A DNA stretch of 64,000 bases from Nitrospirota bacterium (GTDB taxonomy: Bacteria > Nitrospirota > UBA9217). The position numbers and the translations under genes are program-made. The notes under the pieces are model-generated. The model saw nothing but the letters and a program-made list of their open reading frames with translations. It had not been told where the DNA came from and did no database searches. Numbering within the stretch: the first letter of the stretch is position 1; the number at the start of each line of letters is the position of its first letter. Positions 1-64,000 of this stretch are shown one piece after another. The stretch is from positions 1,376,001 through 1,440,000 of the forward strand of contig OY760142.1 in the NCBI GenBank assembly GCA_963663225.1, in the 5' to 3' direction.

Positions 1-225
1 GCTGATTTCAAAGGCATCGAGGTTCTCTGCTACACCGGTGATCGCATCGCCGATAGGTTGCTCGAGGATATCGGACAACGACGGCGTCATGTCCGAGGTT
101 ATCAGAAGCGTTCGCCGGCCTCTTGTTGCGAATGCTGCAGCGATTGCCGCTGAGCAGGTGGTTTTTCCTACACCGCCCTTGCCTCCGACCAAGAGCAATG
201 GTTTTTCAAGCTGACTTTGCAACAT
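1..225 (-). CDS. arsA: ArsA/GET3-family ATPase, 5' part (runs off window)
   Basis: Manual translation MLQSQLEKPLLLVGGKGGVGKTTCSAAIA...LITSDMTPSLSDIL shows the deviant Walker A motif GKGGVGKTT of the ArsA family. Confidence 0.8.
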   Translation of the reverse strand, partial: MLQSQLEKPLLLVGGKGGVGKTTCSAAIAAAFATRGRRTLLITSDMTPSLSDILEQPIGDAITGVAENLDAFEIS

Positions 226-284
226 GTCCTTCGTCCTTTTATAATGGTAATTAATACAAAAAAATAACTTGCGGGTTTGGAACC

Positions 285-1412
285 TCAGGGTTCGACAGTC
301 ACCAAGCGGTACTGCTTTGTACCGAGTCCCAGCCGCTCCGCCTCGTCAATCTGTATCTGCATAGGACGGGGATTCAGCTTGAACAGCACATCGTCTCCGG
401 GTTTTGCGTTCATATCGGCAGCTGCAGACTGAGGCAGAGGAGGAGCGGTACGAAGCATATCAAGCGACGCCTGTTCGATGGCCACGATGTCATCCGACAC
501 CATGATTCCCTGGTCCTGAATCATCGGGACGTCGGCCACCGGCATGCAATCACATTCCGGCTGAACATGCAGAAGGAAATTAACGTACAGAACTTTCTTT
601 TTTTCCTTGAATGTGGAAAGGACTGCTGCGGCAGCTTCAGCAAGGCTTTTCTGGAATTTTGCATCATCCTGAGGCTGTATAAGAGCGCCTTCCTGGCAAA
701 CGCGGCTGCACCGCGCGCAGTGCCAGCAGTTTTTTTCGTCGTATGTAAATGCACCATCCTTGAACTCAATCGAATGCAGAGGGCAGATGTTCATGCACTG
801 CCGGCAGAACGTGCAGCGTTCGGCATGCCATATAAGGGCAATATCTCCGTGGCAATGCATCCCTCCCCTCCCTTTTTTCCAGCCGTGTTCACGGTGGCGT
901 CCGCTTACGCAACCCATGGCAAGGTTCTTTATTGCTCCTCCGTACCCTGAGTTAATATGTCCTTTTGTATGCGTACAGACCACCATGGCAGGCACATCAA
1001 AAATTGTAGAAGCAACAGCGATGTTTTCAAGAATAGGGCCGGCTTTGACCAGGATGGTGTCTTTGCCGTAAAGGCCATCCGCCAGCACCAGCGGTGCACC
1101 GCAGGAAAGCTGATTCAACCCGTTCTGGTTGGCCACTTCAATGTAATCAAGCCCCATGATTCTTACTGTATCCGTTACAAACGGTTTTGCGCCGGTTTTT
1201 TTAACGGCATCAACAATTTTGCGGATCATGACTGCAGGGACGATTCTGAATGCGCCTTCCGAGCCCCAATGGGTTTTGATTGCGACCCAATCATCCTTTT
1301 CTAAGCGCTCTGCGAAGTTTATTCGGCTGATCAAGGCTTCAAGTTTTCCCGGAACGCTGTGGCTGTAGTCCCATTTATGAGTGCGTGCTGAGGAAAAATA
1401 AACAGTAGACAT
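285..1412 (-). CDS. DUF362 family Fe-S protein with 2x4Fe-4S ferredoxin insert
   Basis: AIKTHWG, HTKGH...GGAIKNLAMG, CxxCxxCxxxCP twice, PECDC; likely start MSTVYF at 1412. Confidence 0.85.
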   Translation of the reverse strand: MSTVYFSSARTHKWDYSHSVPGKLEALISRINFAERLEKDDWVAIKTHWGSEGAFRIVPAVMIRKIVDAVKKTGAKPFVTDTVRIMGLDYIEVANQNGLNQLSCGAPLVLADGLYGKDTILVKAGPILENIAVASTIFDVPAMVVCTHTKGHINSGYGGAIKNLAMGCVSGRHREHGWKKGRGGMHCHGDIALIWHAERCTFCRQCMNICPLHSIEFKDGAFTYDEKNCWHCARCSRVCQEGALIQPQDDAKFQKSLAEAAAAVLSTFKEKKKVLYVNFLLHVQPECDCMPVADVPMIQDQGIMVSDDIVAIEQASLDMLRTAPPLPQSAAADMNAKPGDDVLFKLNPRPMQIQIDEAERLGLGTKQYRLVTVEP

Positions 1413-1637
1413 GACAAACCTCTGACTTAAAAGAATTGCAGCAAGGGCGTGCTGCAATGCATTTTACACTATCAGTGAAAGTTCGTCCATATCGTGTGCA
1501 TGCAATTTTCTGGATAACAGATGGAGGGGCACTACGCGCCTGGAACCGGTTGTCAGAAAAATTTCTGACTGGGCATAGTCATCAAGAATATGAATGAGAA
1601 ACGGGTGTATTAAAGAAAAAATTCCTGGAATGCGTTT

Positions 1638-1997
1638 TCACAGTATCTGTTCATCTTCAGGGCGCCACGCAGGATCCACAATGCATAAAAAGACAAGATC
1701 AATTTTTCCGGAGTTATGGAGGCATTGTCGTGCATCCGGTGGAATGTAGACGGTGGATCCGGGACTGACCGGTGACGTCTCGTCATTGATATGCATGATG
1801 CCTTCGCCTTGCAAAATATAATACACCTCTGATGCACGGAGGCAATGCGACCATGTCGTTTTGCCCGGTTTTACCACTGCATGCGCAAGACTGTACCGGA
1901 TTTTCAGGTCCTCCTTGTCCGGATGCAGGATTTCCCGCAGCCGGCAGTTATCTCCGGCAATAAATTCTTCGCAGCTCATCAATTCACGAATAAACAT
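1638..1997 (-). CDS. Cupin domain protein
   Basis: H-x-L...EVYYILQGEG cupin motif; likely start MFIREL. Confidence 0.85.
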   Translation of the reverse strand: MFIRELMSCEEFIAGDNCRLREILHPDKEDLKIRYSLAHAVVKPGKTTWSHCLRASEVYYILQGEGIMHINDETSPVSPGSTVYIPPDARQCLHNSGKIDLVFLCIVDPAWRPEDEQIL

Positions 1998-2309
1998 TCG
2001 CACGCATCTCCTCTGATATTGAATACGATGGTATCCTGGCGGTAACAAGCAAACAAGAGTTGTTTCTGATAATAAAGTAAGTTTTTTTGCATGTCAACAA
2101 GCGGTTTCACTATTCACCATTTGTCTAAAAACGAGTTCTATTTATTCAAACGAAGTGCGAAATTTAAATGCCGCACTGAAAAGCGGAAAAGGCGCCGGAG
2201 CATCAGGTGGTGAAGCTTCGCAGAATGATTGCAAAAATCCGCTCTGCTGAACTGAAGCGTGATTCGATGAAGGGAAGGTCTGATTATACGCGTATAACCC
2301 GAATTAACT

Positions 2310-4970
2310 TTAGCTGTTCAAAAAACACACAGCTTGACTATGTTGCGGGTCGGCAACTGTTTTGGCAAATACACCATTTGTCGCCCGGGGTACATCGATA
2401 AGGCGGAGAATGGATTCGTATTTCGCAGCATCCGGCAGTAAATCAAGGAGAGCATTCGGTGCGGTTTTAAAGAATTCCGCCTGAAATTCTGCGGCAGCAT
2501 CATCTGGATACAACGGTAAATATATGATCTGGGATTCCACCAGATCCTGAAAGAAATGTGTGCCATACGATACTTCAGGCACGTGGCCGGCTTCTTCAAG
2601 GGCTATCTCTACGAGTACGGCTGCGTTGTCAATATCAGCATAACTCACGTTGACGCCAAGACTGATATTACTGCTGCCCCACCGCCCAGGACCCATCATC
2701 ATGATTTTTTCATTCTTGACAAGAGGATGACGGTTGATCTTCCCCACCAAGCGACCCAGGGTCTTTTTCATCTCGTCAGAAGCGAGGTGGTTATATTGTT
2801 TCGGGTCGATATAGAGAATGTATCGGATTTTTTCGACGATGCCGCCGCAGATCATGCGTTGGGAGCGGAACAAAATCTGTTTACGTTCCAGGTTGTCCGG
2901 CAATAAGACATTTGCAGGTGATCCGGGCAGGAAAAGCGGCCGGCACTGAAGGAGGTTCACGTGGACACGGCCGTCTGAATCTATGGATGCAGTAAATTCG
3001 ACATCCACAGGGTGACCGTATGCTTTCTCGAGCTTCGTCAAAATCGTCCCCAGGAGCGGAACAAAATCAGTCTTGCTCAGCAATTTATTAAACGTAAGAA
3101 TCCATTGGTGCGGTTGCCCTTCCACATGCTGGAACAGGGAGTCATACGGGTAATTGTCCCGCATGACTGAAACAAGCAAGTGCAGATTGGGATATGAGTC
3201 ATCGGTCAGCACGTCCATCAGGTAGCGGGTTACAAACTGGTTGGTTTTCAGGTCGAGCACGTCCACCTGATGTTGTGAATATTTGGCTATTTTAAGGCCG
3301 ACTTCAGGCCGCAGTTGGGGGTTGCTGATGGCGATCATGCGGGGATAATCAGAGCTTACCCGGTCAACCGCTCGTGTCCCGAGTCCAAATACGAGCCGGA
3401 TGATGCCCTGGCGGGAGTCGATCCGGTCGTTCCATGCATACAGATTTCGCGAGAAAGCCACCCCGGACAGGGTAGGGAAAAAAAACTGCTGGTGGGGCGT
3501 GCCCGCGACGCGTTGTATCAGGATAGCCATTTGCTCGTCATTTTCGCCGAGCCCCCGTTTGCTGCGATAGGAGAGGGCGTCAGGGTTCAGAGCACTTGCA
3601 TAGACCAGTTTAACGGCGCGCATAAAATCCGCCAGGCGCGTGTCGGGATCACCCTGGTTGGTGCAAAAAACACTCAGATATTTTCCCGCAAAAGCGTTCC
3701 CGAAGCTGTCTTCCAGCAAGCTGCTGGAGCGTACGATGATCGGCGACTGCCCATAGTAATCAAGCATGTCGCGAAACTGATCCTGCATGTCCGCGGAGAA
3801 ACGACCTGCCAGGAAACGTTCCTCCACTTCGGCGAATTCCTCATGGGAAATGACAGTATCCCGCGTCAACTGCAGCCTGAGCCGGAAAAGATTATTGTCG
3901 ACGAGAAACGTGAAGAAGACATCTGAACCAAGGTAGAAGGAATCATGATCCTCCAGCCGTTCAGAGAGGTCTTCCCGTGCTTCGTCCTGGTCCGTCAGCA
4001 GGATGCGCCGTGCCAGCAACATCCCTGCTGCTTTACCTCCGATACGGCCTGCTCCCATAAGACGATTACGCATGGCAAGCAAATCCGCCAGGGTAAAATA
4101 CTTTTCCGCCAGCCGGTTGAAAGCAGGGTGGTGTCCAATGAGCATATGACACAATTCCTGCTTGAGAGCGATCTGCTCCGGGTCCGTTTCATCGAAGCCG
4201 GAAGTGGTCTGGCTGTAGTGCAGGAGTTTTAAATATACACTCTCCCAGGGGGCCAGCAATTGCGTTGTAGCACTCAAGGGCGACTGGCGAGCCGACGTCA
4301 ATACTTTTGCGGCATCCCGACTGTCAGAAAGGGGCGCCCAGGTATCATCGGACACAATATGGGGCAGAAACATCTGCGGTGAATAGCGGTCCCAAACCTT
4401 GATGGGATGGACATGCATGCTGCCCTTGGCGTGATACACATCCAGAAGGATTTGGGTTGTGTCCCGAATGCGAGCGATAGCGCGGTGGGAATGCTGGCCG
4501 CGCGTCAGGGCAAAATAGGCGATCGTGCGCAATTCGAACAAAAAGGGGCAGGTGACTTGAAAGAAATTAGCAACCAGTTCATCGGTTGCCCACTCCACAA
4601 GCAAAGCAGACAGGTTATCAAAAACGTAAAAAACCTGCGGACCGCGCATTTCAATGAGTCTTTGAACTTCCCGCGTAAACGCATCAAAGCCTAGGCTTGC
4701 GTTCAACTCAATGGTTTCCATGCCCGGACGGGGCGTCAGGACCGGGGGGTGGGATGCAAATCGCAGATATACCAGTTGGCGGTGTTCGCCGAGCGCGGTA
4801 TCGGCAAACGGTTCCGCGAAGTACCGGTAATCTTCAAGACTGTCAATCTGCCAGACAATATTATCACCCAGCCGGATGCCTTGCAGAATTTCATCCAAGG
4901 CCTTCAGGCCGCTCCGGACGGTTACCGGGTCCATGAATTTTTCACTCATTGCGGGATTACTCATTTCCAA
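2310..4970 (-). CDS. KaiC/RecA-like N-domain fused to PEP-synthase/PPDK-type nucleotide-binding domain (PEP/pyruvate-binding domain protein)
   Basis: IGGKAAG, IVRSSSLLEDSFGNAFAGKY, GLGTRAV, DVEF, LLQCRP; no phospho-His or pyruvate domain seen; start uncertain (4970/4964/4949). Confidence 0.8.
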   Translation of the reverse strand: MEMSNPAMSEKFMDPVTVRSGLKALDEILQGIRLGDNIVWQIDSLEDYRYFAEPFADTALGEHRQLVYLRFASHPPVLTPRPGMETIELNASLGFDAFTREVQRLIEMRGPQVFYVFDNLSALLVEWATDELVANFFQVTCPFLFELRTIAYFALTRGQHSHRAIARIRDTTQILLDVYHAKGSMHVHPIKVWDRYSPQMFLPHIVSDDTWAPLSDSRDAAKVLTSARQSPLSATTQLLAPWESVYLKLLHYSQTTSGFDETDPEQIALKQELCHMLIGHHPAFNRLAEKYFTLADLLAMRNRLMGAGRIGGKAAGMLLARRILLTDQDEAREDLSERLEDHDSFYLGSDVFFTFLVDNNLFRLRLQLTRDTVISHEEFAEVEERFLAGRFSADMQDQFRDMLDYYGQSPIIVRSSSLLEDSFGNAFAGKYLSVFCTNQGDPDTRLADFMRAVKLVYASALNPDALSYRSKRGLGENDEQMAILIQRVAGTPHQQFFFPTLSGVAFSRNLYAWNDRIDSRQGIIRLVFGLGTRAVDRVSSDYPRMIAISNPQLRPEVGLKIAKYSQHQVDVLDLKTNQFVTRYLMDVLTDDSYPNLHLLVSVMRDNYPYDSLFQHVEGQPHQWILTFNKLLSKTDFVPLLGTILTKLEKAYGHPVDVEFTASIDSDGRVHVNLLQCRPLFLPGSPANVLLPDNLERKQILFRSQRMICGGIVEKIRYILYIDPKQYNHLASDEMKKTLGRLVGKINRHPLVKNEKIMMMGPGRWGSSNISLGVNVSYADIDNAAVLVEIALEEAGHVPEVSYGTHFFQDLVESQIIYLPLYPDDAAAEFQAEFFKTAPNALLDLLPDAAKYESILRLIDVPRATNGVFAKTVADPQHSQAVCFLNS

Positions 4971-5121
4971 AATTTTTTTTGGTCAATATTGTACCATAGT
5001 ACAGCTCACCGTAAAATGCAAGGTGAAACGGAGGATATTTTGCTCTGAATTCAGATAAAATCATGATTTTTCCCAAGAAAGCAACTCTTCCGTACTGTGC
5101 CGAATTCGTCCGAGAATCTTC

Positions 5122-5150
5122 TTGACAGCGGTAAAAAAATGAGCAACAAT
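5122..5150 (+). promoter_or_regulatory. Putative sigma70 promoter of the HTH-cupin regulator
   Basis: TTGACA-17bp-AACAAT. Confidence 0.5.
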
Positions 5151-5163
5151 GCTCCTCGGCATC

Positions 5164-5211
5164 GGCAATCATTTGCCTACCAAAACCTATGACAAACGGC
5201 AATCATTTACC
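5164..5211. promoter_or_regulatory. Tandem palindromic operators GGCAATCATTTGCC (5164-5177) and GGCAATCATTTACC (5198-5211), candidate NrpR sites
   Basis: Same GGCAA-N4-TTGCC core as the operator upstream of glutamate synthase; located just downstream of the promoter. Confidence 0.55.
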
Positions 5212-6463
5212 GAAGAAAATATCCTCAGGATCGAGCAGCCTCGACTCCTTGATTAATGAATTCTCCATCGGCGACAATGTCGTCTGGGAGGTGGATGCCG
5301 GGACCTTGTCCGGCACTTTTATCCGGAGATTCATCTCGCAGTCGCTCAAAGATGCCCAGATGGTGATTTACGTCAGCTTCAACCGGTCTCCCCAGACCGT
5401 GTTGAACGAGCTCGGAAAAATTTCTTCATTCGAACACTTTACCCTGATCGACTGCTTCACATCGGGCAAAGGAAAGAACGACAATACATTCCTCAAATTC
5501 TATGAAAAGCCGTGCACCGGTGTCGTGCGAATTGAAGACCCGCGGGACATCAACCGGTTCACGGTGACGCTGAACGCCATCGAGGACAAACTCCCGCAGG
5601 GTGCACGGTACGTCTTTGACAGCCTTACTGGCATGCAGGATCTCTGGGGAGACGAGGATGAGACACACCGGTTTTTCACCTACATGTGCCCTCGGCTCTA
5701 CGATCTCGGCACGGTTGCATATTGGATGCTTGAAAAAGAAGCACACAGCCCCCGGTTCAAGGCAAACCTGCGGCATATTACGCAGGTTGCGTTTGATCTT
5801 TCGAAGCGAAAGAACAGCCTTTTCCTGAAAGCGCTGAAGCTTGAGGGCAGGGAAGACCGGGAAGCGTTTAAACCCCATCAATACGAGGTCAAGGATGATG
5901 TGGTGACGCTGACGGCTCCCCGCAAGGAGCCCACAACCGATATCGGCGGGAAGCTGAAAGAGGAGCGTCTCCGGATCGGAATGAACCAGAAGGAGCTTGC
6001 AGACAAGGTGGGGCTCACACCCAGCTTTGTATCGCAGCTTGAGAACGACCAGGTAAGCCCGTCGCTCAGCACCTACGTGCAGATCTGCAGGGCGCTCGGC
6101 ATTTCTCCCGGCCACTTCCTGAAAGGCGACACCGGCGAAGCTGCCAGCTGGCTGCTGAAAAAAGAAACAATTTTTTCCCGCATTCCCGCGCTTGATGGTC
6201 AGGTAAAAATATATCAGGCACTGGGCAGCAGAAAATATTCCGTGCGCATCGCCGTGCTTCCGCCCTACGCTGAAATACAAGGTCATTTTTTTCATCATGC
6301 AGAAGAAGAGTTGCTCTATGTTATGGAAGGCGCTCTTCTGGTAACGGTTGCCGGACGCCAGGAACGAATTGCACCGGGGGACATGCTTCATCTCAGGGAT
6401 TCATTTCCCACATATTGGAAAAACGAAGGGGGTGGTGAGGCGCGCGTGCTCGTTGTTTGGTAG
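5189..6463 (+). CDS. Transcriptional regulator: KaiC/RecA-like domain + XRE HTH + cupin
   Basis: GDNVVWEVD, YVFDSLT; LKEERLRIGMNQKELADKVGLTPSFVSQLEND HTH; EELLYVMEG cupin. Confidence 0.85.
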   Translation: MTNGNHLPKKISSGSSSLDSLINEFSIGDNVVWEVDAGTLSGTFIRRFISQSLKDAQMVIYVSFNRSPQTVLNELGKISSFEHFTLIDCFTSGKGKNDNTFLKFYEKPCTGVVRIEDPRDINRFTVTLNAIEDKLPQGARYVFDSLTGMQDLWGDEDETHRFFTYMCPRLYDLGTVAYWMLEKEAHSPRFKANLRHITQVAFDLSKRKNSLFLKALKLEGREDREAFKPHQYEVKDDVVTLTAPRKEPTTDIGGKLKEERLRIGMNQKELADKVGLTPSFVSQLENDQVSPSLSTYVQICRALGISPGHFLKGDTGEAASWLLKKETIFSRIPALDGQVKIYQALGSRKYSVRIAVLPPYAEIQGHFFHHAEEELLYVMEGALLVTVAGRQERIAPGDMLHLRDSFPTYWKNEGGGEARVLVVW

Positions 6464-6714
6464 TGTTTTTGTCAGGATGACTATTTTTTTCTGGCACTCT
6501 TGCAGCGTGCATCAGCACGTAATTTTTGCAATTTGCAATATGAAAACAAGTGATTTTTTTTGTCTTCATGGTTAATTATTGCTGAATTTTTAAAAGGTAA
6601 AATTCATTATTGCTTAAAGGAGGGGGCAATGTCGGAATAGAAAAATGATTGCATCAGATGTCCACATACTATTTGTGCAAGAAATACAATAAAAAAATAA
6701 AAGGAGAAAAGAAC

Positions 6715-7965
6715 ATGGCAGAGCTTAATCCATTTAAAATCGTTCACAAACAGCTTGAAGACTGCGCAAGAATTTTGAAATTTGACAAGGGAACACATGA
6801 AATGTTGAAGCGCCCCATGAGAGAGCTTCATGTTTCCATTCCAGTAAAGATGGACAACGGCGAGACGCAGGTTTTCGACGGATTCAGGGTCCAGTACAAC
6901 GATTCACGCGGGCCGACGAAGGGTGGAATCAGGTTCCATCCCGATGAAACAATCGACACCGTGCGTGCTCTTGCGGCATGGATGACCTGGAAAACGGCGG
7001 TCGTTGATATTCCGCTTGGCGGGGGAAAGGGCGGTATCGTCTGTGATCCAAAAAACCTGTCCCAGGGAGAACTCGAGCGGCTCAGCCGTGGATATGCGCG
7101 GGCGATCGGCCCTGATTTCTGGGGCCCCGAACAGGACGTCCCGGCTCCAGATGTATATACCACACCCCAGATCATGACCTGGATAATGGATGAATACTCC
7201 AAAATGCAGGGGAAAAATCAGTTCGGTCTGATCACGGGCAAACCTATCATGCTGGGCGGATCGCTGGGCAGAGGCGACGCGACAGCGCGCGGCGGCTGGT
7301 ACACCATAAGAGAAGCGGCGCAGATCCTGGGAATTGAGCTTTCAAAAGCCAAGATTGCGGTGCAAGGGTACGGCAATGCCGGCTATTTTGCCGCCGCTCT
7401 CGGAAAATCATTGTTCGGATGCAAGACAATAGCGGTTTCAGACAGCAAGGGCGGAATCATGGATGAAGCGGGGCTCGATCCGGAGGCGGTGAACGAGTAT
7501 AAGAAAAAAACCGGCTCCGTGGTAGGTTTCCCGGGAGCAAAGCCTATTTCCAATGAAGCACTTCTGGAACTGCCGGTTGACATTCTTATACCGTCAGCGC
7601 TGGAAAACGTGATTACGGAGAAAAATGCGGGAAATATCAAAGCGAAAATAAGCGCGGAACTGGCAAATGGACCGACGACTCCGGAAGCGGACGATATCCT
7701 GTACAAAAAAGGTGTTCACGTGATACCGGATTTCCTGTGCAATGCAGGAGGCGTGACCGTGTCTTATTTTGAAATGGTTCAGAACTTCTACCAGCATTAC
7801 TGGACGGAAAAAGAAGTACAAGAAAAGCTTGATCTGAAAATGAAAACGGCATACCATGCGGTCGTGGCTGCTTCGAAGATGTACAAGATCAACATGCGGC
7901 AGGCCGCGTATGTTGTTGCGGTTCAGCGCGTTGTCGAAGCGATGAAACTTCGTGGCTGGGTATAG
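6715..7965 (+). CDS. gdhA: Glutamate dehydrogenase (Glu/Leu/Phe/Val family)
   Basis: [41 protein letters not shown]; RBS aaggag. Confidence 0.95.
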
Positions 7966-8004
7966 CATATTCTGATGTAACAAAAAGATTGAAGTTATAG
8001 ATTC

Positions 8005-8046
8005 GCAGGAGCTATTCTGCATGCAGAATAGCTCCTGCAGTTTTTG
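8005..8046 (+). terminator. Perfect 34-bp palindrome plus T-run after gdh
   Basis: gcaggagctattctgca/tgcagaatagctcctgc followed by agtttttt. Confidence 0.7.
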
Positions 8047-8074
8047 TTGAAACTGTCTTCCAGGAGAAACAGAC

Positions 8075-9064
8075 ATGAACAAAGCCCAGCGCGCAATCCT
8101 CACCATACTGAATCAATATCAGACTGTAGTCGGATCTCGTGAGCTGTCAAAACAATTGACGCTGCACGGGGTAGATCTTACCGAGCGAACGGTCCGGTAT
8201 TATTTAAAGATACTTGACAAACGAGGCTATACCAGGGTTTATGGCAAAACAGGGCGGAAGATCACGGAGCAGGGAATGGAAGAACTCAGACATTCTTTCG
8301 TTTCGGGCAGAATCGGATTTGTGATCAGCAGAATTGAAACACTTTCCTATCTGATGACGCTGGATATGGCGTCACTCGAAGGAAGCGTGATCCTTAATTG
8401 CTCTTTTTTCCCCGAAAATAAACTGCGGCGCGCGTTAAATCTGATCAAGCCGATCATCTCCTCGCCGTTTGTGATGAGCGACCGGATGATTCTGGCAGAG
8501 GCCGGGGAAAAAATCGGCGATAACATTGTCCCCAAAGGGATGGTGGGGCTGGGCACAATGTGCAGCGTTACGATCAACGGGATTTTTCTCAAAGCTGGAA
8601 TTCCCCTTACGTCACGTTTTGCAGGAGTCGTTGAGACGGTGGATGGAAAACCGCGCCGGTTTCTGTCTCTAATCAGCTACGCAGGCTCCTCTCTTGATCC
8701 GATTGAAATATTTATTAAAAGCGGGATGACAGCGGTGACCAGCGCTGTTGCCGGACGTTCCGGAAAAATCCTTGCGAGTTTCCGGGAAATACCCGTGGTA
8801 TGTCTCGAAAAGGCAAAAAAACTCGCCCGAGCAATGGAAGATCGCGGGATGCGAGGCATTTTGCTTATTGGCTGCCCGAACAAACCGCTGCTCGAAGTGC
8901 CTGTGGGAATCGACAAGGTGGGCATCGTTATTGTCGGCGGACTGAATCCGGTGGCAGTACTGGAAGAACATGGCATTCCCACAGAAAGCAAGGCCACATC
9001 GACTCTATTTGATTATTCTCGTCTCTCTCCCTTTTCAGAGGCTGTGCAGGATTTCATGCGATAG
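8075..9064 (+). CDS. nrpR: NrpR family nitrogen repressor (wHTH + single NRD/DUF128)
   Basis: LTERTVRYYLK wHTH, TMCSVTINGI, YAGSSLDPIEIFI, GGLNPVA. Confidence 0.9.
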   Translation: MNKAQRAILTILNQYQTVVGSRELSKQLTLHGVDLTERTVRYYLKILDKRGYTRVYGKTGRKITEQGMEELRHSFVSGRIGFVISRIETLSYLMTLDMASLEGSVILNCSFFPENKLRRALNLIKPIISSPFVMSDRMILAEAGEKIGDNIVPKGMVGLGTMCSVTINGIFLKAGIPLTSRFAGVVETVDGKPRRFLSLISYAGSSLDPIEIFIKSGMTAVTSAVAGRSGKILASFREIPVVCLEKAKKLARAMEDRGMRGILLIGCPNKPLLEVPVGIDKVGIVIVGGLNPVAVLEEHGIPTESKATSTLFDYSRLSPFSEAVQDFMR

Positions 9065-9288
9065 CTTCTTCCATCAATGCCTCCGTAGAAACCATAAGAT
9101 TGCAATAATTTTATGCTACAATTAAATAAAGCGAAAGTATTTAATGCCGGAAATTAAGTATTTCTTAATTAGGCCTGTTCCTGATCAAGAACTACAAACT
9201 GATTGTATGCAACCCTTACCGAACACGTGCCGGAGCGGGAATATGCGGGATTTCCGCGAGGGGAGGCCATGCATCTAGTACTTTTTAC

Positions 9289-9343
9289 TTGACGGAAATC
9301 AGACGTGGGTGTATGTTAAAAACAACGGCAATAGATTGCCGTT
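9289..9343 (+). promoter_or_regulatory. sigma70 promoter with overlapping palindromic operator for the glutamate synthase operon
   Basis: TTGACG-17bp-TATGTT; aacggcaat-ag-attgccgtt at 9324-9343. Confidence 0.65.
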
Positions 9344-9344
9344 C

Positions 9345-9371
9345 AAAATCCCCTCACTAGAGGGGATTTTT
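9345..9371 (+). terminator. Terminator-like hairpin in the glt leader
   Basis: aaaatcccctc-acta-gaggggattttt. Confidence 0.5.
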
Positions 9372-9616
9372 ATCATGGTTGCCATGCTGACGGGCAACCG
9401 GTTGTCAGTTCGAGAATGCGATCCCGCCTGGCAGCAAAAATCTTAACAGCACGTGGCAAACAGCCATAGCCGGAAAAATCCAAGGACAAGGCCACATCAA
9501 AGAATCACCGTTGTCTTTAATCAACAGCAACCGTGCTCGGTTGTCTGGAGGTCAGGATTGGCCGTTTTGTCAGCATTTGAAATTTACCGGTTTAGATTTC
9601 ACTCAGGAGCAATCAT

Positions 9617-10726
9617 ATGTGCCGTTTAAGCGCAATTACAGCGAGCGACTACGTTTCTCCCATGGAAAGCATTATGGCGCTCGAAGCCATGAAGGAAGGG
9701 CACGACGGATCTGGGCTCGGCCTGATGCTTAAGGATTTGGGCGGCGCCTTCGAGGACTGCAAGGGATATCCCATCCTTTCCGCCATCTGCTCAGACAAGG
9801 GCTTACGCAACCTGAACGAGTACACGAAGGTGCACGGCTTCAGGGACATCTTTTCATGGTCTCCATCCATTAAAAACATTCCCGGCATTGAGCGGCGGGG
9901 ACACTACGTCGTCAAAGTGTATGACTACCCGGCCGCATACAAGGAAAAAACGCAGCGCGAGAAGGAAGACATGCTTTTGCAAACGAGGCTCGAACTCAGA
10001 AGCATGGGCGCGTCTGACGGATCGCTTTTTGTCTTTTCCTTCTATCCGGATGTGCTTACCCTCAAGGAAGTGGGTGACCCGCTCCAGGTTGCCGAATTCT
10101 TCAGCCTTGAAAAGTCAGGTTTGGAATCGCGAATTGTCCTGGCCCAGGGCCGGCAGAACACCAACTATGCGATCGACCTCTATGCCTGTCATCCGTTTTT
10201 TATCCAGGGCTACGCCTCCATGACAAACGGCGAGAATACGGCGTTTGTGCCGATTCGCGAGTTTCTCCTGGGCCGCGGCAACACTGGATACATGGGGTAC
10301 AATTCCGATTCAGAGGTGTTGACCCATATCCTGCACTATACGAACAGAACGCTCGGCTACCCGCTTCATTACTACAAGGATGTGATTACGCCGCTGAAAG
10401 ACACCGAGATCACACAGCGCTCCGATGCGGCGGCGCTCCGGCTCATCAAAAAATCGCTTCGGCCGCTCTGCATCGACGGGCCGAACTGCGTCATCGGATT
10501 CACCCCTGATGGCACGGTTTTTATGGTGCAGGATTCAAAAAAACTCAGGCCCGGAGCGGTAGGCTGCAAGCCGGGCAAGTATGCACTCATGTCCGAGGTC
10601 TGCGGCGTCGACAGCGTCATGCCCGACCGGGATAAATCAAATGACATTTTCCCCATGAAATACGACATGGTGATCATCGCGCCTGGTGCGCGGGAGGTTG
10701 CAGTATGGAATCAGCTCCACGGCTAG
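9617..10726 (+). CDS. Glutamate synthase, glutamine amidotransferase subunit (GltB1-like)
   Basis: N-terminal Cys2 (MCRL), GHDGSG, RQNTN, HPF, NGEN, SDSE. Confidence 0.9.
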   Translation: MCRLSAITASDYVSPMESIMALEAMKEGHDGSGLGLMLKDLGGAFEDCKGYPILSAICSDKGLRNLNEYTKVHGFRDIFSWSPSIKNIPGIERRGHYVVKVYDYPAAYKEKTQREKEDMLLQTRLELRSMGASDGSLFVFSFYPDVLTLKEVGDPLQVAEFFSLEKSGLESRIVLAQGRQNTNYAIDLYACHPFFIQGYASMTNGENTAFVPIREFLLGRGNTGYMGYNSDSEVLTHILHYTNRTLGYPLHYYKDVITPLKDTEITQRSDAAALRLIKKSLRPLCIDGPNCVIGFTPDGTVFMVQDSKKLRPGAVGCKPGKYALMSEVCGVDSVMPDRDKSNDIFPMKYDMVIIAPGAREVAVWNQLHG

Positions 10727-12360
10727 ATCAAAACCATCAGCTCTCACTCAAGGAGCTTCCTTATATTGTCCGGTGGCGGGAGGACCGTTGCACCCGCTGC
10801 GGCCGGTGCACGGCCGTGTGCCCCATGAAATCCATTGAAGCCACTGTTTACACGCAGCGGGTGGTGTCTTCGGCAGGCGCAAGTCCCGATCCTACGGTAA
10901 CGCGCCGGCTGACCCACGTCGTCCGCCAGGTTACGGATATCGAACGCTACTGTATCGGCTGCGGCAGCTGCTCCCTTGTCTGCCCGACAGAAGCCATCTT
11001 TCCGGATTACAATTTCCAGCATAAACTGTATCACTATAAGAACAAAGGCGGGATTCCTTTTATGCGCGGCGGCCGGCGAAACGACCCGTCAAAGTCGACG
11101 CTCGACAAACTGAAATTTACGCGCATTTCAATGCTGACCGACCCTGCCTTGGACGCAGGAAGGCACGAATTCCGCATCAGAACGCTGCTGGGGAGAAACC
11201 TTCCCGCAGAGCAGCTTCCGCTTCACGTCGAAGGAGACAAACTCGTCTTTGCCGGATCCACCTTTATTCCCCCGGTCCGGGAAATATATCCGATTCGCAT
11301 CGGCAGCATGTCCATCGGCGCACTCTCACCGACCATGTGGGAAGGCCTCGCCATGGGCATTGCCTATCTCAATGAAGTTGAGGGAATGCCGGTTGTTATG
11401 TGCACCGGCGAGGGCGGATTGCCGCCGAGCATTCTGAAATCAAGGTACCTCAAGTATTTCATCCTGCAGATCGCCTCGGGCTATTTTGGCTGGGACGAAA
11501 TCATCCGGTCGCTTCCGGACATGATCGAAGACCCCTGCGCCATCGAGATCAAGTACGGGCAGGGAGCGAAGCCCGGCGACGGCGGACTGCTGCAGGCTTA
11601 TAAAGTTCTCGGCCTGATTGCAAAAATCCGCGGCGTTCCACAGTTCGTCGATTTGGCTTCGCCTCCGACGCACCAAACGAAGTACTCCATTGAGGAGGCG
11701 GTCGCAAAGATGATCCAGTCCATGTCCATGGCATGGGGATTCCGCGTGCCGGTCTATCCGAAAATATCAGGAACCAAAACGGCCCGGGCGGTCCTGAATA
11801 ATCTTGCCCGCAATCCGTATGCGGCGGCGCTTTGCATTGACGGTGAGGACGGCGGCACCGGCGCGGCATACAATGTTTCGATGGATAAAATGGGACATCC
11901 CATCGCTTCAAACATCCGCGACTGTTATCTGGATCTGGTAAAATCCGGAAAGCAGAACGAGCTCCCGCTTATTGCGGCAGGCGGCGTGGCCAAACGCGGG
12001 CACCTTGCGGCGAACGCAGCCGCACTTATCATGCTCGGTGCATCCGCCGTTGATGTCGGCAAGTACATCATGCAGGCGGTTGCCGACTGCTTTGGTGATG
12101 AATACAATCGCTGCAATGTCTGCAACCTCGGCAGGTGTCCGCGAGGCATCACCACGCAGGACCCGAAGCTCTATCGCAGGCTCGACCCGGACAAGGTGGC
12201 CGAGCGTGTTGTAGAGGTGTTCAAGGCGGCGGACGTTGAACTGAAAAAGATTTTTGCGCCGCTCGGCAGAAGTACGGAACTTCCCATCGGCATGTCCGAT
12301 GCTCTCGGCGTGAATGACAAGGAAATCGCCGACAGACTGCAAATTTCGTATGTGTGCTAG
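10705..12360 (+). CDS. Glutamate synthase FMN-binding subunit with N-terminal ferredoxin (GltB2-like)
   Basis: MSIGALS, TGEGG, EIKYGQGAKPGDGG, DGEDGGTGAA, CNLGRCPRGITTQDP. Confidence 0.92.
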   Translation: MESAPRLDQNHQLSLKELPYIVRWREDRCTRCGRCTAVCPMKSIEATVYTQRVVSSAGASPDPTVTRRLTHVVRQVTDIERYCIGCGSCSLVCPTEAIFPDYNFQHKLYHYKNKGGIPFMRGGRRNDPSKSTLDKLKFTRISMLTDPALDAGRHEFRIRTLLGRNLPAEQLPLHVEGDKLVFAGSTFIPPVREIYPIRIGSMSIGALSPTMWEGLAMGIAYLNEVEGMPVVMCTGEGGLPPSILKSRYLKYFILQIASGYFGWDEIIRSLPDMIEDPCAIEIKYGQGAKPGDGGLLQAYKVLGLIAKIRGVPQFVDLASPPTHQTKYSIEEAVAKMIQSMSMAWGFRVPVYPKISGTKTARAVLNNLARNPYAAALCIDGEDGGTGAAYNVSMDKMGHPIASNIRDCYLDLVKSGKQNELPLIAAGGVAKRGHLAANAAALIMLGASAVDVGKYIMQAVADCFGDEYNRCNVCNLGRCPRGITTQDPKLYRRLDPDKVAERVVEVFKAADVELKKIFAPLGRSTELPIGMSDALGVNDKEIADRLQISYVC

Positions 12361-12390
12361 CAGCCACATAGCTATGTTAAGGTAGAACGC

Positions 12391-14718
12391 ATGATTATTC
12401 AGGGCACGATTAACGGAAAACGGGTAGCAACAAAAGACCTCGAAGAAAAAATTCAGAATGCCGTCAAGACGGGCGCTACCGAACTTACGGTCATTGCCGA
12501 CGGGCAGCACGGCATCGGCGGCCGCATTTGGCCCCGGGGATACAAAGTTTCGGTGACGATCGAAGGCACTGCAGGCCAGCGCGTCGGCAGCATGGGCATG
12601 GACGGAACGGAAATTCTGGTGCAGGGAAGCACGTCCGACGATACCGGCTGGCTCAACTGCGGTTCGACGATCACCGTGCTGGGTGATGTGGCGAACGGTG
12701 CGCACAACGCGGGCGCCCAGGGAATTCTGTACGTACAGGGCGGCGGCGGGGCCCGCTGCGATACCATGACCAAAAAGAACCCCCGGTTCCCGGATCTCCA
12801 GTCATGGTATTTTCGCGGCGTGGGAGACTCTTTTGCCGAGTTCAAGGCAGGCGGCATTGCCGTTGTCTGCGGCGTGGAACCCCGGGACCCGGAAAACATC
12901 CTCGGCTACCGCCCCTGTGTCGGCATGGTCGGTGGGACGATTTATTTTCGCGGTCCGGTCAAGGAATACAGCAAGGCAGACGTAAAGCTTGAAGAACTCA
13001 CTCCACAGGACTGGGAATGGCTCACGACGCACATGAAGCCCTATCTTCAGGCCATTGACCGCATGTCCTTCTACGAAGAGCTGACCAAAGACAGAAGCGA
13101 TTGGAAAAAGTTTATCGCATTCACGGCCGCTGAACGAGCCAGAAACAAGGGCAAGCTCAAAATGAGTTTGGCCGATTTTCGTCAGAATGTGTGGGAGGCG
13201 GAAACGGGCAAAGGCGGCATGTTCAGCGCGTATTTTACGCAAGACCGCTCTACGCTCCCGTATATTACGACAGGTGAGGACCGGCGGTGGAAGCCGGTTT
13301 GGAAAAACGACAAGTATCTCCCTCCGTGCGCCTATTCCTGTCCGTCACGCATTCCTTCTCACAAACGCGCGCAGCTGATCAGACAGGGAAGAACGGCCGA
13401 CGCTCTCGCCCTGGTGCTTCAGTACAGCCCTCTGCCGGCAACCGTGTGCGGGACCGTCTGCCCGAATCTTTGCATGACTGATTGTACGCGGGCACGGGTC
13501 GATGCACCTCTGAACATCCGGGAATACGGGGCGGCGGCATTGAACCTGAAGGCCCCGAAAAAAGAAAAAGCAACAGGACACACCATCGCTGTTATCGGCG
13601 GAGGCCCCGGCGGTCTTTCTGCTGCCTGGCAACTAGGACTCAAGGGCCATACGGTCGATCTGTACGAGGCCTCGGACAAGATCGGCGGCAAGCTTGAGAT
13701 GTGCATCCCGCGCGAGCGCCTTCCGCAGCGTATTTTGAACAAAGAGCTTTCACGGTTCGGAGAGATCGGCGTACAAGTGCATGTAAAGTCTCCGGTGACC
13801 AGAAAGCTGTTTGACAAAGTATATAAAGACCATGAAATAGTTGTTATTGCCGTGGGCGCTCATCAGGCCCGCATCATTCCCTTTCCCGGCTACGAAGACG
13901 TGGTTGCCGGCATTGAATACCTGAAGGAAGTGAATTTCGGCAAACCCCGGAATCTGAAAGGCAAGAAGGTGGTTGTGATCGGCGCGGGAAACGCGGGCAT
14001 GGACATTGCCTGCCAGGCCTGGAACCACGGCGCTGCGATGGTGACCTGCGTTGACATTCAAAAACCCGCGTCCTTCGGCGTCGAGCAGGCTATGGCGAAG
14101 AGCAAGGGAACGCAGATTGTGTACCCGAAAGCCACCCAGAAATATGATGCAAAAGCAAAGAAAATATATTTCCAGGACGGCAGCTCTCTGGATGCCGACC
14201 TGGTCGTCATCTCCATTGGAGAAAAACCGATAATCGATTTTCTGCCGCCGGGAATCCATACAGATGAACGCGGTTACATCGTCGTCAACGATCTGAACCA
14301 GACTTCCGATGTCAAGGTCTTTGCCATCGGCGACGTGACCAGGCCGGGCCTGATAACAAACTCCATTGGACAGGGCAAGGTGGCGGCCGACGTGATCAAT
14401 GCCCAGCTCATGAACTACGATTACGTGGCTGAAGAACGGCGGGCGATTCCGGTGGAGAAAGTCAAGACCCAGTACTACGAGGTCTGCCGTCTGCTCGAAA
14501 AGTTCTCGCCCAAGAAAGAAGCGGACCGCTGCATGAGCTGCGGTTCCTGCCGTGACTGCGGCATGTGCGTTGAGACGTGTTACTACGGCGCCATATCGCG
14601 CAAAACGCTTCCCAATAAATCGTTCGAATATGTCGTGGACGAGTCCAAATGCATCGGCTGCGGCTTCTGCGCAGGCATTTGTCCCTGCGGAGTGTGGGAC
14701 ATGATGGAAAACGTGTAA
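12391..14718 (+). CDS. Glutamate synthase GXGXG domain fused to GltD-like FAD/NAD(P)H oxidoreductase and ferredoxin
   Basis: GQHGIGG repeats, CGTVCPNLC, IGGGPGGL, IGAGNAG, C-terminal CxxCxxC motifs. Confidence 0.9.
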   Translation: MIIQGTINGKRVATKDLEEKIQNAVKTGATELTVIADGQHGIGGRIWPRGYKVSVTIEGTAGQRVGSMGMDGTEILVQGSTSDDTGWLNCGSTITVLGDVANGAHNAGAQGILYVQGGGGARCDTMTKKNPRFPDLQSWYFRGVGDSFAEFKAGGIAVVCGVEPRDPENILGYRPCVGMVGGTIYFRGPVKEYSKADVKLEELTPQDWEWLTTHMKPYLQAIDRMSFYEELTKDRSDWKKFIAFTAAERARNKGKLKMSLADFRQNVWEAETGKGGMFSAYFTQDRSTLPYITTGEDRRWKPVWKNDKYLPPCAYSCPSRIPSHKRAQLIRQGRTADALALVLQYSPLPATVCGTVCPNLCMTDCTRARVDAPLNIREYGAAALNLKAPKKEKATGHTIAVIGGGPGGLSAAWQLGLKGHTVDLYEASDKIGGKLEMCIPRERLPQRILNKELSRFGEIGVQVHVKSPVTRKLFDKVYKDHEIVVIAVGAHQARIIPFPGYEDVVAGIEYLKEVNFGKPRNLKGKKVVVIGAGNAGMDIACQAWNHGAAMVTCVDIQKPASFGVEQAMAKSKGTQIVYPKATQKYDAKAKKIYFQDGSSLDADLVVISIGEKPIIDFLPPGIHTDERGYIVVNDLNQTSDVKVFAIGDVTRPGLITNSIGQGKVAADVINAQLMNYDYVAEERRAIPVEKVKTQYYEVCRLLEKFSPKKEADRCMSCGSCRDCGMCVETCYYGAISRKTLPNKSFEYVVDESKCIGCGFCAGICPCGVWDMMENV

Positions 14719-14749
14719 ACACTTCGCCGGCTCCGGTCCATACAAAATG

Positions 14750-14785
14750 AAAGCCCTTCGCGGTATAATCCCGAAGGGCTTTTTT
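14750..14785. terminator. Rho-independent terminator between glt operon and convergent kinase
   Basis: aaagcccttcg...cgaagggctttttt. Confidence 0.75.
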
Positions 14786-14816
14786 GCTGCCCGTATGATA
14801 GGGGAGCATCCTGATG

Positions 14817-16996
14817 TTAGGGTGAGAACCGCCCGGACGCGGATGATTGTGAAGGATTGTGTGAACAGGAGTCGAGTATCTGCCGTATCTGCACCAGGAG
14901 ATCGCGGGATTCAAACGGTTTTTGAAGGAACCAGGCGACAGTATTGATGTCTTCTTTCTCCGCGACATATTTCATGTAGCCTGATATGGCCAGCATGCGT
15001 ACCTCGGGGTTAATCGCCCGCAAGCGGTGCATGAGCTCTTTCCCGTCGAGCCTCGGCATTACCATGTCCGTAATCACCAACGCCACCTCGTCCGACATTC
15101 TGTTGAACACTTCCAGACCGAGGATGGGGTCGTTGGCCGTCAGGACCTTATATCCATTTGAGGTGAGCGTCTCCTGAATTGCACTCAGGATGTCTTCTTC
15201 GTCGTCGATAACCAGGATGGTTTCCGTTCCTCTCTGCGGCACCAGCAACGGCCGTGATCCGGGTGCGGGGGCTTCGCGAAGAACAGGAAGGAGGACTTTG
15301 AATGTGGCGCCGCTGCCGACGCGGCTTTGCACCACGATATACCCTTTATGCTCCAGTACGGCGCCATAGCACATGGCAAGACCCAGCCCCGTTCCTTTTC
15401 CTCGTTCTTTGGTGGTAAAGAATGGTTCAAATATTTTTTGCACCAGGTGCTCCGGAATGCCGACTCCTGAATCCGTCACACTCATCTGAACATAGTCTCC
15501 CGGCAGGACATAGGGCGGGACATCAGGGGTATTTCCGGGGACCTGCAAAACAGCAGTTGTGAGAACGATTCTGCCTCCCTGGGGCATCGCATCCCGTGCA
15601 TTCACCACGAGATTCATAACGACCTGTTCGAGCTGGTTGAAGTCGCCTTTGACAAGAGGAAGATTTTCCGACAAGGCCAGTTCGAGAGATATGTTTTTAT
15701 CGAGAACCCGTTCCACCAGTTTGGCGGAGTCAGTTATGATGTCATTGATATTGATGGGGAGAATTTCATAATTGCTCCGACGGGCAAATCCCAAGAGCTT
15801 ATTTATCATAGCTCCTGCTTTGCGCGATACATCTTCAATGACCTGGAGGCTCCGGAGAGATTTTGCGTCCAGAGAAGGGAAAAGCCGGACAATTTCCGTA
15901 TGGCCGAGAATTGCGGTCAGAATATTGTTGAAATCATGCGCGATGCCTCCTGCAAGCACGCCGATGGATTCCATCTTCTGAGATTGAAGGAGATGAGACT
16001 GTAGTTTCCTCTTTTCCGTGAGGTCCCGATAAAAAGACTGAATCAGCAAGGTGTCTCCGATTGCCACTGCTTTTGAGCTGATTTCAAGCGGCAGAGCAGT
16101 TCCGTCTTTTTTTATCTGCACGGTTTCAAAGTTAAGCGATTCTCCGGCAAGCAGGCGGGCCATTCTTTCCTGGACGACAGAAGGCGTATTTTCGGCCAAG
16201 AGACGCCACACCGAGGTCCCTATCAATTCTTCCCTGGTGTACCCGTGCATTTCGCAGATTCTATTGTTGACATTAACGATTAAGCCGTGTTTGTCGATAA
16301 CAGAGATTCCGTCGGTTGCATTTTCAAACAGCGCCCGGAGCTGCTGCTCGGAGTTTTGGAGCTCCTGAGTCCGTTCCTGGACCATATTTTCAAGCTGATG
16401 AGAATAGGTTTCAAGCTGTTTTTTTTGCTGTTCGATGTCATATTGGAGAGAGAGCTCCCGGACATATCGCAAATGCATAATGTAGCGTAAATATATCAGT
16501 GCGAGAGAACAGTAGAGAATGAAAAAATTTGCGTTGATAAAAAAAGGCCAGTCTGTAATCGTGTCATACATCAGGATGGGGACCAGATATAAGGAGTAAA
16601 CAATAACGAGAATGAAAATACTTACATTGAGGCCGAGCGGAATAAGTCCAATGCAGAAAATCGCCGATAATATCATGCCCGCAAAGTAGGGGGAACGGTG
16701 GCCGCCAAAGTGGAAGATCATGACACTCACCATGCCCGAAACAATGACTGCTGCGAGAATGGTCAGAAAATGGTGCCGGTTCCTGCTGGCTTCTTTTCTG
16801 TTGAAAAGAAACAGTATGAAAATCAGTGTCCCGCAATAATTCTGTAAAACAGAAAACGGGCAAAGTTTTCCGGAGTTACAAAATAGTCAAGTATGCATAA
16901 ACTGAGTATGACGAGAGAGCCTAATGCTATGGCGTAATTGGACCAGTAATGGAGCAGTTTGACAATGTTGCTGCTGATATATTCGTCTTTGGTCAT
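14817..16996 (-). CDS. Membrane hybrid histidine kinase (PhcS-like TM sensor, PAS, HisKA, HATPase, REC), with apparent 1-bp frameshift near 16830
   Basis: AGGIAHDFNN, NARDAM, GKGTGLGL, REC domain; N-terminus MTKDEY...LDYFVTPENFARFLFYR lies in a different frame from the 16733 ORF. Confidence 0.85.
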
Positions 16997-17051
16997 ACAG
17001 CATTATATTAGCATACGGTCCCGGCATGCGCAAATTAATTTATGATGGCAG

Positions 17052-18473
17052 CTAGAGCAGGCGCTCCTTCCGTAAAATTCTCCGTGCCGTATCATGGCCC
17101 CCGTAGCAGGTTCCCGGCATGCCGAATGCGATGCTTGTCCAGTGGCCGGTCAGGTACATACCGCGGATATCCGTCGTTCTGTTGAAAACCGGATCGTAGG
17201 TCTGCGAAGGCGTTTTGTCCCATCCGAAAGAAGCCCCGTGATGGTTCAGGGTATATCGGTGCAACGTGTGAGGAGTTGCGGCATCAACATAAGCAATATG
17301 ATTTTTAAGCGGTGGCAAAAAAGCAATTACACGGTCTAAAAAATCATCGGCGATTTGTTTTTTATTCTGTTTCCAGAATTCCGCGGACTGAAAGGGAGCG
17401 CCCACAAAAACGAGAATTGTTTTCTGATCGGGCGCCACACGCAGCATAAACATGCCCGACTCCCTGAAATTGCAGTGTTGCGTCTGTATGAACATTTCAT
17501 CCAAATCATAATGAGGGAGATGCCAGGTATTTGTTCCTGGTGCCGGAAGCTCCGGAAATCCGCTTTTCAGTCCGACATATAAAATGACATTGGACGGCGA
17601 AGGCGTTAAGTGTTCCAACGAAGGGACGAGGTCCTGGCGGCCGTGAGCTTCACGGAGCAGGTTGTTGAATGTCGCGGTGATGTCCACGGCGGACACAACA
17701 TATTTTGCGTTTCGGATGGTATCATCGTCCAGGACAATGCCGGCGGCTGTTTTGTTTTTCACGAGGATTTTTTTTACCAATCTGTTATACGCAAGCGTTC
17801 CGCCGTGCTGCTGAATGATTTCAGCCAGCGCATCAGGCAGATTTTGCATCCCTCCCCTGGGATAATAGCCGCCGTCCAGAACGAATTCACTCAAAATTTT
17901 TGTGGCGCTGAAGGCGTGCATCCGGGAAGGCGGGAGTCCGCCGTTTCCGAAGACCGGCGCGGCAAGGATGCTCTTCAGTTTTTCATCGGAGAAAAAAGCG
18001 TCCAAAAGCTCCCGAAACGTTTTATCCTTCAGTTTTGTAAATTCCGACTGGCGGGATGAGGTAAGAAAATCATAAAACTTACTGAAATTACTTTTTTCAG
18101 AGGGGAAGGATTGATCAACACTGTCCTGCGTTTTCCGTGCATCGCCCCAGAAGGTAACGGTATGGTCGGGCGAGACAATGATATCGGACGGGTCATGTCT
18201 GTCAATGGTGATTTTTCTGTCCACGCCCAGTTCCGTGAAGATTTTGCGCACGTGTCCGCCCTCTCTGTAATTCCCGAATGAATGCGCTGCGGAGTCGAAC
18301 AGAAATCCCCGGCGTTTGAACGACGTGAAATATCCCCCCGGCTTGTTGTGCTGCTCCACGAGAAGGATTTTCAAACCTGCCTTTGCAAGATAGCAACCGC
18401 AGACGAGACCGCTTATGCCCGCGCCGATCACAATGACGTCATATGCGTCGTTCTCCCGATCAAGCGTTGACAT
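17052..18473 (-). CDS. Phytoene desaturase (CrtI)-like FAD oxidoreductase
   Basis: VIGAGISGL, EQHNKPGG..SFKRRGFLFD, YPRGGMQ, ATPHTLHRYT, LTGHW. Confidence 0.85.
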   Translation of the reverse strand: MSTLDRENDAYDVIVIGAGISGLVCGCYLAKAGLKILLVEQHNKPGGYFTSFKRRGFLFDSAAHSFGNYREGGHVRKIFTELGVDRKITIDRHDPSDIIVSPDHTVTFWGDARKTQDSVDQSFPSEKSNFSKFYDFLTSSRQSEFTKLKDKTFRELLDAFFSDEKLKSILAAPVFGNGGLPPSRMHAFSATKILSEFVLDGGYYPRGGMQNLPDALAEIIQQHGGTLAYNRLVKKILVKNKTAAGIVLDDDTIRNAKYVVSAVDITATFNNLLREAHGRQDLVPSLEHLTPSPSNVILYVGLKSGFPELPAPGTNTWHLPHYDLDEMFIQTQHCNFRESGMFMLRVAPDQKTILVFVGAPFQSAEFWKQNKKQIADDFLDRVIAFLPPLKNHIAYVDAATPHTLHRYTLNHHGASFGWDKTPSQTYDPVFNRTTDIRGMYLTGHWTSIAFGMPGTCYGGHDTARRILRKERLL

Positions 18474-18723
18474 TTGCCAATCCCTGTTTTTGCATTTTTT
18501 TCACCACAGCTATCGCGTCCTGCACCGTAGTGATTGCCGGAACGTCCTCGTCCCGAACCGATATCCCGAATTTCTTCTCTATTGCAACGGTTATCTCGAT
18601 TGTCTTAATGGAATCAACCTCCAGATCCTGCATGATTTTTGTATTCGGTGTGATTTCCTCCACGTCAAATCCGGAAACATCCGATATTATTGCTATGACT
18701 TCTTTCTCAACATTTGTGTCCAT
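18460..18723 (-). CDS. Acyl carrier protein
   Basis: DLEVDSIKTIEI phosphopantetheine motif; acidic 87 aa. Confidence 0.9.
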   Translation of the reverse strand: MDTNVEKEVIAIISDVSGFDVEEITPNTKIMQDLEVDSIKTIEITVAIEKKFGISVRDEDVPAITTVQDAIAVVKKMQKQGLANVNA

Positions 18724-18733
18724 GGCTTTCTCC

Positions 18734-19951
18734 TTATATGATGAATTTTTTTATGACCAGCGAGGCGTTATTGCCGCCGAATGCATAGGAATTATTGAGC
18801 GCGATAGTGACGGGCTGCCGTCTTGCATGGTTCGGTACGCAGTCAATATCGCACTCCGGGTCCGGTGTCTCATAGTTCATGGTGGGCGGTATGGTGTCAT
18901 GTTTTACCGTGAGGGCGCAGGCAACCGCTTCAAGGGCCGAGGCAGCGCCCATGGTATGGCCAAGCATTGATTTTATGGAACTAATGGGTATGTTTTTAGA
19001 CCGCGCTCCGAATACTTTCTTGATGGCGGCGCATTCTGCGCGGTCATTTGCAGGCGTTCCGGTGCCGTGGGCGCTGATATAATCAACCGTATCCGGAGTT
19101 ATACAAGCCTCCTGGATGGCTTTTCTCATACACGCGGCAATTCCGTCCACTGCAGCAAGCGTCATATGACTCGCGTCGCAGCTCAAACCATAGCCGAGAA
19201 TTTCCGCATAAATCGGTGCCTTTCTTCTGAGCGCACGTTCGAGGACTTCCAGCACGAGCACCGCAGCCCCTTCGCCGGGGATCATCCCTTTTCTGTTTTT
19301 ATCAAAAGGCCGGCACTGTTCCGGCGCCACGGCCGAAAACTGGTTGAAGCCGGTGTACTCGATGCGGGAAATGCCGTCGGATGCTCCTGCCAGAACGATA
19401 TCGGCTTTCTGCAATTTCAACAGATCATATCCGTATGCAATTGCGTAGTTGCCGGCCGAACATGCGGTTGAGGTCATGAAAAGCGGTCCTGTGCACTGGA
19501 AGCGCTTCGCGATTTCGGCAGGAGCTGTGTGTGGCGGCATTTGAGATAATATGCCCGGGGAGACCGGGCGGCCCTGAATAAGACAGTCATCGACGTCCTC
19601 GATAGCTTGTGCGGCACCTAATGTCGTTCCATGAGAAACAGCAACGACGGCCTGCTTCAAATCATCAGGAGAGAGCGCGGCATCCATCACCGCAAGGTCA
19701 GCCGAAGCCACTGCCATCTGTGTGGCCCTGTTCATCCGACGCACACAGTTGGCATACAGGAACTGATCAGGATTAAAGATTTTTACTTCGCCGCCGTTAT
19801 GAGTGAAATGTTTCGATGTATCAAAAGCCGTCACCGGACTGATACCGGACTTTCCCTGGAGCAGGGCTTCCCAGAACGCATCCTTGCCGATGCCGATGGA
19901 CGATATGGCTCCCAGTCCTGTAATCACAACCCGCTTATTCGTATTTAGCAC
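18734..19951 (-). CDS. fabF: Beta-ketoacyl-ACP synthase (active KS, FabF-like)
   Basis: TACSAG, AHGTGT, KSMLGHTMGA: intact Cys-His-His triad. Confidence 0.9.
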   Translation of the reverse strand: MLNTNKRVVITGLGAISSIGIGKDAFWEALLQGKSGISPVTAFDTSKHFTHNGGEVKIFNPDQFLYANCVRRMNRATQMAVASADLAVMDAALSPDDLKQAVVAVSHGTTLGAAQAIEDVDDCLIQGRPVSPGILSQMPPHTAPAEIAKRFQCTGPLFMTSTACSAGNYAIAYGYDLLKLQKADIVLAGASDGISRIEYTGFNQFSAVAPEQCRPFDKNRKGMIPGEGAAVLVLEVLERALRRKAPIYAEILGYGLSCDASHMTLAAVDGIAACMRKAIQEACITPDTVDYISAHGTGTPANDRAECAAIKKVFGARSKNIPISSIKSMLGHTMGAASALEAVACALTVKHDTIPPTMNYETPDPECDIDCVPNHARRQPVTIALNNSYAFGGNNASLVIKKFII

Positions 19952-20375
19952 TGAATATCATCTCCGCTTCTGTAATTTTTTTGCCTTCCACGAAAGCTTC
20001 GCCGGATACACAGGCTCCGGTCGGCAGCGTTTTGATGTTCTGAACGCGTATCGTTATCTGATCACCGGGGACCGCAGGATGCAAAAACCGCGCTTTGGCT
20101 GAGCCGAAAAAATACAGCGGTTTTTTGCTTTCGTCCGGACGATTCGCATGCAGCGCGAAAAGAACAATGGCGGTCTGGGCCATGGCTTCCAGGATAAGCG
20201 CCCCCGGCATGACGGCTTTTTCCGGAAAATGACCCTGCATAAACGCTTCGTTCCCGGACACGTTTTTAATTGCGACCGCGTGTTTTCCCGGCTCCGCTTC
20301 CAACACCCGGTCGATCATAATAAATGGATACCGCTGGGGAATCAGTTTTTTTATTTTTTCAAAGTCAATACGCAT
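19935..20375 (-). CDS. fabZ: 3-hydroxyacyl-ACP dehydratase
   Basis: PQRYPF, GHFP..AVMPGALILEAMAQ. Confidence 0.9.
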   Translation of the reverse strand: MRIDFEKIKKLIPQRYPFIMIDRVLEAEPGKHAVAIKNVSGNEAFMQGHFPEKAVMPGALILEAMAQTAIVLFALHANRPDESKKPLYFFGSAKARFLHPAVPGDQITIRVQNIKTLPTGACVSGEAFVEGKKITEAEMIFSAKYE

Positions 20376-20378
20376 TCG

Positions 20379-21614
20379 TCACCTTGCATAGCGGCTTACG
20401 ATAACCGCAGAGTTCTGGCCGTACGGGTCCACGGCCGTAACGAGCACATTCCGGAGTTCCTTCTTGCGCGCCGTGTTCGGAACAATATCCAGATCGCACA
20501 AGATGTCTTTTTCAATATAATTGATTGTGGGAGGTATGCAGTTTTTTTGGACCGCTCCGACAGCCGCGGCCAGAGACAAGGCGCCCGAAGCCGAGCAGGA
20601 TTCTCCTATCATGGATTTTATGGAGGTTACCGGAACTGCAACAGCCTGGTTTCTGAAGATGTTTATTATGGTTGCAGCTTCCATCCGATCAAGACCGTGC
20701 GTGGAGTTCGCGCAGGCGCAGATGTAGTCAATATCGCAGGGCTGCAACGCCGCATTCTTTAAAGCCAGGGCGATTGCGGTCTGAAGTCCCTGTCCCGCGT
20801 GCGTGAAATCGCCGTTTGCCGAGGGGTCGAAAGCAGCGGCGTATCCCGTAATACGCGCAAGTGGTGTCGTGCCTTTTTGCAGGGCGTACTGCTCCTCTTC
20901 CAGCACGAGAATTGCCGCTCCTTCAGAAAGGATTGCGCCGTTTCTGCGTGCGTCAAAAGGGCAGCAAAGAGGTTGTGAACCGTTTGTGCCAGAAAGCATG
21001 CCGAGATTGAGAAGGCCGAGAAATGTTTCCTCGCACAGTTCCTCCACTCCGCCCGCCAGCACCGTGGCGGCCCTGCCCAGTTTTATAAAGTCCGCCGCGT
21101 ACGCAATCGCGTCCATGCTCGCGCAGAATCCTGTTGATATTGTCGTATTGAAGCCTTTTATTTTGAATCGGATCGACACCTGGCTGGCCGGCGAGTTTAT
21201 AACAGTATTCGGAAAATGCGACGGATTAACGGCACGCGGACCCTCGCGAAGGCCTGTCCGGTCGAATTGAGAGATGCTGTGCAGGCTCCCGTACGTTGTG
21301 CCGATTGCCACGCCCATTGCGCTTGTTGTGTTTTCAGTGATTTCGAGTTTGCCGTCGTCAATGGCCAGTTTTGCAGCGGCACAAATGAGACGGGTGCTCC
21401 TGTCGAGGTCGCGGAGCCCTTTTTTCCCGAGAAAGGAAACGGGATCGAAGTTCGGCGTCTCGCCGGCCATGCTGACGCCGAACGCACTGGTGTCGAACAG
21501 GGTTATCGGAGCAAAGCCCGAGTTGCCCAGGAAAAGGTTTTCCCAGAACAGCTCTTTTCCTATTGCGACAGGAGAGAGAATCCCGATGCCGGTTATTACG
21601 ATATTATTGCCCAT
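20379..21614 (-). CDS. Ketosynthase homolog lacking catalytic triad (chain-length-factor-like)
   Basis: KS fold, but STGFCAS / ICACANST / SMIGESCS stand in place of TACS / AHGT / GH. Confidence 0.8.
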   Translation of the reverse strand: MGNNIVITGIGILSPVAIGKELFWENLFLGNSGFAPITLFDTSAFGVSMAGETPNFDPVSFLGKKGLRDLDRSTRLICAAAKLAIDDGKLEITENTTSAMGVAIGTTYGSLHSISQFDRTGLREGPRAVNPSHFPNTVINSPASQVSIRFKIKGFNTTISTGFCASMDAIAYAADFIKLGRAATVLAGGVEELCEETFLGLLNLGMLSGTNGSQPLCCPFDARRNGAILSEGAAILVLEEEQYALQKGTTPLARITGYAAAFDPSANGDFTHAGQGLQTAIALALKNAALQPCDIDYICACANSTHGLDRMEAATIINIFRNQAVAVPVTSIKSMIGESCSASGALSLAAAVGAVQKNCIPPTINYIEKDILCDLDIVPNTARKKELRNVLVTAVDPYGQNSAVIVSRYAR

Positions 21615-21684
21615 GCTTTGTCACGTCCTATCAACAGGGTGACGCCCTGTTAAAATTTAGCAGCACTGTTTGCACAAACACATT

Positions 21685-22437
21685 TTATATTCCCAATCCG
21701 CCGTCAAGCTGCAAGGTCTGACCGGTGATGTACTGCGCCCTGTCACTGAGCAGAAATACCACCGATTCTGCAACCTCTTCAGCAGTGCCGAACCTCTGAA
21801 GAGGGATGTTTCTTAAAAAAAGCTCCTTCATTTTCGGGGCAAGGGTTGCGGTCATTTCCGTGTCGATAAAGCCGGGCGCCACAGCGTTCACTCTGACATT
21901 ATACGGTGCGACTTCCTGCGCCAAAGACTTGGTAAAACCGATCAGTCCTGCCTTTGCGGCCGCGTAGTTTGTCTGACCAGGGAGCGGATGGATGCCGCCT
22001 ACCGAGGAAATGTTCACGATGGCCCCGCTTTTTTGCTTCAAGAACGTGATGATCGAGGCGCGGGTAATGTTAAAGGCGCCGTTCAGATTGGTATCAATGA
22101 CATCATGCCAGTCTTCCGGGCTCATCATCATCAGAGACTTGTCCCTGGTGATTCCGGCATTGTTCACTAGGAAATCGAGCTTTCCGAATTCTTTTCTGAC
22201 GGATTCGGCAAGCGTCTTGGCGCCATTGAAGTCCCTTGCATCAAGCAGAACGGAAAGGACCTTTCTGCCCATACCGCGGACCTCCCGCGCAAGCGATTCC
22301 GCCGCCGCATGGTTTTTTACATACGTGAAAGCGCAATCCACGCCCCGCGCGGAAAGGGCAAGGACGACAGCGCGTCCAATGCCTCTTGTTCCGCCGGTTA
22401 CGATCGCAGTTTTCTTGAGAAAGAAATTCTTGAGCAA
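21685..22437 (-). CDS. fabG: 3-oxoacyl-ACP reductase
   Basis: TGGTRGIG, NNAGITRD, YAAAK. Confidence 0.92.
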   Translation of the reverse strand: MLKNFFLKKTAIVTGGTRGIGRAVVLALSARGVDCAFTYVKNHAAAESLAREVRGMGRKVLSVLLDARDFNGAKTLAESVRKEFGKLDFLVNNAGITRDKSLMMMSPEDWHDVIDTNLNGAFNITRASIITFLKQKSGAIVNISSVGGIHPLPGQTNYAAAKAGLIGFTKSLAQEVAPYNVRVNAVAPGFIDTEMTATLAPKMKELFLRNIPLQRFGTAEEVAESVVFLLSDRAQYITGQTLQLDGGLGI

Positions 22438-22551
22438 GTTTTCACTCTTGAATCACTGCTTACAGGACCTGATGAAATCCCTGTGGTCCGGATATTTATT
22501 CAAACGCACCTGTCCGATCGACTATTGTCGTGAGCTTGAATATATCCGGCA

Positions 22552-23661
22552 TCAGGTATTTTCAGAACCAGGCGCTATCGCAATGTAAAAAATAATGGAG
22601 CCGGATTCGACCCTGGTCATTGACAGCGCGGTGTCGGGTATTTCCGCAAGCCGGAACAGTCTGGCAAAGTCGGGCTCGATACGCTGTTTGAAGCCGTCCC
22701 AGTCCACAAACCAGTGGTAGATTTGGGAGCGATAACGGGCAGCATCCTTGTACGCCATGATAAGCTTCCCGTCGGGCCGCAGAAGCCGGTAGAGCGTGTT
22801 CAGGAGTTTGATAAGAAAATCGTCGGGCAGGTAATCGAAATACCCAACGCTGTAGATAATATCCTGTGGTCCGAATTCTTTTTGAGCTGTTTCAAGATCA
22901 AACATTCTGAGCGCATTATAGGTGAGCAGTTCAACCTGATCCGACAGCAGTCCTGCCGTTGAAAAACGGTCGCGGGAGAAATTGAGGGCCTCCGCATCCA
23001 GATCGACGCAGGTAAACCGGGCGCCAGAGGCCTTGATCTCGGGAGCCAATTCGAAGACTTCCCTGCACGATCCGCAGGCGACATCGAGGACTTTCGGCGA
23101 TATTCTCGCTTTCAACTCATCCCGGAGCAGCTCTCTCAGCCTTTGTATGCGCTCTCTCACACCCACGCCGAGTGCCGAGTCGAGCAGATATTTGTCCAGG
23201 TAATATCCGATGCCGTCAGACAACGGCATGTTTTTGTACGCGAGTTCGAGCGTTTCAAAATCGCCCTGCTGCCCCCGTGGCCAGACGCGGCAACGGTTGA
23301 TGCAATAACTTTTGGAAAGAATGGGGTTGGTTTTTTCGCGGAAGGTGGCTTGTGCGGCCCTGATCGCCTCTGGATCTAGTATCTGCCGTTCGAACTGAGC
23401 GCATGCTTCAAGCATTGCGTCATTTAGCACGGTGATTTCAGCAAGAAGTTCGAAACGGTCGGCATCAGGTTGGTTGCATTTTGATTCGAAAAATCTAAGT
23501 TGCTGCAGATAGTCTGCAACTTTTGAATCAAGCAAATCTGCATATGGTTTTGTTTTTTCGCGAAGAAGCTGCGATGTCGCAGCAAGCTCCCCAGATTGAT
23601 ATGTCAGTGCGTTCTGCACGTTATCCCCCTTGAACGGTATGTTTACGGGTTTATCAGGCAT
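22552..23661 (-). CDS. Class I SAM methyltransferase, PhcB-like
   Basis: PRGQQGDFETLE, VLDVACGSCRE, YSVGYFDYL, LRPDG. Confidence 0.75.
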   Translation of the reverse strand: MPDKPVNIPFKGDNVQNALTYQSGELAATSQLLREKTKPYADLLDSKVADYLQQLRFFESKCNQPDADRFELLAEITVLNDAMLEACAQFERQILDPEAIRAAQATFREKTNPILSKSYCINRCRVWPRGQQGDFETLELAYKNMPLSDGIGYYLDKYLLDSALGVGVRERIQRLRELLRDELKARISPKVLDVACGSCREVFELAPEIKASGARFTCVDLDAEALNFSRDRFSTAGLLSDQVELLTYNALRMFDLETAQKEFGPQDIIYSVGYFDYLPDDFLIKLLNTLYRLLRPDGKLIMAYKDAARYRSQIYHWFVDWDGFKQRIEPDFARLFRLAEIPDTALSMTRVESGSIIFYIAIAPGSENT

Positions 23662-23716
23662 CCTGCCTTATTACAAACAATCTTTGCGGCTTTTCGCTGA
23701 GGCCGCAGATGGAAGG

Positions 23717-23815
23717 TTAGCGCGGGCCCCTGGGTGAGGGACGGATAGCGTTCTGCAAACAGCAGCAGGCAAGCTGCTTCTTCCGCTCAGCCGGCAATAC
23801 GAAGTTGCCTATCAT
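23717..23815 (-). CDS. Small 32-aa peptide MIGNFVLPAERKKQLACCCLQNAIRPSPRGPR
   Basis: Perfect SD TAAGGAGGTGATC directly upstream of ATG; first ORF of the cluster; below ORF-track cutoff. Confidence 0.6.
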   Translation of the reverse strand: MIGNFVLPAERKKQLACCCLQNAIRPSPRGPR

Positions 23816-24331
23816 TTGATCACCTCCTTATCCTCGAAGTCATCGTGTAGGACCGAATCTCTTTCGTTGCAAAATCTCTTGCGCAAAAAAAAGAGTGCGT
23901 GGTGGGCGGAAGGTTAAACCAGCGGTGCAATCGTGTCAAATAAATTAAAAAAAGATGGTCAAACAAAAAATGGGCTGTGTGCATAAATAAAAAAAATTGT
24001 CGTATTATTCGAGACAAACAGAAGCGAGCATCGCAAAAAGTTGCACACCGTTTTTATTTTTTTATCAACTTTAAAAAGATGTCATGAAAAAAATCGCGAA
24101 ATGTCCATAAAGCGGATCGTGCTGCAGGGACATCCGCCGAAGAAAAAAGCTTGTTTGCGTTGTTTTGGGCGCGTTTTATATTTCCAACAAACGACTACAA
24201 AACATATTCTTGACTCACTTAAGCCTTTCAGATACACTTGCGTATCTTTAAAATCGATGAAAACAGGGTGTATTCGCCCCTTTTCTGCTTTTTTTGCTCC
24301 AAGCAAAGCAGAAGTATACTAAGGAGAAAAT

Positions 24332-24676
24332 ATGGCCCAAATAAAAACAGGGACCAAAATCAAAGCCGTTCTGATTGGCATTCTCGTCTGCATTCTGATT
24401 GTCCTGTACAGTTACTTTGTTGCCGACACGGTGACGACGAGGATCACCGATGCGCAGATGACAAAGGTGGACGGCAGGTTCATGATAGCCACCGAGTACC
24501 GTCCTTTTGTAAATGAAGACGCCTGGTACCGGTTTAAGTTCGATTCCGGTAACATACAGAATGAGGCAATCCGGCTGAAGGGCAAAGAGGTCAGGATCAA
24601 GAAATACGGATGGCGGATAACGGTATTATCGCAGTATGAGAACGTGGTGAAGATCGAAGAGGTCCAGAAAAAGTAA
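24332..24676 (+). CDS. DUF1523-like membrane-anchored protein
   Basis: NED..Y.FKFDS and YGWR...LS motifs; N-terminal TM; RBS aaggag. Confidence 0.6.
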   Translation: MAQIKTGTKIKAVLIGILVCILIVLYSYFVADTVTTRITDAQMTKVDGRFMIATEYRPFVNEDAWYRFKFDSGNIQNEAIRLKGKEVRIKKYGWRITVLSQYENVVKIEEVQKK

Positions 24677-24690
24677 AAAAGCCCGTAGGG

Positions 24691-24891
24691 CTACCTAGTT
24701 TTTCTGAGAAGCAGGAATGCTCCGAGGGCCGTGCAGACCCCGCCGGCAATAAGAACGATCATGGTCTTATCGGTCGGTGAACCGGTAACAAAACGCGCCA
24801 CGTGGGAAGAAAAAGCACTGTACAGATTATAACCCCAGATTAGAAGGCCGATGCCGGCAACGAGCAGTGCAACACCAATTAGCTTTTCCAT
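24691..24891 (-). CDS. Small 2-TM protein, DUF3185-like
   Basis: GIGLLIWG...FVTGSPTDK; RBS ggagga. Confidence 0.7.
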   Translation of the reverse strand: MEKLIGVALLVAGIGLLIWGYNLYSAFSSHVARFVTGSPTDKTMIVLIAGGVCTALGAFLLLRKTR

Positions 24892-25046
24892 AAGCGTCAG
24901 TCCTCCATAACAGCCAATTGCCGCAGAGTGTAAATGCTTAGCCGGTAATTGTCAAACAAAATCAGATCGGCATACTGCCGTCATCCTTTGACTACAGACT
25001 GAGGCACCCGAAAACCAATCGCACGATCCGGAACAGGAGCAGACAC

Positions 25047-25826
25047 ATGGAGCAGGGAAAAAACGATGTTCAGAAACAAATGAGGGAACACTCGAAGCCG
25101 CTGGTGCTGATCGTCGACAGCAACATCATGAGCCAGTTTACGACCAGCATGATCCTGCAGCGGCTGGATTATTTCGTTTATCCGGTGAAGACGGCAGAAG
25201 AGGCGCTGACAGCCATAAGCATTACCTCTCCGCACGTCGTGCTTGCAGAGACCGCCCTTCCCCAGATGAGCGGACTTGCTCTTCTGCAGAGGATTAAAAA
25301 AGACAAAGGAACAAAAAACATTCCGGTTATTATCTACACAAAGGAGCAGGACCAGTCTACACGCCAGGTATACCTGCAGGCGGGATGCGAAGGATATCTG
25401 ACGTACCCGGCTGATCCCAACCACCTGTACGAAACTATCCAGCAGGCGACGGAAGTAACACCCCGCCATTTTGTCCGGCTCAACACCAGTCTGGAAGTAA
25501 CCATTGGCAAACAGGGCGCCGCGGACCCTGCAGCGGCAAGGGAACGGGTGAGCGCACTGTCCGTAGACGGCATGTACGTAAGCACGGTAAAGCCCGTGCC
25601 GTACGGCACAATACTTCCCTTCACCCTGTTTTTGGAGGATTCACCGAACGGAAGCATCGGTCTTGAAGGGAAGGTGCTCTACAGCTACAGCTATGACGGC
25701 AGGGTGGGCGCGGTAAAGCAGCCGGGTATGGGCATTAAATTTACCAACATCCTTCCCGAGGACCGGATGCTCATAAAGAACTTCATCCAGAAAAAACTGA
25801 TGGAAGGAATCGCTGTTGCCATCTGA
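25047..25826 (+). CDS. Pseudo-receiver + PilZ domain protein
   Basis: Degenerate REC; RHFVR, LSVDGMYV, PGMGIKF. Confidence 0.8.
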   Translation: MEQGKNDVQKQMREHSKPLVLIVDSNIMSQFTTSMILQRLDYFVYPVKTAEEALTAISITSPHVVLAETALPQMSGLALLQRIKKDKGTKNIPVIIYTKEQDQSTRQVYLQAGCEGYLTYPADPNHLYETIQQATEVTPRHFVRLNTSLEVTIGKQGAADPAAARERVSALSVDGMYVSTVKPVPYGTILPFTLFLEDSPNGSIGLEGKVLYSYSYDGRVGAVKQPGMGIKFTNILPEDRMLIKNFIQKKLMEGIAVAI

Positions 25827-25865
25827 TGCCCTTTTGTTTAACTCCGCTTTTCCCTCCCTCCCGTC

Positions 25866-26417
25866 TTAAGGAGAACCGACGCCCGAAAAATCACCGCCTC
25901 CAGAACTGTACACGGACAGCCACACCGAAGGATCAAGCTGCATATGCAGGGTAACGGTATTGCCTTGCAACGAATACCACGACTGCAGGACCTCTGGAAT
26001 CCCGAATTCCCACGGCCGGTACAGAGGTTTTAATTCGTAGCCGATGGTTTTGCCGGCGTGATCAGGAATTTGTCGGAGCACCGTATTCCAGACCGTGTGC
26101 GCACTGCAATTAATAAAGGTGTTGGCCTCTTCCAGCGCCTGAGGACCCGGGAGCCCTTTTTTTATTTGATACATATTGTCCAGCGCATACACATCAAAGG
26201 CATAGCCGCTTTTTTCATCTGCCAGAACAGCCATATTTTCAATATCTCCGGACGATCTGCAGCCGTACAGTATCAGGGTGTACGTCGCATTGACCTCCGC
26301 AGGATCGGCTGCCTTTGGACGTAATTGTGTCCCTGCCATGCATGCCTGCATGGCGAGAGCCAGAACAAGGCAAATGCCGAATACGAGCATATGTTTTGTT
26401 TTTTTCATGGTGATCAT
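25866..26417 (-). CDS. Hypothetical lipoprotein
   Basis: Hydrophobic signal ending MQAC. Confidence 0.65.
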   Translation of the reverse strand: MITMKKTKHMLVFGICLVLALAMQACMAGTQLRPKAADPAEVNATYTLILYGCRSSGDIENMAVLADEKSGYAFDVYALDNMYQIKKGLPGPQALEEANTFINCSAHTVWNTVLRQIPDHAGKTIGYELKPLYRPWEFGIPEVLQSWYSLQGNTVTLHMQLDPSVWLSVYSSGGGDFSGVGSP

Positions 26418-26586
26418 CTCTTTCTTGTCAGAACAAACACCGTCCTTAACGATATTACTTTCCTGTATTATAATTATATCAGACCCTTCGGGTTGAGTTG
26501 TTTACAAAACAGACATTAAAACAGCAAACCCTGAAAGTATTTAAATACATGATAAAATAAAAAAGAGAAGCTGGAAAGGAGAAAAA

Positions 26587-27540
26587 ATGGAAACACGGAA
26601 ACTCGGCAACTCAGATATTGAAATCACCCGCCTCGGATTCGGGGCATGGGCAATCGGCGGATCAGGCTGGGAATATGGCTGGGGAGCGCAGAACGATGGC
26701 GAGTCGATTGCGGCAATTCACCGGGCTCTTGAAATGGGCGTGAACTGGATAGACACGGCGGCGGTGTACGGCCTGGGCCATTCCGAGGAGATAGTGGCGT
26801 GCGCCCTTGCCGGTTGGAAAAACAAGCAGCCGTATGTCTTCACCAAATGCGGGCTGCGCTGGAAGGAACAGGGGAAAGTGTATCAGTCGCTCAATGCCGG
26901 ATCAATACGCAGGGAATGCGAGGACAGTCTGCGACGGCTGCGGATTGACACGATTGATCTCTATCAAATCCACTGGCCGCCCGCAAACAATGGGCAGGAG
27001 CTAGAAGAGGGATGGACGACGCTGGCCGCTCTCCAACGCGAGGGAAAAGTCCGCTGGATCGGGGTCTCCAACTTCGATTCAGAACAGTTAAAGCGCGCGC
27101 AGGCCATCGCTCCGGTGACCTCGCTTCAGCCGCCGTATTCGCTTATCAAGCGAGGCGTCGAAGCCAAAACCCTGCCGTTCTGCTGTGAGCAGGGGATTGG
27201 CGTGATTGTTTACGCACCCATGGCATCCGGGCTGCTGACCGGCGCAATGACGCGCGAACGCGCCGCGAATCTGCCCGCTGATGACTGGAGAAAGCGGGAC
27301 CCTGAATTCAACGAACCAAAGCTGTCACGGAATCTTGTTCTGGTCGAAAAGCTCCGTGAAATAGGAAAACGACATGGGTGTTCAGCAGGTGAAGTCGCGA
27401 TCGCGTGGACGCTGAACAACCCGAACGTAACAGGAGCGATCGTCGGCGCCCGCAGCGCGGCGCAGGTGGAAGGAGTCATGCGAGCCTCGGAGATAACGCT
27501 CTCGAAAGAGGAAATCGCAGAGCTTGAATCCGCCTCTTGA
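26587..27540 (+). CDS. Aldo/keto reductase
   Basis: GFGAWAIGG, DTAAVYG, DLYQIHWP, IGVSNF. Confidence 0.92.
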   Translation: METRKLGNSDIEITRLGFGAWAIGGSGWEYGWGAQNDGESIAAIHRALEMGVNWIDTAAVYGLGHSEEIVACALAGWKNKQPYVFTKCGLRWKEQGKVYQSLNAGSIRRECEDSLRRLRIDTIDLYQIHWPPANNGQELEEGWTTLAALQREGKVRWIGVSNFDSEQLKRAQAIAPVTSLQPPYSLIKRGVEAKTLPFCCEQGIGVIVYAPMASGLLTGAMTRERAANLPADDWRKRDPEFNEPKLSRNLVLVEKLREIGKRHGCSAGEVAIAWTLNNPNVTGAIVGARSAAQVEGVMRASEITLSKEEIAELESAS

Positions 27541-27581
27541 TGATGAATAAGTGGATTCTTCAGAGCGGTTTAACTCTGTAG

Positions 27582-27612
27582 AAACTCCGGCTGTAAAGGC
27601 CGGAGTTTTTTT
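27582..27612 (+). terminator. Rho-independent terminator
   Basis: aaactccggc-tgtaaag-gccggagttttttt. Confidence 0.8.
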
Positions 27613-27789
27613 GTTGTTGAGAGAAAAATTTTGATGTGTTTTTCGAAATGTTCTTTCTTCCAGTTGAATGCAAAAAAATGCATTATCCTGTTGCGTATGG
27701 GTAATGTTTATTTCTTGCCATAAGAAGACGATTTGGTATACTCATACCTGATTTTTCTATTATGCCTTCGGCCCATTAAGGAGAGAAAA

Positions 27790-28833
27790 GTGAGAAAGAA
27801 ATCGCACGTGATAGCGGCAGTATCGGCGTTCTGTTTGATTGTTCTCGGCTGCGCTCCACCATCGGTAGTCATTAATCAACTTGTTCCCGGCAATGCACCC
27901 GAAGCGCCGAAACTCAGAAGAGTGGCGGTATTGCCGTTTGACGGTCCTCGCGGAAAGGAAGTGGCGGCTGAGCTGGAGGCGTCCCTGTCAAATATCACGA
28001 TAGACGGTAAACAGTATTTTGAATTTATTGACCGGATGTCGATAGACAAGGTGCTGAAAGAAATGAACCTTTCCATGACCGGCCTGGTTGACGCCACTAC
28101 TGCCGTTAAAGTAGGCAAAATGACCGGCGCGCAGGGAATTTACACAGGCGTAATAACCACCGCCCGCACGAGCGACAACACGTACAGGGAAAACCGGACC
28201 CGCTGCATACGCACCGTCACGAAATATGACAAAAACGGCAAGGCCTACGAAGTCTGCGGCGAGCAGGAGAGTTATTCGGTTCCCTGCATAAACAGGGAGG
28301 CGGTTTTTTCTTTCACGCCGAAGTTGATCAACGTGGAAACGGGCAGAATTGCGTACGCGAACAATCTCGACGGCAAGGCGCAGTCCGCAGCCTGCAGGGA
28401 TGCCGCGACGCCGCTCGTGGATGCCCAGCAGCTTGCAGACCAGGCGAAGAGGACTGCCCTGGAAAAAATAAGAAAGGACATTGCTCCCTACTATGTTCAA
28501 AAAAAAGTAAGGCTCATGGATTCGGATGAGGGGGCAACTGAACCTGCAGCAGAGAAACTCAAAAACGGACTGGATTATGCTGAGAACAACAGATTCGACA
28601 GGGCGTGCGAACTCTGGGGGGAAGCCCGGGTCATCTCCCCCAAGGCGCCTGCCGTTCTGTATAATCTTGGCGTGTGCCGGGAGTCCATGGGAAACTATGA
28701 GGAGGCTCTTGCATTCTATATGGAAGCCGACCGGCAGCTGGGCAAGCCCGACAAACGCATCACCGAAGCACTGAAGAACACGAAGTCTTCCATTGAGAAA
28801 CAGAAAAGGCTCAAGGAACAGATGGGGCGGTGA
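27790..28833 (+). CDS. Lipoprotein with CsgG-like domain and C-terminal TPR
   Basis: Lipobox VLGC, RVAVLPF, AVKVGKMTGA, TPR AVLYNLG; GTG start with aaggag RBS. Confidence 0.75.
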   Translation: MRKKSHVIAAVSAFCLIVLGCAPPSVVINQLVPGNAPEAPKLRRVAVLPFDGPRGKEVAAELEASLSNITIDGKQYFEFIDRMSIDKVLKEMNLSMTGLVDATTAVKVGKMTGAQGIYTGVITTARTSDNTYRENRTRCIRTVTKYDKNGKAYEVCGEQESYSVPCINREAVFSFTPKLINVETGRIAYANNLDGKAQSAACRDAATPLVDAQQLADQAKRTALEKIRKDIAPYYVQKKVRLMDSDEGATEPAAEKLKNGLDYAENNRFDRACELWGEARVISPKAPAVLYNLGVCRESMGNYEEALAFYMEADRQLGKPDKRITEALKNTKSSIEKQKRLKEQMGR

Positions 28834-28842
28834 CAAGGAGTA
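28788..28842 (+). repeat. 55-bp segment (3' end of TPR lipoprotein gene), repeated at 29696-29750 and 33306-33360
   Basis: aaacagaaaaggctcaagga(a/g)cag(a/g)tggg..ggt.a.aag.agt present in three copies. Confidence 0.9.
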
Positions 28843-28926
28843 CTTCCTAAATCATATAGGAATGGACTACCGAACTCATATACAAGTTACTACTTGTAGT
28901 ATTTTTCACAACTCGCAGGAAAAATT

Positions 28927-29565
28927 ATGTATATGAAAAAACTTTTAATTCTAATAAGCGCTTTATCTGTATTCTCGTCACTGGGTTGTACTGCAATTGG
29001 CTCAAGGGATTACTATGCCGCTTATACGGCAAAAGGAATGGTCCACTGGAAAGATAACAGGGGTATTATATACTCATCAAAAAAACCGGACTCGATAACA
29101 TATTCAAAGGATAATTTTAAGTTAACAATATATACAAACACTTTAGTAGATTCAACGTATGCACTTGGTCCATGCATGCTCATACCCTTACCTGTAATTC
29201 CAGTATTTGGACTTGGTAAAGCCATTTACAGTGGACCGATCAGCGTAAGCTTTGATGTCGAGCAAATCGGCCCTTATCAGTTAATTAAAGCGAATGTACT
29301 GAAAAATAATGAAAATTTTTTACCAATAAATATTGAAACACCTCTTTCTCGCTCTGCTTTTAACCCATTTACGGAAAAAATACAGTTTCCGCTAGATCTG
29401 AATGAGCGAGGGATTTATTTTTATTTAGAATACAACCTATCCGTAACGTCTGTTGACTCTTTTGAACTTGAATTTACAGTGCAGAACAATTCTGGCGTTG
29501 TATTTCTTGAAGATAAAATATCATTTACCCGAGAGAAAACAAATTACTTTATGTGCGTCATGTGA
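28927..29565 (+). CDS. Hypothetical lipoprotein (AT-rich cassette gene)
   Basis: Lipobox SLGC; RBS agga. Confidence 0.7.
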   Translation: MYMKKLLILISALSVFSSLGCTAIGSRDYYAAYTAKGMVHWKDNRGIIYSSKKPDSITYSKDNFKLTIYTNTLVDSTYALGPCMLIPLPVIPVFGLGKAIYSGPISVSFDVEQIGPYQLIKANVLKNNENFLPINIETPLSRSAFNPFTEKIQFPLDLNERGIYFYLEYNLSVTSVDSFELEFTVQNNSGVVFLEDKISFTREKTNYFMCVM

Positions 29566-29750
29566 AGTAGGTAGGCTGGGTAGAGTAGAGTGAAACCCGA
29601 CAGATTTGATTATGATATCGGTGCTCAGAATATGGGAATCATTAAGACATAAAAGAGTCGTTGGGTTTCACTTCGTTCTACCCAAACTACTAACTTTCCA
29701 TCGATAAACAGAAAAGGCTCAAGGAGCAGATGGGGCGGTGATAAGGAGTA
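29566..29750. repeat. REPIN-like element type A, copy 1 (inverted GTAG REP pair) plus gene-end tail
   Basis: gtaggctgggtagag..gaaacccgac ... gttgggtttcac..ttctacccaaactac. Confidence 0.85.
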
Positions 29751-29758
29751 ACCCTTTT

Positions 29759-30190
29759 ATGCCTGGTTCTAAAACACCTAATAAAGTAAAAAAAACAGAA
29801 AAGCCACGTGAAGACTCGGAATACTACCAACCATATTCCGAGTTCGCAAAAAATCTTCGGACGTGGCTTATTGCTTACGGGATAGGAGCGCCGGCATTAA
29901 TTCTATCCAGCAAGTCCGCATGGGATGCAGTGAAAAGCTCCGGTCACTTTGCCCTGATAGGAGTATTGTTTCTTTTGGGCGTGGCATTGCAGCTTATCGA
30001 AGCGTTGCTGTATAAGCATGCGATGTGGCATCTTTATTTCAGCGAGCTCGATGCAGAGCACAAAAAGTCGGGTTGGTACAAAGTCGCGGAATGGTTGTCA
30101 GAAGCGTATCTGCTTGAGTTATCGTTTGATATGATTTCAGTCCTTCTTTTTATTATTGCTACGCTGTTATTGTTCTTGAGTTTTCTCTAA
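29759..30190 (+). CDS. Hypothetical 3-TM membrane protein (cassette-like)
   Basis: ORF with hydrophobic segments; its RBS AAGGAG lies within the repeated tail. Confidence 0.7.
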   Translation: MPGSKTPNKVKKTEKPREDSEYYQPYSEFAKNLRTWLIAYGIGAPALILSSKSAWDAVKSSGHFALIGVLFLLGVALQLIEALLYKHAMWHLYFSELDAEHKKSGWYKVAEWLSEAYLLELSFDMISVLLFIIATLLLFLSFL

Positions 30191-30476
30191 TGCAGGATTG
30201 CTTCCTGTACTTCTTATTTTAATCAGCTACACCGGATTGTATGTTTCATCCCGAAACTGAAAATACTTCCTGAAAAGCTGTCTCAACATCGTTGACAGAG
30301 AACAATAAAAAGCCTATATTCGTAACATAATCTTGCATAAATTAATCAGAAGTCGATACCGCCTAACTATGCACACATTTTGCAGTGTTGAATAAACCTG
30401 TAGATATGCGCGTTAACATACGGAGTCTGCTCAATGACTGGTTGAACCATATAAATAAAATAGGGAGGTACTAAAG

Positions 30477-31352
30477 TTGAGATATTTCGTATCAATCATT
30501 TTACTCCTCAGCACAGTCGTGAGCCAGGCAGCGGACACTAATCCTCATCAGGCTTCATTTCACGATCGTGTTATTGCAGTCTATAGCTTCCTCCCGAGGA
30601 CCCTTGACAACCCAAGACTTGAAGCCAAATCCAAGGAACTGGATGCCTTCTGGGAAGAAGTCAAACGTCGTGGCCCTGTGGGACTTAGCGACCTTCGTAA
30701 AGAGCTTGCGAGAGATGACTTGCCGGTGTTCTTCAATTACGATGGCGCAAAACTACTCTTATCCTTATCGAAGTCACGTCAGGACCGTGTTTTGGCTCTC
30801 GCAGCAATAAGTAAGACTGAATTGCGCGATGTCCAGTGGGCCGATTACTTCTATACAGTGCATTCGCTGGCCATGGACGGATTGGACAGTTCGGAGGCCG
30901 CTTTAAAGATTCTGGGAGAGGACAAATACCAAGTCCTTGTTCCACAGCATGCCCTCACACTTAATCAAGAACTCTGTTTGCTTTATTTACTAATGCCCAC
31001 GGATGAGTCTTTCTACCTGGAAAAAGCTGAAAAACGTCTATTTGAAGAAAAGAGCATTACGGCCCAGAAGAGTCTTCTCGGTTTGCTAGGATATTCGGTA
31101 ACACTACGCGGTGACGCTGCGATAGCGCGTTTCGCATCAGACTCGAAGCAGCCTGATGAAGCGCGTACTTACGCAACTAAGATTATCTCGGCCACAAAGT
31201 CTATGGGTTGTGGGTCGATAGTAGGTCTTTCTTTCATCTCCTATACGTCTCTCAAAGAGGATCAGCGTAACCTTTTCGGCCGTGTGAGTGACGAAGCCTT
31301 GTATGATATTAGGCGCGTACAATTAAAGCTTCGCTGTAAAGGTGCTAAATAG
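30477..31352 (+). CDS. Hypothetical secreted alpha-helical protein
   Basis: Signal peptide (SQA-A); TTG start with gggagg RBS. Confidence 0.7.
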   Translation: MRYFVSIILLLSTVVSQAADTNPHQASFHDRVIAVYSFLPRTLDNPRLEAKSKELDAFWEEVKRRGPVGLSDLRKELARDDLPVFFNYDGAKLLLSLSKSRQDRVLALAAISKTELRDVQWADYFYTVHSLAMDGLDSSEAALKILGEDKYQVLVPQHALTLNQELCLLYLLMPTDESFYLEKAEKRLFEEKSITAQKSLLGLLGYSVTLRGDAAIARFASDSKQPDEARTYATKIISATKSMGCGSIVGLSFISYTSLKEDQRNLFGRVSDEALYDIRRVQLKLRCKGAK

Positions 31353-31374
31353 AATAAGGTCCAACAAAACAATC

Positions 31375-31560
31375 CAGTAGGTAGGTTGGGCTGAACGTTC
31401 TTTGTGAAGCCCAACGAATACATGATGCTGTGAACTCTTACATATAACCATGCGCTATCGAAGGGCAAATACACCCGGAGCAATATACTTTTCACAATGG
31501 TATCGGAAACGAATAAAAACCTGTTGGGCTTCAGAATATTCAGCCCAACCTACGTTACTT
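31375..31560. repeat. REPIN-like element type B, copy 1
   Basis: gtaggttgggctgaa...ttcagcccaacctac; 186 bp, 3 mismatches to copy 2 by manual comparison. Confidence 0.9.
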
Positions 31561-31629
31561 TTTCCTGTAAGTCGCAATCTGCAACGGATCGTCGAGATGC
31601 ACAGTACTACTGATATCGTGTAAAATGAT

Positions 31630-32112
31630 ATGGAAAAAAAAGAGGAAAAATCTGGCAGTTTTTATGTTGAGGTACAAGACAAAAGGAAAATATGTTTTCC
31701 TAGAAGATGCATAGTGTGTGGAAAAAATGTGGATAATTCTATGATTGAATTTCCAAGTAACCCCGTTGGTTTTTTTGGTGGCTTTATATGGCAACTAGGT
31801 TTAAGCAAAAAAATATCCATTCCAGCTCATAGGGCATGCGGTTTAAGATTGAAGAGGAACAATTTATTTAGAAATATATCATTGTTTTCTCTAGCCACAA
31901 TTACGTTAGTTATTGGTATTTATCTTGATTTAAGTCGATGGCAAGTATATGGGTTGCTACTCGTTCTTTTGATTCCACCCGTATATTGGCAGGAGAAAAA
32001 TACACCACCTTTTGAATTTAGGCTTGAAGATGAAATATATGAATTTCGATTTGCAGATAAAGAATATGCACAAGAGTTCGCCGATCTTAACGGAGTATCC
32101 ATAAAGAAATAG
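31630..32112 (+). CDS. Hypothetical membrane protein with CxxC and HxxC motifs
   Basis: FPRRCIVCG, PAHRAC, TM segments. Confidence 0.7.
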   Translation: MEKKEEKSGSFYVEVQDKRKICFPRRCIVCGKNVDNSMIEFPSNPVGFFGGFIWQLGLSKKISIPAHRACGLRLKRNNLFRNISLFSLATITLVIGIYLDLSRWQVYGLLLVLLIPPVYWQEKNTPPFEFRLEDEIYEFRFADKEYAQEFADLNGVSIKK

Positions 32113-32318
32113 ACGCATAACATTTCGTTTGATATGGTGTGCGAAAAAAACACTAGCGTGTCAGCCCGGTAGGTGGTCGAATTAATCAATAACATATGCA
32201 AAATGCAAATATTCATATAAAATAATCGTGCCGGAAACTTCCTGTAAATTGCAGCTGGACTCAAATAAGCTAAATAGCAGATTATAATCCAAATTCATTA
32301 ACGATCTATAACTCAAGA

Positions 32319-32504
32319 CAGTAGGTAGGTTGGGCTGAACGTTCTTTGTGAAGCCCAACGAATACATGATGCTGTGAACTCTTACACATAACCATGCGCT
32401 ATCGAAGGGCAAATACACCCGGAGCAATATACTTTTCACAATGGTATCGGAAACGAATAAAAACCTGTTGAGCTTCACAATATTCAGCCCAACCTACGTT
32501 ACTT
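32319..32504. repeat. REPIN-like element type B, copy 2
   Basis: Near-identical direct repeat of 31375-31560. Confidence 0.9.
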
Positions 32505-32676
32505 GAGTTTTCTCTGATGTGATACTTCTTCCTGAAAGTTGTTATCGTTGCATTTCATTGAAACATATAATATTTCAAGCTAATATTTGATAGAATCTAA
32601 ACTAAAAATACCGAATCCGAACCGAATCCTATGGCGTTCATAGACATTTATTTAGCGCAGGCATATATTTTGCCAG

Positions 32677-33117
32677 ATGAGGTTTGGACCAAATAATGAT
32701 TCCTGCATATTGACGATGACTAAAAAGATATTTATCGATAAAGGCGGATACATTCAAGAACGTGTAGAGAATGACAACTCCAGACTTGTTCCATTCCCGG
32801 TTTGCCTTGCCATTAAGTACGGGGATAGTGTGTCTGCAGAGTGTCCCGACTTCATTCTAAGTACCGACGAATCGTGGGTATTCGTGAACACAGATATACC
32901 CCTGTCCGAAGGAACGCGAGTTCTGATTCATTTTTATGTTCCACCGGAAATTAAATTGCTAGCTGAAATACCAGGCACGGTATCGACTCCGAATTTGGAT
33001 AATTCAGCATATCCAAAAGGAGTTCTGGTAAAATTTAGCGCTGTTTCTCGCAAGACGATCAAACTCCTAGAAGGTTATATTGAAGGGAAAAAGCTTTTAA
33101 TCGATAAAAAAGCATAG
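32677..33117 (+). CDS. PilZ-like domain protein
   Basis: VFVNTDIPLSEGT.V.IHF..P...G.V....KGVLVKF. Confidence 0.6.
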   Translation: MRFGPNNDSCILTMTKKIFIDKGGYIQERVENDNSRLVPFPVCLAIKYGDSVSAECPDFILSTDESWVFVNTDIPLSEGTRVLIHFYVPPEIKLLAEIPGTVSTPNLDNSAYPKGVLVKFSAVSRKTIKLLEGYIEGKKLLIDKKA

Positions 33118-33177
33118 CGACAATTTCTTCCTGTAGAAGTGATTTTTTAAATCCTAAGAAGAGTGAGTAGTACAACC

Positions 33178-33360
33178 AGTCGGTAGGTCGGGTAGAGCAG
33201 AACGAAACCCGACAGTTTTGATTATGGTATCGGCGCAGAATATGAAAACTAACAAGACATAAAAAAGACGTTGGGTTTCACGTTGTTCTACCCAAACTAC
33301 TAACTTTCTCTCGAGAAACAGAAAAGGCTCAAGGAGCAGGTGGGACGGTAATAAGAAGTG
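33178..33360. repeat. REPIN-like element type A, copy 2, plus gene-end tail
   Basis: Diverged direct repeat of 29566-29750. Confidence 0.85.
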
Positions 33361-33479
33361 TTTCCTCGCGATCAACGAGTCGCTGCACAGTTCAATTAGT
33401 TCTGCGTTGAGATGAACCCGCAGAATGAAGTTAGAAAAAAAGATTAAGAATAAAACGATTCCATCTTTTTTCTTGACAT

Positions 33480-33526
33480 CTACTACATATTGAGTTTAAA
33501 TTAAGCCACTATACAATATAGTGTAT
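33480..33526 (+). promoter_or_regulatory. Tandem NrdR boxes overlapping sigma70 promoter (TTGACA 33473-33478)
   Basis: ctactacatattgagt (33480-33495) and atacaatatagtgtat (33511-33526) fit acaCwAtATaTwGtgt; 31-bp spacing. Confidence 0.8.
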
Positions 33527-33559
33527 TATTGCTTCTAGATTCTAGCTACAATCTCAGCT

Positions 33560-33775
33560 AAAAAGGAGGTGATATTCCTTTAGAACTGAACTGTTGAAAT
33601 GAAATGCTGTACAGCTGAACCGATTGGATGTTAGGGAAGAAGAGTGTAATTCTCTCGCTGCCCCGCAGCCGTAAAGGGAACGAAAGCCCAACCAGACGCC
33701 ACTGTCACGGGTCATACCGTGATGGGAAGGCGGGTGAGTAGGATGCCCTGAGCCGGAAGACCTGTCCTAGTCGGA
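33560..33775 (+). ncRNA. Cobalamin riboswitch
   Basis: AGGGAA..GAGTGtAAtTCtc.CTGCCCC..GCCGT, GCCACTG, GGGAAGG and B12 box GAGCCGGAAGACCTG; 5' boundary approximate. Confidence 0.9.
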
Positions 33776-33813
33776 ACCCAACTTAAATCGTGATTTTTCC
33801 CGAGGGAGGAAAG

Positions 33814-33927
33814 ATGAACAAACTATCTTGCCAAAAGTGTTATTCCTTACTGCTTCGAAATCCAGTTTTCCATGCCGCTGCTTCTGTCTCGCCAAGCACT
33901 GTTAAACCAGATATCCATATGGCGTAG
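33814..33927 (+). CDS. Putative 37-aa leader ORF MNKLSCQKCYSLLLRNPVFHAAASVSPSTVKPDIHMA
   Basis: Strong RBS gagggagga directly after riboswitch. Confidence 0.4.
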   Translation: MNKLSCQKCYSLLLRNPVFHAAASVSPSTVKPDIHMA

Positions 33928-34062
33928 CTGAGATTGCGCTAGATCGCGCGTAGTCCGGTTGCCAAGATGCTGTAATTTTTTACAGTGGAAAGCGGTGAGC
34001 GGGTTTTTTTGAGAAACACTAAGCAGCAGACATGATAATTAAACAAAACTGGAGGATTTGAG

Positions 34063-36222
34063 ATGAAAACATATGCTTATGGATTACCCCGGCTTGGTCA
34101 GCACAGAGAGTATAAAAAAGCAATCGAGGCTCTGTGGAAAGGTACAATCAATGAAAAAAAGACCATTAGTATTTTATCCGAAATTCAAAACGACAATATA
34201 GCATTGTATAAGAAAAATGTAGATATGTTCCCTGACGGGGAAATGACTTTTTATGATCCCATGCTTGATACGGCTATAATGTGCGGCGTCTATGACCCTC
34301 AGAGTTTACCTGAATATTATGGGCTCTGTCGCGGACAGAATGCCCTGGAAATGACAAAATGGTTCAACACAAACTACCATTATCTGGTTCCAGATTTCAG
34401 CAATATAAAAACACCGTCGTTTAAGTCAAACAGCAAAAATCCCATTCTCCAATTCAAACAAAGTCAATTTCCACATTTGATAGGGCCTTTTACGTTTCTC
34501 AAACTGGCCAGAGGGCTTGATAAAAAGAATTTCCGAATTTTTTTCATGGAGCTGATAAAGGTATATGAAGAAATTCTCTTTGATTATGAAAAGGTTCAGA
34601 TTGATGAGCCAGCCTTCGTCATGGATGTTGAGCGATACGAAGTCGATTTGCTTAACGAAGGGTACCAACTGCTGGAGGCGTCCGAATGCAAAATAACGCT
34701 TATGACCTATTACGATTCCGTGGATTTTATGGAGGACCTGCTGTCTCTTCCTGTTTCTGCAATAGGCATTGACTTCGTGCGAGGTGGGGCAAGCTATGAA
34801 TACATCATGCAGAACGGTTTTCCGGGAGACAAAACCCTCATTGCAGGGCTGGTGAATGGACGCAATATTTGAAAAAATGATATCAGCACTACGGTTGCAA
34901 GGTTAAAAAGACTTGCCGGTAAAGCATCGAATCTTATGATTTCTAACGCAGCACCACTGTACCATTTGCCGGTTTCCATTTTTTATGAAAACAAGCTTGA
35001 TGAAAATTTAAAAAAATGCCTCTCTTTTGCCGTGGAGAAACTGGAAGAAATCCGGCTGGCAGGTGAATGTTATGAAGGAAAAGAAATCCCTCACAAGGCG
35101 GCATGGGGAAATTTCGGCAGCGATGAAGAGGTCCGTAAGCGAGTGACTTCGCTGGGTGAAGATGATTTTATAAAAAAGACTAAGCTTGAAGCAAGAAGAA
35201 AGCTGCACGAGAGCATATTGCAATTGCCGGTATTTCCGACGACGACCATCGGCAGCTATCCGCAAACCGCCGAAATCCGCGATAAAAGAGCCGCCTACCG
35301 TGCAGGAAAGTCAACAACAGGGGAATATAAAAAATATATTCAAGGTGAAATCGATAGCGTAATACGATTTCAAGAAGATTTAGGGCTGGATGTCCTGGTG
35401 CATGGAGAGTTCGAGCGAACTGACATGGTCGAGTTTTTTGCCGAAAGACTTTTCGGCATCGCCACGACGCAAAGCGGATGGGTGTTATCATACGGAACCA
35501 GAGCATACCGGCCTCCCATTATTTACGGTGATATCAGCAGACCAGGCCCCATGACGCTTGACGAAGTTACCCATGCGCAATCAAGAACAAAAAAGCCGGT
35601 TAAAGGAATGTTGACTGGAGCGGTCACTATCATCGCCTGGAGCTATTGTCGGGAAGATATTCCTATGTCGGATGTGGCTTATCAGATTTCCCTGGCGCTC
35701 AGAGATGAAATACTTGATTATGAAAAAGCAGGTATAAAAATTGTTCAAGTTGATGAAGCCGCTTTCCGGGAAAAAGCCCCGATAAAGAAGCGCGACTGGG
35801 GCCAGTATTTTAATTGGGCGGTAAAATCATTTAACCTGGCAACGAATACAAATCCGAAAACTCAAATACATACACACATGTGTTACTCGGATTTCAGCGA
35901 GATTCTCCCTTATATCAATCAAATGGATTGTGATGTCATTTCCATTGAGGCAGCCAGAAGCAATGGAAACATTATTTCATCGTTTGAAGGAATAAACTTC
36001 AAGCGTCAGATCGGGATCGGGGTATGGGATATCCATTCGTCAGCTGTTCCTTCTGTCGAGAAAATGATTACTGTTGTCAGGAGATCCTTGCTTAATATTC
36101 CGAAAAACAATTTTTGGCTGAATCCCGACTGTGGGTTAAAAACGCGGGAGTGGCCGGAAACGAAGGAGGCATTACGCAATCTTATGGAAGCATCCAGACG
36201 ATTGCGATCAACTTATTCATAG
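34063..36222 (+). pseudogene. metE: Cobalamin-independent methionine synthase interrupted by in-frame TGA at 34870-34872
   Basis: EMTKWFNTNYHY, GRNI*K, PTTTIGSYPQT, HGEFERTDMV, HTHMC, NPDCGLKTR; both halves in the same frame. Confidence 0.85.
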
Positions 36223-36240
36223 CCGGAAAAAGGAGGCATT

Positions 36241-38337
36241 ATGTTTCAAAAGATTCTTAAACGAGACGGAACGATGGCAGATTTTGACGCCCGCAAGATA
36301 TCGGATGCGATTGCGAAGGCAGGTGTGGCTAGCGACGAGTTTGATTCTGCTGTGGCAGCAAAGCTGACGTTCAGAGTGCTGAGCATAGCTGAGCAGGCCA
36401 TTGCTACCGATCTTCCTTCGGTTGAAGCGATACAGGACATTGTAGAAGAAGTACTTATTGCATCGCCATACCGGAAGACGGCAAAAGCATATATTATCTA
36501 CCGCGAGCAGCATGCCAGGCTGAGGAACATTGTGGCCAAAGCAAACATTGATTTAGTTGACCAGTATCTCAACCAGATTGATTGGCGGGTAAATGAGAAC
36601 AGCAACATGGCATTTTCCCTTCAAGGGTTGAATAATTATGTTTCCTCAGAAATCAGCAGCAGTTACTGGCTGAATCATATTTATCCATCGGAAATTCGCA
36701 ATGCTCATATCGAAGGTGATTTTCACATCCACGACCTGAATTTGCTATCCGTCTACTGCGTCGGATGGGACCTTCATGACCTCCTTATGGAAGGATTCAG
36801 AGGCGTGCCGGGCAAGGTTGAGAGCGGCCCGGCAAAGCACTTAAGGAGCGCACTCGGCCAGGTTGTCAATTTTTTTTACACGCTTCAGGGCGAGGCTGCG
36901 GGAGCCCAGGCTTTTTCCAATTTTGACACACTGCTGGCTCCGTTTATACGGTACGACGGGCTCGACTTTAACGAAGTAAAGCAGGCTCTTCAGGAATTTG
37001 TCTTCAATGTCAATGTCCCGACCCGGGTGGGTTTTCAGACGCCGTTTACGAATGTGTCTTTTGACCTGGAAGTGCCTCGAACATTTACGAATCAACCCGT
37101 AATTATAGGCGGCAGGGCCCAGAACGAAACATATCGGGAATTTCAAGAGGAGATGAACCTGTTCAACAGGGCGTTTCTTGAGGTCATGTTCGAGGGAGAC
37201 GCCGGCGGCCGGGTGTTCACGTTCCCGATACCGACCTATAATATCACGAAGGATTTTCATTGGGATAACAAACAACTCGACATCTTGTGGAAGGTGACCG
37301 CGCGATATGGTGTGCCGTATTTCTCAAACTTTGTGAATTCAGACATGGCCCCGGAAGATGCACGCTCCATGTGCTGCCGTTTGCGGCTTGATAACCGTGA
37401 ACTCCGCAAGCGAGGCGGAGGATTGTTCGGTTCAAGTCCTCTTACCGGGTCAATCGGTGTTGTGACGATCAATATGCCGCGGTTGGGCTACTTGTCCGGC
37501 AGCCAGGACGAATTCATCACGCTGCTCGACAAAAAGCTGGTCCTTGCAAAATCAAGCCTTGAAATAAAAAGAAAAGTGCTGGAGCGCTTTACAGAAGGAA
37601 ACCTGTATCCATATGCGAAGCATTATTTACGCGACGTTCGCCGTCGCTCAGGAAAGTACTGGATGAACCATTTCTCGACCATCGGGTTAGTGGGCATGAA
37701 TGAAGCGTGCGAGAACTTGTTTGGTAAAAACATCGGGTCTGAAGAAGGTCGGCATTTTGCCGTCAGAGTTCTGGATTACATGAGGCAAAGACTGGTTGAT
37801 TTTCAGGAAGAAACTGAAAATTATTATAACCTGGAAGCCACCCCTGCAGAAGGAACAAGTTACCGCCTCGCGCGGCTCGATGTGGAGCGTTTTCCAGGAA
37901 TCATGTGCACAAACCGGCGAGGACAGGAGTCGGGAATCTCGCCGTTTTATACGAATTCTTCTCAGCTGCCAGTAAACTATACCGATGATATTTTCGAATT
38001 TCTCGATCTTCAGGACGAAATCCAGTCGAAATATACGGGTGGAACGGTACTGCATATCTTTGCGGGCGAGCGTGTCAAGGAGCATGAAGTGATTAAAAAC
38101 CTCGTGCGCAAAGTATGTGAAAACTATCGCCTTCCCTATTTTACATTTACGCCGACGTTCTCCATTTGTCCCGAACATAATTATCTTGCCGGTGAACAGA
38201 ATGAGTGCCCTATATGTGGCAGAAAAACAGAGGTTTATTCGCGTGTTGTCGGCTATTTGCGGCCGGTCGCCCAGTGGAACAAGGGCAAACAGGAAGAATT
38301 CAAGTACCGAAAGGAATTTTCCATCACATGCTCATAG
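36241..38337 (+). CDS. nrdD: Class III anaerobic ribonucleoside-triphosphate reductase with ATP cone
   Basis: KRDG ATP cone, SMCCRL, EATPAEG, CPxH/CPxC, SRVVGYLRP glycyl radical motif. Confidence 0.95.
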   Translation: MFQKILKRDGTMADFDARKISDAIAKAGVASDEFDSAVAAKLTFRVLSIAEQAIATDLPSVEAIQDIVEEVLIASPYRKTAKAYIIYREQHARLRNIVAKANIDLVDQYLNQIDWRVNENSNMAFSLQGLNNYVSSEISSSYWLNHIYPSEIRNAHIEGDFHIHDLNLLSVYCVGWDLHDLLMEGFRGVPGKVESGPAKHLRSALGQVVNFFYTLQGEAAGAQAFSNFDTLLAPFIRYDGLDFNEVKQALQEFVFNVNVPTRVGFQTPFTNVSFDLEVPRTFTNQPVIIGGRAQNETYREFQEEMNLFNRAFLEVMFEGDAGGRVFTFPIPTYNITKDFHWDNKQLDILWKVTARYGVPYFSNFVNSDMAPEDARSMCCRLRLDNRELRKRGGGLFGSSPLTGSIGVVTINMPRLGYLSGSQDEFITLLDKKLVLAKSSLEIKRKVLERFTEGNLYPYAKHYLRDVRRRSGKYWMNHFSTIGLVGMNEACENLFGKNIGSEEGRHFAVRVLDYMRQRLVDFQEETENYYNLEATPAEGTSYRLARLDVERFPGIMCTNRRGQESGISPFYTNSSQLPVNYTDDIFEFLDLQDEIQSKYTGGTVLHIFAGERVKEHEVIKNLVRKVCENYRLPYFTFTPTFSICPEHNYLAGEQNECPICGRKTEVYSRVVGYLRPVAQWNKGKQEEFKYRKEFSITCS

Positions 38338-38478
38338 ACGGGCCTCAAAAATGGCTACGAAAGTCGTGAAAATAGTGAGATTACAAGGAAGAAAACCCGA
38401 GAAGAACGAATAGAGATAGGTTATTAGCAGAGGCATGAGAAGAATACGAACGGAACTCCGATGGAGGAAGCAGGTACT

Positions 38479-38874
38479 ATGAAGAAACTCATTTTAAGTT
38501 TTGCTGTTTCCCTTATATTGTTGTCAGGCTGTGCTGTGCCTATCATTGTAGGCGCAGGACTGGGAGCAGGGACCGTTGTATATATCAAAGGGTGGCTGGA
38601 GGAGAGCATATCTCACCCTGTCCTCGCAACTTATCAAGCGACATTAAGCGCCTTAAAAGATATGAGGCTCTTAATTATGGAAAAACGAGGTGATATGGCC
38701 ACAGCAAATATTAAAGCAATATTCTCTGATGATAAGCATGTATGGATCGAAATGGAGGCTGTGGGAACCGATGCTTGCACTCTTAAAATCAGAGTCGGAA
38801 CCTTCGGTGATGAACAGCGATCCAGAATGATTTTATCTGAAATTAGGAAGCGGTTGTCTAATAAGCATGAATAA
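38479..38874 (+). CDS. DUF3568-like lipoprotein
   Basis: LSGC lipobox, GAGTVVYIKG, IRVGTFGDE. Confidence 0.7.
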   Translation: MKKLILSFAVSLILLSGCAVPIIVGAGLGAGTVVYIKGWLEESISHPVLATYQATLSALKDMRLLIMEKRGDMATANIKAIFSDDKHVWIEMEAVGTDACTLKIRVGTFGDEQRSRMILSEIRKRLSNKHE

Positions 38875-38990
38875 ATAAAATATGCAGGCAAATGAAAGGC
38901 GCAAGTACAATGACGGATCACAAGATTTCCAATATCTAATCTGGGCTCCAAGCGGCAATTTTCATATTTAAGGAAGGAATTCATTGCTCC

Positions 38991-39596
38991 ATGCTCATAG
39001 GTGGACTGCAAAAATGTTCATTGGTCGATTATCCGGGAAAAGTCAGCGCTGTCGTGTTTACCCAGGGCTGCAATTTCCGGTGCCCCTATTGCCATAATCC
39101 CGCACTTGTGTATCCATCCGAATATACGACACCGATTCCGGAAGACGAGGTGTTGTTTTTTTTACAGAAAAGACGGTTTTTGCTCGATGGTGTGGTGATA
39201 AGCGGCGGAGAGGCGCTTCTGCAGGAAGATTTGATCGGTTTTTTGAAGCATATAAAAGCATTGGGGTATCCGGTTAAATTGGATACCAATGGCAGCCGGC
39301 CGGATGAGTTGAATAAAGCCATTAGAGAAAAATGTATTGATTACGTTGCAATGGATATTAAAGCTCCATTTTATAAGTATTCGATAGTGGCAGGTGTGAA
39401 GGTTGATATCGATGCCATACAAGAAAGTATCACTGCTATTATACGATCTGGCCTAAATTATCAATTTAGAACTACCAACGCAAAAAATTTCTTAGACGAA
39501 AAAGATATAGAACTGATTCGTGAATATACCGGTAGAACAGAAAGTTACGTTGTCCAAGAGATGAACCCTTATGCTAAATTTAAAAGGATTGAATGA
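38991..39596 (+). CDS. nrdG: Anaerobic RNR activating radical SAM enzyme
   Basis: SLVDYPG, GCNFRCPYCHN, SGGE, KLDTNG. Confidence 0.92.
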   Translation: MLIGGLQKCSLVDYPGKVSAVVFTQGCNFRCPYCHNPALVYPSEYTTPIPEDEVLFFLQKRRFLLDGVVISGGEALLQEDLIGFLKHIKALGYPVKLDTNGSRPDELNKAIREKCIDYVAMDIKAPFYKYSIVAGVKVDIDAIQESITAIIRSGLNYQFRTTNAKNFLDEKDIELIREYTGRTESYVVQEMNPYAKFKRIE

Positions 39597-39933
39597 CGAA
39601 CGAGAATCTTAATTGTGATATCATAGCATGCAAATCCTTAGATTAAAGCTAGGCGCTGCGGGCAGATTGCCGCAATTCTCTATCTTAGTTGTAGCGTTTC
39701 AAATGAAGATTTCGCATCTCTTTGCTGTATCCTGGTTGCCGGAGTCAGTATACAAAAGTACCATTCGCTGCTGTTTCTGCGCACGTGTTTCTTCCTGCCG
39801 TTGACTCCTGCAGCCGTCACTGCTACCATTGTAAAGAGAGACGAAAGCGGGAAAACACGGTTGCCTGATGATCAGGGCAATGGGAGACAGCGCCATGCAT
39901 GAGTTGATGAAACACCGTGAAAATAAACGAACC

Positions 39934-41181
39934 ATGCGCAATCTGTTCCTTAAACTTCTTGCCCTCCTGCTTACAACAGGATTGTTACTTTCCTGCGGCG
40001 GCAGCTCCGGCAGCACGACGCCTACGCCTGGTCGACCCGCGGCGGCGGGAGATCTCGTTTCGTGGTCATGGGCCATAACGCTCGATACAACCTCCCTGAA
40101 TGCGGCGATCATTGCCGCGGGGATGATCGGATTTACCGCGGTGTCCGATGTGTCCTGCTACAAGCTTACCTATAAAACACCGAACGCCTCGGCCGCACTC
40201 ATCAATGCTTCCGGGCTCGTATGCCTGCCCGCCACCCGGAGCGGAGGCCGTCCGGTGTTGAGCTACCAGCACGGAACGATCTTTCAGGATTCCGATGCGC
40301 CTTCCAGTTTTAGCACAAGCTCCGAAGGTCTGCTGGGCGCGGTCTTCGCGGCGATCGGGTACATCGTGGTGATGCCCGACTATATCGGCTACGGCGATTC
40401 GACGGCCTTGATGCATCCCTTTGTTCATGCCGCAACGCTCGCGTCCGCAACCGTTGATATGAACCGCGCCGCGCGGGTGTTTTTCACGCAACCGGGCATC
40501 AGCACGGTGACGAACGGCCAGCTGTTTCTCGCGGGCTATTCCGAGGGAGGGTACGCAACGCTCGCGACGCAGCGATTGATGGAGCAGAGTTTGAGCGCGG
40601 AGTTTCCGATCACCGCCTCGGAACCGGGCGCAGGCCCCTATGACCTGTCGAGCACGGCCCACACCATGCTGGGATTCGCGACGCTGCCGCAGCCTGCATT
40701 TCCCGGATTTTTTCTTGTTGCCTACGATTCCCTTTACAACCTGCCGAGCCAGCTCGCGTATTACTTTGCCCCCGCCTACGCACCGGTTGTCGCCGCCTAT
40801 TTCGGAGGAAGCTACAGCAGGAGCCAGATCACTGCCGCGCTCGGAGGATCGAATGTCCCGACGTCCACATTGTTCAATCCCGTGTTTATTGCGAGCTTCC
40901 TGGGGACGGGCGAGACCGCGCTCAAGGCGCATATTGCTGAAAATAATATCTACAACTGGGCGCCTGCCGTGCCCACACGTCTGTTCCATGGCCAGGACGA
41001 CGACATCGTCCCCTATGCCAACACGACGACTGCCAAAAACGCCATGGACAGCAACGGATCGACCAGCGTGACGGTGGTTAATTGCAATGCCGGGACATTG
41101 CCCACAACGCACAACAACTGCATCGAACCTTTTGGCATTGATGTCGTCATCTATTTCAACACCCTTGCTACGGGGCTCTGA
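39934..41181 (+). CDS. Secreted lipase-like alpha/beta hydrolase lipoprotein
   Basis: LLSC lipobox, YQHGT, PDYIGYG, GYSEGG nucleophile, D and H near C-terminus. Confidence 0.85.
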   Translation: MRNLFLKLLALLLTTGLLLSCGGSSGSTTPTPGRPAAAGDLVSWSWAITLDTTSLNAAIIAAGMIGFTAVSDVSCYKLTYKTPNASAALINASGLVCLPATRSGGRPVLSYQHGTIFQDSDAPSSFSTSSEGLLGAVFAAIGYIVVMPDYIGYGDSTALMHPFVHAATLASATVDMNRAARVFFTQPGISTVTNGQLFLAGYSEGGYATLATQRLMEQSLSAEFPITASEPGAGPYDLSSTAHTMLGFATLPQPAFPGFFLVAYDSLYNLPSQLAYYFAPAYAPVVAAYFGGSYSRSQITAALGGSNVPTSTLFNPVFIASFLGTGETALKAHIAENNIYNWAPAVPTRLFHGQDDDIVPYANTTTAKNAMDSNGSTSVTVVNCNAGTLPTTHNNCIEPFGIDVVIYFNTLATGL

Positions 41182-41370
41182 ACAGATCATCAGTCTGCGC
41201 TGAATATTGCAGGTGGATTCTATAAGCTGCGGACATATGAGCAGACTTATTTTTAATATGCCAACATTAATTATGTATAGGTTGCAGTCAATTGTTTATT
41301 TGGCTATAATATCGGTGCTCAAAATATGGGAATCGGGCGTTTTCAAAATAAAAAAGTGTAAGGAGGCGAA

Positions 41371-41817
41371 ATGAAATACTTTTGTTATGTACTTATGGTA
41401 GCGATGTGTTTTTTAGGAGCCTGTGCTGCGAGTGTACATCAAGATCAGGCTGCAATGCCTGATGCAGGACATTTTGACGGGACTTGGGATGTTACGTATG
41501 TCTGCGATGGAGAACGGGGAGGCGACAAATACACAATGCGTTTCAAAGCTTATGTAAAGAATAGCGTTTTCCACGGAAAGTATGAGAGTAAAAGCAATAC
41601 CGGGGCTTTCCTTATACTCGACGGAAAAATTAAGGCTGATGGCAGCGCGCTCCTCAGAGCGGACGGAGACATCGGTCGCGACAGAAAATATGCTGCTGGA
41701 AGCTATCAACGCAACACTGCCTATAATTACAATATAGATGCAACCTTTACAGCCTCCCAAGGCACTGGCAAGCGGCTCTCGGGTCGTAATTGCGATTTAA
41801 CCGCGGTCAAGCAGTAG
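41371..41817 (+). CDS. Hypothetical lipoprotein
   Basis: LGAC lipobox; RBS aaggagg. Confidence 0.7.
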   Translation: MKYFCYVLMVAMCFLGACAASVHQDQAAMPDAGHFDGTWDVTYVCDGERGGDKYTMRFKAYVKNSVFHGKYESKSNTGAFLILDGKIKADGSALLRADGDIGRDRKYAAGSYQRNTAYNYNIDATFTASQGTGKRLSGRNCDLTAVKQ

Positions 41818-42024
41818 AACTGACATTCCCGGCGTCCAGCGGCGAAAAGATACAAACAGTCTCAAGTAAAGAGAACAGTGGTTCACAAAGTCAGCCTCGG
41901 CGGCAGGGAGTAATGTCTTAGTAAATCAACATAAGGGGTGCAGCAAAAAATCGCACCCCTTATGTTCAATGTTCGTACCAAGAATAGAATTATTTCTGGC
42001 TTTGAAATGTTTGACGGCAAATTT

Positions 42025-42801
42025 ATGAACATCAAGAAAAAAGGATCATATGGTTCTGTCGCTTTATGTCTCCTGGCTGTGTTTATTCTCACCGGATGCG
42101 CCGGGCTAGGCAGAACAGTTCCTGTTCCGAGTCTGCTGTCTCAAAAAACTGACACTTACATATATTATGGCGGTCCGTTCTTTGTTCCGGATGGAACGCA
42201 GTCAGTCACAGAAGTAGCACGATATTCCGCCACCGGACAGATTGCCGCTATTACGGCACTGAAAGGAAACGCGAGAATTCTTCTTATCGGGTTCCATCCG
42301 GAAGTGACTTCAAATTCAGGGCTGACCTCAAGTGATGCAAATCGGACCTGGCTTAATACACAAATGACCTGGGCGCTGACGAGTACTGACCCTGTTGCGC
42401 CGATAGCCATTTATAACGAATCTGGAGAAGTCTGGTACCCGAGCGTTTCAGGAGTGCAGGCACAGTGCGCATCTGCCGGACTTGTCTGCAAACTCGTTAC
42501 GGCGTCTGACTTGAACGCGAGTACAACTTCTCTTTCTTCTTACCGCGCTATCATTGTGCCCGGCGGCTACAGAGTCGGGATCTCCGTTGCAGGCCGGAAC
42601 GGTCAAACTGCCGTAAATAATCTGATAAAGAGCGGTGGGTCCTATATCGGAATCTGCTCCGGCGCCTATGCAGCAGCCTCTTCTGTTCGGTGGGAGGGCT
42701 CGTGGAGTTCCGGGCTCGGTTTTTTTCATGGCAAAGCTGTAGGCTCTATTTACGACATTGCTGCATGGCCGGCTGAAGTTCTTACGCCGATTTTACATTG
42801 A
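42025..42801 (+). CDS. Lipoprotein with circularly permuted BPL_N (GATase1-like) domain
   Basis: LTGC lipobox; YYGGP..ARY..HPE precedes IVPGG..GGSYIGICSGAY. Confidence 0.7.
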   Translation: MNIKKKGSYGSVALCLLAVFILTGCAGLGRTVPVPSLLSQKTDTYIYYGGPFFVPDGTQSVTEVARYSATGQIAAITALKGNARILLIGFHPEVTSNSGLTSSDANRTWLNTQMTWALTSTDPVAPIAIYNESGEVWYPSVSGVQAQCASAGLVCKLVTASDLNASTTSLSSYRAIIVPGGYRVGISVAGRNGQTAVNNLIKSGGSYIGICSGAYAAASSVRWEGSWSSGLGFFHGKAVGSIYDIAAWPAEVLTPILH

Positions 42802-43088
42802 TGCATAGCGCGATTTAAAAAAACCTTTTCACCACCCAGCTCTTGGCCGGTATTGATGTTTATCGTATGTTTGTCCGGCACCGGTTTCCCCGGAAACTCT
42901 GATAAATTCACGCAGATATTACCTCAAAAATAAAAATCCGAAGAGAATCTGAAAAACTTGATATTGCTTTATCCGTTGTCATGATTTATAATTTGCAGCC
43001 GGTGCTTCCGGTCCATTGAAGCAGTTATGAAATGCAGCGATACTTTTCCTAAGAATTGTTCAGAACTGAAAACCCAGGAGGTTTTACT

Positions 43089-44984
43089 TTGGCAGCAACG
43101 TATACCGCAAAAGATATCACCGTTCTTGAAGGTCTGGAACCCGTCCGCAAGCGGCCGGCGATGTACATCGGCTCCACGGACGTGCGGGGGCTTCACCATC
43201 TTGTCTGGGAGACGCTCGACAATGCAGTCGACGAGGCGTTGAACGGTTATTGCACGGCGATCACGCTCAGAATTGAAAAGGACGGCGGTGTAACGGTAAC
43301 AGACAACGGACGCGGCATCCCGGTGGACATCCATCCGAAAACCAAGCGCCCCGCCATTGAAACAATCCTGTGCACGCTGCACGCGGGCGGCAAATTCGAC
43401 CACACCGCATACAAGTCCTCCGGCGGTTTGCACGGCGTCGGCGCCTCGGTGGTGAACGCATTGTCCGAAATTTTTGTCGCCACGGTCTGGCGCGACGGCT
43501 ACGAGTGGGTGCAGGAGTTTTCCCGCGGCAAGCCGAAAGGCAGCCTCAAAAAAGGCAAGCCGAGCAGAACGCACGGAACGCAGATATACTTCCGGCCGGA
43601 CCCAGAAATCTTCACGAAAACGAGCTTCAATTATAAAACGATCATTGACGTTTCCGAGAGCAAAGCATTTCTGAACAAGGGCCTTAAAATCACCATCGAA
43701 AACCCGAGGGACAAGGAAAACCCCGTTACCTTCAAGTATGACAACGGCATCCAGGATTACATCAAACGAATCGTCGGGAACGCGCAGCTTGTGAACGCAG
43801 AGCCGTTTTACCTGGAAAAGGAAGACGACTTCAGGATTGAGTGCGCGATCCACTGGACCACCTCCACGGACACGGAGATTCATTCCTACGCAAACTCCAT
43901 CAATACCTCGGACGGCGGAACGCATGAGCTGGCCGTGAGGCAGGGAATCACCAAGGCCGTCCGCGCCTATGCGGAGCGCAAAAACCTGCTGCCGAAAAAT
44001 ATCAAAACCCTCACCGCGGAAGACGTGTATGAAGGGCTGTACGGCATCGTGAGCGTTCTGGTCAAGAATCCCCAGTTCCAGGGCCAGACCAAGGAAAAGC
44101 TGAACAATCCGGACATTTCCTCGCCCATTGACAGCGCGGTCAAAAACGCCTGCGAAGCATATCTGCTTGCGAACCCCTCCATGGCCGACGCAGTGGTAAA
44201 GCGCGTGCTACTGGCGGCAGAGGCCCGGCTTGCGTCCCGCGCGGCAAAAGACAACGTTGCGCGGAAGCTTTCGTCTCTGAAACTCAATCTTCCGGGCAAG
44301 CTTTCGGACTGTTCATCGAATAAAGTCGAAGAAACAGAGCTTTTTATTGTTGAGGGGGACTCGGCGGGCGGTTCTGCGAAGATGGCGCGCGACCGGAAGA
44401 CCCAGGCGGTGCTGTCGCTCCGCGGCAAGATCCTGAACGTGGAACAGGTGGCTTCTCTCGAGAAGATCCAGACGAACAATGAGATCAAGAACCTGCTGGT
44501 CACCTTCGGGTGCGGCGTGGGACAGCACTTCGATCTGTCCAAACTCCGGTACCACCGCATAATCCTGATGACCGACGCGGACGTGGACGGCGCGCATATC
44601 AGCGTGCTGCTCCTTACCTTTATCTACCGGTACATGCCGGAGCTGATAAACCACGGGCATGTATACCTTGCCATGCCGCCGCTTTTCAAGATTGAAGCGG
44701 GAAAAGAAGTTTTCTATGCCATGGACGAAATGGAGAAGGAAAAAATCCTCGCAAAACTGCATAATAAAAAGTATGAAGTGGGGCGTTTTAAGGGCCTGGG
44801 AGAAATGAACCCCGAAACGCTCAAAGAAACAACCATGAACCCGAAAACCAGAACCCTTATGAAAGTTCAGGTGCTGGATCATAAGGCGACCGGCGATGTT
44901 TTCGAGCGTCTCATGGGCAAAGATCCCAAAGCCCGGTTTTTGTTTATCAAGGAACGGGCGGAATTTGCCGAGCTTGATATTTGA
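43089..44984 (+). CDS. parE: Type IIA topoisomerase B subunit (ParE-like/short GyrB)
   Basis: VRKRPAMYIG, DNGRGIP, EGDSAGG, TDADVDG, RFKGLGEM; parE vs gyrB assignment uncertain. Confidence 0.75.
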   Translation: MAATYTAKDITVLEGLEPVRKRPAMYIGSTDVRGLHHLVWETLDNAVDEALNGYCTAITLRIEKDGGVTVTDNGRGIPVDIHPKTKRPAIETILCTLHAGGKFDHTAYKSSGGLHGVGASVVNALSEIFVATVWRDGYEWVQEFSRGKPKGSLKKGKPSRTHGTQIYFRPDPEIFTKTSFNYKTIIDVSESKAFLNKGLKITIENPRDKENPVTFKYDNGIQDYIKRIVGNAQLVNAEPFYLEKEDDFRIECAIHWTTSTDTEIHSYANSINTSDGGTHELAVRQGITKAVRAYAERKNLLPKNIKTLTAEDVYEGLYGIVSVLVKNPQFQGQTKEKLNNPDISSPIDSAVKNACEAYLLANPSMADAVVKRVLLAAEARLASRAAKDNVARKLSSLKLNLPGKLSDCSSNKVEETELFIVEGDSAGGSAKMARDRKTQAVLSLRGKILNVEQVASLEKIQTNNEIKNLLVTFGCGVGQHFDLSKLRYHRIILMTDADVDGAHISVLLLTFIYRYMPELINHGHVYLAMPPLFKIEAGKEVFYAMDEMEKEKILAKLHNKKYEVGRFKGLGEMNPETLKETTMNPKTRTLMKVQVLDHKATGDVFERLMGKDPKARFLFIKERAEFAELDI

Positions 44985-45019
44985 TTCACGGTTTCGAATC
45001 CGAACTTCCCCAAAATGAC

Positions 45020-45050
45020 GGCAGCCCCTAAAAGGCTGCCCTTTTTGTTC
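45020..45050 (+). terminator. Rho-independent terminator
   Basis: ggcagcc-cctaaaa-ggctgcc-ctttttgtt. Confidence 0.65.
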
Positions 45051-45153
45051 CTCTGGGGTATTTTTCTGCAGGCGGCGTGTACTTTCTTTGTGATTGACAC
45101 TTCTCAAATCTATCTGGTATAGTACATAAACTGCTTATTTTGCAAGGAGTTTT

Positions 45154-46638
45154 ATGTTCAAACCTTCATTTGAAGAGTTTAAGCAAAAGGCCAAGTCGGG
45201 CAATCTTATCCCGGTATACCGAGAAATTCTCGCGGATATGGACACCCCGGTTTCGGCGTTTCGAAAGATCGATGACCAGAAACACTCTTTTTTGCTTGAG
45301 AGCATGGAAGGTGGGGAAAAGTGGGCGCGGTACTCGTTTCTTGGAAGCCGTCCTTCGATCGTTGTGAAGAGTTTTGGCCGGACCGTGGAAATTACTACCG
45401 ACGGAAAAACCAAAAAAAACACATTTGAGCAGGATCCTCTTGAAGTGGTCAAGCGTGTTCTGTCAGCGTATAAACCGGTGCCTGATCCGGCATTGCCCCG
45501 GTTTTTCGGCGGTGCTGTGGGTTTCATGGGATATGATGTCGTCCGTTTTTTTGAAGACCTGCCTGCCAGGGACAAGGAAGGGCTCGATATCCCTGACATG
45601 GTATTCATGATTACGGACACGCTCGTGATTTTTGACAATATCACCCATATGATAAAAGTGGTTTCGAACGCCCACATAAAGGGAAAATCTGCCGAGGCCG
45701 CCTACCGTGAAGCGACAAAGAAGATAAACTCTCTTGTAAAGAAGCTGAAAAAAGGCGAAGAAAAACAAGGGGCAACAAGGCAGAAAACAAAAATAAAAGA
45801 GCACATGCTTACTTCAAATTTTACTCTTCAACAGTACGTGGAGGCTGTGCTCAAAGCCAAGGAATACATTAAGGCCGGTGACATCTTTCAGGTGGTTCCG
45901 TCCCAGCGCTTTCAGACGAAAATAGATACGGAACCCTATGAGATTTACCGCGCGCTTCGGCTGATCAACCCGTCTCCGTATATGTATTTTCTGCGGTGCG
46001 GGGATGCCACGGTGGTGGGAGCCTCCCCGGAGGTCATGGTGAGGCTCGAGGGCGGTACAATCGACCTCCGGCCGATAGCCGGTACGCGCAGGCGCGGCGC
46101 CACAGAAGAAGAGGACAAGACGCTTGCGGAGGAACTTCTGGCCGACCCCAAGGAGCGCGCGGAGCACATCATGCTTGTGGACCTCGGCAGAAACGATGTC
46201 GGCAGGGTAAGCGAACCGGGGAGCGTGCGTGCGACCGAACTGATGGTGATCGAGCGGTATTCTCACGTGATGCATATTGTGTCGAACGTGCGCGGCCAGC
46301 TGTCTCACGGCAGGGACGCATATGATGTGGTGCGCGCCTGCTTTCCGGCCGGCACTGTTTCGGGTGCGCCCAAGATCAGGGCCATGCAGATCATCGATGA
46401 ACTGGAACCGACCCGGAGAGGCCCCTACGCAGGTGCCGTGGGATACTTCGGGTTTTCGGGCAACATGGATACCTGCATTACCATACGGACCCTTGTCGTA
46501 AAGAACGGTGTTGCCTACATCCAGGCGGGCGGAGGAGTAGTGGCGGACAGCGACCCCGCTGCCGAGTTCCAGGAGACGGTAAACAAAGCAAAAGCAATGA
46601 TGCGTGCCGTGGAAATGGCCGAGATGGGGCTGGAGTGA
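45154..46638 (+). CDS. trpE: Anthranilate synthase component I
   Basis: LLES, NPSPYMY, RPIAGT, EHIMLVDLGRND. Confidence 0.95.
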   Translation: MFKPSFEEFKQKAKSGNLIPVYREILADMDTPVSAFRKIDDQKHSFLLESMEGGEKWARYSFLGSRPSIVVKSFGRTVEITTDGKTKKNTFEQDPLEVVKRVLSAYKPVPDPALPRFFGGAVGFMGYDVVRFFEDLPARDKEGLDIPDMVFMITDTLVIFDNITHMIKVVSNAHIKGKSAEAAYREATKKINSLVKKLKKGEEKQGATRQKTKIKEHMLTSNFTLQQYVEAVLKAKEYIKAGDIFQVVPSQRFQTKIDTEPYEIYRALRLINPSPYMYFLRCGDATVVGASPEVMVRLEGGTIDLRPIAGTRRRGATEEEDKTLAEELLADPKERAEHIMLVDLGRNDVGRVSEPGSVRATELMVIERYSHVMHIVSNVRGQLSHGRDAYDVVRACFPAGTVSGAPKIRAMQIIDELEPTRRGPYAGAVGYFGFSGNMDTCITIRTLVVKNGVAYIQAGGGVVADSDPAAEFQETVNKAKAMMRAVEMAEMGLE

Positions 46639-46689
46639 CCCGATCGGAGTGTGCCGCACGAATGAAGTTGTTCATGGAAAGGTTTTGCC

Positions 46690-47253
46690 ATGCTGCTCAT
46701 GATAGACAATTATGATTCATTCACCTATAACCTTGTCCAGTATTTCGGGGAACTCGGCCAGGATTTGAAAATATACCGGAACGACAAGATCACGATTCAG
46801 GAAATAGAACAGATGAAGCCCGACCGGATTGTGGTGTCACCCGGGCCCTGCACTCCCAGGGAGGCGGGCATCTCAATTGAAGTGATCAGGCATTTTGCCG
46901 GCAGCATTCCGATTCTGGGCGTCTGTCTCGGACACCAGGCTATCGGCGAAGCATTTGGCGGGGAAGTGGTTCGTGCGCCGTATCTTATGCATGGAAAAAC
47001 CTCCCTGATCCACCATGACGGCAGGACGATCTTTGCCGGTCTTTCGAATCCGTTTGTGGCGACCCGATACCATTCGCTTATCATCAAACGCGAGACCATG
47101 CCTTCAGCGCTTGAGATTTCGGCGTGGACCGAGGATGGTGTCGTCATGGGCATACGGCACAGGCGGTTCAAGGTTGAAGGCGTGCAGTTTCACCCTGAAT
47201 CTATTTTGACCGGTGTCGGCAAGGAGTTGCTCGGGAATTTTCTGAAAATATAG
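46690..47253 (+). CDS. trpG: Anthranilate synthase component II
   Basis: [23 protein letters not shown]. Confidence 0.93.
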
Positions 47254-47268
47254 TTTTTTCCTAAAACC

Positions 47269-48282
47269 ATGATCAAAGAAGCCATCGCTAAGATTGCAGC
47301 AAAGGTCAATCTCACCGACGCGGAAGCCGAATCCGTCATGCGCGAGATCATGCAGGGCGAGGCCACGGACGCGCAGATAGCGGCATACATCACCGCGCTC
47401 CGCATGAAGGGCGAAACGGTGGAGGAAATCACCGGCTCCGCGCGGGTCATGCGCGAGAAGGCCGTGCCGATAACGCTTGATGCCGCTTACCAGGTGGACA
47501 CGTGCGGTACGGGCGGCGACATGGCTCATACCTTTAATATTTCCACGACTGCCGCGTTTGTGGTCGCCGGCGCGGGCGTGACGGTCGCAAAGCACGGCAA
47601 CCGGTCGGTCTCCAGCAAGAGCGGCAGCGCCGACGTGCTCCAGGCGCTCGGCGTGAATATCGAGATCCCTCCTCCGCGCGTTGAAGCATGCATGAAAGAG
47701 GTGGGCATCGGGTTTCTGTTTGCACCGATGATGCACCTTGCCATGAAATACGCAATCGGGCCACGGCGCGAAATCGGCATCCGCACGATTTTCAATCTGC
47801 TCGGGCCTCTCACGAACCCGGCTGAGGTGACCTCCCAGGTTATGGGCGTGTATGCTGCGGATTTGACCGGTCTGCTGGCCCGGGCACTCGGGAACCTCGG
47901 CGCAGCGCATGCCTTTGTGGTGCACGGCATGGACGGGCTGGATGAAATAACGATTACGGACAGGACCAAAATATCTGAGTTCAAGGACGGAACGGTAACG
48001 GACTATTTCGTTCACCCTGCGGACTTTGGATTTTCTCCGGGAAAACCCGAAGACCTGCGGGGAGGTGACGCCAAAGAGAATGCGGCCATCACCCTCGAAA
48101 TACTGAACGGCAAGCGCGGCGTGCGGCGGGACATTGTTTTGCTGAATGCCGCTGCAGGGATCGTTGCATCCGGCAAGGCGCCGGATCTTGCAGAAGGCAT
48201 CAGGCTTGCTGGAGCGTCCCTTGATTCCGGCGCTGCGTTCGGAAAACTGGAAGCGCTGAAGGCATTTACGAATAAAGCATAG
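47269..48282 (+). CDS. trpD: Anthranilate phosphoribosyltransferase
   Basis: [21 protein letters not shown]. Confidence 0.95.
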
Positions 48283-48298
48283 GGCAGAAACTCAAAGA

Positions 48299-49078
48299 AT
48301 GATTTTAGACGAAATTATTGCGTACAAAAGAGAAGAGCTTGCGGCAGTAAAGCGCCGGACGCCGCTCTCTGAAGTCAAAACACAGGCACAGGATGCCGGA
48401 CCGCTCCGGGAGTTCGGAAAAGCGCTTGTGGTCAAGAATGACGTCGGGCTTATTGCGGAAGTGAAAAAAGCTTCGCCATCCAAGGGTGTGATCCGGGAGA
48501 ATTTCGACCCGGCTGCAATAGCGAAAACATACGAACAGGCCGGGGCGGCCTGCATCTCGGTGCTTACGGAAAGCAAGTTTTTTCAGGGGAAGCTTGAGTA
48601 TCTTGGTGAAATAAGAAAAGCGGTAAGGATTCCTCTTCTGCGCAAGGATTTTATCATCGACGAATATCAGTTGTTCGAAGCACGGGCAGCGGGAGCGGAC
48701 GCCGTGTTGCTGATTGCGGCCTGTCTGGAAAAACGGCAGTTGGCGGATTATCTCGGCATCGCGAAGCTCTTGCAGCTCGACGCGCTGGTGGAATCGCATA
48801 CTTACAGGGAGCTTGATAAATCGCTGCTCGCCGGCGCAACGATTGTCGGGATCAATAACCGTGACCTTACAACCTTCACGGTTGACCTGCGTACGACGCT
48901 CGATCTTCTGCAGGACATCCCGGACGAATGCACCGTGGTGAGCGAGAGCGGAATCGCAGAACGGAGCGACGTCGTTGCGCTTCAGAATGCGGGTGTGGAT
49001 GCAATCCTTGTCGGCGAGAGCCTGATGAGGGCGCAGGACATCGGAAAGAAGGTGAAGGAGTTTTTAGGGAGAAGCTGA
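48299..49078 (+). CDS. trpC: Indole-3-glycerol phosphate synthase
   Basis: IAEVKKASPSKG, LRKDFI, GINNRDL. Confidence 0.95.
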   Translation: MILDEIIAYKREELAAVKRRTPLSEVKTQAQDAGPLREFGKALVVKNDVGLIAEVKKASPSKGVIRENFDPAAIAKTYEQAGAACISVLTESKFFQGKLEYLGEIRKAVRIPLLRKDFIIDEYQLFEARAAGADAVLLIAACLEKRQLADYLGIAKLLQLDALVESHTYRELDKSLLAGATIVGINNRDLTTFTVDLRTTLDLLQDIPDECTVVSESGIAERSDVVALQNAGVDAILVGESLMRAQDIGKKVKEFLGRS

Positions 49079-49178
49079 TGTTCCCGCAAGGGCACACAGC
49101 TCAAAAAGCAGTTCATCCAAATATGCGTGAAGGCGAACACGCGGGATCAGGTGTCTGAACAGGAAAACGAGGTTTCAG

Positions 49179-49799
49179 ATGATCAAAATCAAAATTTGCG
49201 GTATAACCAATCTGGAAGATGCACTGGCAGCCGCAGAGTTTGGCGCGGATGCGCTGGGGTTTATTTTTTACAAGAAGAGCCCCCGCTATATTGATCCTGA
49301 GAAGGCGGTCGAAATCATCTCGCAGCTTCCGCCGATCATTGTGCCTGTCGGCATTTTCGTAAATGAGCGCGAGGAAAAAATACGCGAGATCCAGGAATTG
49401 ACCTGCATTCAGACAATCCAGCTGCACGGTGATGAGACCCCCGAGTTCTGCCAGCGGTTCGGAGTCCGCGTGATCAAGGCGTTCCAGGTAAAGGACAAGG
49501 AGAGCATCAAGCACATGGCGCACTATCACGTGGGGGCTTTTCTCCTCGACAGCTATCGAGACGGCCAGCGAGGAGGGACCGGTACAACCTTTGACTGGCA
49601 CCTTGCAGTTGTTGCTAAAACGTTCGGCAAAATAATCCTTGCAGGGGGGCTTACGCCGGAAAATGCAGCGGAAGCGGTGAAACTGGTGCAACCGTACGGC
49701 GTTGACGTGTCCGGCGGTGTGGAGCGGGAGAAGGGATTCAAGGACCATGCAAAAATCAAAAAATTTATTTCAGAAGTTCGGAGGGGATCGTGTCCATAA
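49179..49799 (+). CDS. trpF: Phosphoribosylanthranilate isomerase
   Basis: [21 protein letters not shown]. Confidence 0.95.
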
Positions 49800-50986
49800 G
49801 TCTGCCGGATAAAACAGGACACTTCGGCATATACGGGGGCAAGTTCGCCCCGGAGACGCTCATGCCGGCGCTGGCCGAACTGGAAGCCGCATACCGTGCC
49901 GCGAAGCAGGACAAGGGTTTCCAGGAAGAGCTCGCCTACTATTTTAAAGAATATATTGGAAGGCCCACGCCGCTGTTTTTTGCGAAACGGCTGACCGAGC
50001 ACCTTGGCGGCGCCAAAATCTATTTTAAGCGGGAAGATCTGTGCCATACCGGCGCGCATAAAATCAACAACTCCCTCGCACAGGTCCTGCTGGCGAAACG
50101 CATGGGCAAGACCCGTGTCATCGCGGAAACCGGCGCGGGCCAGCACGGCGTGGCCACCGCCACCGCCGCAGCCATGTTCGGCCTCGCCTGCGAAGTTTAC
50201 ATGGGCACCGACGACATGGCGCGCCAGTCCTTGAACGTTTTCCGCATGAAGCTTCTCGGCACCACGGTGCGGCCGGTTGATATCGGCAGCAGAACGCTCA
50301 AGGATGCGATTAACGAGGCCATGCGGGACTGGATCACCAATGTAGCGGACACGCATTATGTGCTCGGCACGGTATTCGGGCCGCATCCCTTTCCCCTGAT
50401 GGTGCGCGATTTCCAGTCGATAATCGGACGCGAAGCGAAGAAGCAGATGCACAAGCTGGAAGGAAAGCTTCCGGATTGCCTGGTGGCGTGCGTGGGCGGG
50501 GGGTCCAATGCCATGGGACTGTTCTACGAGTTCCTGGGAGACGCTTCCGTCAAGATGTACGGCATCGAGGCCGGCGGCCTCGGCATTGAACGGGGCAAAC
50601 ATGCCGCACGCTTTGCGGGCGGATCGCTCGGCGTGCTGCAGGGATCCAAGACGTATATTCTGCAGGACAGCGATGGACAGATTGAGCTTACTCATTCCGT
50701 ATCAGCCGGTCTGGATTATGCGGCGGTCGGACCCGAGCATGCCTTCTATCATGATTCCGGCCGCATCGAGTATGCGTATGCCGTTGATGATGAGGCCCTG
50801 GAGGCGTTTGACCTGCTTTCCCGACTTGAAGGCATCATCCCGGCGCTGGAAAGCGCCCATGCGGCGGCCTACTGCCTCAAGCTCGCGCCGACACTCGGCA
50901 GGAACAGGGTGATCATCTGCAATCTTTCCGGCCGCGGCGACAAGGATGTTATGCAGGTGGCGGCAATCAAAGGCGTTGAATTGTAA
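49790..50986 (+). CDS. trpB: Tryptophan synthase beta subunit
   Basis: [23 protein letters not shown]. Confidence 0.97.
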
Positions 50987-51023
50987 CCATGCGTTTAAAA
51001 TTCAGGATTGCGGGTTGAGGTCT

Positions 51024-51839
51024 ATGTCAAGGATAAAAAAAACGTTCAACAGACTTAAGAAGAAAGATAGTGCAGCGCTCATTACCTATATCATGGCGGG
51101 CGACCCTGATCTTGCCGCCACCAAGGCGCTCATTCTTGAGATGGAAAAAGCGGGCAGCGATATCATCGAACTTGGCGCGCCGTTTTCCGATCCGCTCGCG
51201 GACGGGCCCACGATTCAGAAGGCGGCCATCCGGTCGCTCACGAACCGCACAAGCATCGCCGACGTGCTGGGTTTGGTGGCCGAAGTCCGGAAAACGAGCT
51301 CCGTTCCGCTTATTCTCATGACGTATTATAATCTGATCTTCAAATACGGTGAAAAACGTTTTGTGAACGATGCCGTGTCCGCGGGCCTCGACGGCATTAT
51401 TTTGCCTGATTTGCCGCCGGAAGAAGCGGCTACGCTGATTTCCCTGACTAAAAAATCCGGACTGGATATGATTTTTTTGCTGGCACCTACGAGCACGGCC
51501 GAACGGATAAAGCTGGTAAGCAGGCTGTCGCAAGGATTCATCTATTATGTTTCTCTGACCGGAGTGACCGGGGCAAAATCCGAGCTCCAGAATTCCATCA
51601 AAGATTCACTGGAGAAGATCAAGGCGGTGACTGAAAAACCCGTGGCCGTCGGTTTCGGCATTTCCACCCCGGATCAGGCGGCGCAGGTCGCATGCTGGGG
51701 CGCGGACGGGGTGATTGTCGGCAGCGCACTCGTGAAGATTATTGAGGAACACGGGAGCACTGCGGACCTTGTTGCTTCGGTTGCAGCTTCGGTAAAAGCC
51801 CTGAAACAGGGCGTGGTTGCCGGCCGCGGCGAGCGCTAA
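51024..51839 (+). CDS. trpA: Tryptophan synthase alpha subunit
   Basis: ELGAPFSDPLADGPTIQ, GVTG, GVIVGSA. Confidence 0.95.
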   Translation: MSRIKKTFNRLKKKDSAALITYIMAGDPDLAATKALILEMEKAGSDIIELGAPFSDPLADGPTIQKAAIRSLTNRTSIADVLGLVAEVRKTSSVPLILMTYYNLIFKYGEKRFVNDAVSAGLDGIILPDLPPEEAATLISLTKKSGLDMIFLLAPTSTAERIKLVSRLSQGFIYYVSLTGVTGAKSELQNSIKDSLEKIKAVTEKPVAVGFGISTPDQAAQVACWGADGVIVGSALVKIIEEHGSTADLVASVAASVKALKQGVVAGRGER

Positions 51840-51940
51840 TGCAGCACGTGCAATCGTAGAATCATTTCATCTTCGCGGTGAAGGCTGCCGCTTTCTGTTC
51901 AAGTTAAAAAGTAGTGCGTTGATGCCAAGGAGGGCGATCC

Positions 51941-52585
51941 ATGAGCGATGTTCAGACGCAGCTGTTCTCGAGGTTTGGAAAAAAGTTTCCGGCCAACACA
52001 GTGCTTTTCCACGAAGGGGACCGTGGCGAGGACATGTACATTATCCAGTCCGGAAAGGTCAAGATCAGCAAGCGCATCCGCGGAGTGGAAAAAACGCTTG
52101 CCACCCTGGAAAAAGGGGAGTTTCTGGGCGAAATGGCCATTTTGAACGACAAGCCCCGTTCAGCGACCGCGGAGACGATCGAGGATTGTGATATGCTTGT
52201 GATCGACCGGAAAACGTTTGATTCCCTGATCCGCGGCAATGCGGAGATTGCGATGCGGTTTATCAAAAAACTTGCCGACCGGCTCCGTGAAGCCAATGAG
52301 CAGATGGAAGCCCTGATGATAAAAGACAACACCAGCCGGCTGATGAGCATTCTTGCACGGTCGGTGCGGGAACACAAAAAAGCAGGCGAGTATGGCATAA
52401 CAATTGAGGAACTCGCGGGACTTGCCGGAATCGATGCTTCGCATGCACGGTCAATCCTGGAAAAACTGGCGAGCGTCAGGATTCTCGAAGTGTCCGGCGA
52501 CAGGGTCCTGATAAAAAATCAGGAACAGGTGGACAGGCTCCTGCGCTATCTTGAGATGCGGGAAATTTTCGGGGAAATGTCATAA
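51941..52585 (+). CDS. Crp/Fnr family cNMP-binding regulator
   Basis: LFHEGD, GEMAIL..KPRSATA, C-terminal HTH. Confidence 0.9.
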   Translation: MSDVQTQLFSRFGKKFPANTVLFHEGDRGEDMYIIQSGKVKISKRIRGVEKTLATLEKGEFLGEMAILNDKPRSATAETIEDCDMLVIDRKTFDSLIRGNAEIAMRFIKKLADRLREANEQMEALMIKDNTSRLMSILARSVREHKKAGEYGITIEELAGLAGIDASHARSILEKLASVRILEVSGDRVLIKNQEQVDRLLRYLEMREIFGEMS

Positions 52586-52622
52586 CGGCTGAATGATCAG
52601 TCAACTCACGCTGGAGTAACAT

Positions 52623-54521
52623 ATGAAACTGAACACGGGGAAAAAAGCAGGCGTTGTTATTGCGGTGATTGTGGCTCTTACGCTGTCAATCATGAATCAA
52701 GGCGCGGTGCGATTCTTTGAAGTGCTCGAAGAAAAAACCCTGGACATGCGGTTTCAGTTCAGGGGCAAAATCAACCCCGGACCGGAAACGGTGATCGCGG
52801 CAATCGATGAGAAAAGCATCAAGGAACTGGGACGTTTTCCGTGGCCGCGCTCGGTATGGGGCCGCGTGGTGGACCGCCTGACAGAAGACGGAGCAAAGGT
52901 CATCGTATTTGACGTGTTCTTTACGGAAACGGAGAACGTGGAATCCGATGACTTGTTTCAGCAATCCATCAGGAGAAGCGGGCGCGTGGTTTTGCCTGTG
53001 GTCTTTGATCTGATCGGAAAATACAAGGAAACCGGTTTTACGGACAAGAAACTGGATTTTATGGCCCCTTCCGCGTACAGAGTCATAAAGAACAACGATG
53101 CGCCGTTCAGCCCCATCTCGGCAACCATGGTTCTTCCCACCTTGGTCAGATTTTCCGCATTTGCCAAATCGATCGCTCACATTAATATGATTTCCGACCG
53201 GGACGGCACGCTGCGGTGGGAGATGCTGGCCATTGATTATCAAGGCGAGTATTATGCGCCCATCGGCATTCAGGCCGCCCGGATTTACCTTGATTTAAAG
53301 CCGGAAGAGCTTTCGCTGGATTATTCCGGGGCCGTCCGGCTCGGGAACATCGCGATACCAACGGACGAATACGGCCGCATGCTGATTAATTATCGCGGTC
53401 CGAACAACACATTTCCGATGTATGCAGTCTCCGATATCCTTGACCGCAAAACGCCGCCCGGAACCTTCAAGGACAAAATAGTTCTCATTGGTGCGACTGC
53501 TCTCGGGATCTACGATCTTCGGGTGACGCCGTTTTCCACCCACATGGCGGGGATTGAAAAGCATGCGAGTGTGGTAGACAACATACTGCGCAGGGATTTC
53601 ATCCGGCAAAGCGAGACAGCCGTCATCGTGCTCATTTTTCTCTTCGCACTCGTGCTCGGCATAGCCCTGCCCCGCCTCGGCGCCGGGGCGGGTGTCGCGC
53701 TGTTTCTTTGCCTGTTCATCGGATACTTGGGATTTGTTTACTATCTGTTCGCAGTGCAAGGGATATGGTTCAATCTTGTGTATCCGGCATCTGCGATTTT
53801 GTTTGGATACACGAGCCTGACTGCATACCGGTTCTTCACCGAGGAGCGCCGCGCACGCGAGATCCGGGCCATGTTTTCGAGTTATGTGTCGAAGCGAATC
53901 GTGGATGAACTCATCCGAGACCCGAGCAAAGCAAAACTCGGCGGCGATCGAAAAGAGATCACCGTGCTGTTTTCAGACATCCGGGGCTTCACCACGTTCT
54001 CCGAGCAGCACCAGCCAGAAGAAGTGGTTTCTTTGCTGAATGAATATCTGGGCGCCATGACCAATATTGTGTTTGAACATGAAGGCACGCTGGACAAATT
54101 CATCGGCGATGCCATTATGGCACTCTGGGGCGCTCCTGTCGGGCAGCCCGACCATGCGGAACGCGCGTGCCGGTGCGCCCTTGCCATGATTGAGAAACTG
54201 AAGGAACTGCAGAAAAAATGGGCGAATGAAGGCAAATATGTGATTGACATCGGGATTGGAATCAACACCGGCGGCATGGTGGTCGGCAACATGGGAGCCG
54301 AAGGCAAGAAAATGGACTACACCGTGATCGGGGACAATGTGAACCTCGGCGCCCGCCTGGAAAGCTTGACAAGGCAATATAATAGTCATATCATCATTTC
54401 CGAATCCACCTATGCACAGGTCAAGAACATCGTTGAAGCACAGGAACTGGGCTCGGTAACCGTCAAAGGCAAACAGCGGCCGGTCGTGATTTATAATCTG
54501 CTCGGCCTCAAAAAGCAGTAA
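52623..54521 (+). CDS. CHASE2-domain class III adenylate cyclase
   Basis: GRFPWPR, FSDIRGFT, DKFIGDAIM (Lys), DYTVIGDNVNLGARLE. Confidence 0.92.
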   Translation: MKLNTGKKAGVVIAVIVALTLSIMNQGAVRFFEVLEEKTLDMRFQFRGKINPGPETVIAAIDEKSIKELGRFPWPRSVWGRVVDRLTEDGAKVIVFDVFFTETENVESDDLFQQSIRRSGRVVLPVVFDLIGKYKETGFTDKKLDFMAPSAYRVIKNNDAPFSPISATMVLPTLVRFSAFAKSIAHINMISDRDGTLRWEMLAIDYQGEYYAPIGIQAARIYLDLKPEELSLDYSGAVRLGNIAIPTDEYGRMLINYRGPNNTFPMYAVSDILDRKTPPGTFKDKIVLIGATALGIYDLRVTPFSTHMAGIEKHASVVDNILRRDFIRQSETAVIVLIFLFALVLGIALPRLGAGAGVALFLCLFIGYLGFVYYLFAVQGIWFNLVYPASAILFGYTSLTAYRFFTEERRAREIRAMFSSYVSKRIVDELIRDPSKAKLGGDRKEITVLFSDIRGFTTFSEQHQPEEVVSLLNEYLGAMTNIVFEHEGTLDKFIGDAIMALWGAPVGQPDHAERACRCALAMIEKLKELQKKWANEGKYVIDIGIGINTGGMVVGNMGAEGKKMDYTVIGDNVNLGARLESLTRQYNSHIIISESTYAQVKNIVEAQELGSVTVKGKQRPVVIYNLLGLKKQ

Positions 54522-54594
54522 AAGATGCACCGGGTAATTGCACTTGTTTTTTTGGAAAGATGCATGCGATGTCTATGAAAACGAAGGAGGGTGA

Positions 54595-55371
54595 ATGAAG
54601 GTAAAAGTTCTGGGGTGCTCTGGCTCTGAGGCTGTCGGCCACAATCCACCCGGCTTTCTGGTGAATGACGTAATGATGCTGGACGCAGGCACGATTACCG
54701 GCGCGCTGAGCATTGATGCTCAGGCAAAAATAACCGATGTCCTCATCAGCCATACTCACCTTGATCATATTAAATCCCTCCTTTTTCTGGCGGACAATAT
54801 TATCGGACATATCGAAAAATCCGTGCAGGTAAGGGCCATACCGGAGGTAATAGAGGCTATTCAGAAACATCTTATGAACAACATCATCTGGCCTGACTTC
54901 ACCAGGATCCCCCTGGTAAAAAATCCAAAAAACGGGGTGCTGGCCTACGCCCCGATGCCGGTGGGTGAAGCGGTTCCCGTTGCCGGTCTGCGCGTGAAGG
55001 CAATTCCCATGAATCATCCTGTTCCTGCAGTCGGCTTCCTCGTATCTGACGGCACAACGTCTTTCCTGTACAGCGCGGACACAGGCCCGAACGAAGGACT
55101 CTGGAAAGAGGCCGCCCATGCGAAAAACCTGTCTTCAATTATTGTCGATACGTCGTTTCCGAACAGCCTCGACGGCATTGCGAATGCAAGCGGCCATTTC
55201 ACGCCGGCGCAGCTGCACCGCGACCTCAGCGATGCGCAGGTTGCCCTGAACGTTCCGATTTATATTTACCATATTAAGCCGGTATATCAGAAAAAAGTGA
55301 TCAGCGACCTGCGTGCACTCGGGCGGAAAAATGTAAAAATTTTGAGAGAGGGAAAAACCTATTCATTCTGA
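54595..55371 (+). CDS. Class II cyclic-nucleotide phosphodiesterase (MBL fold)
   Basis: SHTHLDHI, NNIIWPDF, SFPN, H..P. Confidence 0.85.
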   Translation: MKVKVLGCSGSEAVGHNPPGFLVNDVMMLDAGTITGALSIDAQAKITDVLISHTHLDHIKSLLFLADNIIGHIEKSVQVRAIPEVIEAIQKHLMNNIIWPDFTRIPLVKNPKNGVLAYAPMPVGEAVPVAGLRVKAIPMNHPVPAVGFLVSDGTTSFLYSADTGPNEGLWKEAAHAKNLSSIIVDTSFPNSLDGIANASGHFTPAQLHRDLSDAQVALNVPIYIYHIKPVYQKKVISDLRALGRKNVKILREGKTYSF

Positions 55372-55428
55372 TATATCGCCGGCAGTGTTTGCAGCGTGAT
55401 CGTTGGGAAGTGGTTTTAAAGGAGATTT

Positions 55429-56271
55429 ATGGCTTGGTTTAAGAAGGAAAAATCCGCAGATGCTTCACCGAAAACGCCTCCTAAAAAGGTAAAAATTCCG
55501 GAGGGGCTTTGGGTCAAGTGCGATAACTGCAAAGAAATTATTTACCGCAAAGAAGTGGAAAAAAACCTCAAGGTTTGTCCTAAATGCGACTATCATTTCC
55601 GGATCACCGCTTCTGAACGGCTTTTGTATCTTGTGGACGAGGGAAGTTTTCTGGAGGTTGAGGACGGATTGTCTCCCCGGGATTTTCTCGGGTTTAAAGA
55701 CTATAAAGACAAGTTGAAGAGCCATCGCAAAAAAACCGGACTAAAAGACGCCCTTATCTCCGGTGAGGGCAGGATCGGCGGAAGGCCCGTTTCCCTGGTT
55801 GTCATGGAGTTCACCTTTATGGGCGGGAGCATGGGCTCCGTGGTGGGAGAAAAAATCGTACGCGCGGTTGAGCGCTCCATCGAAAAGAAGATCCCCCTGA
55901 TAGCAGTGTCCTGCTCCGGCGGCGCGCGCATGCAGGAAGGAATCCTTTCGCTCATGCAGATGGCGAAAACCTCAGCGGCAATGGCCCGACTGAGCGAAGC
56001 AGGCCTGCCATTTATTTCCGTGCTTACTGATCCGACTTTCGGCGGGGTCACGGCCAGCTTTTCCATGCTCGGTGACATCATTATTGCGGAGCCCCGCAGC
56101 CTTATCGGATTTGCGGGACCCCGCGTGATAGAGCAGACAATCAAACAGCAGCTGCCTCCCGGGTTTCAGCGCGCTGAGTTTTTGCTTGAGCACGGGATGA
56201 TCGACATGATTGTACCCAGACGGGAATTGCATGCCACGCTGGGCAAGATCCTGGATTTCTTTGCAGCCTGA
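55429..56271 (+). CDS. accD: Acetyl-CoA carboxylase carboxyltransferase beta subunit
   Basis: Zn ribbon, [31 protein letters not shown]. Confidence 0.95.
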
Positions 56272-56283
56272 TTTCCGCACGCA

Positions 56284-56502
56284 ATGGGTGATATCGCAAA
56301 GATTTTGATTATTCTGGGCATTGTTCTCCTTGCTGCCGGGCTTCTGCTGATTGGTTTTCAGAAGCTCCCTTTCTTAGGAAAGCTTCCCGGAGATATTTTT
56401 ATCAAACGGGAAAATTTTACGTTTTATTTTCCGCTGACTACTGGCATTTTCATCAGTATTATAATCAGCCTTATTCTGTATGTTCTAGGTAGATTTCGGT
56501 AG
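56284..56502 (+). CDS. DUF2905-like small membrane protein
   Basis: GKLPGDI..KRENFTFYFP. Confidence 0.8.
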   Translation: MGDIAKILIILGIVLLAAGLLLIGFQKLPFLGKLPGDIFIKRENFTFYFPLTTGIFISIIISLILYVLGRFR

Positions 56503-56619
56503 CCGGCAGTGCCCGGTGGTTACGACGCAACACTTCCCTATAATATATATCCACGGGCGGCACCGTAAGGACTTTTCGTTACTAGTGCGCATCGTCAATG
56601 GACGGAAATGAGGTATATC

Positions 56620-57522
56620 ATGGATCGCAGAAAATTTCTGAAATTTGCCGCGCTGGCAGGCGCAGGGCTCTCGTTCCCGCACGGGCTCGGCAAAATCGTC
56701 GGCGCAGGAGAGTTGTCAGCACAACCTGATCTTGTGGTTGCACACGGGTCCTCCCCTGAGAGAAATGTAAAAGCCGCTATTGATGCCATGGGCGGGATAC
56801 GAAAATTCATATCACGCGGCGACGTGGTCGTGATCAAACCGAACATCGGCTGGGACAGGACGCCGGAGCAGGCGGGATGCACCAATCCCGATGTTGTCGC
56901 AGCCATGGTGAAGCTCTGTCTTGAGGGCGGAGCAAAAAAAGTGAAGGTGTTCGACCGGTCGGTAAATGACCCGCGACGGTGTTATGTCCAGAGCGGCATT
57001 GCGCCCGCCGCCCGCGCCGCAGGCGCCGAAGTGAGCTACATCGATGAGCGTAAATTCAGGGATGTGGCGCTGAACGGGGACACGCTCAAGTCATGGCCGC
57101 TCTATACAGACATCCTTGAAGCGGACAAAGTGATCAACATCCCCATCGCGAAACACCACGGCCTCTCCAAGCTTACGTTGTCTCTGAAAAACTGGATGGG
57201 GATCATGGGCGGCCCGCGAAACCAGATTCACCAGAAGCTTGACGGAAGTCTGGTGGATATTGCCAGAAAAATCCGTCCGGCGCTCACGATGCTCGATGCA
57301 GTGCGGATTCTTACCGCCAACGGGCCCCAGGGAGGAAATCCCGCCGACGTGAAGAAGCTCGATACGATTATTGTCGGTCTGGATCAGGTCGCTGTCGATG
57401 CCTACGGTGCAACGCTGTTCGGAATGAAGGGAAGCGATCTCGGATATGTACGGATGGGCGACAAAATGGGGTTGGGAACGATGAATTTGCAAAAGCTGAA
57501 AATCCGGAAACTGTCGGCGTAG
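56620..57522 (+). CDS. Tat-exported DUF362 protein
   Basis: MDRRKFLK, VIKPNIGW, KHH...LKNWMG. Confidence 0.85.
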   Translation: MDRRKFLKFAALAGAGLSFPHGLGKIVGAGELSAQPDLVVAHGSSPERNVKAAIDAMGGIRKFISRGDVVVIKPNIGWDRTPEQAGCTNPDVVAAMVKLCLEGGAKKVKVFDRSVNDPRRCYVQSGIAPAARAAGAEVSYIDERKFRDVALNGDTLKSWPLYTDILEADKVINIPIAKHHGLSKLTLSLKNWMGIMGGPRNQIHQKLDGSLVDIARKIRPALTMLDAVRILTANGPQGGNPADVKKLDTIIVGLDQVAVDAYGATLFGMKGSDLGYVRMGDKMGLGTMNLQKLKIRKLSA

Positions 57523-57614
57523 CAAGACTGCGCAACATCTGATTCCGGCACCTGGTTCCTCAACCGGAGCTAAAACAAAGACTACATGACATCGTATCCG
57601 CCGAGAAAAAGCAT

Positions 57615-59171
57615 ATGAAATTTTTTACCATGCAAAATATCCGCCGCATAACGCAGGGGTTTTTTCTGCTTCTGTTTCTTTTTTTGTTTGTCCAGACCGA
57701 GTCAAAAGGAAACGACGACCTCGGATATCCCGTGCGGCTGTTCCTGGATTTTGATCCGTTGATCTTTTTCACGACGCTGCTGTCATCCCATGCCGTTGCT
57801 AAGGCGTTTGTGCTTTCCCTTATCACGGTCGTTCTTACCGTTTTTCTTGGAAGAGTTTTTTGCGGATGGGTCTGTCCTCTCGGCACTCTTCATAATCTGG
57901 TCGGATCGATTCGGCGGAAGCCGCCGGCAGGGATGTATGAACACTGGTTTCACGTAAAGTATTATATCCTCATTGCCACGCTTGCTTCTGCGCTGTTTAC
58001 ACTGCAACCGGTCGGCATCATGGACCCTCTCTCGCTGCTTATCCGGTCTTTTTCCGTGAGCATATTCCCACTGTTCAACTACACCATCCGCTCCATATTT
58101 GATACGATTTATTCGGCAAATCCCCTTGATGTCGCGGTTGCAACAGAGCCGCTCTATGCTGTGATGAAAAAAACCGTGCTTACCTTTGAGCAGTCATTTT
58201 ACAACCAGAGCGTGTTTATCGGTCTGCTCTTTGGGGCAATTCTCGCCTTAAACTTTGTTGAAAAACGGTTCTGGTGCAAGTACCTTTGTCCGCTTGGGGC
58301 GTTGCTTGGTATTGTATCCCGGTATTCGTTCCTGAAGCTGTCAGTGAGCGAAGGATGCACGTCATGCAGCGAGTGCGCAACCGTCTGTCAGGGAAACGCA
58401 CAGCCTCATGTGAAGGACCATTGGCGCAGCTCCGAGTGCCTGGTATGCAAAAACTGCGACGACATCTGCCCTCAGAACGCCGTAGGATCAGCACTTTCAA
58501 TACAACCGGCCGCCATGACGATTGACCTGAGCAGAAGGCGCATTCTTACTTCTGCGATAGCAGGTGTGGCGGCTGTTCCGCTTGTGCGCATAACACCCGG
58601 CATCAAAGCAGGGACCCAGGAGCCCGCCTTGCTCAGGCCTCCGGGAGCGATCGATGAAAAGGAATTCTTAAAGCGGTGCGTCAAATGCGGAGAGTGCATG
58701 AAAGTGTGTATTACGAACGGCCTGCAGCCGACGTTGTTCGAGGCAGGCGTAGAAGGCATCTGGACGCCGACGCTTGTGCCGAGGATCGGATACTGCGAGT
58801 ATCGGTGCACGCTGTGCGGGCAGGTCTGCCCGACAGATGCGATTAAAAAGCTTCCCCTGCAGGAAAAAATGAAGGTAAAAATCGGCCTGGCCATGATTGA
58901 TCCGGGCCGGTGTCTGCCCTGGGCGCATGCACGGCCCTGCATTGTCTGTGAAGAGGTATGTCCAACACCGAAAAAAGCGATCTGGTTTGAAGAAAAGCGG
59001 GTGCGTGACCGGACCGGAAAAATCGTGATTTTGAAACAGCCTCACGTGGACCTCGATCTTTGCATTGGATGCGGCATATGCGAAACGAAATGTCCTGTGC
59101 TCGGCAAGCCGGCGATCTATGTAATAAATGTGGGGGAAAGCCGATCGAAAGAAAATCAATTATTGTTGTAG
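57615..59171 (+). CDS. Membrane polyferredoxin (NapH/MauN-like + NapG/MauM-like fusion)
   Basis: FCGWVCPLG, WCKYLCPLG, LRPPGA, multiple CxxCxxC. Confidence 0.85.
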   Translation: MKFFTMQNIRRITQGFFLLLFLFLFVQTESKGNDDLGYPVRLFLDFDPLIFFTTLLSSHAVAKAFVLSLITVVLTVFLGRVFCGWVCPLGTLHNLVGSIRRKPPAGMYEHWFHVKYYILIATLASALFTLQPVGIMDPLSLLIRSFSVSIFPLFNYTIRSIFDTIYSANPLDVAVATEPLYAVMKKTVLTFEQSFYNQSVFIGLLFGAILALNFVEKRFWCKYLCPLGALLGIVSRYSFLKLSVSEGCTSCSECATVCQGNAQPHVKDHWRSSECLVCKNCDDICPQNAVGSALSIQPAAMTIDLSRRRILTSAIAGVAAVPLVRITPGIKAGTQEPALLRPPGAIDEKEFLKRCVKCGECMKVCITNGLQPTLFEAGVEGIWTPTLVPRIGYCEYRCTLCGQVCPTDAIKKLPLQEKMKVKIGLAMIDPGRCLPWAHARPCIVCEEVCPTPKKAIWFEEKRVRDRTGKIVILKQPHVDLDLCIGCGICETKCPVLGKPAIYVINVGESRSKENQLLL

Positions 59172-59205
59172 CCGCAGGTGCGCGCCGATCCCTGATAATC
59201 CGTCC

Positions 59206-60297
59206 TTATGAAACTGTGGTAAATCCCATCGCCTCCGCCAGCGTCTTGTTCATAATCCTGCCGCGGTAGGTATTCAATGCGGTTCTGATAATGGGGTCCC
59301 CCTGAACGGTTTTTTTTATGCCTGTTCTCGCAAGAGCCATAATATACGGGAGCGTTGCATTGGTAAGGGCGAGCGTTGAGGTATGCGGGTACGCACCGGG
59401 CATATTTGCAACGCAGTAATGGATGATGCCGTCGACTTCATACACCGGGTCGTCATGCGTTGTCGGTCTTGATGTTTCCGTGCACCCGCCCTGGTCTATT
59501 GAGACATCTACGATCACCGAGCCTTTTTTCATTGTCCGAAGCATCTGCCTGGCGATTAAAACAGGCGTTTTACCTCCCGGCACGAGTACGGCACCGACAA
59601 CAATATCAGCAGTCCGTATCTCCTCCGCGATAGTGCGTGCAGTCGCAGGCGCTGTCATAACCAGGCCCTGGAAGAGTTCATCGATTTTTTGGAGTCGTAT
59701 CAGGTCATTGTCCACGACCATGGTTTTCATGCCGAGGTTTGATGCCACGCGCGCAGCGTTTCTTCCTACGACGCCTCCTCCGAGGATCACCGCGGCCGCA
59801 GACTTTACGCCGCTTGCACCGGTGGCGAGAATGCCGGATCCCCCCTTGAATTTCTGCAGATAATAGGCTCCCATGAGCGGAGCCATCCTGCCTGCAATCT
59901 CGCTCATGGGCGCAAGCAGGGGCAAAGAATCGCCCTTGGTCAGCGTCTCGTATCCAAGAGCGGTCACTTTTTTCCTGAGAAGTTCCTCGGTCAGCTTCGG
60001 ATTCGGCGCGAGATGAAGATATGTAAAAAGACACTGTCCATTTCTCAGAAAGCCGTATTCCTCAGGGAGAGGTTCTTTTACTTTCACGATGAGTTCTGCC
60101 TGGCCAAAAAGCCTGCCTTTATCTACAATATAAGCGCCAGCTGTTCGGTATTCATCATCCAGGAACCCGCTGCCAGCGCCGGCATCGGCCTCGATGAGGA
60201 CGGTATGACCGGCATGTATCAGGTCTTGGACACCAAAAGGCGTTATTCCTACCCGGCATTCTTCCTGCTTGATCTCTTTTGGAGTTCCTATGATCAT
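59206..60297 (-). CDS. ald: Alanine dehydrogenase
   Basis: PKEIK, KVKEP, YLHLA, PMSEIAG, HYCVANMPG. Confidence 0.95.
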   Translation of the reverse strand: MIIGTPKEIKQEECRVGITPFGVQDLIHAGHTVLIEADAGAGSGFLDDEYRTAGAYIVDKGRLFGQAELIVKVKEPLPEEYGFLRNGQCLFTYLHLAPNPKLTEELLRKKVTALGYETLTKGDSLPLLAPMSEIAGRMAPLMGAYYLQKFKGGSGILATGASGVKSAAAVILGGGVVGRNAARVASNLGMKTMVVDNDLIRLQKIDELFQGLVMTAPATARTIAEEIRTADIVVGAVLVPGGKTPVLIARQMLRTMKKGSVIVDVSIDQGGCTETSRPTTHDDPVYEVDGIIHYCVANMPGAYPHTSTLALTNATLPYIMALARTGIKKTVQGDPIIRTALNTYRGRIMNKTLAEAMGFTTVS

Positions 60298-60516
60298 GTC
60301 TGTCGTCCTCCGCTTAAATAAAATTTATCATGCATTGTGCCGGAATTCAATCCCTGCGACAGGGAATTCCCCGACTCTCATCGCGCAAAATATAGTGAGT
60401 CGCGGACAGCCGCTCTGTAGACAGCGCCTTTCGGCCCCTGCCGTCATAAACAGATTGACAGAAAAAACAGTTTTGGGTAGTATGATCGGTCTGAATGAGA
60501 ATGCTGGAGGTATTTT

Positions 60517-61056
60517 ATGGCTGAAGAAAAAAAAGAACCATGGTTGAATTATCTTGCGCTTACCACGGTCGTGTTTGCCGTCTGCGCAACACTCGCAACG
60601 CTGAAGGGCGGGGGGTACTCAACAAAGGCTGTCATATCCCAGGCGCAGGCGTCTGATCAATGGGCATATTATCAGGCCAAAAGCATAAAGGGCTATGTTT
60701 ACGATCTGCAAAAGGAAAAATTCGAAGTGGATCTCAGGGCAATGAAAGCAGGAGCGGCCCCCGCACTGGCGGTGGATTACAAAAAAAGAATCGAAGGGTA
60801 TGGCCAGAAAATTAAAAAATATGATGAGGAAAAAGCGGAGATCATGAAAAAGGCGCACGAGCTTGAAGCGACCCGCGATGTGGCCCAGAAACATGCCGGT
60901 GCCTTTGGTCTGGCCGCCATGTTTCTCCAGATAGCAATTCTTCTATCGTCCATCGCGGCTCTGATGAAGCAGAAATATTTTTGGCTTATAGGAATGAGCT
61001 CCGGTGTCATTGGTCTTGTATATTTTTTTAATGGCTTCTTTTTGTTTCTTAAGTAG
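60517..61056 (+). CDS. DUF4337-like membrane protein
   Basis: ASDQWAYYQAKSIK, LQIAILLSSI. Confidence 0.8.
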   Translation: MAEEKKEPWLNYLALTTVVFAVCATLATLKGGGYSTKAVISQAQASDQWAYYQAKSIKGYVYDLQKEKFEVDLRAMKAGAAPALAVDYKKRIEGYGQKIKKYDEEKAEIMKKAHELEATRDVAQKHAGAFGLAAMFLQIAILLSSIAALMKQKYFWLIGMSSGVIGLVYFFNGFFLFLK

Positions 61057-61153
61057 CGAATGCTTGACAGCTGGTTCATGAACGTCAGAGTTCTCAACTT
61101 CAACGGTTGCTGTGCGAGACGAATTTTCTGAGCTCGGATATGAGGAAATTACC

Positions 61154-61894
61154 ATGAAACGATTCAAATGGCAGATTACGCTTGGTGTGTTGTTGATTGT
61201 TATGGCGGCCGCTATCTATGGGTTACAGATATTGATTTTTCACAACGCGCATGAAACCTTTTTTCTTATTTTCCAGGATCTCGCTTTTATGCCGGTCCAT
61301 TTTCTGATTATTACCCTTATCGTCGACCAGTTACTGAACGTGCGTGAAAAACGCGCCATGATGAACAAAATGAACATGGCGATCGGCGTGTTCTTCAGTG
61401 AAGTGGGTACGTATCTTCTGAAATCGATTTCCGGTTTTGATCAGAACATTGAAAAGATAAGAAATGACCTTCTGGTCACTCCCGAATGGACGGACCAGCG
61501 GTTTTCCACTACCATAAACAATCTCCACCAGTATAATTATCATATCAACTATGCAAAGAATGAAATGGTGTCGCTCAAGGACTTTTTGAGTGCAAAACGT
61601 GATTTTTTGCTGCGGGTCCTGGAAAATCCGAACCTCCTCGAACACGAAACGTTTACCGAACTGTTGTGGGCGGTTTTTCATTTAAGCGAGGAACTGGCTG
61701 TTCGACAAGACCTTTTGAACCTGCCGGAGGAAGATGAAAACCACCTTGCCGGAGACGTACGGCGTGCCTATATTGGCCTTATCACACAATGGCTTGCCTA
61801 CATGAGGCACCTGAAAAAAGAATACCCCTATCTTTTCTCACTCGCTTTGAGAATGAACCCGTTTGACCCGAACGCTTCCGTTACAGTAAAATAG
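61154..61894 (+). CDS. Conserved hypothetical membrane protein
   Basis: 2 TM; IGVFFSEVG, LENPNLLEHE, YPYLFSLA.R.NPF. Confidence 0.75.
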   Translation: MKRFKWQITLGVLLIVMAAAIYGLQILIFHNAHETFFLIFQDLAFMPVHFLIITLIVDQLLNVREKRAMMNKMNMAIGVFFSEVGTYLLKSISGFDQNIEKIRNDLLVTPEWTDQRFSTTINNLHQYNYHINYAKNEMVSLKDFLSAKRDFLLRVLENPNLLEHETFTELLWAVFHLSEELAVRQDLLNLPEEDENHLAGDVRRAYIGLITQWLAYMRHLKKEYPYLFSLALRMNPFDPNASVTVK

Positions 61895-61953
61895 TTACTG
61901 CATCCGTCGCGGGAACAGCCTGTCCAAAGCATTATCCTCAGGAGGAGAATATA

Positions 61954-63075
61954 GTGCAGAGCACAGAAAAGCTGGATTTCAAGGGAAGCGGCGTTTTGTT
62001 GCTTAAGCACAGCATGCTGTATGTGCTTATGACTACGCCGGTCCTGTCCTTTTGCCTCATGGGCACGCACTGGCCCCGTATTTTTTTTGCTATGATTGCG
62101 TTCTCCTTCCCGGTTGTTCTGCTCCTCGTTTTGCTTATCTCGCGGTACGACCGGATTTCGTTTGATGATGATAAGCAGCAAATCGTCAAGCCTATAGGAC
62201 GTCCTCTCCCCTATCAAAGCATAAAAAGAATTGATATTAATGAAACAGGCAGACTGGTGCAGGTTGGCATTCGGCAGGGCTTCTTTCGCAGGGCACAATT
62301 ACTGTATGCGATGGACGGTATCGAGAAATCCCGCTTGCTGGAAAATCTTCTTAAGAGATTTCCTGATCCAGTTATTATCAGAAAAAATCGCAATGTTAAC
62401 TGGAAGTCGGTCTTCCTGATTCTTCTATTGTTTATCGTTCTGACCGCAGGATTTCATCTTTATCTTTTAAGAATCAACAAGGAAATCCCTGTGCTGCCGC
62501 ACCAGATAGTATGGGAAACAACAAAACGGTCACCGAAGGGCTTGCAGCAGTATACTCTGGGAAATTTCAGTTTTATGATGCCGGCACGATTTCAACTGAT
62601 TGGAAAAGAAGAGGGGGCCCTGCAGTTTGAAGATAAAATTACAAAAAATGAGGTAAGATTTTTTATAAACCCGCGGAAAGACATCCCCAGGCATGTGGAA
62701 CGGTTTATACGGTATATAACCGGGATTCGCGATTATTATGACGTGCTGGATATGGCGTTCTTTACGCGAGTAGGAGTTGTCCCGCTTGTCTTGAAAGATA
62801 TCGCTCTGACGGGATTGGCAGGGGTGAAAATTAGTGCCCTTGAACTGGCGCCGCCGCCTCGAATTGATTCGGTCGAAAAGATAAAAGAACCGGCAGGGCA
62901 ATCACTGAAAGGCTTTTTAACACAAGGGAAACGAAAGGACAAAAATACCGCCTCTGTTTTACTGGTGAGCAATGACCGGGAGGAGCTTCATGTCTTTTTT
63001 GCTGGTTTTGAGCAACTGGATGAAAAGACAGTGCAGAAGGTCATATCCGGGATCCGTCCTATTTCAGCCCGTTAA
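61954..63075 (+). CDS. Hypothetical membrane protein
   Basis: Long ORF, GTG start with ggaggag RBS, 3 TM. Confidence 0.65.
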   Translation: MQSTEKLDFKGSGVLLLKHSMLYVLMTTPVLSFCLMGTHWPRIFFAMIAFSFPVVLLLVLLISRYDRISFDDDKQQIVKPIGRPLPYQSIKRIDINETGRLVQVGIRQGFFRRAQLLYAMDGIEKSRLLENLLKRFPDPVIIRKNRNVNWKSVFLILLLFIVLTAGFHLYLLRINKEIPVLPHQIVWETTKRSPKGLQQYTLGNFSFMMPARFQLIGKEEGALQFEDKITKNEVRFFINPRKDIPRHVERFIRYITGIRDYYDVLDMAFFTRVGVVPLVLKDIALTGLAGVKISALELAPPPRIDSVEKIKEPAGQSLKGFLTQGKRKDKNTASVLLVSNDREELHVFFAGFEQLDEKTVQKVISGIRPISAR

Positions 63076-63101
63076 GTCTCTTGTTCACACGTCTCCAGCG
63101 G

Positions 63102-64000
63102 TTATTTTCTAAATTCTATCAGGTCTCCGACAACAATCGGTTCGGTGCTTTTTCTTACGACCGCAGTAGCGGAGTTGTTTTTAACAATAAACACTTGAAC
63201 TTCCCCGATCTTTTTCTTCGGCAAAGATTTCTTCTCTGATGCACTGTAAACGGCAAAACGATCTCCCGGCTCAACTCCGTCCACATTCCCTTTATCCAGG
63301 TATACGAAATCCATCTGTGCATTGATTGTATGATTTTCCACAACATCGAGAATATACCCCGTGATTTCCTTGTCTCTTTGCTGTTGTGAGTTGAAAACGA
63401 GTGCCGGCTCCTGATAAGGAGTAAGTATGTTGTTTTTTTCCATAGAATCGAAGGAGAGCGTTATTTTAGCGGTAAAAACATCAGAGGCGTTTTTGGCTGT
63501 AATCTGAAGGATGCCGAGTCCGCGAACAAGGGTGCCGAATCGTTTGCCTGATCTTGGATGGTTCACCTTTTTTACCGTTGTGAAAACAAGAAACTTATCA
63601 CCAATAGCTGCTGGTTGTGAGGACGGGAGCTTAACGTACACCGTATCGCCGAAACCAAAGGTGGTTTTCGCATCTTCCGGCGACCCGACGATCCTGCCTT
63701 CCGCATTCATACTGTCCACGAAGCCTGCACTCAGCATGGCATACTTGTCAATAATGGGTATTGGCTGTTCTTCGGGTAAAATAAGTCTGCGCCCTTCTGC
63801 CGGAATTTCTGCTGGCTTCTGCTTTCCGGATTCCGGTGAAATAACGCCTTCGCGAGGCCGCGGTTCCTGCTGCGCGACCTGTTCTGTTTTTTTCTCAGTA
63901 GATTTTGCCTTTTCTGTCGGGGCTTTCAATGCTCTTTCGATAGGAGCAAGACTTGGTATGGCAAGCTTGTTGCCGGGATAGATCAAATCAGGGTTCGTGA
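63102..64000 (-). CDS. LysM peptidoglycan-binding protein, 3' part (start beyond window)
   Basis: TNPDLIYPG LysM tail; VYLDKGNVDGV.PGD C-terminal motif. Confidence 0.8.
   Translation of the reverse strand, partial: TNPDLIYPGNKLAIPSLAPIERALKAPTEKAKSTEKKTEQVAQQEPRPREGVISPESGKQKPAEIPAEGRRLILPEEQPIPIIDKYAMLSAGFVDSMNAEGRIVGSPEDAKTTFGFGDTVYVKLPSSQPAAIGDKFLVFTTVKKVNHPRSGKRFGTLVRGLGILQITAKNASDVFTAKITLSFDSMEKNNILTPYQEPALVFNSQQQRDKEITGYILDVVENHTINAQMDFVYLDKGNVDGVEPGDRFAVYSASEKKSLPKKKIGEVQVFIVKNNSATAVVRKSTEPIVVGDLIEFRK

Follow-up and report, generated by a model that had tools for sequence, protein, structure and literature searches.

Does a single operon encode both the maker and the sensor of a lipid signal, together with a private supply of the acyl chain from which that signal is made? 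The question is raised by the 64,000-nucleotide stretch of Nitrospirota DNA analysed here, which we call the window. A preliminary description had proposed that it specifies a fatty acid methyl ester autoinducer, with a chain built by a dedicated synthase, released by a methyltransferase resembling PhcB of Ralstonia and detected by a hybrid kinase resembling PhcS. The nine co-oriented elements named in that description are all found, all on the minus strand; the operon runs from 23661 to 14817, and its genes are closely spaced, with intergenic gaps of -17 to 114 nt. The features are as follows.

23717..23815, minus strand: small ORF of 32 aa preceding the methyltransferase gene; strong Shine-Dalgarno site
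22552..23661, minus strand: class I SAM methyltransferase, 369 aa, with the Pfam methyltransferase domain at residues 170-323
21685..22437, minus strand: FabG, 3-oxoacyl-ACP reductase (ketoreductase); TIGR01830, 302.8 bits against a cut-off of 297.75
20379..21614, minus strand: KS-like, triad-less (F/C/E), chain-length-factor-like partner, from alignment to the active KS and PDB match
19935..20375, minus strand: FabZ, 3-hydroxyacyl-ACP dehydratase, with its His/Glu motif; NF000582, 149.6 against a cut-off of 113
18734..19951, minus strand: KS, beta-ketoacyl-ACP synthase with Cys-His-His; NF005589, 401.4 against a cut-off of 387
18460..18723, minus strand: dedicated ACP, 87 aa, with a DS motif; PP-binding, 48.2 bits
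17052..18473, minus strand: CrtI/phytoene-desaturase-family FAD enzyme; Amino_oxidase, 108 bits; crtI_fam, 144.9 against a cut-off of 238.1
14817..16996, minus strand: hybrid kinase, whole, with 6 TM helices, PAS, HisKA, HATPase_c and receiver
16410..16996, minus strand: sensor half of the kinase, in the membrane (about 6 TM helices), with conserved motifs and a 1-base deletion
14817..16409, minus strand: cytoplasmic half of the kinase, with Pfam PAS, HisKA, HATPase_c and receiver domains
25047..25826, plus strand: divergently placed receiver-PilZ protein, with Pfam Response_reg and PilZ

Scanned with Pfam and NCBIfam profiles, the gene run lacks a thioesterase, an acyltransferase, a KSIII and an enoyl reductase, and the first two had already been reported as not visible. 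The upstream KS, described earlier as inactive, does lack the Cys-His-His triad of the downstream KS, with F (and a C adjacent), C and E in its place. The ACP falls under every NCBIfam ACP cut-off. The same genome has five further KS paralogues at other sites, so the claimed dedicated FAS set is a private extra; its FabG gene is missing from the cluster in a second deep clade of loci. Models for the cispentacin-type enzymes were tried on these genes and rejected (AmcF 222 against 325, AmcE 104 against 140, AmcB 31 against 80, NCBIfam), and FabF and FabZ models outscore them. One of the nine elements, the peptide, is less secure. The 32-aa ORF recurs only in L001/L077, at 87.5% amino acid identity, and has no match at E below 0.4 in the remaining loci. 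Conservation as a peptide gene is unlikely, because the ORF is found in the nearest relative only and 4 of its 6 nucleotide changes are nonsynonymous.

The association of methyltransferase with kinase was examined in 69 distinct loci, nearly all from Nitrospirota, 48 of which are informative on kinase position. The kinase is the next gene downstream, on the same strand as the methyltransferase, in 47 of the 48: in 33 of 34 loci of the FAS type and in all 14 pair-only loci, where nothing stands between the two. This arrangement supports a functional link between the methyltransferase and the kinase family. Because these 14 loci carry the pair with nothing between, the FAS module must be an insertion into it, and one that was gained or lost repeatedly: FAS-bearing and pair-only states change at least 4 times on a tree of the methyltransferase core and kinase cytoplasmic part from 37 loci. 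Both loci from rows of other phyla (L041 and L043) are pair-only. Several genomes hold two cassettes each (G041, G027, G031, G006). In one order, to which the window's nearest relative also belongs, 46 of 63 genomes carry the methyltransferase, and 43 of 63 give a strong match (best E <=2.3e-47). A second kinase-like gene follows the kinase in five relatives (L007, L008, L010, L089, L099); the one scanned, from L010, is a receiver-PAS-kinase.

The inserted module has a recognisable relative, overlooked in the earlier account. The best PDB match of the active KS is 9s5h_B (E 3.2e-135, 454 bits; the next, ishigamide KS 6kxd, has 332 bits), and that of the triad-less KS is 9s5h_C (E 5.1e-108, 365 bits; next 245). 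By these matches the KS pair corresponds specifically to the solved KS/CLF heterodimer 9s5h. We infer that this entry is the anammox 'ladderane cluster' enzyme, that is, the amxFabF2/amxFabFmut structure of a preprint; 9s5h_C has V/N/E at the triad positions, matching the description of amxFabFmut in the preprint. The FabZ finds 7qv0_A first (3.1e-34), barely above other FabZ entries, and neither it nor the ACP is specifically anammox-like in the PDB comparison. Anammox Cluster I (Kuenenia kustE3603-3608) comprises amxACP, amxFabZ, amxFabF2, amxFabFmut, a phytoene-dehydrogenase homologue and a B12 radical SAM gene. The window shares with it an active KS, a triad-less KS, FabZ, ACP and a CrtI-family enzyme. 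It differs in gene order, in having FabG and no radical SAM gene, in the position of the block between a methyltransferase and a sensor kinase, and in its host, which is not an anammox bacterium. Three relatives (L009, L011, L035) have a radical SAM gene beside the flavoenzyme and thus the full Cluster I gene content, with the B12-binding domain under cut-off in two of the three. In the preprint, Cluster I is called unique to ladderane producers, and the anammox pair is described as self-priming by malonyl-ACP decarboxylation with a C6-C8 preference. The highly reducing type II PKS of ishigamide (Iga11/Iga12) is similar in having an active KS with a triad-less homologue, a discrete ACP, and a ketoreductase and dehydratase without an enoyl reductase. 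Unlike that system, the window has no amide-forming or aromatising enzymes, and its best KS matches are the 9s5h pair rather than polyketide enzymes. The flavoenzyme is a superfamily member only, since its crtI_fam score is below the cut-off for CrtI phytoene desaturase; its anammox homologue kuste3607 failed to replace CrtI in vivo. The substrate of the window enzyme is probably the acyl chain.

This kinship raises an alternative that we regard as a minority possibility: a specialised membrane-lipid pathway in which the module makes an unusual fatty acid, the methyltransferase tailors the lipid, and the kinase senses membrane state or lipid level and feeds back. It would account for the KS pair and for the three loci with full Cluster I content, Cluster I being described as highly expressed and linked to membrane lipids; a 6-TM sensor without a periplasmic domain could read membrane properties. 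The belief that the anammox counterparts make bulk membrane lipids likewise counts against a signal, as does the finding that the biosynthetic genes are intact here despite a broken sensor. However, 14 loci keep the methyltransferase-kinase pair without any lipid genes, the FAS block comes and goes, and the cluster lacks a PlsX/PlsY/PlsC-type acyltransferase, and a carboxyl methyl ester cannot enter phospholipids. Several cassettes per genome, and the PilZ control described below, are more in keeping with signalling than with the synthesis of bulk lipid. The role of Cluster I is unproven even in anammox bacteria, and its expression in E. coli yielded no new fatty acid.

The methyltransferase itself is a single-copy gene with relatives in 3128 representative clusters at E<=1e-3. 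The motif quoted for it earlier, WPxGxxGD(F/Y)..LE, is conserved family-wide, with P128, G130, G133 and D134 (window numbering) invariant or nearly so among 78 methyltransferases. Its N-terminal half is helical (AF2 model pLDDT 92.1), and the first ~170 aa have no Pfam match. The suggested link to PhcB comes from one source's product name: 10 of 120 listed relatives are called 'extracellular factor (EF) 3-hydroxypalmitic acid methyl ester biosynthesis protein' by JGI, which we take to be KEGG's phcB definition. None of the best 150 representatives resembles a high-GC protein of ~467 aa, and any kinship with PhcB is therefore distant. The preliminary description did not mention a PilZ domain, which is present at the N-terminus of 24 of the 27 methyltransferases of 400 aa or more (E<=0.01; above the Pfam cut-off in 17) and absent from the window protein. 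Fusions tie the family to carrier-protein acyl chemistry: the C-terminal end of a 2514-aa KS-AT-KR-DH synthase is a methyltransferase domain of this family, and two proteins of 742 and 749 aa join such a methyltransferase to FabZ-like hotdog repeats.

Which atom is methylated bears on how a chain could leave the synthase. The substrate of SAM-dependent O-methylation is a free carboxylate, and the hydrolytic step that would produce one is missing from the cluster; the proposal that the methyltransferase itself releases the chain has no chemical basis. The Foldseek neighbours of the model are small-molecule C- and O-methyltransferases, the nearest being alpha-keto-acid C-methyltransferases (SgvM, E 9.5e-12) and PKS C-methyltransferases (CurJ). 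These neighbours do not indicate carboxyl methylation, which counts against the signal reading, although identities of just 13-19% leave the matches unable to settle the atom methylated. BioC masks the free carboxyl of malonyl-ACP, and a methyltransferase acting in this way on malonyl- or dicarboxyl-ACP, or by beta-keto C-methylation, when chain building begins or while it proceeds, is an alternative that we consider improbable. Its place as the first operon gene, the lack of a KSIII starter enzyme and the SgvM and CurJ matches would suit such a role; the same low identities mean that the matches say nothing on the methylated atom. Self-priming from malonyl-ACP, as reported for the anammox KS pair, would make a masked starter unneeded, and in the 2514-aa synthase the domain lies at the extreme C-terminus, the site of chain-ending domains. 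The product of an early-acting methyltransferase could still be a signal.

The constant adjacency of methyltransferase and kinase could also mean that the former modifies the latter, as a CheR-like adaptation enzyme, with the FAS genes as unrelated passengers. One weak tblastn match (27% identity, E 1e-4) lies under a CheR-annotated gene of a Deinococcus plasmid. We find this highly implausible: the Foldseek matches listed are all small-molecule enzymes, with no CheR structure among them, the fusions to polyketide synthase and hotdog domains indicate acyl substrates, and FAS genes are kept inside the operon in more than 30 loci.

The best explanation in our view, and one that holds about half our confidence, is a Phc-like system in which a lipid methyl ester would be made as a signal and sensed, its chain coming from a private factory; the sensor is broken here. 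As in the Phc system, a SAM methyltransferase gene comes first and a membrane sensor kinase lies downstream in one operon. In 14 relatives the kinase directly follows the methyltransferase, the phcB-phcS order; unlike these pair-only relatives, the window has FAS genes in between. The class I methyltransferase domain (170-323) follows a non-catalytic helical N-terminal region as in PhcB, whose R22 lies outside the methyltransferase domain, and the receiver-PAS-kinase gene after the kinase in L010 recalls PhcR. The differences are a chain from a private KS/CLF synthase and flavoenzyme rather than from primary FAS, the PilZ domain on many methyltransferase relatives, the phylum of the cassette, Nitrospirota, and the architecture of the kinase. 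PhcS consists of TM, HisKA and HATPase in that order. The window kinase is of the hybrid type, combining a PAS domain and a receiver of its own: Pfam places PAS at 219-330 of the intact relative, after the sensor and before HisKA (348-407), with the receiver following. The likeness to PhcS thus fails on architecture, and this domain order counts against our reading. The phospho-accepting His of PhcS is at position 230 (PMC11960443).

The TM motifs quoted for the kinase (lDYfvtPenF..Fl.yR and fGGhqS.YyAG) are present and conserved across the family (37 kinases). A search with the sensor half, covering proteins from 370 aa up, returned 20 proteins, all of 715-810 aa. MASE8 (PF20968) was rejected for the sensor half, at 14.0 and 14.5 bits against a gathering cut-off of 26.2 (E 0.059 and 0.04); the sub-threshold matches span positions 2-154 of the 154-position profile, and precomputed Pfam annotation puts PF20968 on 14 of the 20 relatives. 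CqsA/CqsS and LqsA/LqsS set a synthase of a lipid-like autoinducer beside a multi-TM hybrid sensor kinase. The window resembles them in logic: a hydrophobic signal from an adjacent enzyme would be sensed by a kinase that carries its own receiver domain and a 6-TM domain lacking any periplasmic portion; their synthase is a PLP enzyme, not a methyltransferase. A literature search found no paper on such a cassette in this lineage, in keeping with the earlier statement that none was known.

The two halves of the kinase have different histories. Across the 16 loci in which every gene is intact, the flavoenzyme and the sensor half are correlated in their pairwise identities (Spearman 0.66, Mantel p 0.0005), whereas the two kinase halves are uncorrelated with each other (0.10, p 0.22), as are the sensor half and the methyltransferase (0.04). 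Flavoenzyme and sensor-half trees share the clades {window, L011, L020, L024} (support 100 and 99.9) and {L004, L014} (support 100 and 99.7), and the kinase cytoplasmic part and the methyltransferase reject both (p-AU 1.9e-7 and 2e-57; 6e-7 and 2e-82), for clades that were chosen after the trees had been inspected. The flavoenzyme and the sensor half thus have a common history from which the rest of the operon departs, with the cytoplasmic half tracking the methyltransferase phylogeny and not that of the sensor half. This match between flavoenzyme and sensor half favours the signal reading. On the sensor-half tree, 13 pair-only cassettes all lie on one side of a 99% branch, and pair-only loci as a single clade are not rejected (p 0.51); the backbone rejects that clade weakly (p-AU 0.042). 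Neither loci without CrtI nor those with a CMAS-like methyltransferase cluster on that tree. Because the flavoenzyme and sensor half adjoin physically, their shared transfer may be mere linkage. Sensor halves from loci without the flavoenzyme (L010, L081, L070) pair with those from flavoenzyme-bearing L074, L072 and L073 (support 97, 99, 95). Loss of the flavoenzyme leaves the sensor type unchanged, which counts against the signal reading.

If the cassette is a signalling system, the KS/CLF-like heterodimer would prime itself by decarboxylating malonyl-ACP, by analogy with its anammox counterparts, and with FabG and FabZ would assemble on the dedicated ACP an acyl chain of short or medium length, which may remain unsaturated because the cluster has no enoyl reductase. 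The CrtI-family flavoenzyme would then modify it by desaturation or isomerisation, and some hydrolytic step would liberate the acid, a release that is unexplained in a cluster without a thioesterase and so counts against this reading. The methyltransferase, acting like PhcB, would esterify this acid to a methyl ester that is neutral and diffusible, and the kinase would sense the ester in the membrane with its 6-TM domain and report it through its own receiver domain. The link between methyltransferase and kinase and the private FAS of the original interpretation stand, and its methyltransferase-driven release does not.

In the window the kinase gene lacks one base at 16829/16830 relative to the intact, 95% identical gene of L001, from which it differs by no other indel. 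The need for a 'repaired kinase' had been recognised earlier, with no consequence drawn. Since the break stands in read-built contigs, where runs X1 and X3 show the window's sequence with no indel, the sensing circuit would be open in this strain, and the product would be made, not sensed. For the wider family, the cassette is read as a constant methyltransferase/hybrid-kinase pair with an inserted private chain factory, in which c-di-GMP probably gates signal production through the methyltransferase PilZ domain of many relatives. The receiver-PilZ protein, which is retained in L001 and is no general neighbour in the other loci examined, may substitute for the PilZ domain absent from the window methyltransferase.

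Nine ORFs run along the minus strand from 23815 down to 14817 in the ORF listing, and eight of them were identified with Pfam and NCBIfam:

22552-23661, minus strand: class I SAM methyltransferase (Pfam), its N-terminal ~170 residues without a family match
Minus strand: FabG (TIGR01830, 302.8 bits against a cut-off of 297.75)
20379-21614, minus strand: KS homologue, upstream copy (Pfam/NCBIfam), with F (C beside it), C and E at the triad places
Minus strand: FabZ (NF000582, 149.6 against a cut-off of 113)
18734-19951, minus strand: second KS, downstream copy (NF005589, 401.4 against 387), with Cys-His-His kept
Minus strand: ACP (Pfam/NCBIfam)
Minus strand: CrtI-superfamily flavoprotein (crtI_fam, 144.9, under the cut-off of 238.1)
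Minus strand, ending at 14817: kinase with PAS, HisKA, HATPase and receiver domains (Pfam/NCBIfam)

The intergenic gaps of -17 to 114 nt are consistent with a single operon, within which Pfam and NCBIfam found no thioesterase, acyltransferase, KSIII or enoyl reductase. The ninth ORF, of 32 aa, has a good Shine-Dalgarno site; because it was found again in the nearest relative only, with four of the six base changes between the two copies non-synonymous, it is not counted as a gene of the system. A cispentacin-type reading of the operon was rejected on the NCBIfam scan. An Rfam scan of 14000-26600 gave zero matches, so no known riboswitch, c-di-GMP type included, lies there, and promoter and terminator scans gave numbers equal or close to those expected by chance (10 against 10.1 and 21 against 13.7). 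GC content is 0.506 in the flavoenzyme gene and low only in the part coding for transmembrane segments (0.421), which may simply reflect hydrophobic codons. The genome is one 3.26-Mb contig that holds the methyltransferase once, the sensor domain once and five more KS paralogues elsewhere. At G000:C1 2.98-3.00 Mb, three KS paralogues besides those of the operon lie within ~20 kb, and position 3,003,095 gives a weak match to the CrtI family; this group may be a second lipid or polyene cluster.

The kinase gene is broken in the window. Its frame shifts past residue 56, where comparison with the gene of an intact relative places one missing A at 16829/16830. The 726-aa kinase of the 95-97% identical relative at locus L001 is intact, and the alignment of window and relative has 101 mismatches in 2181 columns and no second indel. 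Logan contigs from two sequencing runs (X1 and X3) of one sample, which may be the one behind this genome, cover 16400-17200 at depths of 20 and 38 with zero differences, on the understanding that minority variants can stay hidden in such contigs. Because these contigs carry the same break, it comes from the reads and cannot be put down to the deposited assembly. A broken sensor beside intact synthesis genes fits either a signal-blind variant or a product that is mainly non-signalling.

Some other features of the window deserve mention. The cobalamin-independent methionine synthase at 34063-36222 (plus strand) occupies two ORFs, 34063-34872 for its N-terminal domain and 34936-36222 for its catalytic one; the gene may be split by nature, or this genome may carry another frameshift or stop here. 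Six successive plus-strand ORFs of 146-366 aa at 27733-33117 have no Pfam match at E<=1e-8 and fall mostly in the lowest-GC stretch of the window (0.41-0.45, 28 to 36 kb); they may constitute an island. Three consecutive cAMP-type signalling genes at 51941-55371 (plus strand) encode a cNMP-binding protein, a CHASE2 adenylate/guanylate cyclase and a class II phosphodiesterase-like hydrolase. Upstream of the operon, the 183-aa product of the gene at 25866-26417 (minus strand) has a lipoprotein-like signal sequence and belongs to no Pfam family; this gene is also found upstream of the methyltransferase in L001 (85%) and in L042 (47%), a locus without the lipid genes.

Among species genomes there are 48 methyltransferase loci, 44 of them labelled Nitrospirota in the broad sense and the others Aquificota, Verrucomicrobia, 'bacterium' or 'Betaproteobacteria'. 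Within the order of the 'Betaproteobacteria' genome the methyltransferase profile matched at E<=1e-5 in 46 of 63 genomes, 43 of them strongly (best E 2.3e-47 or lower). That genome (G001, locus L018) is titled 'Betaproteobacteria bacterium'; its order includes the nearest relative of the window, and the NCBI label is probably wrong. Addition of 34 stretches from this order, 13 of which duplicate earlier loci, brought the set to 69 distinct loci, 48 of them informative in that the kinase is visible or at least 2.5 kb extend past the last cluster gene. The preliminary description had placed the sensor kinase with the methyltransferase and KS/CLF genes, and synteny bears this out: a kinase homologue is the next downstream gene on the same strand in 47 of the 48 informative loci, that is, beside the FAS genes in 33 of 34 FAS-bearing loci and in all 14 loci where it directly follows the methyltransferase. 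The sole exception is L015 (L036 is similar, and too short to count).

Three genomes (G041, G027 and G031) carry one cassette with the FAS block, the lipid genes between methyltransferase and kinase, and one pair-only cassette lacking it; G006 carries two pair-only cassettes. On a tree of the methyltransferase core and kinase cytoplasmic part from 37 loci, FAS-bearing and pair-only cassettes are interleaved, with at least four changes between them, and both rows from outside the phylum belong to the pair-only kind. The pairing of methyltransferase and kinase stays constant, with the FAS block as a movable insert. The insert varies in content: FabG is present in the clade of the window and missing from a second deep clade; a radical SAM gene adjoins the flavoenzyme in L009, L011 and L035, its B12-binding domain being under the cut-off in two of them; and a second methyltransferase with a CMAS match over the Pfam cut-off occurs in four scanned loci (L004, L012, L025 and L027). 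Selfish or defence-type genes have entered the operon in L013, L017, L019, L023, L028, L034 and L044, where those found among the FAS genes include PIN, HepT with nucleotidyltransferase, IS110 transposase, GIY-YIG and DUF559; a 23S rRNA intervening-sequence protein gene is likewise among the in-operon insertions. In loci L014-L039 of the second deep clade, conserved same-strand genes for NfeD, SPFH/Band 7 and VTT/DedA membrane proteins lie upstream of the methyltransferase. A second kinase-like gene of 397-791 aa, 27-28% identical to the first, follows the kinase in L007, L008, L010, L089 and L099. The scanned example, from L010, is a receiver-PAS-HisKA-HATPase protein (its receiver at 28.8 bits against a cut-off of 30.2) that recalls the receiver-plus-kinase-like PhcR; the window has no such gene.

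We compared the histories of the parts in 16 loci with a full-length methyltransferase, both KS, ACP, flavoenzyme and kinase, using Spearman correlations of pairwise identities with Mantel p values. Since the window kinase is frameshifted, the kinase of an intact relative, P0121, stood in for it, and L001 and L077 were omitted as near-copies. The kinase was divided into a membrane part, the sensor half (16410-16996 in the window), and a cytoplasmic half (14817-16409).

Table. Correlation of pairwise identities between parts of the system (Spearman coefficient; Mantel p)
Flavoenzyme and sensor half: 0.66; p 0.0005
Sensor half and kinase cytoplasmic half: 0.10; p 0.22
Sensor half and methyltransferase: 0.04; p 0.31
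Cytoplasmic half and methyltransferase: 0.66; p 0.0005
ACP and flavoenzyme: 0.55; p 0.0005

The trees conflict along the same lines. A clade of the window, L011, L020 and L024 has support of 100 in the flavoenzyme tree and 99.9 in the sensor-half tree, and a clade of L004 and L014 has 100 and 99.7; with the tested groups named after the trees were seen, both clades are rejected by the cytoplasmic half (p-AU 1.9e-7 and 2e-57) and by the methyltransferase (6e-7 and 2e-82). Conversely, a clade of L014, L017, L020, L024 and L034 is supported by the cytoplasmic half and methyltransferase and rejected by the flavoenzyme (1.2e-5) and sensor half (0.0046). These conflicting clades indicate at least two transfers of a block of flavoenzyme and sensor half between the deep clades; that the two adjoin counts against a functional reading, since a single recombination tract accounts for their common history. 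A 99% branch in the 37-locus sensor tree separates the 13 pair-only cassettes, along with L084 and L007, from the rest; forcing the 13 into a single clade brings no rejection from the sensor half (p 0.51) and a weak one from the backbone (p 0.042). Loss of the flavoenzyme, which is missing from L010, L081 and L070, came without a change of sensor type, as these loci pair with L074, L072 and L073, respectively (support 97, 99 and 95). The proposal that sensor type can be predicted from the kind of tailoring enzyme present (CMAS-like methyltransferase, or no CrtI) was unsupported, there being no clustering on the sensor tree.

The methyltransferase had been likened to PhcB, which in Ralstonia makes 3-hydroxy fatty acid methyl esters sensed by the kinase PhcS. 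At least 673 relatives were found among 8000 candidates scored; the 120 listed are all at least 58% identical, two have an NCBI name containing 'Nitrospirota', and ten bear the JGI name 'extracellular factor (EF) 3-hydroxypalmitic acid methyl ester biosynthesis protein', which we take to be the KEGG definition of phcB. The family is large, with 3128 clusters at E<=1e-3 (156 at E<=1e-30) among 1.84 billion representatives searched. No relative named PhcB was among the matches listed in the homologue searches, a tblastn search against plasmids gave 10 records with zero from Ralstonia or Cupriavidus, and no high-GC protein of ~467 aa was seen in the top 150 representatives by amino-acid make-up. 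The methyltransferase stayed under the cut-off of every NCBIfam model (CpaM, 37 bits against 180), and no close sequence relative was found in the PDB. Unnamed methyltransferase clusters in a protein atlas from Nitrospirota, Planctomycetota and Pseudomonadota are leads only. The AF2 model (pLDDT 92.1) has a helical N-terminal half atop a Rossmann fold, and Foldseek matched it to generic C- and O-methyltransferases of small molecules (SgvM at 9.5e-12, 3ocj, Rv2258c, SibL and CouO) at 13-19% identity, with CheR absent among the matches listed. These neighbours argue against a protein methyltransferase and give no pointer to carboxyl methylation.

Fusions of two kinds link the family with carrier-protein chemistry. 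In G031, a 2514-aa KS-AT-KR-DH synthase ends in ~330 residues that form a domain of this methyltransferase family. This type I synthase (L105 9316-16860, minus strand, contig C266) has the methyltransferase domain at the usual place of a thioesterase. Two proteins of 742 and 749 aa (P0291 and P0292), 92% identical and from different contigs of two sources, join the methyltransferase to ~375 extra residues, one stretch of which aligns with the window FabZ (26%, E 3e-6); a second hotdog repeat is suggested by motif reading only, and Pfam detected neither hotdog stretch. An N-terminal PilZ domain occurs at E<=0.01 in 24 of the 27 methyltransferases of at least 400 aa, over the cut-off in 17. Those of the window's clade are without it; a receiver-PilZ gene lies divergently upstream of the operon (25047-25826; Pfam).

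Among all PDB sequences, the active KS best matches 9s5h_B (E 3.2e-135, 454 bits; the ishigamide KS is next at 332 bits), and the triad-less KS best matches 9s5h_C (5.1e-108, 365 bits; then 9s5h_B at 245 and B. subtilis FabF at 226), in which the triad positions are V, N and E. A 2026 preprint on anammox bacteria describes amxFabFmut, with its Cys replaced by Val or Thr and its two His by Asn, Glu or Cys, as forming a KS/CLF-like heterodimer with amxFabF2 (10.64898/2026.05.19.726425), and we infer that 9s5h is the structure of this heterodimer. In the same preprint, the heterodimer decarboxylates malonyl-ACP, making chain start possible, and favours C6-C8 in crosslinking assays; its genes belong to the 'ladderane' Cluster I (ACP, FabZ, FabF2, FabFmut, a phytoene dehydrogenase homologue and a B12 radical SAM enzyme), which is called unique to ladderane producers; and ladderane synthesis is said never to have been seen in vitro, with no ladderane producer amenable to genetics (10.64898/2026.05.19.726425). 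Expression of kuste3603-3608 in E. coli gave no new fatty acid, and kuste3607 cannot replace CrtI, according to PMC4790861. The window differs from anammox Cluster I in that its FabZ and ACP are not specifically anammox-like.

The best fit to these observations is a Phc-kind pair of signal maker and sensor that captured a private chain factory. We give this reading roughly even weight because a release step is lacking, the relatives in anammox bacteria are believed to produce membrane lipids, and it is the sensor alone, not the synthesis genes, that is broken here. In the literature searched, we found no lipid-ester cell-to-cell signal in Nitrospirota and no paper on this system there. A wider proposal, which we advance tentatively and would sooner doubt than believe, is that Nitrospirota have lipid 'pherotypes'. 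The constant pair would acquire chain-building enzymes of the anammox Cluster I type, and lineages would swap the tailoring flavoenzyme and the receptor membrane half jointly, so that signal and sensor shift in step. Anammox Cluster I would then be one branch of a wider and older toolkit for short unusual acyl chains, extending beyond ladderane producers, at least some of whose products may be diffusible methyl-ester signals under c-di-GMP control.

To our knowledge, the question of which product the anammox Cluster I enzymes form dates back to 2009, and this operon offers a tractable route to an answer: here the same KS/CLF pair belongs to a short operon whose sensor kinase is a candidate read-out. 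The KS/CLF kinship in Nitrospirota contradicts the claim that Cluster I is unique to ladderane producers. If true, a receptor whose membrane half moves along with the tailoring enzyme, independently of the kinase half, would clearly exemplify how signal specificity can change by modules.

Follow-up and report, generated by a model that had tools for sequence, protein, structure and literature searches.

Orphaned REP doublets in a strain-variable, low-GC islet behind a conserved lipoprotein gene of a Nitrospirota genome

A low-GC, strain-variable islet of foreign-looking genes with four orphaned REP doublets was revealed behind a conserved lipoprotein gene in a Nitrospirota genome (G000; one 3.26-Mb contig, 99% complete). 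It may well have grown by stacked insertion-duplications, a mechanism that we infer with moderate confidence. The islet, which a first-pass annotation of the 64,000-nt stretch analyzed here (the window) had described as an integron-like cassette array, is neither an integron nor a working REPIN-based capture system. Its four hairpin elements are the decaying remains of a REP/transposase system, which has been lost from the genome.

Layout of the islet and structure of its REP doublets

The features of the islet are listed in Table 1. The elements, located in the order A-B-B-A with the B pair around a single ORF, were found where they had first been reported, and all five ORFs are co-oriented, low in GC (0.34-0.48 as compared with 0.52-0.58 upstream, windowed values) and mutually unrelated (no pairwise blastp match at E<=0.01). 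The description of five genes separated by four REPINs holds only in part: the four elements are present, but ORF143 and ORF291 are separated by repeat C, with no REP doublet in this interval.

Table 1. Features of the islet and its borders (positions in the window; the assignments of ORF212, ORF143 and ORF291 are read from the sequence)
Feature	Position	Strand	Remarks
Conserved lipoprotein gene, 366 aa	27733..28833	+	CsgG/LpoB-like N-terminal part and TPR (Pfam)
DR1, native copy of the 55-nt direct repeat	28788..28842	+	3' end of the 366-aa gene, stop codon, AAGGAG
ORF212, predicted lipoprotein	28927..29565	+	MKKLL...GC start
A1, A-type REP doublet	29566..29701	+	GTAG heads outward
DR2, 55-nt repeat copy	29696..29750	+	93%; contiguous with ORF143, as in G004
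ORF143, putative small membrane-like protein	29759..30190	+	
Second, weaker direct repeat, left copy	30175..30207	+	ORF143 3' end plus GATTGCTTCCTG
Repeat C, 249 nt	30196..30444	+	
ORF291, putative signal-peptide protein	30477..31352	+	Large unnamed family
B1, B-type REP doublet	31375..31560	+	RAYT gene remains at centre
RAYT start remnant in B1	31450..31491	+	Counterpart in B2 at 32394-32435
ORF160	31630..32112	+	Flanked by B1 and B2
B2, B-type REP doublet	32319..32504	+	98.4% identical to B1
ORF143-3'-end repeat, right copy	32502..32534	+	79%; begins within the ...GTTACT end of B2
ORF146	32677..33117	+	Weak TIGR02266 match, below cut-off (20 bits)
A2, A-type REP doublet	33178..33311	+	
DR3, third 55-nt repeat copy	33306..33360	+	82-85%; junction to A same as that of DR2
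Remainder of the strain-variable segment	33361..39707	+	Cobalamin riboswitch (33609-33783), metE in two ORFs, nrdD, DUF3568 lipoprotein, nrdG

The conserved lipoprotein gene has an orthologue with 95% identity in the related genome G004. ORF212 gave no match in Pfam, NCBIfam or PADLOC, and its homologues occur in three of the 64 genomes of the family, G000 included. For ORF291, 389 homologues were found, with a Pfam domain in none of the 120 listed, while a search of 5.8 billion clustered proteins with ORF160 returned no protein but itself. Repeat C contains a promoter-like TTGACA-17-TATATT site and a pair of CTTCCTGWA motifs. Two further loci of the genome carry it at 94-95% identity, and all three copies start at TTGCTTCCTGTACT.

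Short-read contigs of the source sample match positions 26500-30246, 30234-31404, 31497-32348 and 32441-33685 without any difference and are interrupted only inside repeats B and C. The element duplications are therefore genuine and not the assembly artefact that had been named as a possible objection.

Between A1 and A2 the identity is 84.2% over 133 nt (E 2e-35), whereas B1 and B2 share 98.4% over 186 nt (E 5e-89) and thus form the youngest repeat, in line with the initial description. The heads, AGTAGGTAGG in A1, B1 and B2 and AGTCGGTAGG in A2, have the form AGT(A/C)G-GTAGG given for them before. The GTAG head is followed by an imperfect palindrome in both types (AGTAG-GTAGG-TTGGGC...GCCCAAC in B; GTAGG-YYGGGT...ACCCGAC in A), and each inverted REP pair folds as a single hairpin with arms of 31-42 nt and spacers of 58 and 107 nt. 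As single-stranded DNA, A1 and B1 are predicted to fold into long hairpins (z -4.1 and -5.8), and none of 200 shuffled sequences folded equally well. The doublets, which have GTAG heads and REPIN anatomy, fall into two related families, A and B.

RAYT genes, integrases and the variable gene content of the site

The search of G000 for further copies revealed only 11 REP elements, and four of them lie within 4.5 kb, which is clustering and not random scatter. G000 contains 10 occurrences of the unit GTAGGTTGGGC, and each of 40 relatives contains from 0 to 15; B elements number about six in G000. A sizeable dispersed REP population accompanied by a cognate RAYT of the same genome is thus not found here (11 elements, no RAYT). 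Neither PF01797 nor NF047646 (at E<=1) detected a RAYT gene in G000, and tblastn revealed remnants only, in B4 (50% over 50 aa, E 2e-8) and in B1/B2. The remnant in B1, MRYRRANTPGAIYF, matches the RAYT of G010, MRYRRSNIPGATLF, at 71% over 14 aa (tblastn), which is weak alone (E 2.3). By eye, the centre of B1 aligns with the start and the 3' end of the RAYT locus of G005, a homologue with one stop; blastn of B1 against this locus gave no match. At their centres, both B1 and B2 still carry the initial 14 codons of a RAYT gene together with its 3' end; B is therefore an internal-deletion relic of a REP-RAYT-REP unit (REP-ΔRAYT-REP).

RAYT genes flanked by REPs of the A/B type ('REPtrons') were found in relatives only. 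In G010, GTAGGTTGGGC flanks a RAYT on contig C1 (NF047646 192 bits, cut-off 80) and an unscored RAYT-like ORF on contig C2; it is also present on one side of the RAYT on contig C3 of G016 (91.9 bits), and an A-type REP lies beside a RAYT-like ORF on contig C150 of G013 (69.5 bits, below the cut-off). The elements thus belong to the RAYT-served kind of GTAG REPs, as had been assumed.

Pfam scanning of 50 of the 53 ORFs of at least 110 aa in the window (three ORFs at 61112-63986 lay outside the scan) revealed no integrase or transposase, and genome-wide searches for tyrosine recombinases and Y1 transposases gave no match inside the window, which agrees with the first reading of this DNA. No integron integrase above the cut-off was detected in G000 (best TIGR02249 match 89.5 bits against 265). 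By eye, A and B do not follow the attC layout (R'' RYYYAAC ... R' GTTRRRY with the stem between the boxes): B has GCCCAAC...GTTGGGC boxes, but the arms pair outside these boxes, and the intervening sequence is unpaired next to them.

Comparison of three genomes of the genus, G004, G002 and G000, revealed three different gene sets after ORF143, and the site is a true hotspot of variable gene content, as proposed at the outset. In G004 the 366-aa gene is followed directly by ORF143, with no ORF212 and A1 between them, and then by 1.7 kb with two other lipoprotein ORFs. In G002 the 3' end of ORF143, carried by contig C215 whose start cuts the ORF, is followed by 2.3 kb with three other ORFs. Homology past ORF143 stops at 30220 (G004) and 30207 (G002); the segment 33361..39707 is missing at the hotspot in both genomes, and a copy with 72-82% identity is located elsewhere in G004. 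Neither allele contains an A, B or C element, and therefore REPINs are not the general cassette boundary that the first-pass annotation took them for. The edges of the inserts are also asymmetric, with a target repeat on both sides and a REP doublet on one side only, which contradicts the same idea.

That annotation had envisaged a working integron-like system, with REPINs as attC analogues and single-gene cassettes moved by a RAYT or an integrase. The units B1-ORF160-B2 and B5-ORF196-B3 (2.106 Mb) do resemble cassettes between doublets, all ORFs are co-oriented, and on contig C150 of G013 two toxin-antitoxin-like pairs, as read from the ORFs, lie between doublets near the below-cut-off RAYT-like ORF. 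Nevertheless, the model is largely refuted for this genome and very improbable: the complete genome has no RAYT and no integron integrase above the cut-off, the elements are few and decayed (84% in the A pair), and the target repeats of the inserts would not arise from an attC x attI or an HUH reaction. Since a RAYT, an integron integrase above the cut-off and the attC layout are lacking, and since alleles without elements and asymmetric boundaries occur, a present-day REPIN-based capture machine is not there. A past role of a RAYT in making the junctions is possible.

Direct repeats beside the doublets and the proposed growth of the islet

The limits first drawn for the array coincide to the base with the outer edges of a 55-nt direct repeat: 28788 opens copy 1 and 33360 closes copy 3. 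The repeat is composed of the last 46 nt of the 366-aa gene and 9 nt beyond. This coincidence, the abutment of A1 and A2 each on one repeat copy, and the same pattern at two further elements, A3 and B6, are new in this analysis. DR2 starts immediately after the ...TAACT end of A1. The second islet repeat, from the 3' end of ORF143, has two copies of 33 nt (79%; 14-nt exact seed, E 0.004), and each islet repeat has a REP doublet immediately on the inner side of its right-hand copy. In A1/A2, B2 and B6 the repeat starts right after the ...ACT of the doublet; for TnpAREP, cleavage at CT or CA has been reported (PMC8266576).

Direct repeats of the target around an insert, together with an empty site in a relative, were found in three cases. 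Relative to G004, ORF212, A1 and one 55-nt copy form a single insertion; A3 belongs to a 1.27-kb insert with a 388-nt duplication, where G004 lacks the insert and has the duplicated segment only once; and the cargo-free B6 lies between two 65-nt copies, one of which is present in G004 without B6. No site-specific recombinase was found in the window, and there is no single conserved att core, the repeats varying in sequence and length by locus. At locus L055 of G004 the copies of a ~200-nt repeat are 82% identical, while G000 matches the left one at 96%, and therefore one copy looks imported. DR1 resembles G004 more closely in its 5' part and DR2 in its 3' part, which is the pattern expected from a crossover within the repeat.

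In total, a flank repeat was found beside four of the 11 elements of G000 and at nine of 400 random sites, a small sample in which A1 and A2 are not independent; by the same test seven elements had none. Among doublets of relatives, one of 10 distinct loci has a flank repeat (L069, a candidate second case, was dropped as another REP type). A5 is a plain 212-nt insertion, and B4 with ORF287 is a plain 1.59-kb difference.

Under insertion-duplication, circular DNAs composed of a target-homologous segment, cargo and a REP doublet, probably derived from alternative alleles of the same hotspot in other strains, would have entered the chromosome through Campbell-type recombination in the homologous segment, so that alleles stacked up instead of replacing each other. 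The sole novel junction of such a circle would join the end of the doublet, at its terminal ...ACT, to the start of the homologous segment, which would fit closure by a RAYT of the donor or of an ancestor; the elements of today would be inert passengers. Searches for a supporting circle, recombinase or donor allele, including two metagenome scans, were negative. The seven elements without a repeat, the short and weak repeat of B2, the single locus out of 10 in relatives, and the A3 repeat, which starts 28 nt past the doublet at a native site not preceded by CT or CA, count against this mechanism. The identical junctions A1-DR2 and A2-DR3 may represent one event that was copied instead of two integrations.

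In-place duplication provoked by the hairpins would be another source of such repeats: at a stalled fork the nascent strand changes templates and then moves back upstream, leaving an insertion and a duplication with the junction at the hairpin. The strong predicted hairpins of A1 and B1, the wide spread of repeat lengths (33 to 388 nt), as with microhomology events, and the repeat on both sides of cargo-free B6 agree with this. At A3, both copies of the 388-nt segment differ from G004 by about 2.5% and share all five differences from it in the first ~130 nt, which fits in-place duplication as well as import. We consider replication errors rather unlikely, given that the cargo genes ORF212 and ORF304 have no second copy in the genome as template, that the identities at L055 are hard to obtain in place and that the A|DR junction is identical twice.

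The islet could also be an ordinary flexible region shaped by horizontal transfer and homologous replacement, in which doublets accumulate or survive in dispensable DNA and their adjacency to repeats has no mechanistic meaning. The alleles of G004 and G002, which vary without any A, B or C, the majority of elements lacking a repeat and the plain differences at A5 and B4 speak for this, and REPINs are said to decay after RAYT loss (bioRxiv 10.1101/2021.07.10.451892). Such a passenger role has a low probability in our estimate: the excess of flank repeats over random sites is not explained by chance, in three junction families the repeat begins at the terminal bases of the doublet, and two B-ORF-B units exist despite so few B elements.

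Finally, it can be hypothesized that REP doublets with a RAYT 'transduce' neighbouring genes, although we regard this as quite improbable. A cut at the ...ACT end and at a distant CT/CA pseudo-site would yield a circle with the genes beside the doublet and part of the adjacent conserved gene, and homologous recombination in this part would bring the circle into another chromosome. How REPs spread remains to be elucidated according to a 2021 TnpAREP paper (PMC8266576). If the hypothesis is true, the filled and empty sites and the flank repeats of 33-388 nt would be the first footprints bearing on this question, and REPINs would be drivers of allele stacking at hotspots.

Comparison with known systems

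Tandem accretion of integrative elements at gene 3' ends is known from ICE/CIME arrays and from prophages that restore the 3' end of the gene into which they insert. The islet is similar in that three 3'-end direct repeats bound two tandem inserts and the gene is intact. It differs in having no integrase in or near the inserts and a repeat that is different at each locus (55, ~40, 65, 388 and ~200 nt); therefore no single att site is in use.

With integron cassette arrays and CALINs, which are clusters of attC sites without an integrase, the islet shares small ORFan genes in one orientation, with a structured palindromic element behind each, and the lack of an integrase nearby. In contrast to them, it has no attC box order and no intI above the cut-off, while it has target repeats of 33-388 nt and element-free alleles of the hotspot.

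The B family resembles MITEs, which derive from autonomous elements by internal deletion, since one REP-RAYT-REP deletion is common to B1, B2 and B3, three copies with 96-98% identity. Unlike MITEs, B is without a short fixed target-site duplication and its parent is a RAYT, described as non-jumping.

In anatomy the doublets resemble REPINs and GTAG-type REP dimers with their RAYT (TnpAREP), as described by Bertels and Rainey (2011; PMC3116915), Di Nocera et al. (2013; PMC3733652) and Corneloup et al. (2021; PMC8266576). Common to both are the GTAG head, the imperfect palindrome, two inverted units with heads outward ('HH dimer'), a spacer of 58-107 nt within a long hairpin, and the same REP types beside RAYT genes in relatives, the 3' end of the G010 RAYT overlapping the right REP. 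The doublets of G000 differ from REPINs in their low number (11 copies), their genome without a RAYT, the RAYT coding remains kept in B, and their location in clusters in low-GC islets instead of a spread over extragenic space, and about a third of them abut long direct repeats of the flank.

Layout of the islet

Five plus-strand ORFs of low GC content (0.34-0.48 vs 0.52-0.58 upstream) and four REP doublets of two families, A and B, lie to the right of a conserved lipoprotein gene (the 366-aa gene). The first-pass annotation had described them as a cassette array delimited by REPINs, and its account of the layout was borne out: the four elements stand at the places given, in the order A-B-B-A, all start with AGT(A/C)GGTAGG, and ORF160 alone is enclosed by the B pair. 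B1 and B2 mismatch at 3 of 186 positions, and the A pair is more diverged (84.2% identity over 133 nt). Blastp revealed no resembling pair among the five ORFs, and a Pfam scan of 50 of the 53 window ORFs of at least 110 aa detected no integrase or transposase. The duplications are no assembly artefact, as short-read contigs of the source sample span all unique junctions with zero differences; these contigs end only inside repeat B and the separate repeat C. An apparent joint of 31561 to 32320 in a read contig was rejected as a sign of excision and taken as a mapping effect, its 30-nt side lying inside the B repeat.

Features of the islet and its surroundings (window positions unless marked as genome)
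Feature	Position	Remarks
366-aa gene	27733..28833	+
DR1	28788-28842	55-nt direct repeat
ORF212	28927-29565	+
A1	29566-29701	REP doublet
DR2	29696-29750	93%
ORF143	29759-30190	+
ORF143 3'-end repeat, left copy	30175-30207	79%
Repeat C	30196-30444; genome 3116563-3116813, 1756041-1756289	249 nt, 94-95%
ORF291	30477-31352	+
B1	31375-31560	REP doublet
ORF160	31630-32112	+; putative gene
B2	32319-32504	REP doublet
ORF143 3'-end repeat, right copy	32502-32534	79%
ORF146	32677-33117	+
A2	33178-33311	REP doublet
DR3	33306-33360	82-85%
Cobalamin riboswitch	33609-33783	precedes metE
Split metE	34063-36222	269 aa (Meth_synt_1) + 428 aa (Meth_synt_2)
A-centre	41240-41360	before lipoprotein-like ORF 41371-41817
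YTTCCTGWA	28843, 30201, 30266, 31562, 32238, 32528, 33127	co-oriented with the ORFs

No family could be assigned to the five ORFs with Pfam, NCBIfam or PADLOC; the sole match, to ORF146, had 20 bits and was below the cut-off. The B-flanked ORF160 has zero relatives among 5.8 billion clustered proteins. The region 28700-33500 gave no Rfam match, even at E<=0.1, and the cobalamin riboswitch was the only feature to pass at gathering score.

The gap between ORF143 and ORF291 contains repeat C and no REP doublet. All three copies of this repeat in the genome of the window (G000) start with TTGCTTCCTGTACT, and it holds a promoter-like site, TTGACA-17-TATATT; a 91% copy is present in an islet of the same-genus genome G004. 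Repeat C looks like a portable promoter or leader placed before secreted-protein ORFs.

Gene content of the site in close relatives

As had been proposed, the site is a gene-content hotspot, at which G000, G004 and G002, another genome of the genus, differ. In G004, whose DNA is 93-95% identical, ORF143 directly follows the 366-aa gene, without ORF212, A1 and one of the 55-nt copies. Homology breaks after ORF143 at 30220 and returns at 39708, with 1.7 kb containing two different lipoprotein ORFs between the breaks; in G002 the breaks are at 30207 and 39716 and enclose 2.3 kb with three further ORFs. The riboswitch-metE-nrdDG block is part of the variable segment, and its G004 copy (72-82% identical) is located elsewhere, beside the orthologue of the G000 region at 2.45 Mb. 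Elements A, B and C are absent from both alleles, and the REP doublets do not define the hotspot. A scan of metagenome contigs for the locus with the 366-aa protein found none, and the digester metagenome X1, whose contigs show presence only, had no contig on 29005-29505 or 30508-33012.

It should be mentioned that YTTCCTGWA sits in most gaps between islet ORFs and recurs in other islets, at 3.116-3.119 Mb and 1.824-1.826 Mb, again between ORFs. Exact CTTCCTGWA matches number seven in the window (0.86 expected), five of them on the plus strand within 30201-33135, and the motif coincides with the left break against G004 and G002. We rejected it as a general cassette-boundary site, as it is common genome-wide (153 copies; 145 of TTCCTGTA) and the spaces between ORFs in the G004 and G002 alleles lack it. 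A promoter of the sigma-54 or ECF type was likewise discarded, the spacing being unfit by eye against the consensus sequences.

Flank duplications at REP doublets

The limits proposed for the array, 28788 and 33360, coincide with the outer two copies of a direct repeat 55 nt long, made up of the 3'-terminal 46 nt of the 366-aa gene (stop codon included) and AAGGAG. A1 and A2 both end in ...TAACT, and DR2 and DR3, respectively, begin immediately past this end; A together with DR forms a 185-nt unit present in two copies (85%). The repeat does not belong to the A consensus, since five other A copies end in ...CCTACnARCT with unrelated flanks; a partial resemblance was noted at the flank of A3. 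G004 agrees with DR1 at the 5' side and with DR2 at the 3' side, as expected if a crossover took place inside the repeat. The 3' end of ORF143 forms another, weaker repeat, whose right copy lies right at the B2 end and whose 14-nt exact seed (E 0.004) coincides with the G004/G002 breakpoint.

Similar arrangements were found at other loci. At 1.817 Mb, two 388-nt copies of the 3' ends of a cheY-like and a permease gene flank a 1.27-kb insert comprising, in this order, a promoter-like site, a CsgG-like lipoprotein ORF and A3, while G004 contains a single copy and no insert. The cargo-free 94-nt doublet B6 (2.067 Mb) lies between two 65-nt copies (88%), and its G004 site has one copy and no B6. 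The G004 orthologue of the G000 B5-ORF196-B3 islet contains two ~200-nt copies (82% alike) that enclose an A element and ORF204; the left copy is 96% identical to the single one of G000. These are insertions bounded by target duplications, one copy of which borders the REP doublet on its inner side.

Repeats of at least 25 nt that span the element and have one copy no more than 45 nt away were revealed at 4 of 11 G000 elements, A1 and A2 being non-independent, vs 9 of 400 random sites; among doublets of relatives, the pattern was found at 1 of 10 distinct loci. An apparent case on contig G013:C145 was removed from this tally, as another REP type lies on both sides. No flank repeat was found at A4, A5, B1, B3, B4 and B5, and only a weak one at B2; A5 is a plain 212-nt insertion, and ORF287 with B4 is a plain 1.59-kb difference. 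The number of cases is small, and the doublets may be pure passengers. A pattern for the A centre had zero matches in metagenome contigs, and one for the A arm found five records in genome contigs, too few for statistics.

With a confidence that falls a little short of even, we infer that the most likely source of the duplications is Campbell-type integration of circles containing a homologous segment, cargo and doublet. The sole novel junction of such a circle would be that of the doublet end with the segment start. Many of the circles would probably represent different alleles of this hotspot, and alleles would become stacked in this way. In A1/A2, B2 and B6 the repeat starts right past the ...ACT of the doublet, and the native sites (366-aa gene, GTCTTCCAT; ORF143, GTTCTTGAG; B6 site, TTCATATG) are preceded by TC/CT, CT and CA, respectively. 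Passages of a transposase paper report TnpAREP cutting at CT or CA (PMC8266576), and the match of junctions and sites to this cutting hints that the circles may have been closed by RAYT; A3 does not fit this junction pattern. Template switching induced by the hairpins is the main rival to circle integration; the two A3 copies, being equally diverged, allow it.

The sequence to the right of B1 has a homologous spacer near genome position 1825383 (minus strand), in which AGTAGCGTACT takes the place of the AGTAG[doublet]CGTTACT of B1. This spacer may be an empty REP-doublet site or the footprint left when a doublet was excised.

REP doublets as relics and their relation to known systems

Each A or B element is composed of two inverted units, GTAGG plus a short palindrome, with the GTAG heads outward. 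The B unit is GTAGGTTGGGC..GCCCAAC with a spacer of 107 nt, the A unit GTAGGYYGGGT..ACCCGAC with a spacer of 58 nt, and each element is predicted to fold into one long hairpin (z -5.8 for B, -4.1 for A). In a relative (G010:C1), units of the same type flank, on either side, a 195-aa ORF scoring 192 bits with the NCBIfam model of REP-associated tyrosine transposases (NF047646, cut-off 80 bits), and a like layout surrounds an unscored RAYT-like ORF on G010:C2. On G016:C3 the unit lies on one side of a RAYT (91.9 bits), and on G013:C150 an A-type REP adjoins an ORF with 69.5 bits, below the cut-off. By structure and by this association in relatives, A and B are of the GTAG REP/REPIN kind.

The G013:C150 locus (L068, 3556-5862) contains a doublet, a toxin-antitoxin-like pair (so labelled by reading of the ORFs), a doublet, a second such pair, the A-type REP and the RAYT-like ORF. 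This one contig is the nearest seen to a complete form of the REPIN-bounded cassettes proposed at first. Two loci from MAGs titled Poribacteria (L078, L079), another phylum than that of G000, have one A-type REP unit each, with 40 nt identical to the G004-type A arm.

The G000 assembly is a single 3.26-Mb contig, 99% complete. The genome-wide searches suggested by the first-pass annotation revealed further copies, A and B elements totalling only 11, no integron integrase above the cut-off and no RAYT: PF01797 and NF047646 had no matches, the latter even at E<=1, and four RAYT-like proteins from relatives matched only fragments by tblastn. The interior of B4 encodes the C-terminal 50 residues of a RAYT (50% identity, E 2e-8), and B1/B2 resemble its first 14 residues (MRYRRANTPGAIYF vs MRYRRSNIPGATLF), a match that is weak alone (E 2.3). 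By eye, the B1 centre also resembles the start and 3' end of a RAYT locus in the relative G005 (GGAAACGAGTAG...CCTGTTGGGC), where blastn gave no match to B1. By these remains, B is a REP-ΔRAYT-REP unit, and its deleted form has multiplied, as B1, B2 and B3 (96-98% identity) have one deletion in common. The A and B elements of G000 are orphans and relics; decay of REPINs after RAYT loss is described in parts of a preprint (bioRxiv 10.1101/2021.07.10.451892).

The A centre was dropped as a RAYT remnant, as it has only a TGATTATG / ATAAAAGAG likeness to the G005 RAYT start. An A-centre sequence at 41240-41360 of the window (37 nt at 89%, weaker beyond, REP arms unclear), kept in G004, probably stems from an old A element that has decayed.

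Few bacterial repeats are as common as REPs and REPINs, yet the transposase paper (PMC8266576, in part) states that their mode of spread is still to be elucidated. This lineage provides three rarities: an internal-deletion relic of a REP-RAYT-REP unit that multiplied, pairs of filled and empty sites in close relatives, and a repeated link of REP doublets with long flank duplications. In the REPIN/RAYT literature searched, supplements aside, we came across neither such flank repeats nor RAYT remains within REP doublets. Should the link be mechanistic, REPINs help to build variable gene islets; otherwise the region is no more than a common flexible islet containing fossil repeats. The main interest remains B as a RAYT relic and the association of doublets with duplications.

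The array is not an integron: no IntI passed the cut-off, A and B lack the attC box order (read by eye), and attC-like sites elsewhere in G000 look unlike them. REPINs acting in place of attC as a working system found no support, as G000 has neither a RAYT nor an above-cut-off IntI. The only good homologue of ORF212 (38% identity), at L061 (G050:C101, ~2150-2200), is a lone low-GC gene. The hairpin after it shares GTCGTTCGAGTCC.GCGC with an attC-like site at 254.9 kb of the genome, so the ORF212 family may also travel as an integron-type cassette.

The A and B elements share the anatomy of REPINs, the "HH dimer" described in parts of two papers (PMC3116915, PMC3733652), but differ from them in lacking the population feature and a resident RAYT. 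The multiplied internal-deletion relic fits the proposal, in parts of bioRxiv 10.1101/2021.07.10.451892, that the ends of an IS200-like element gave rise to REPINs.
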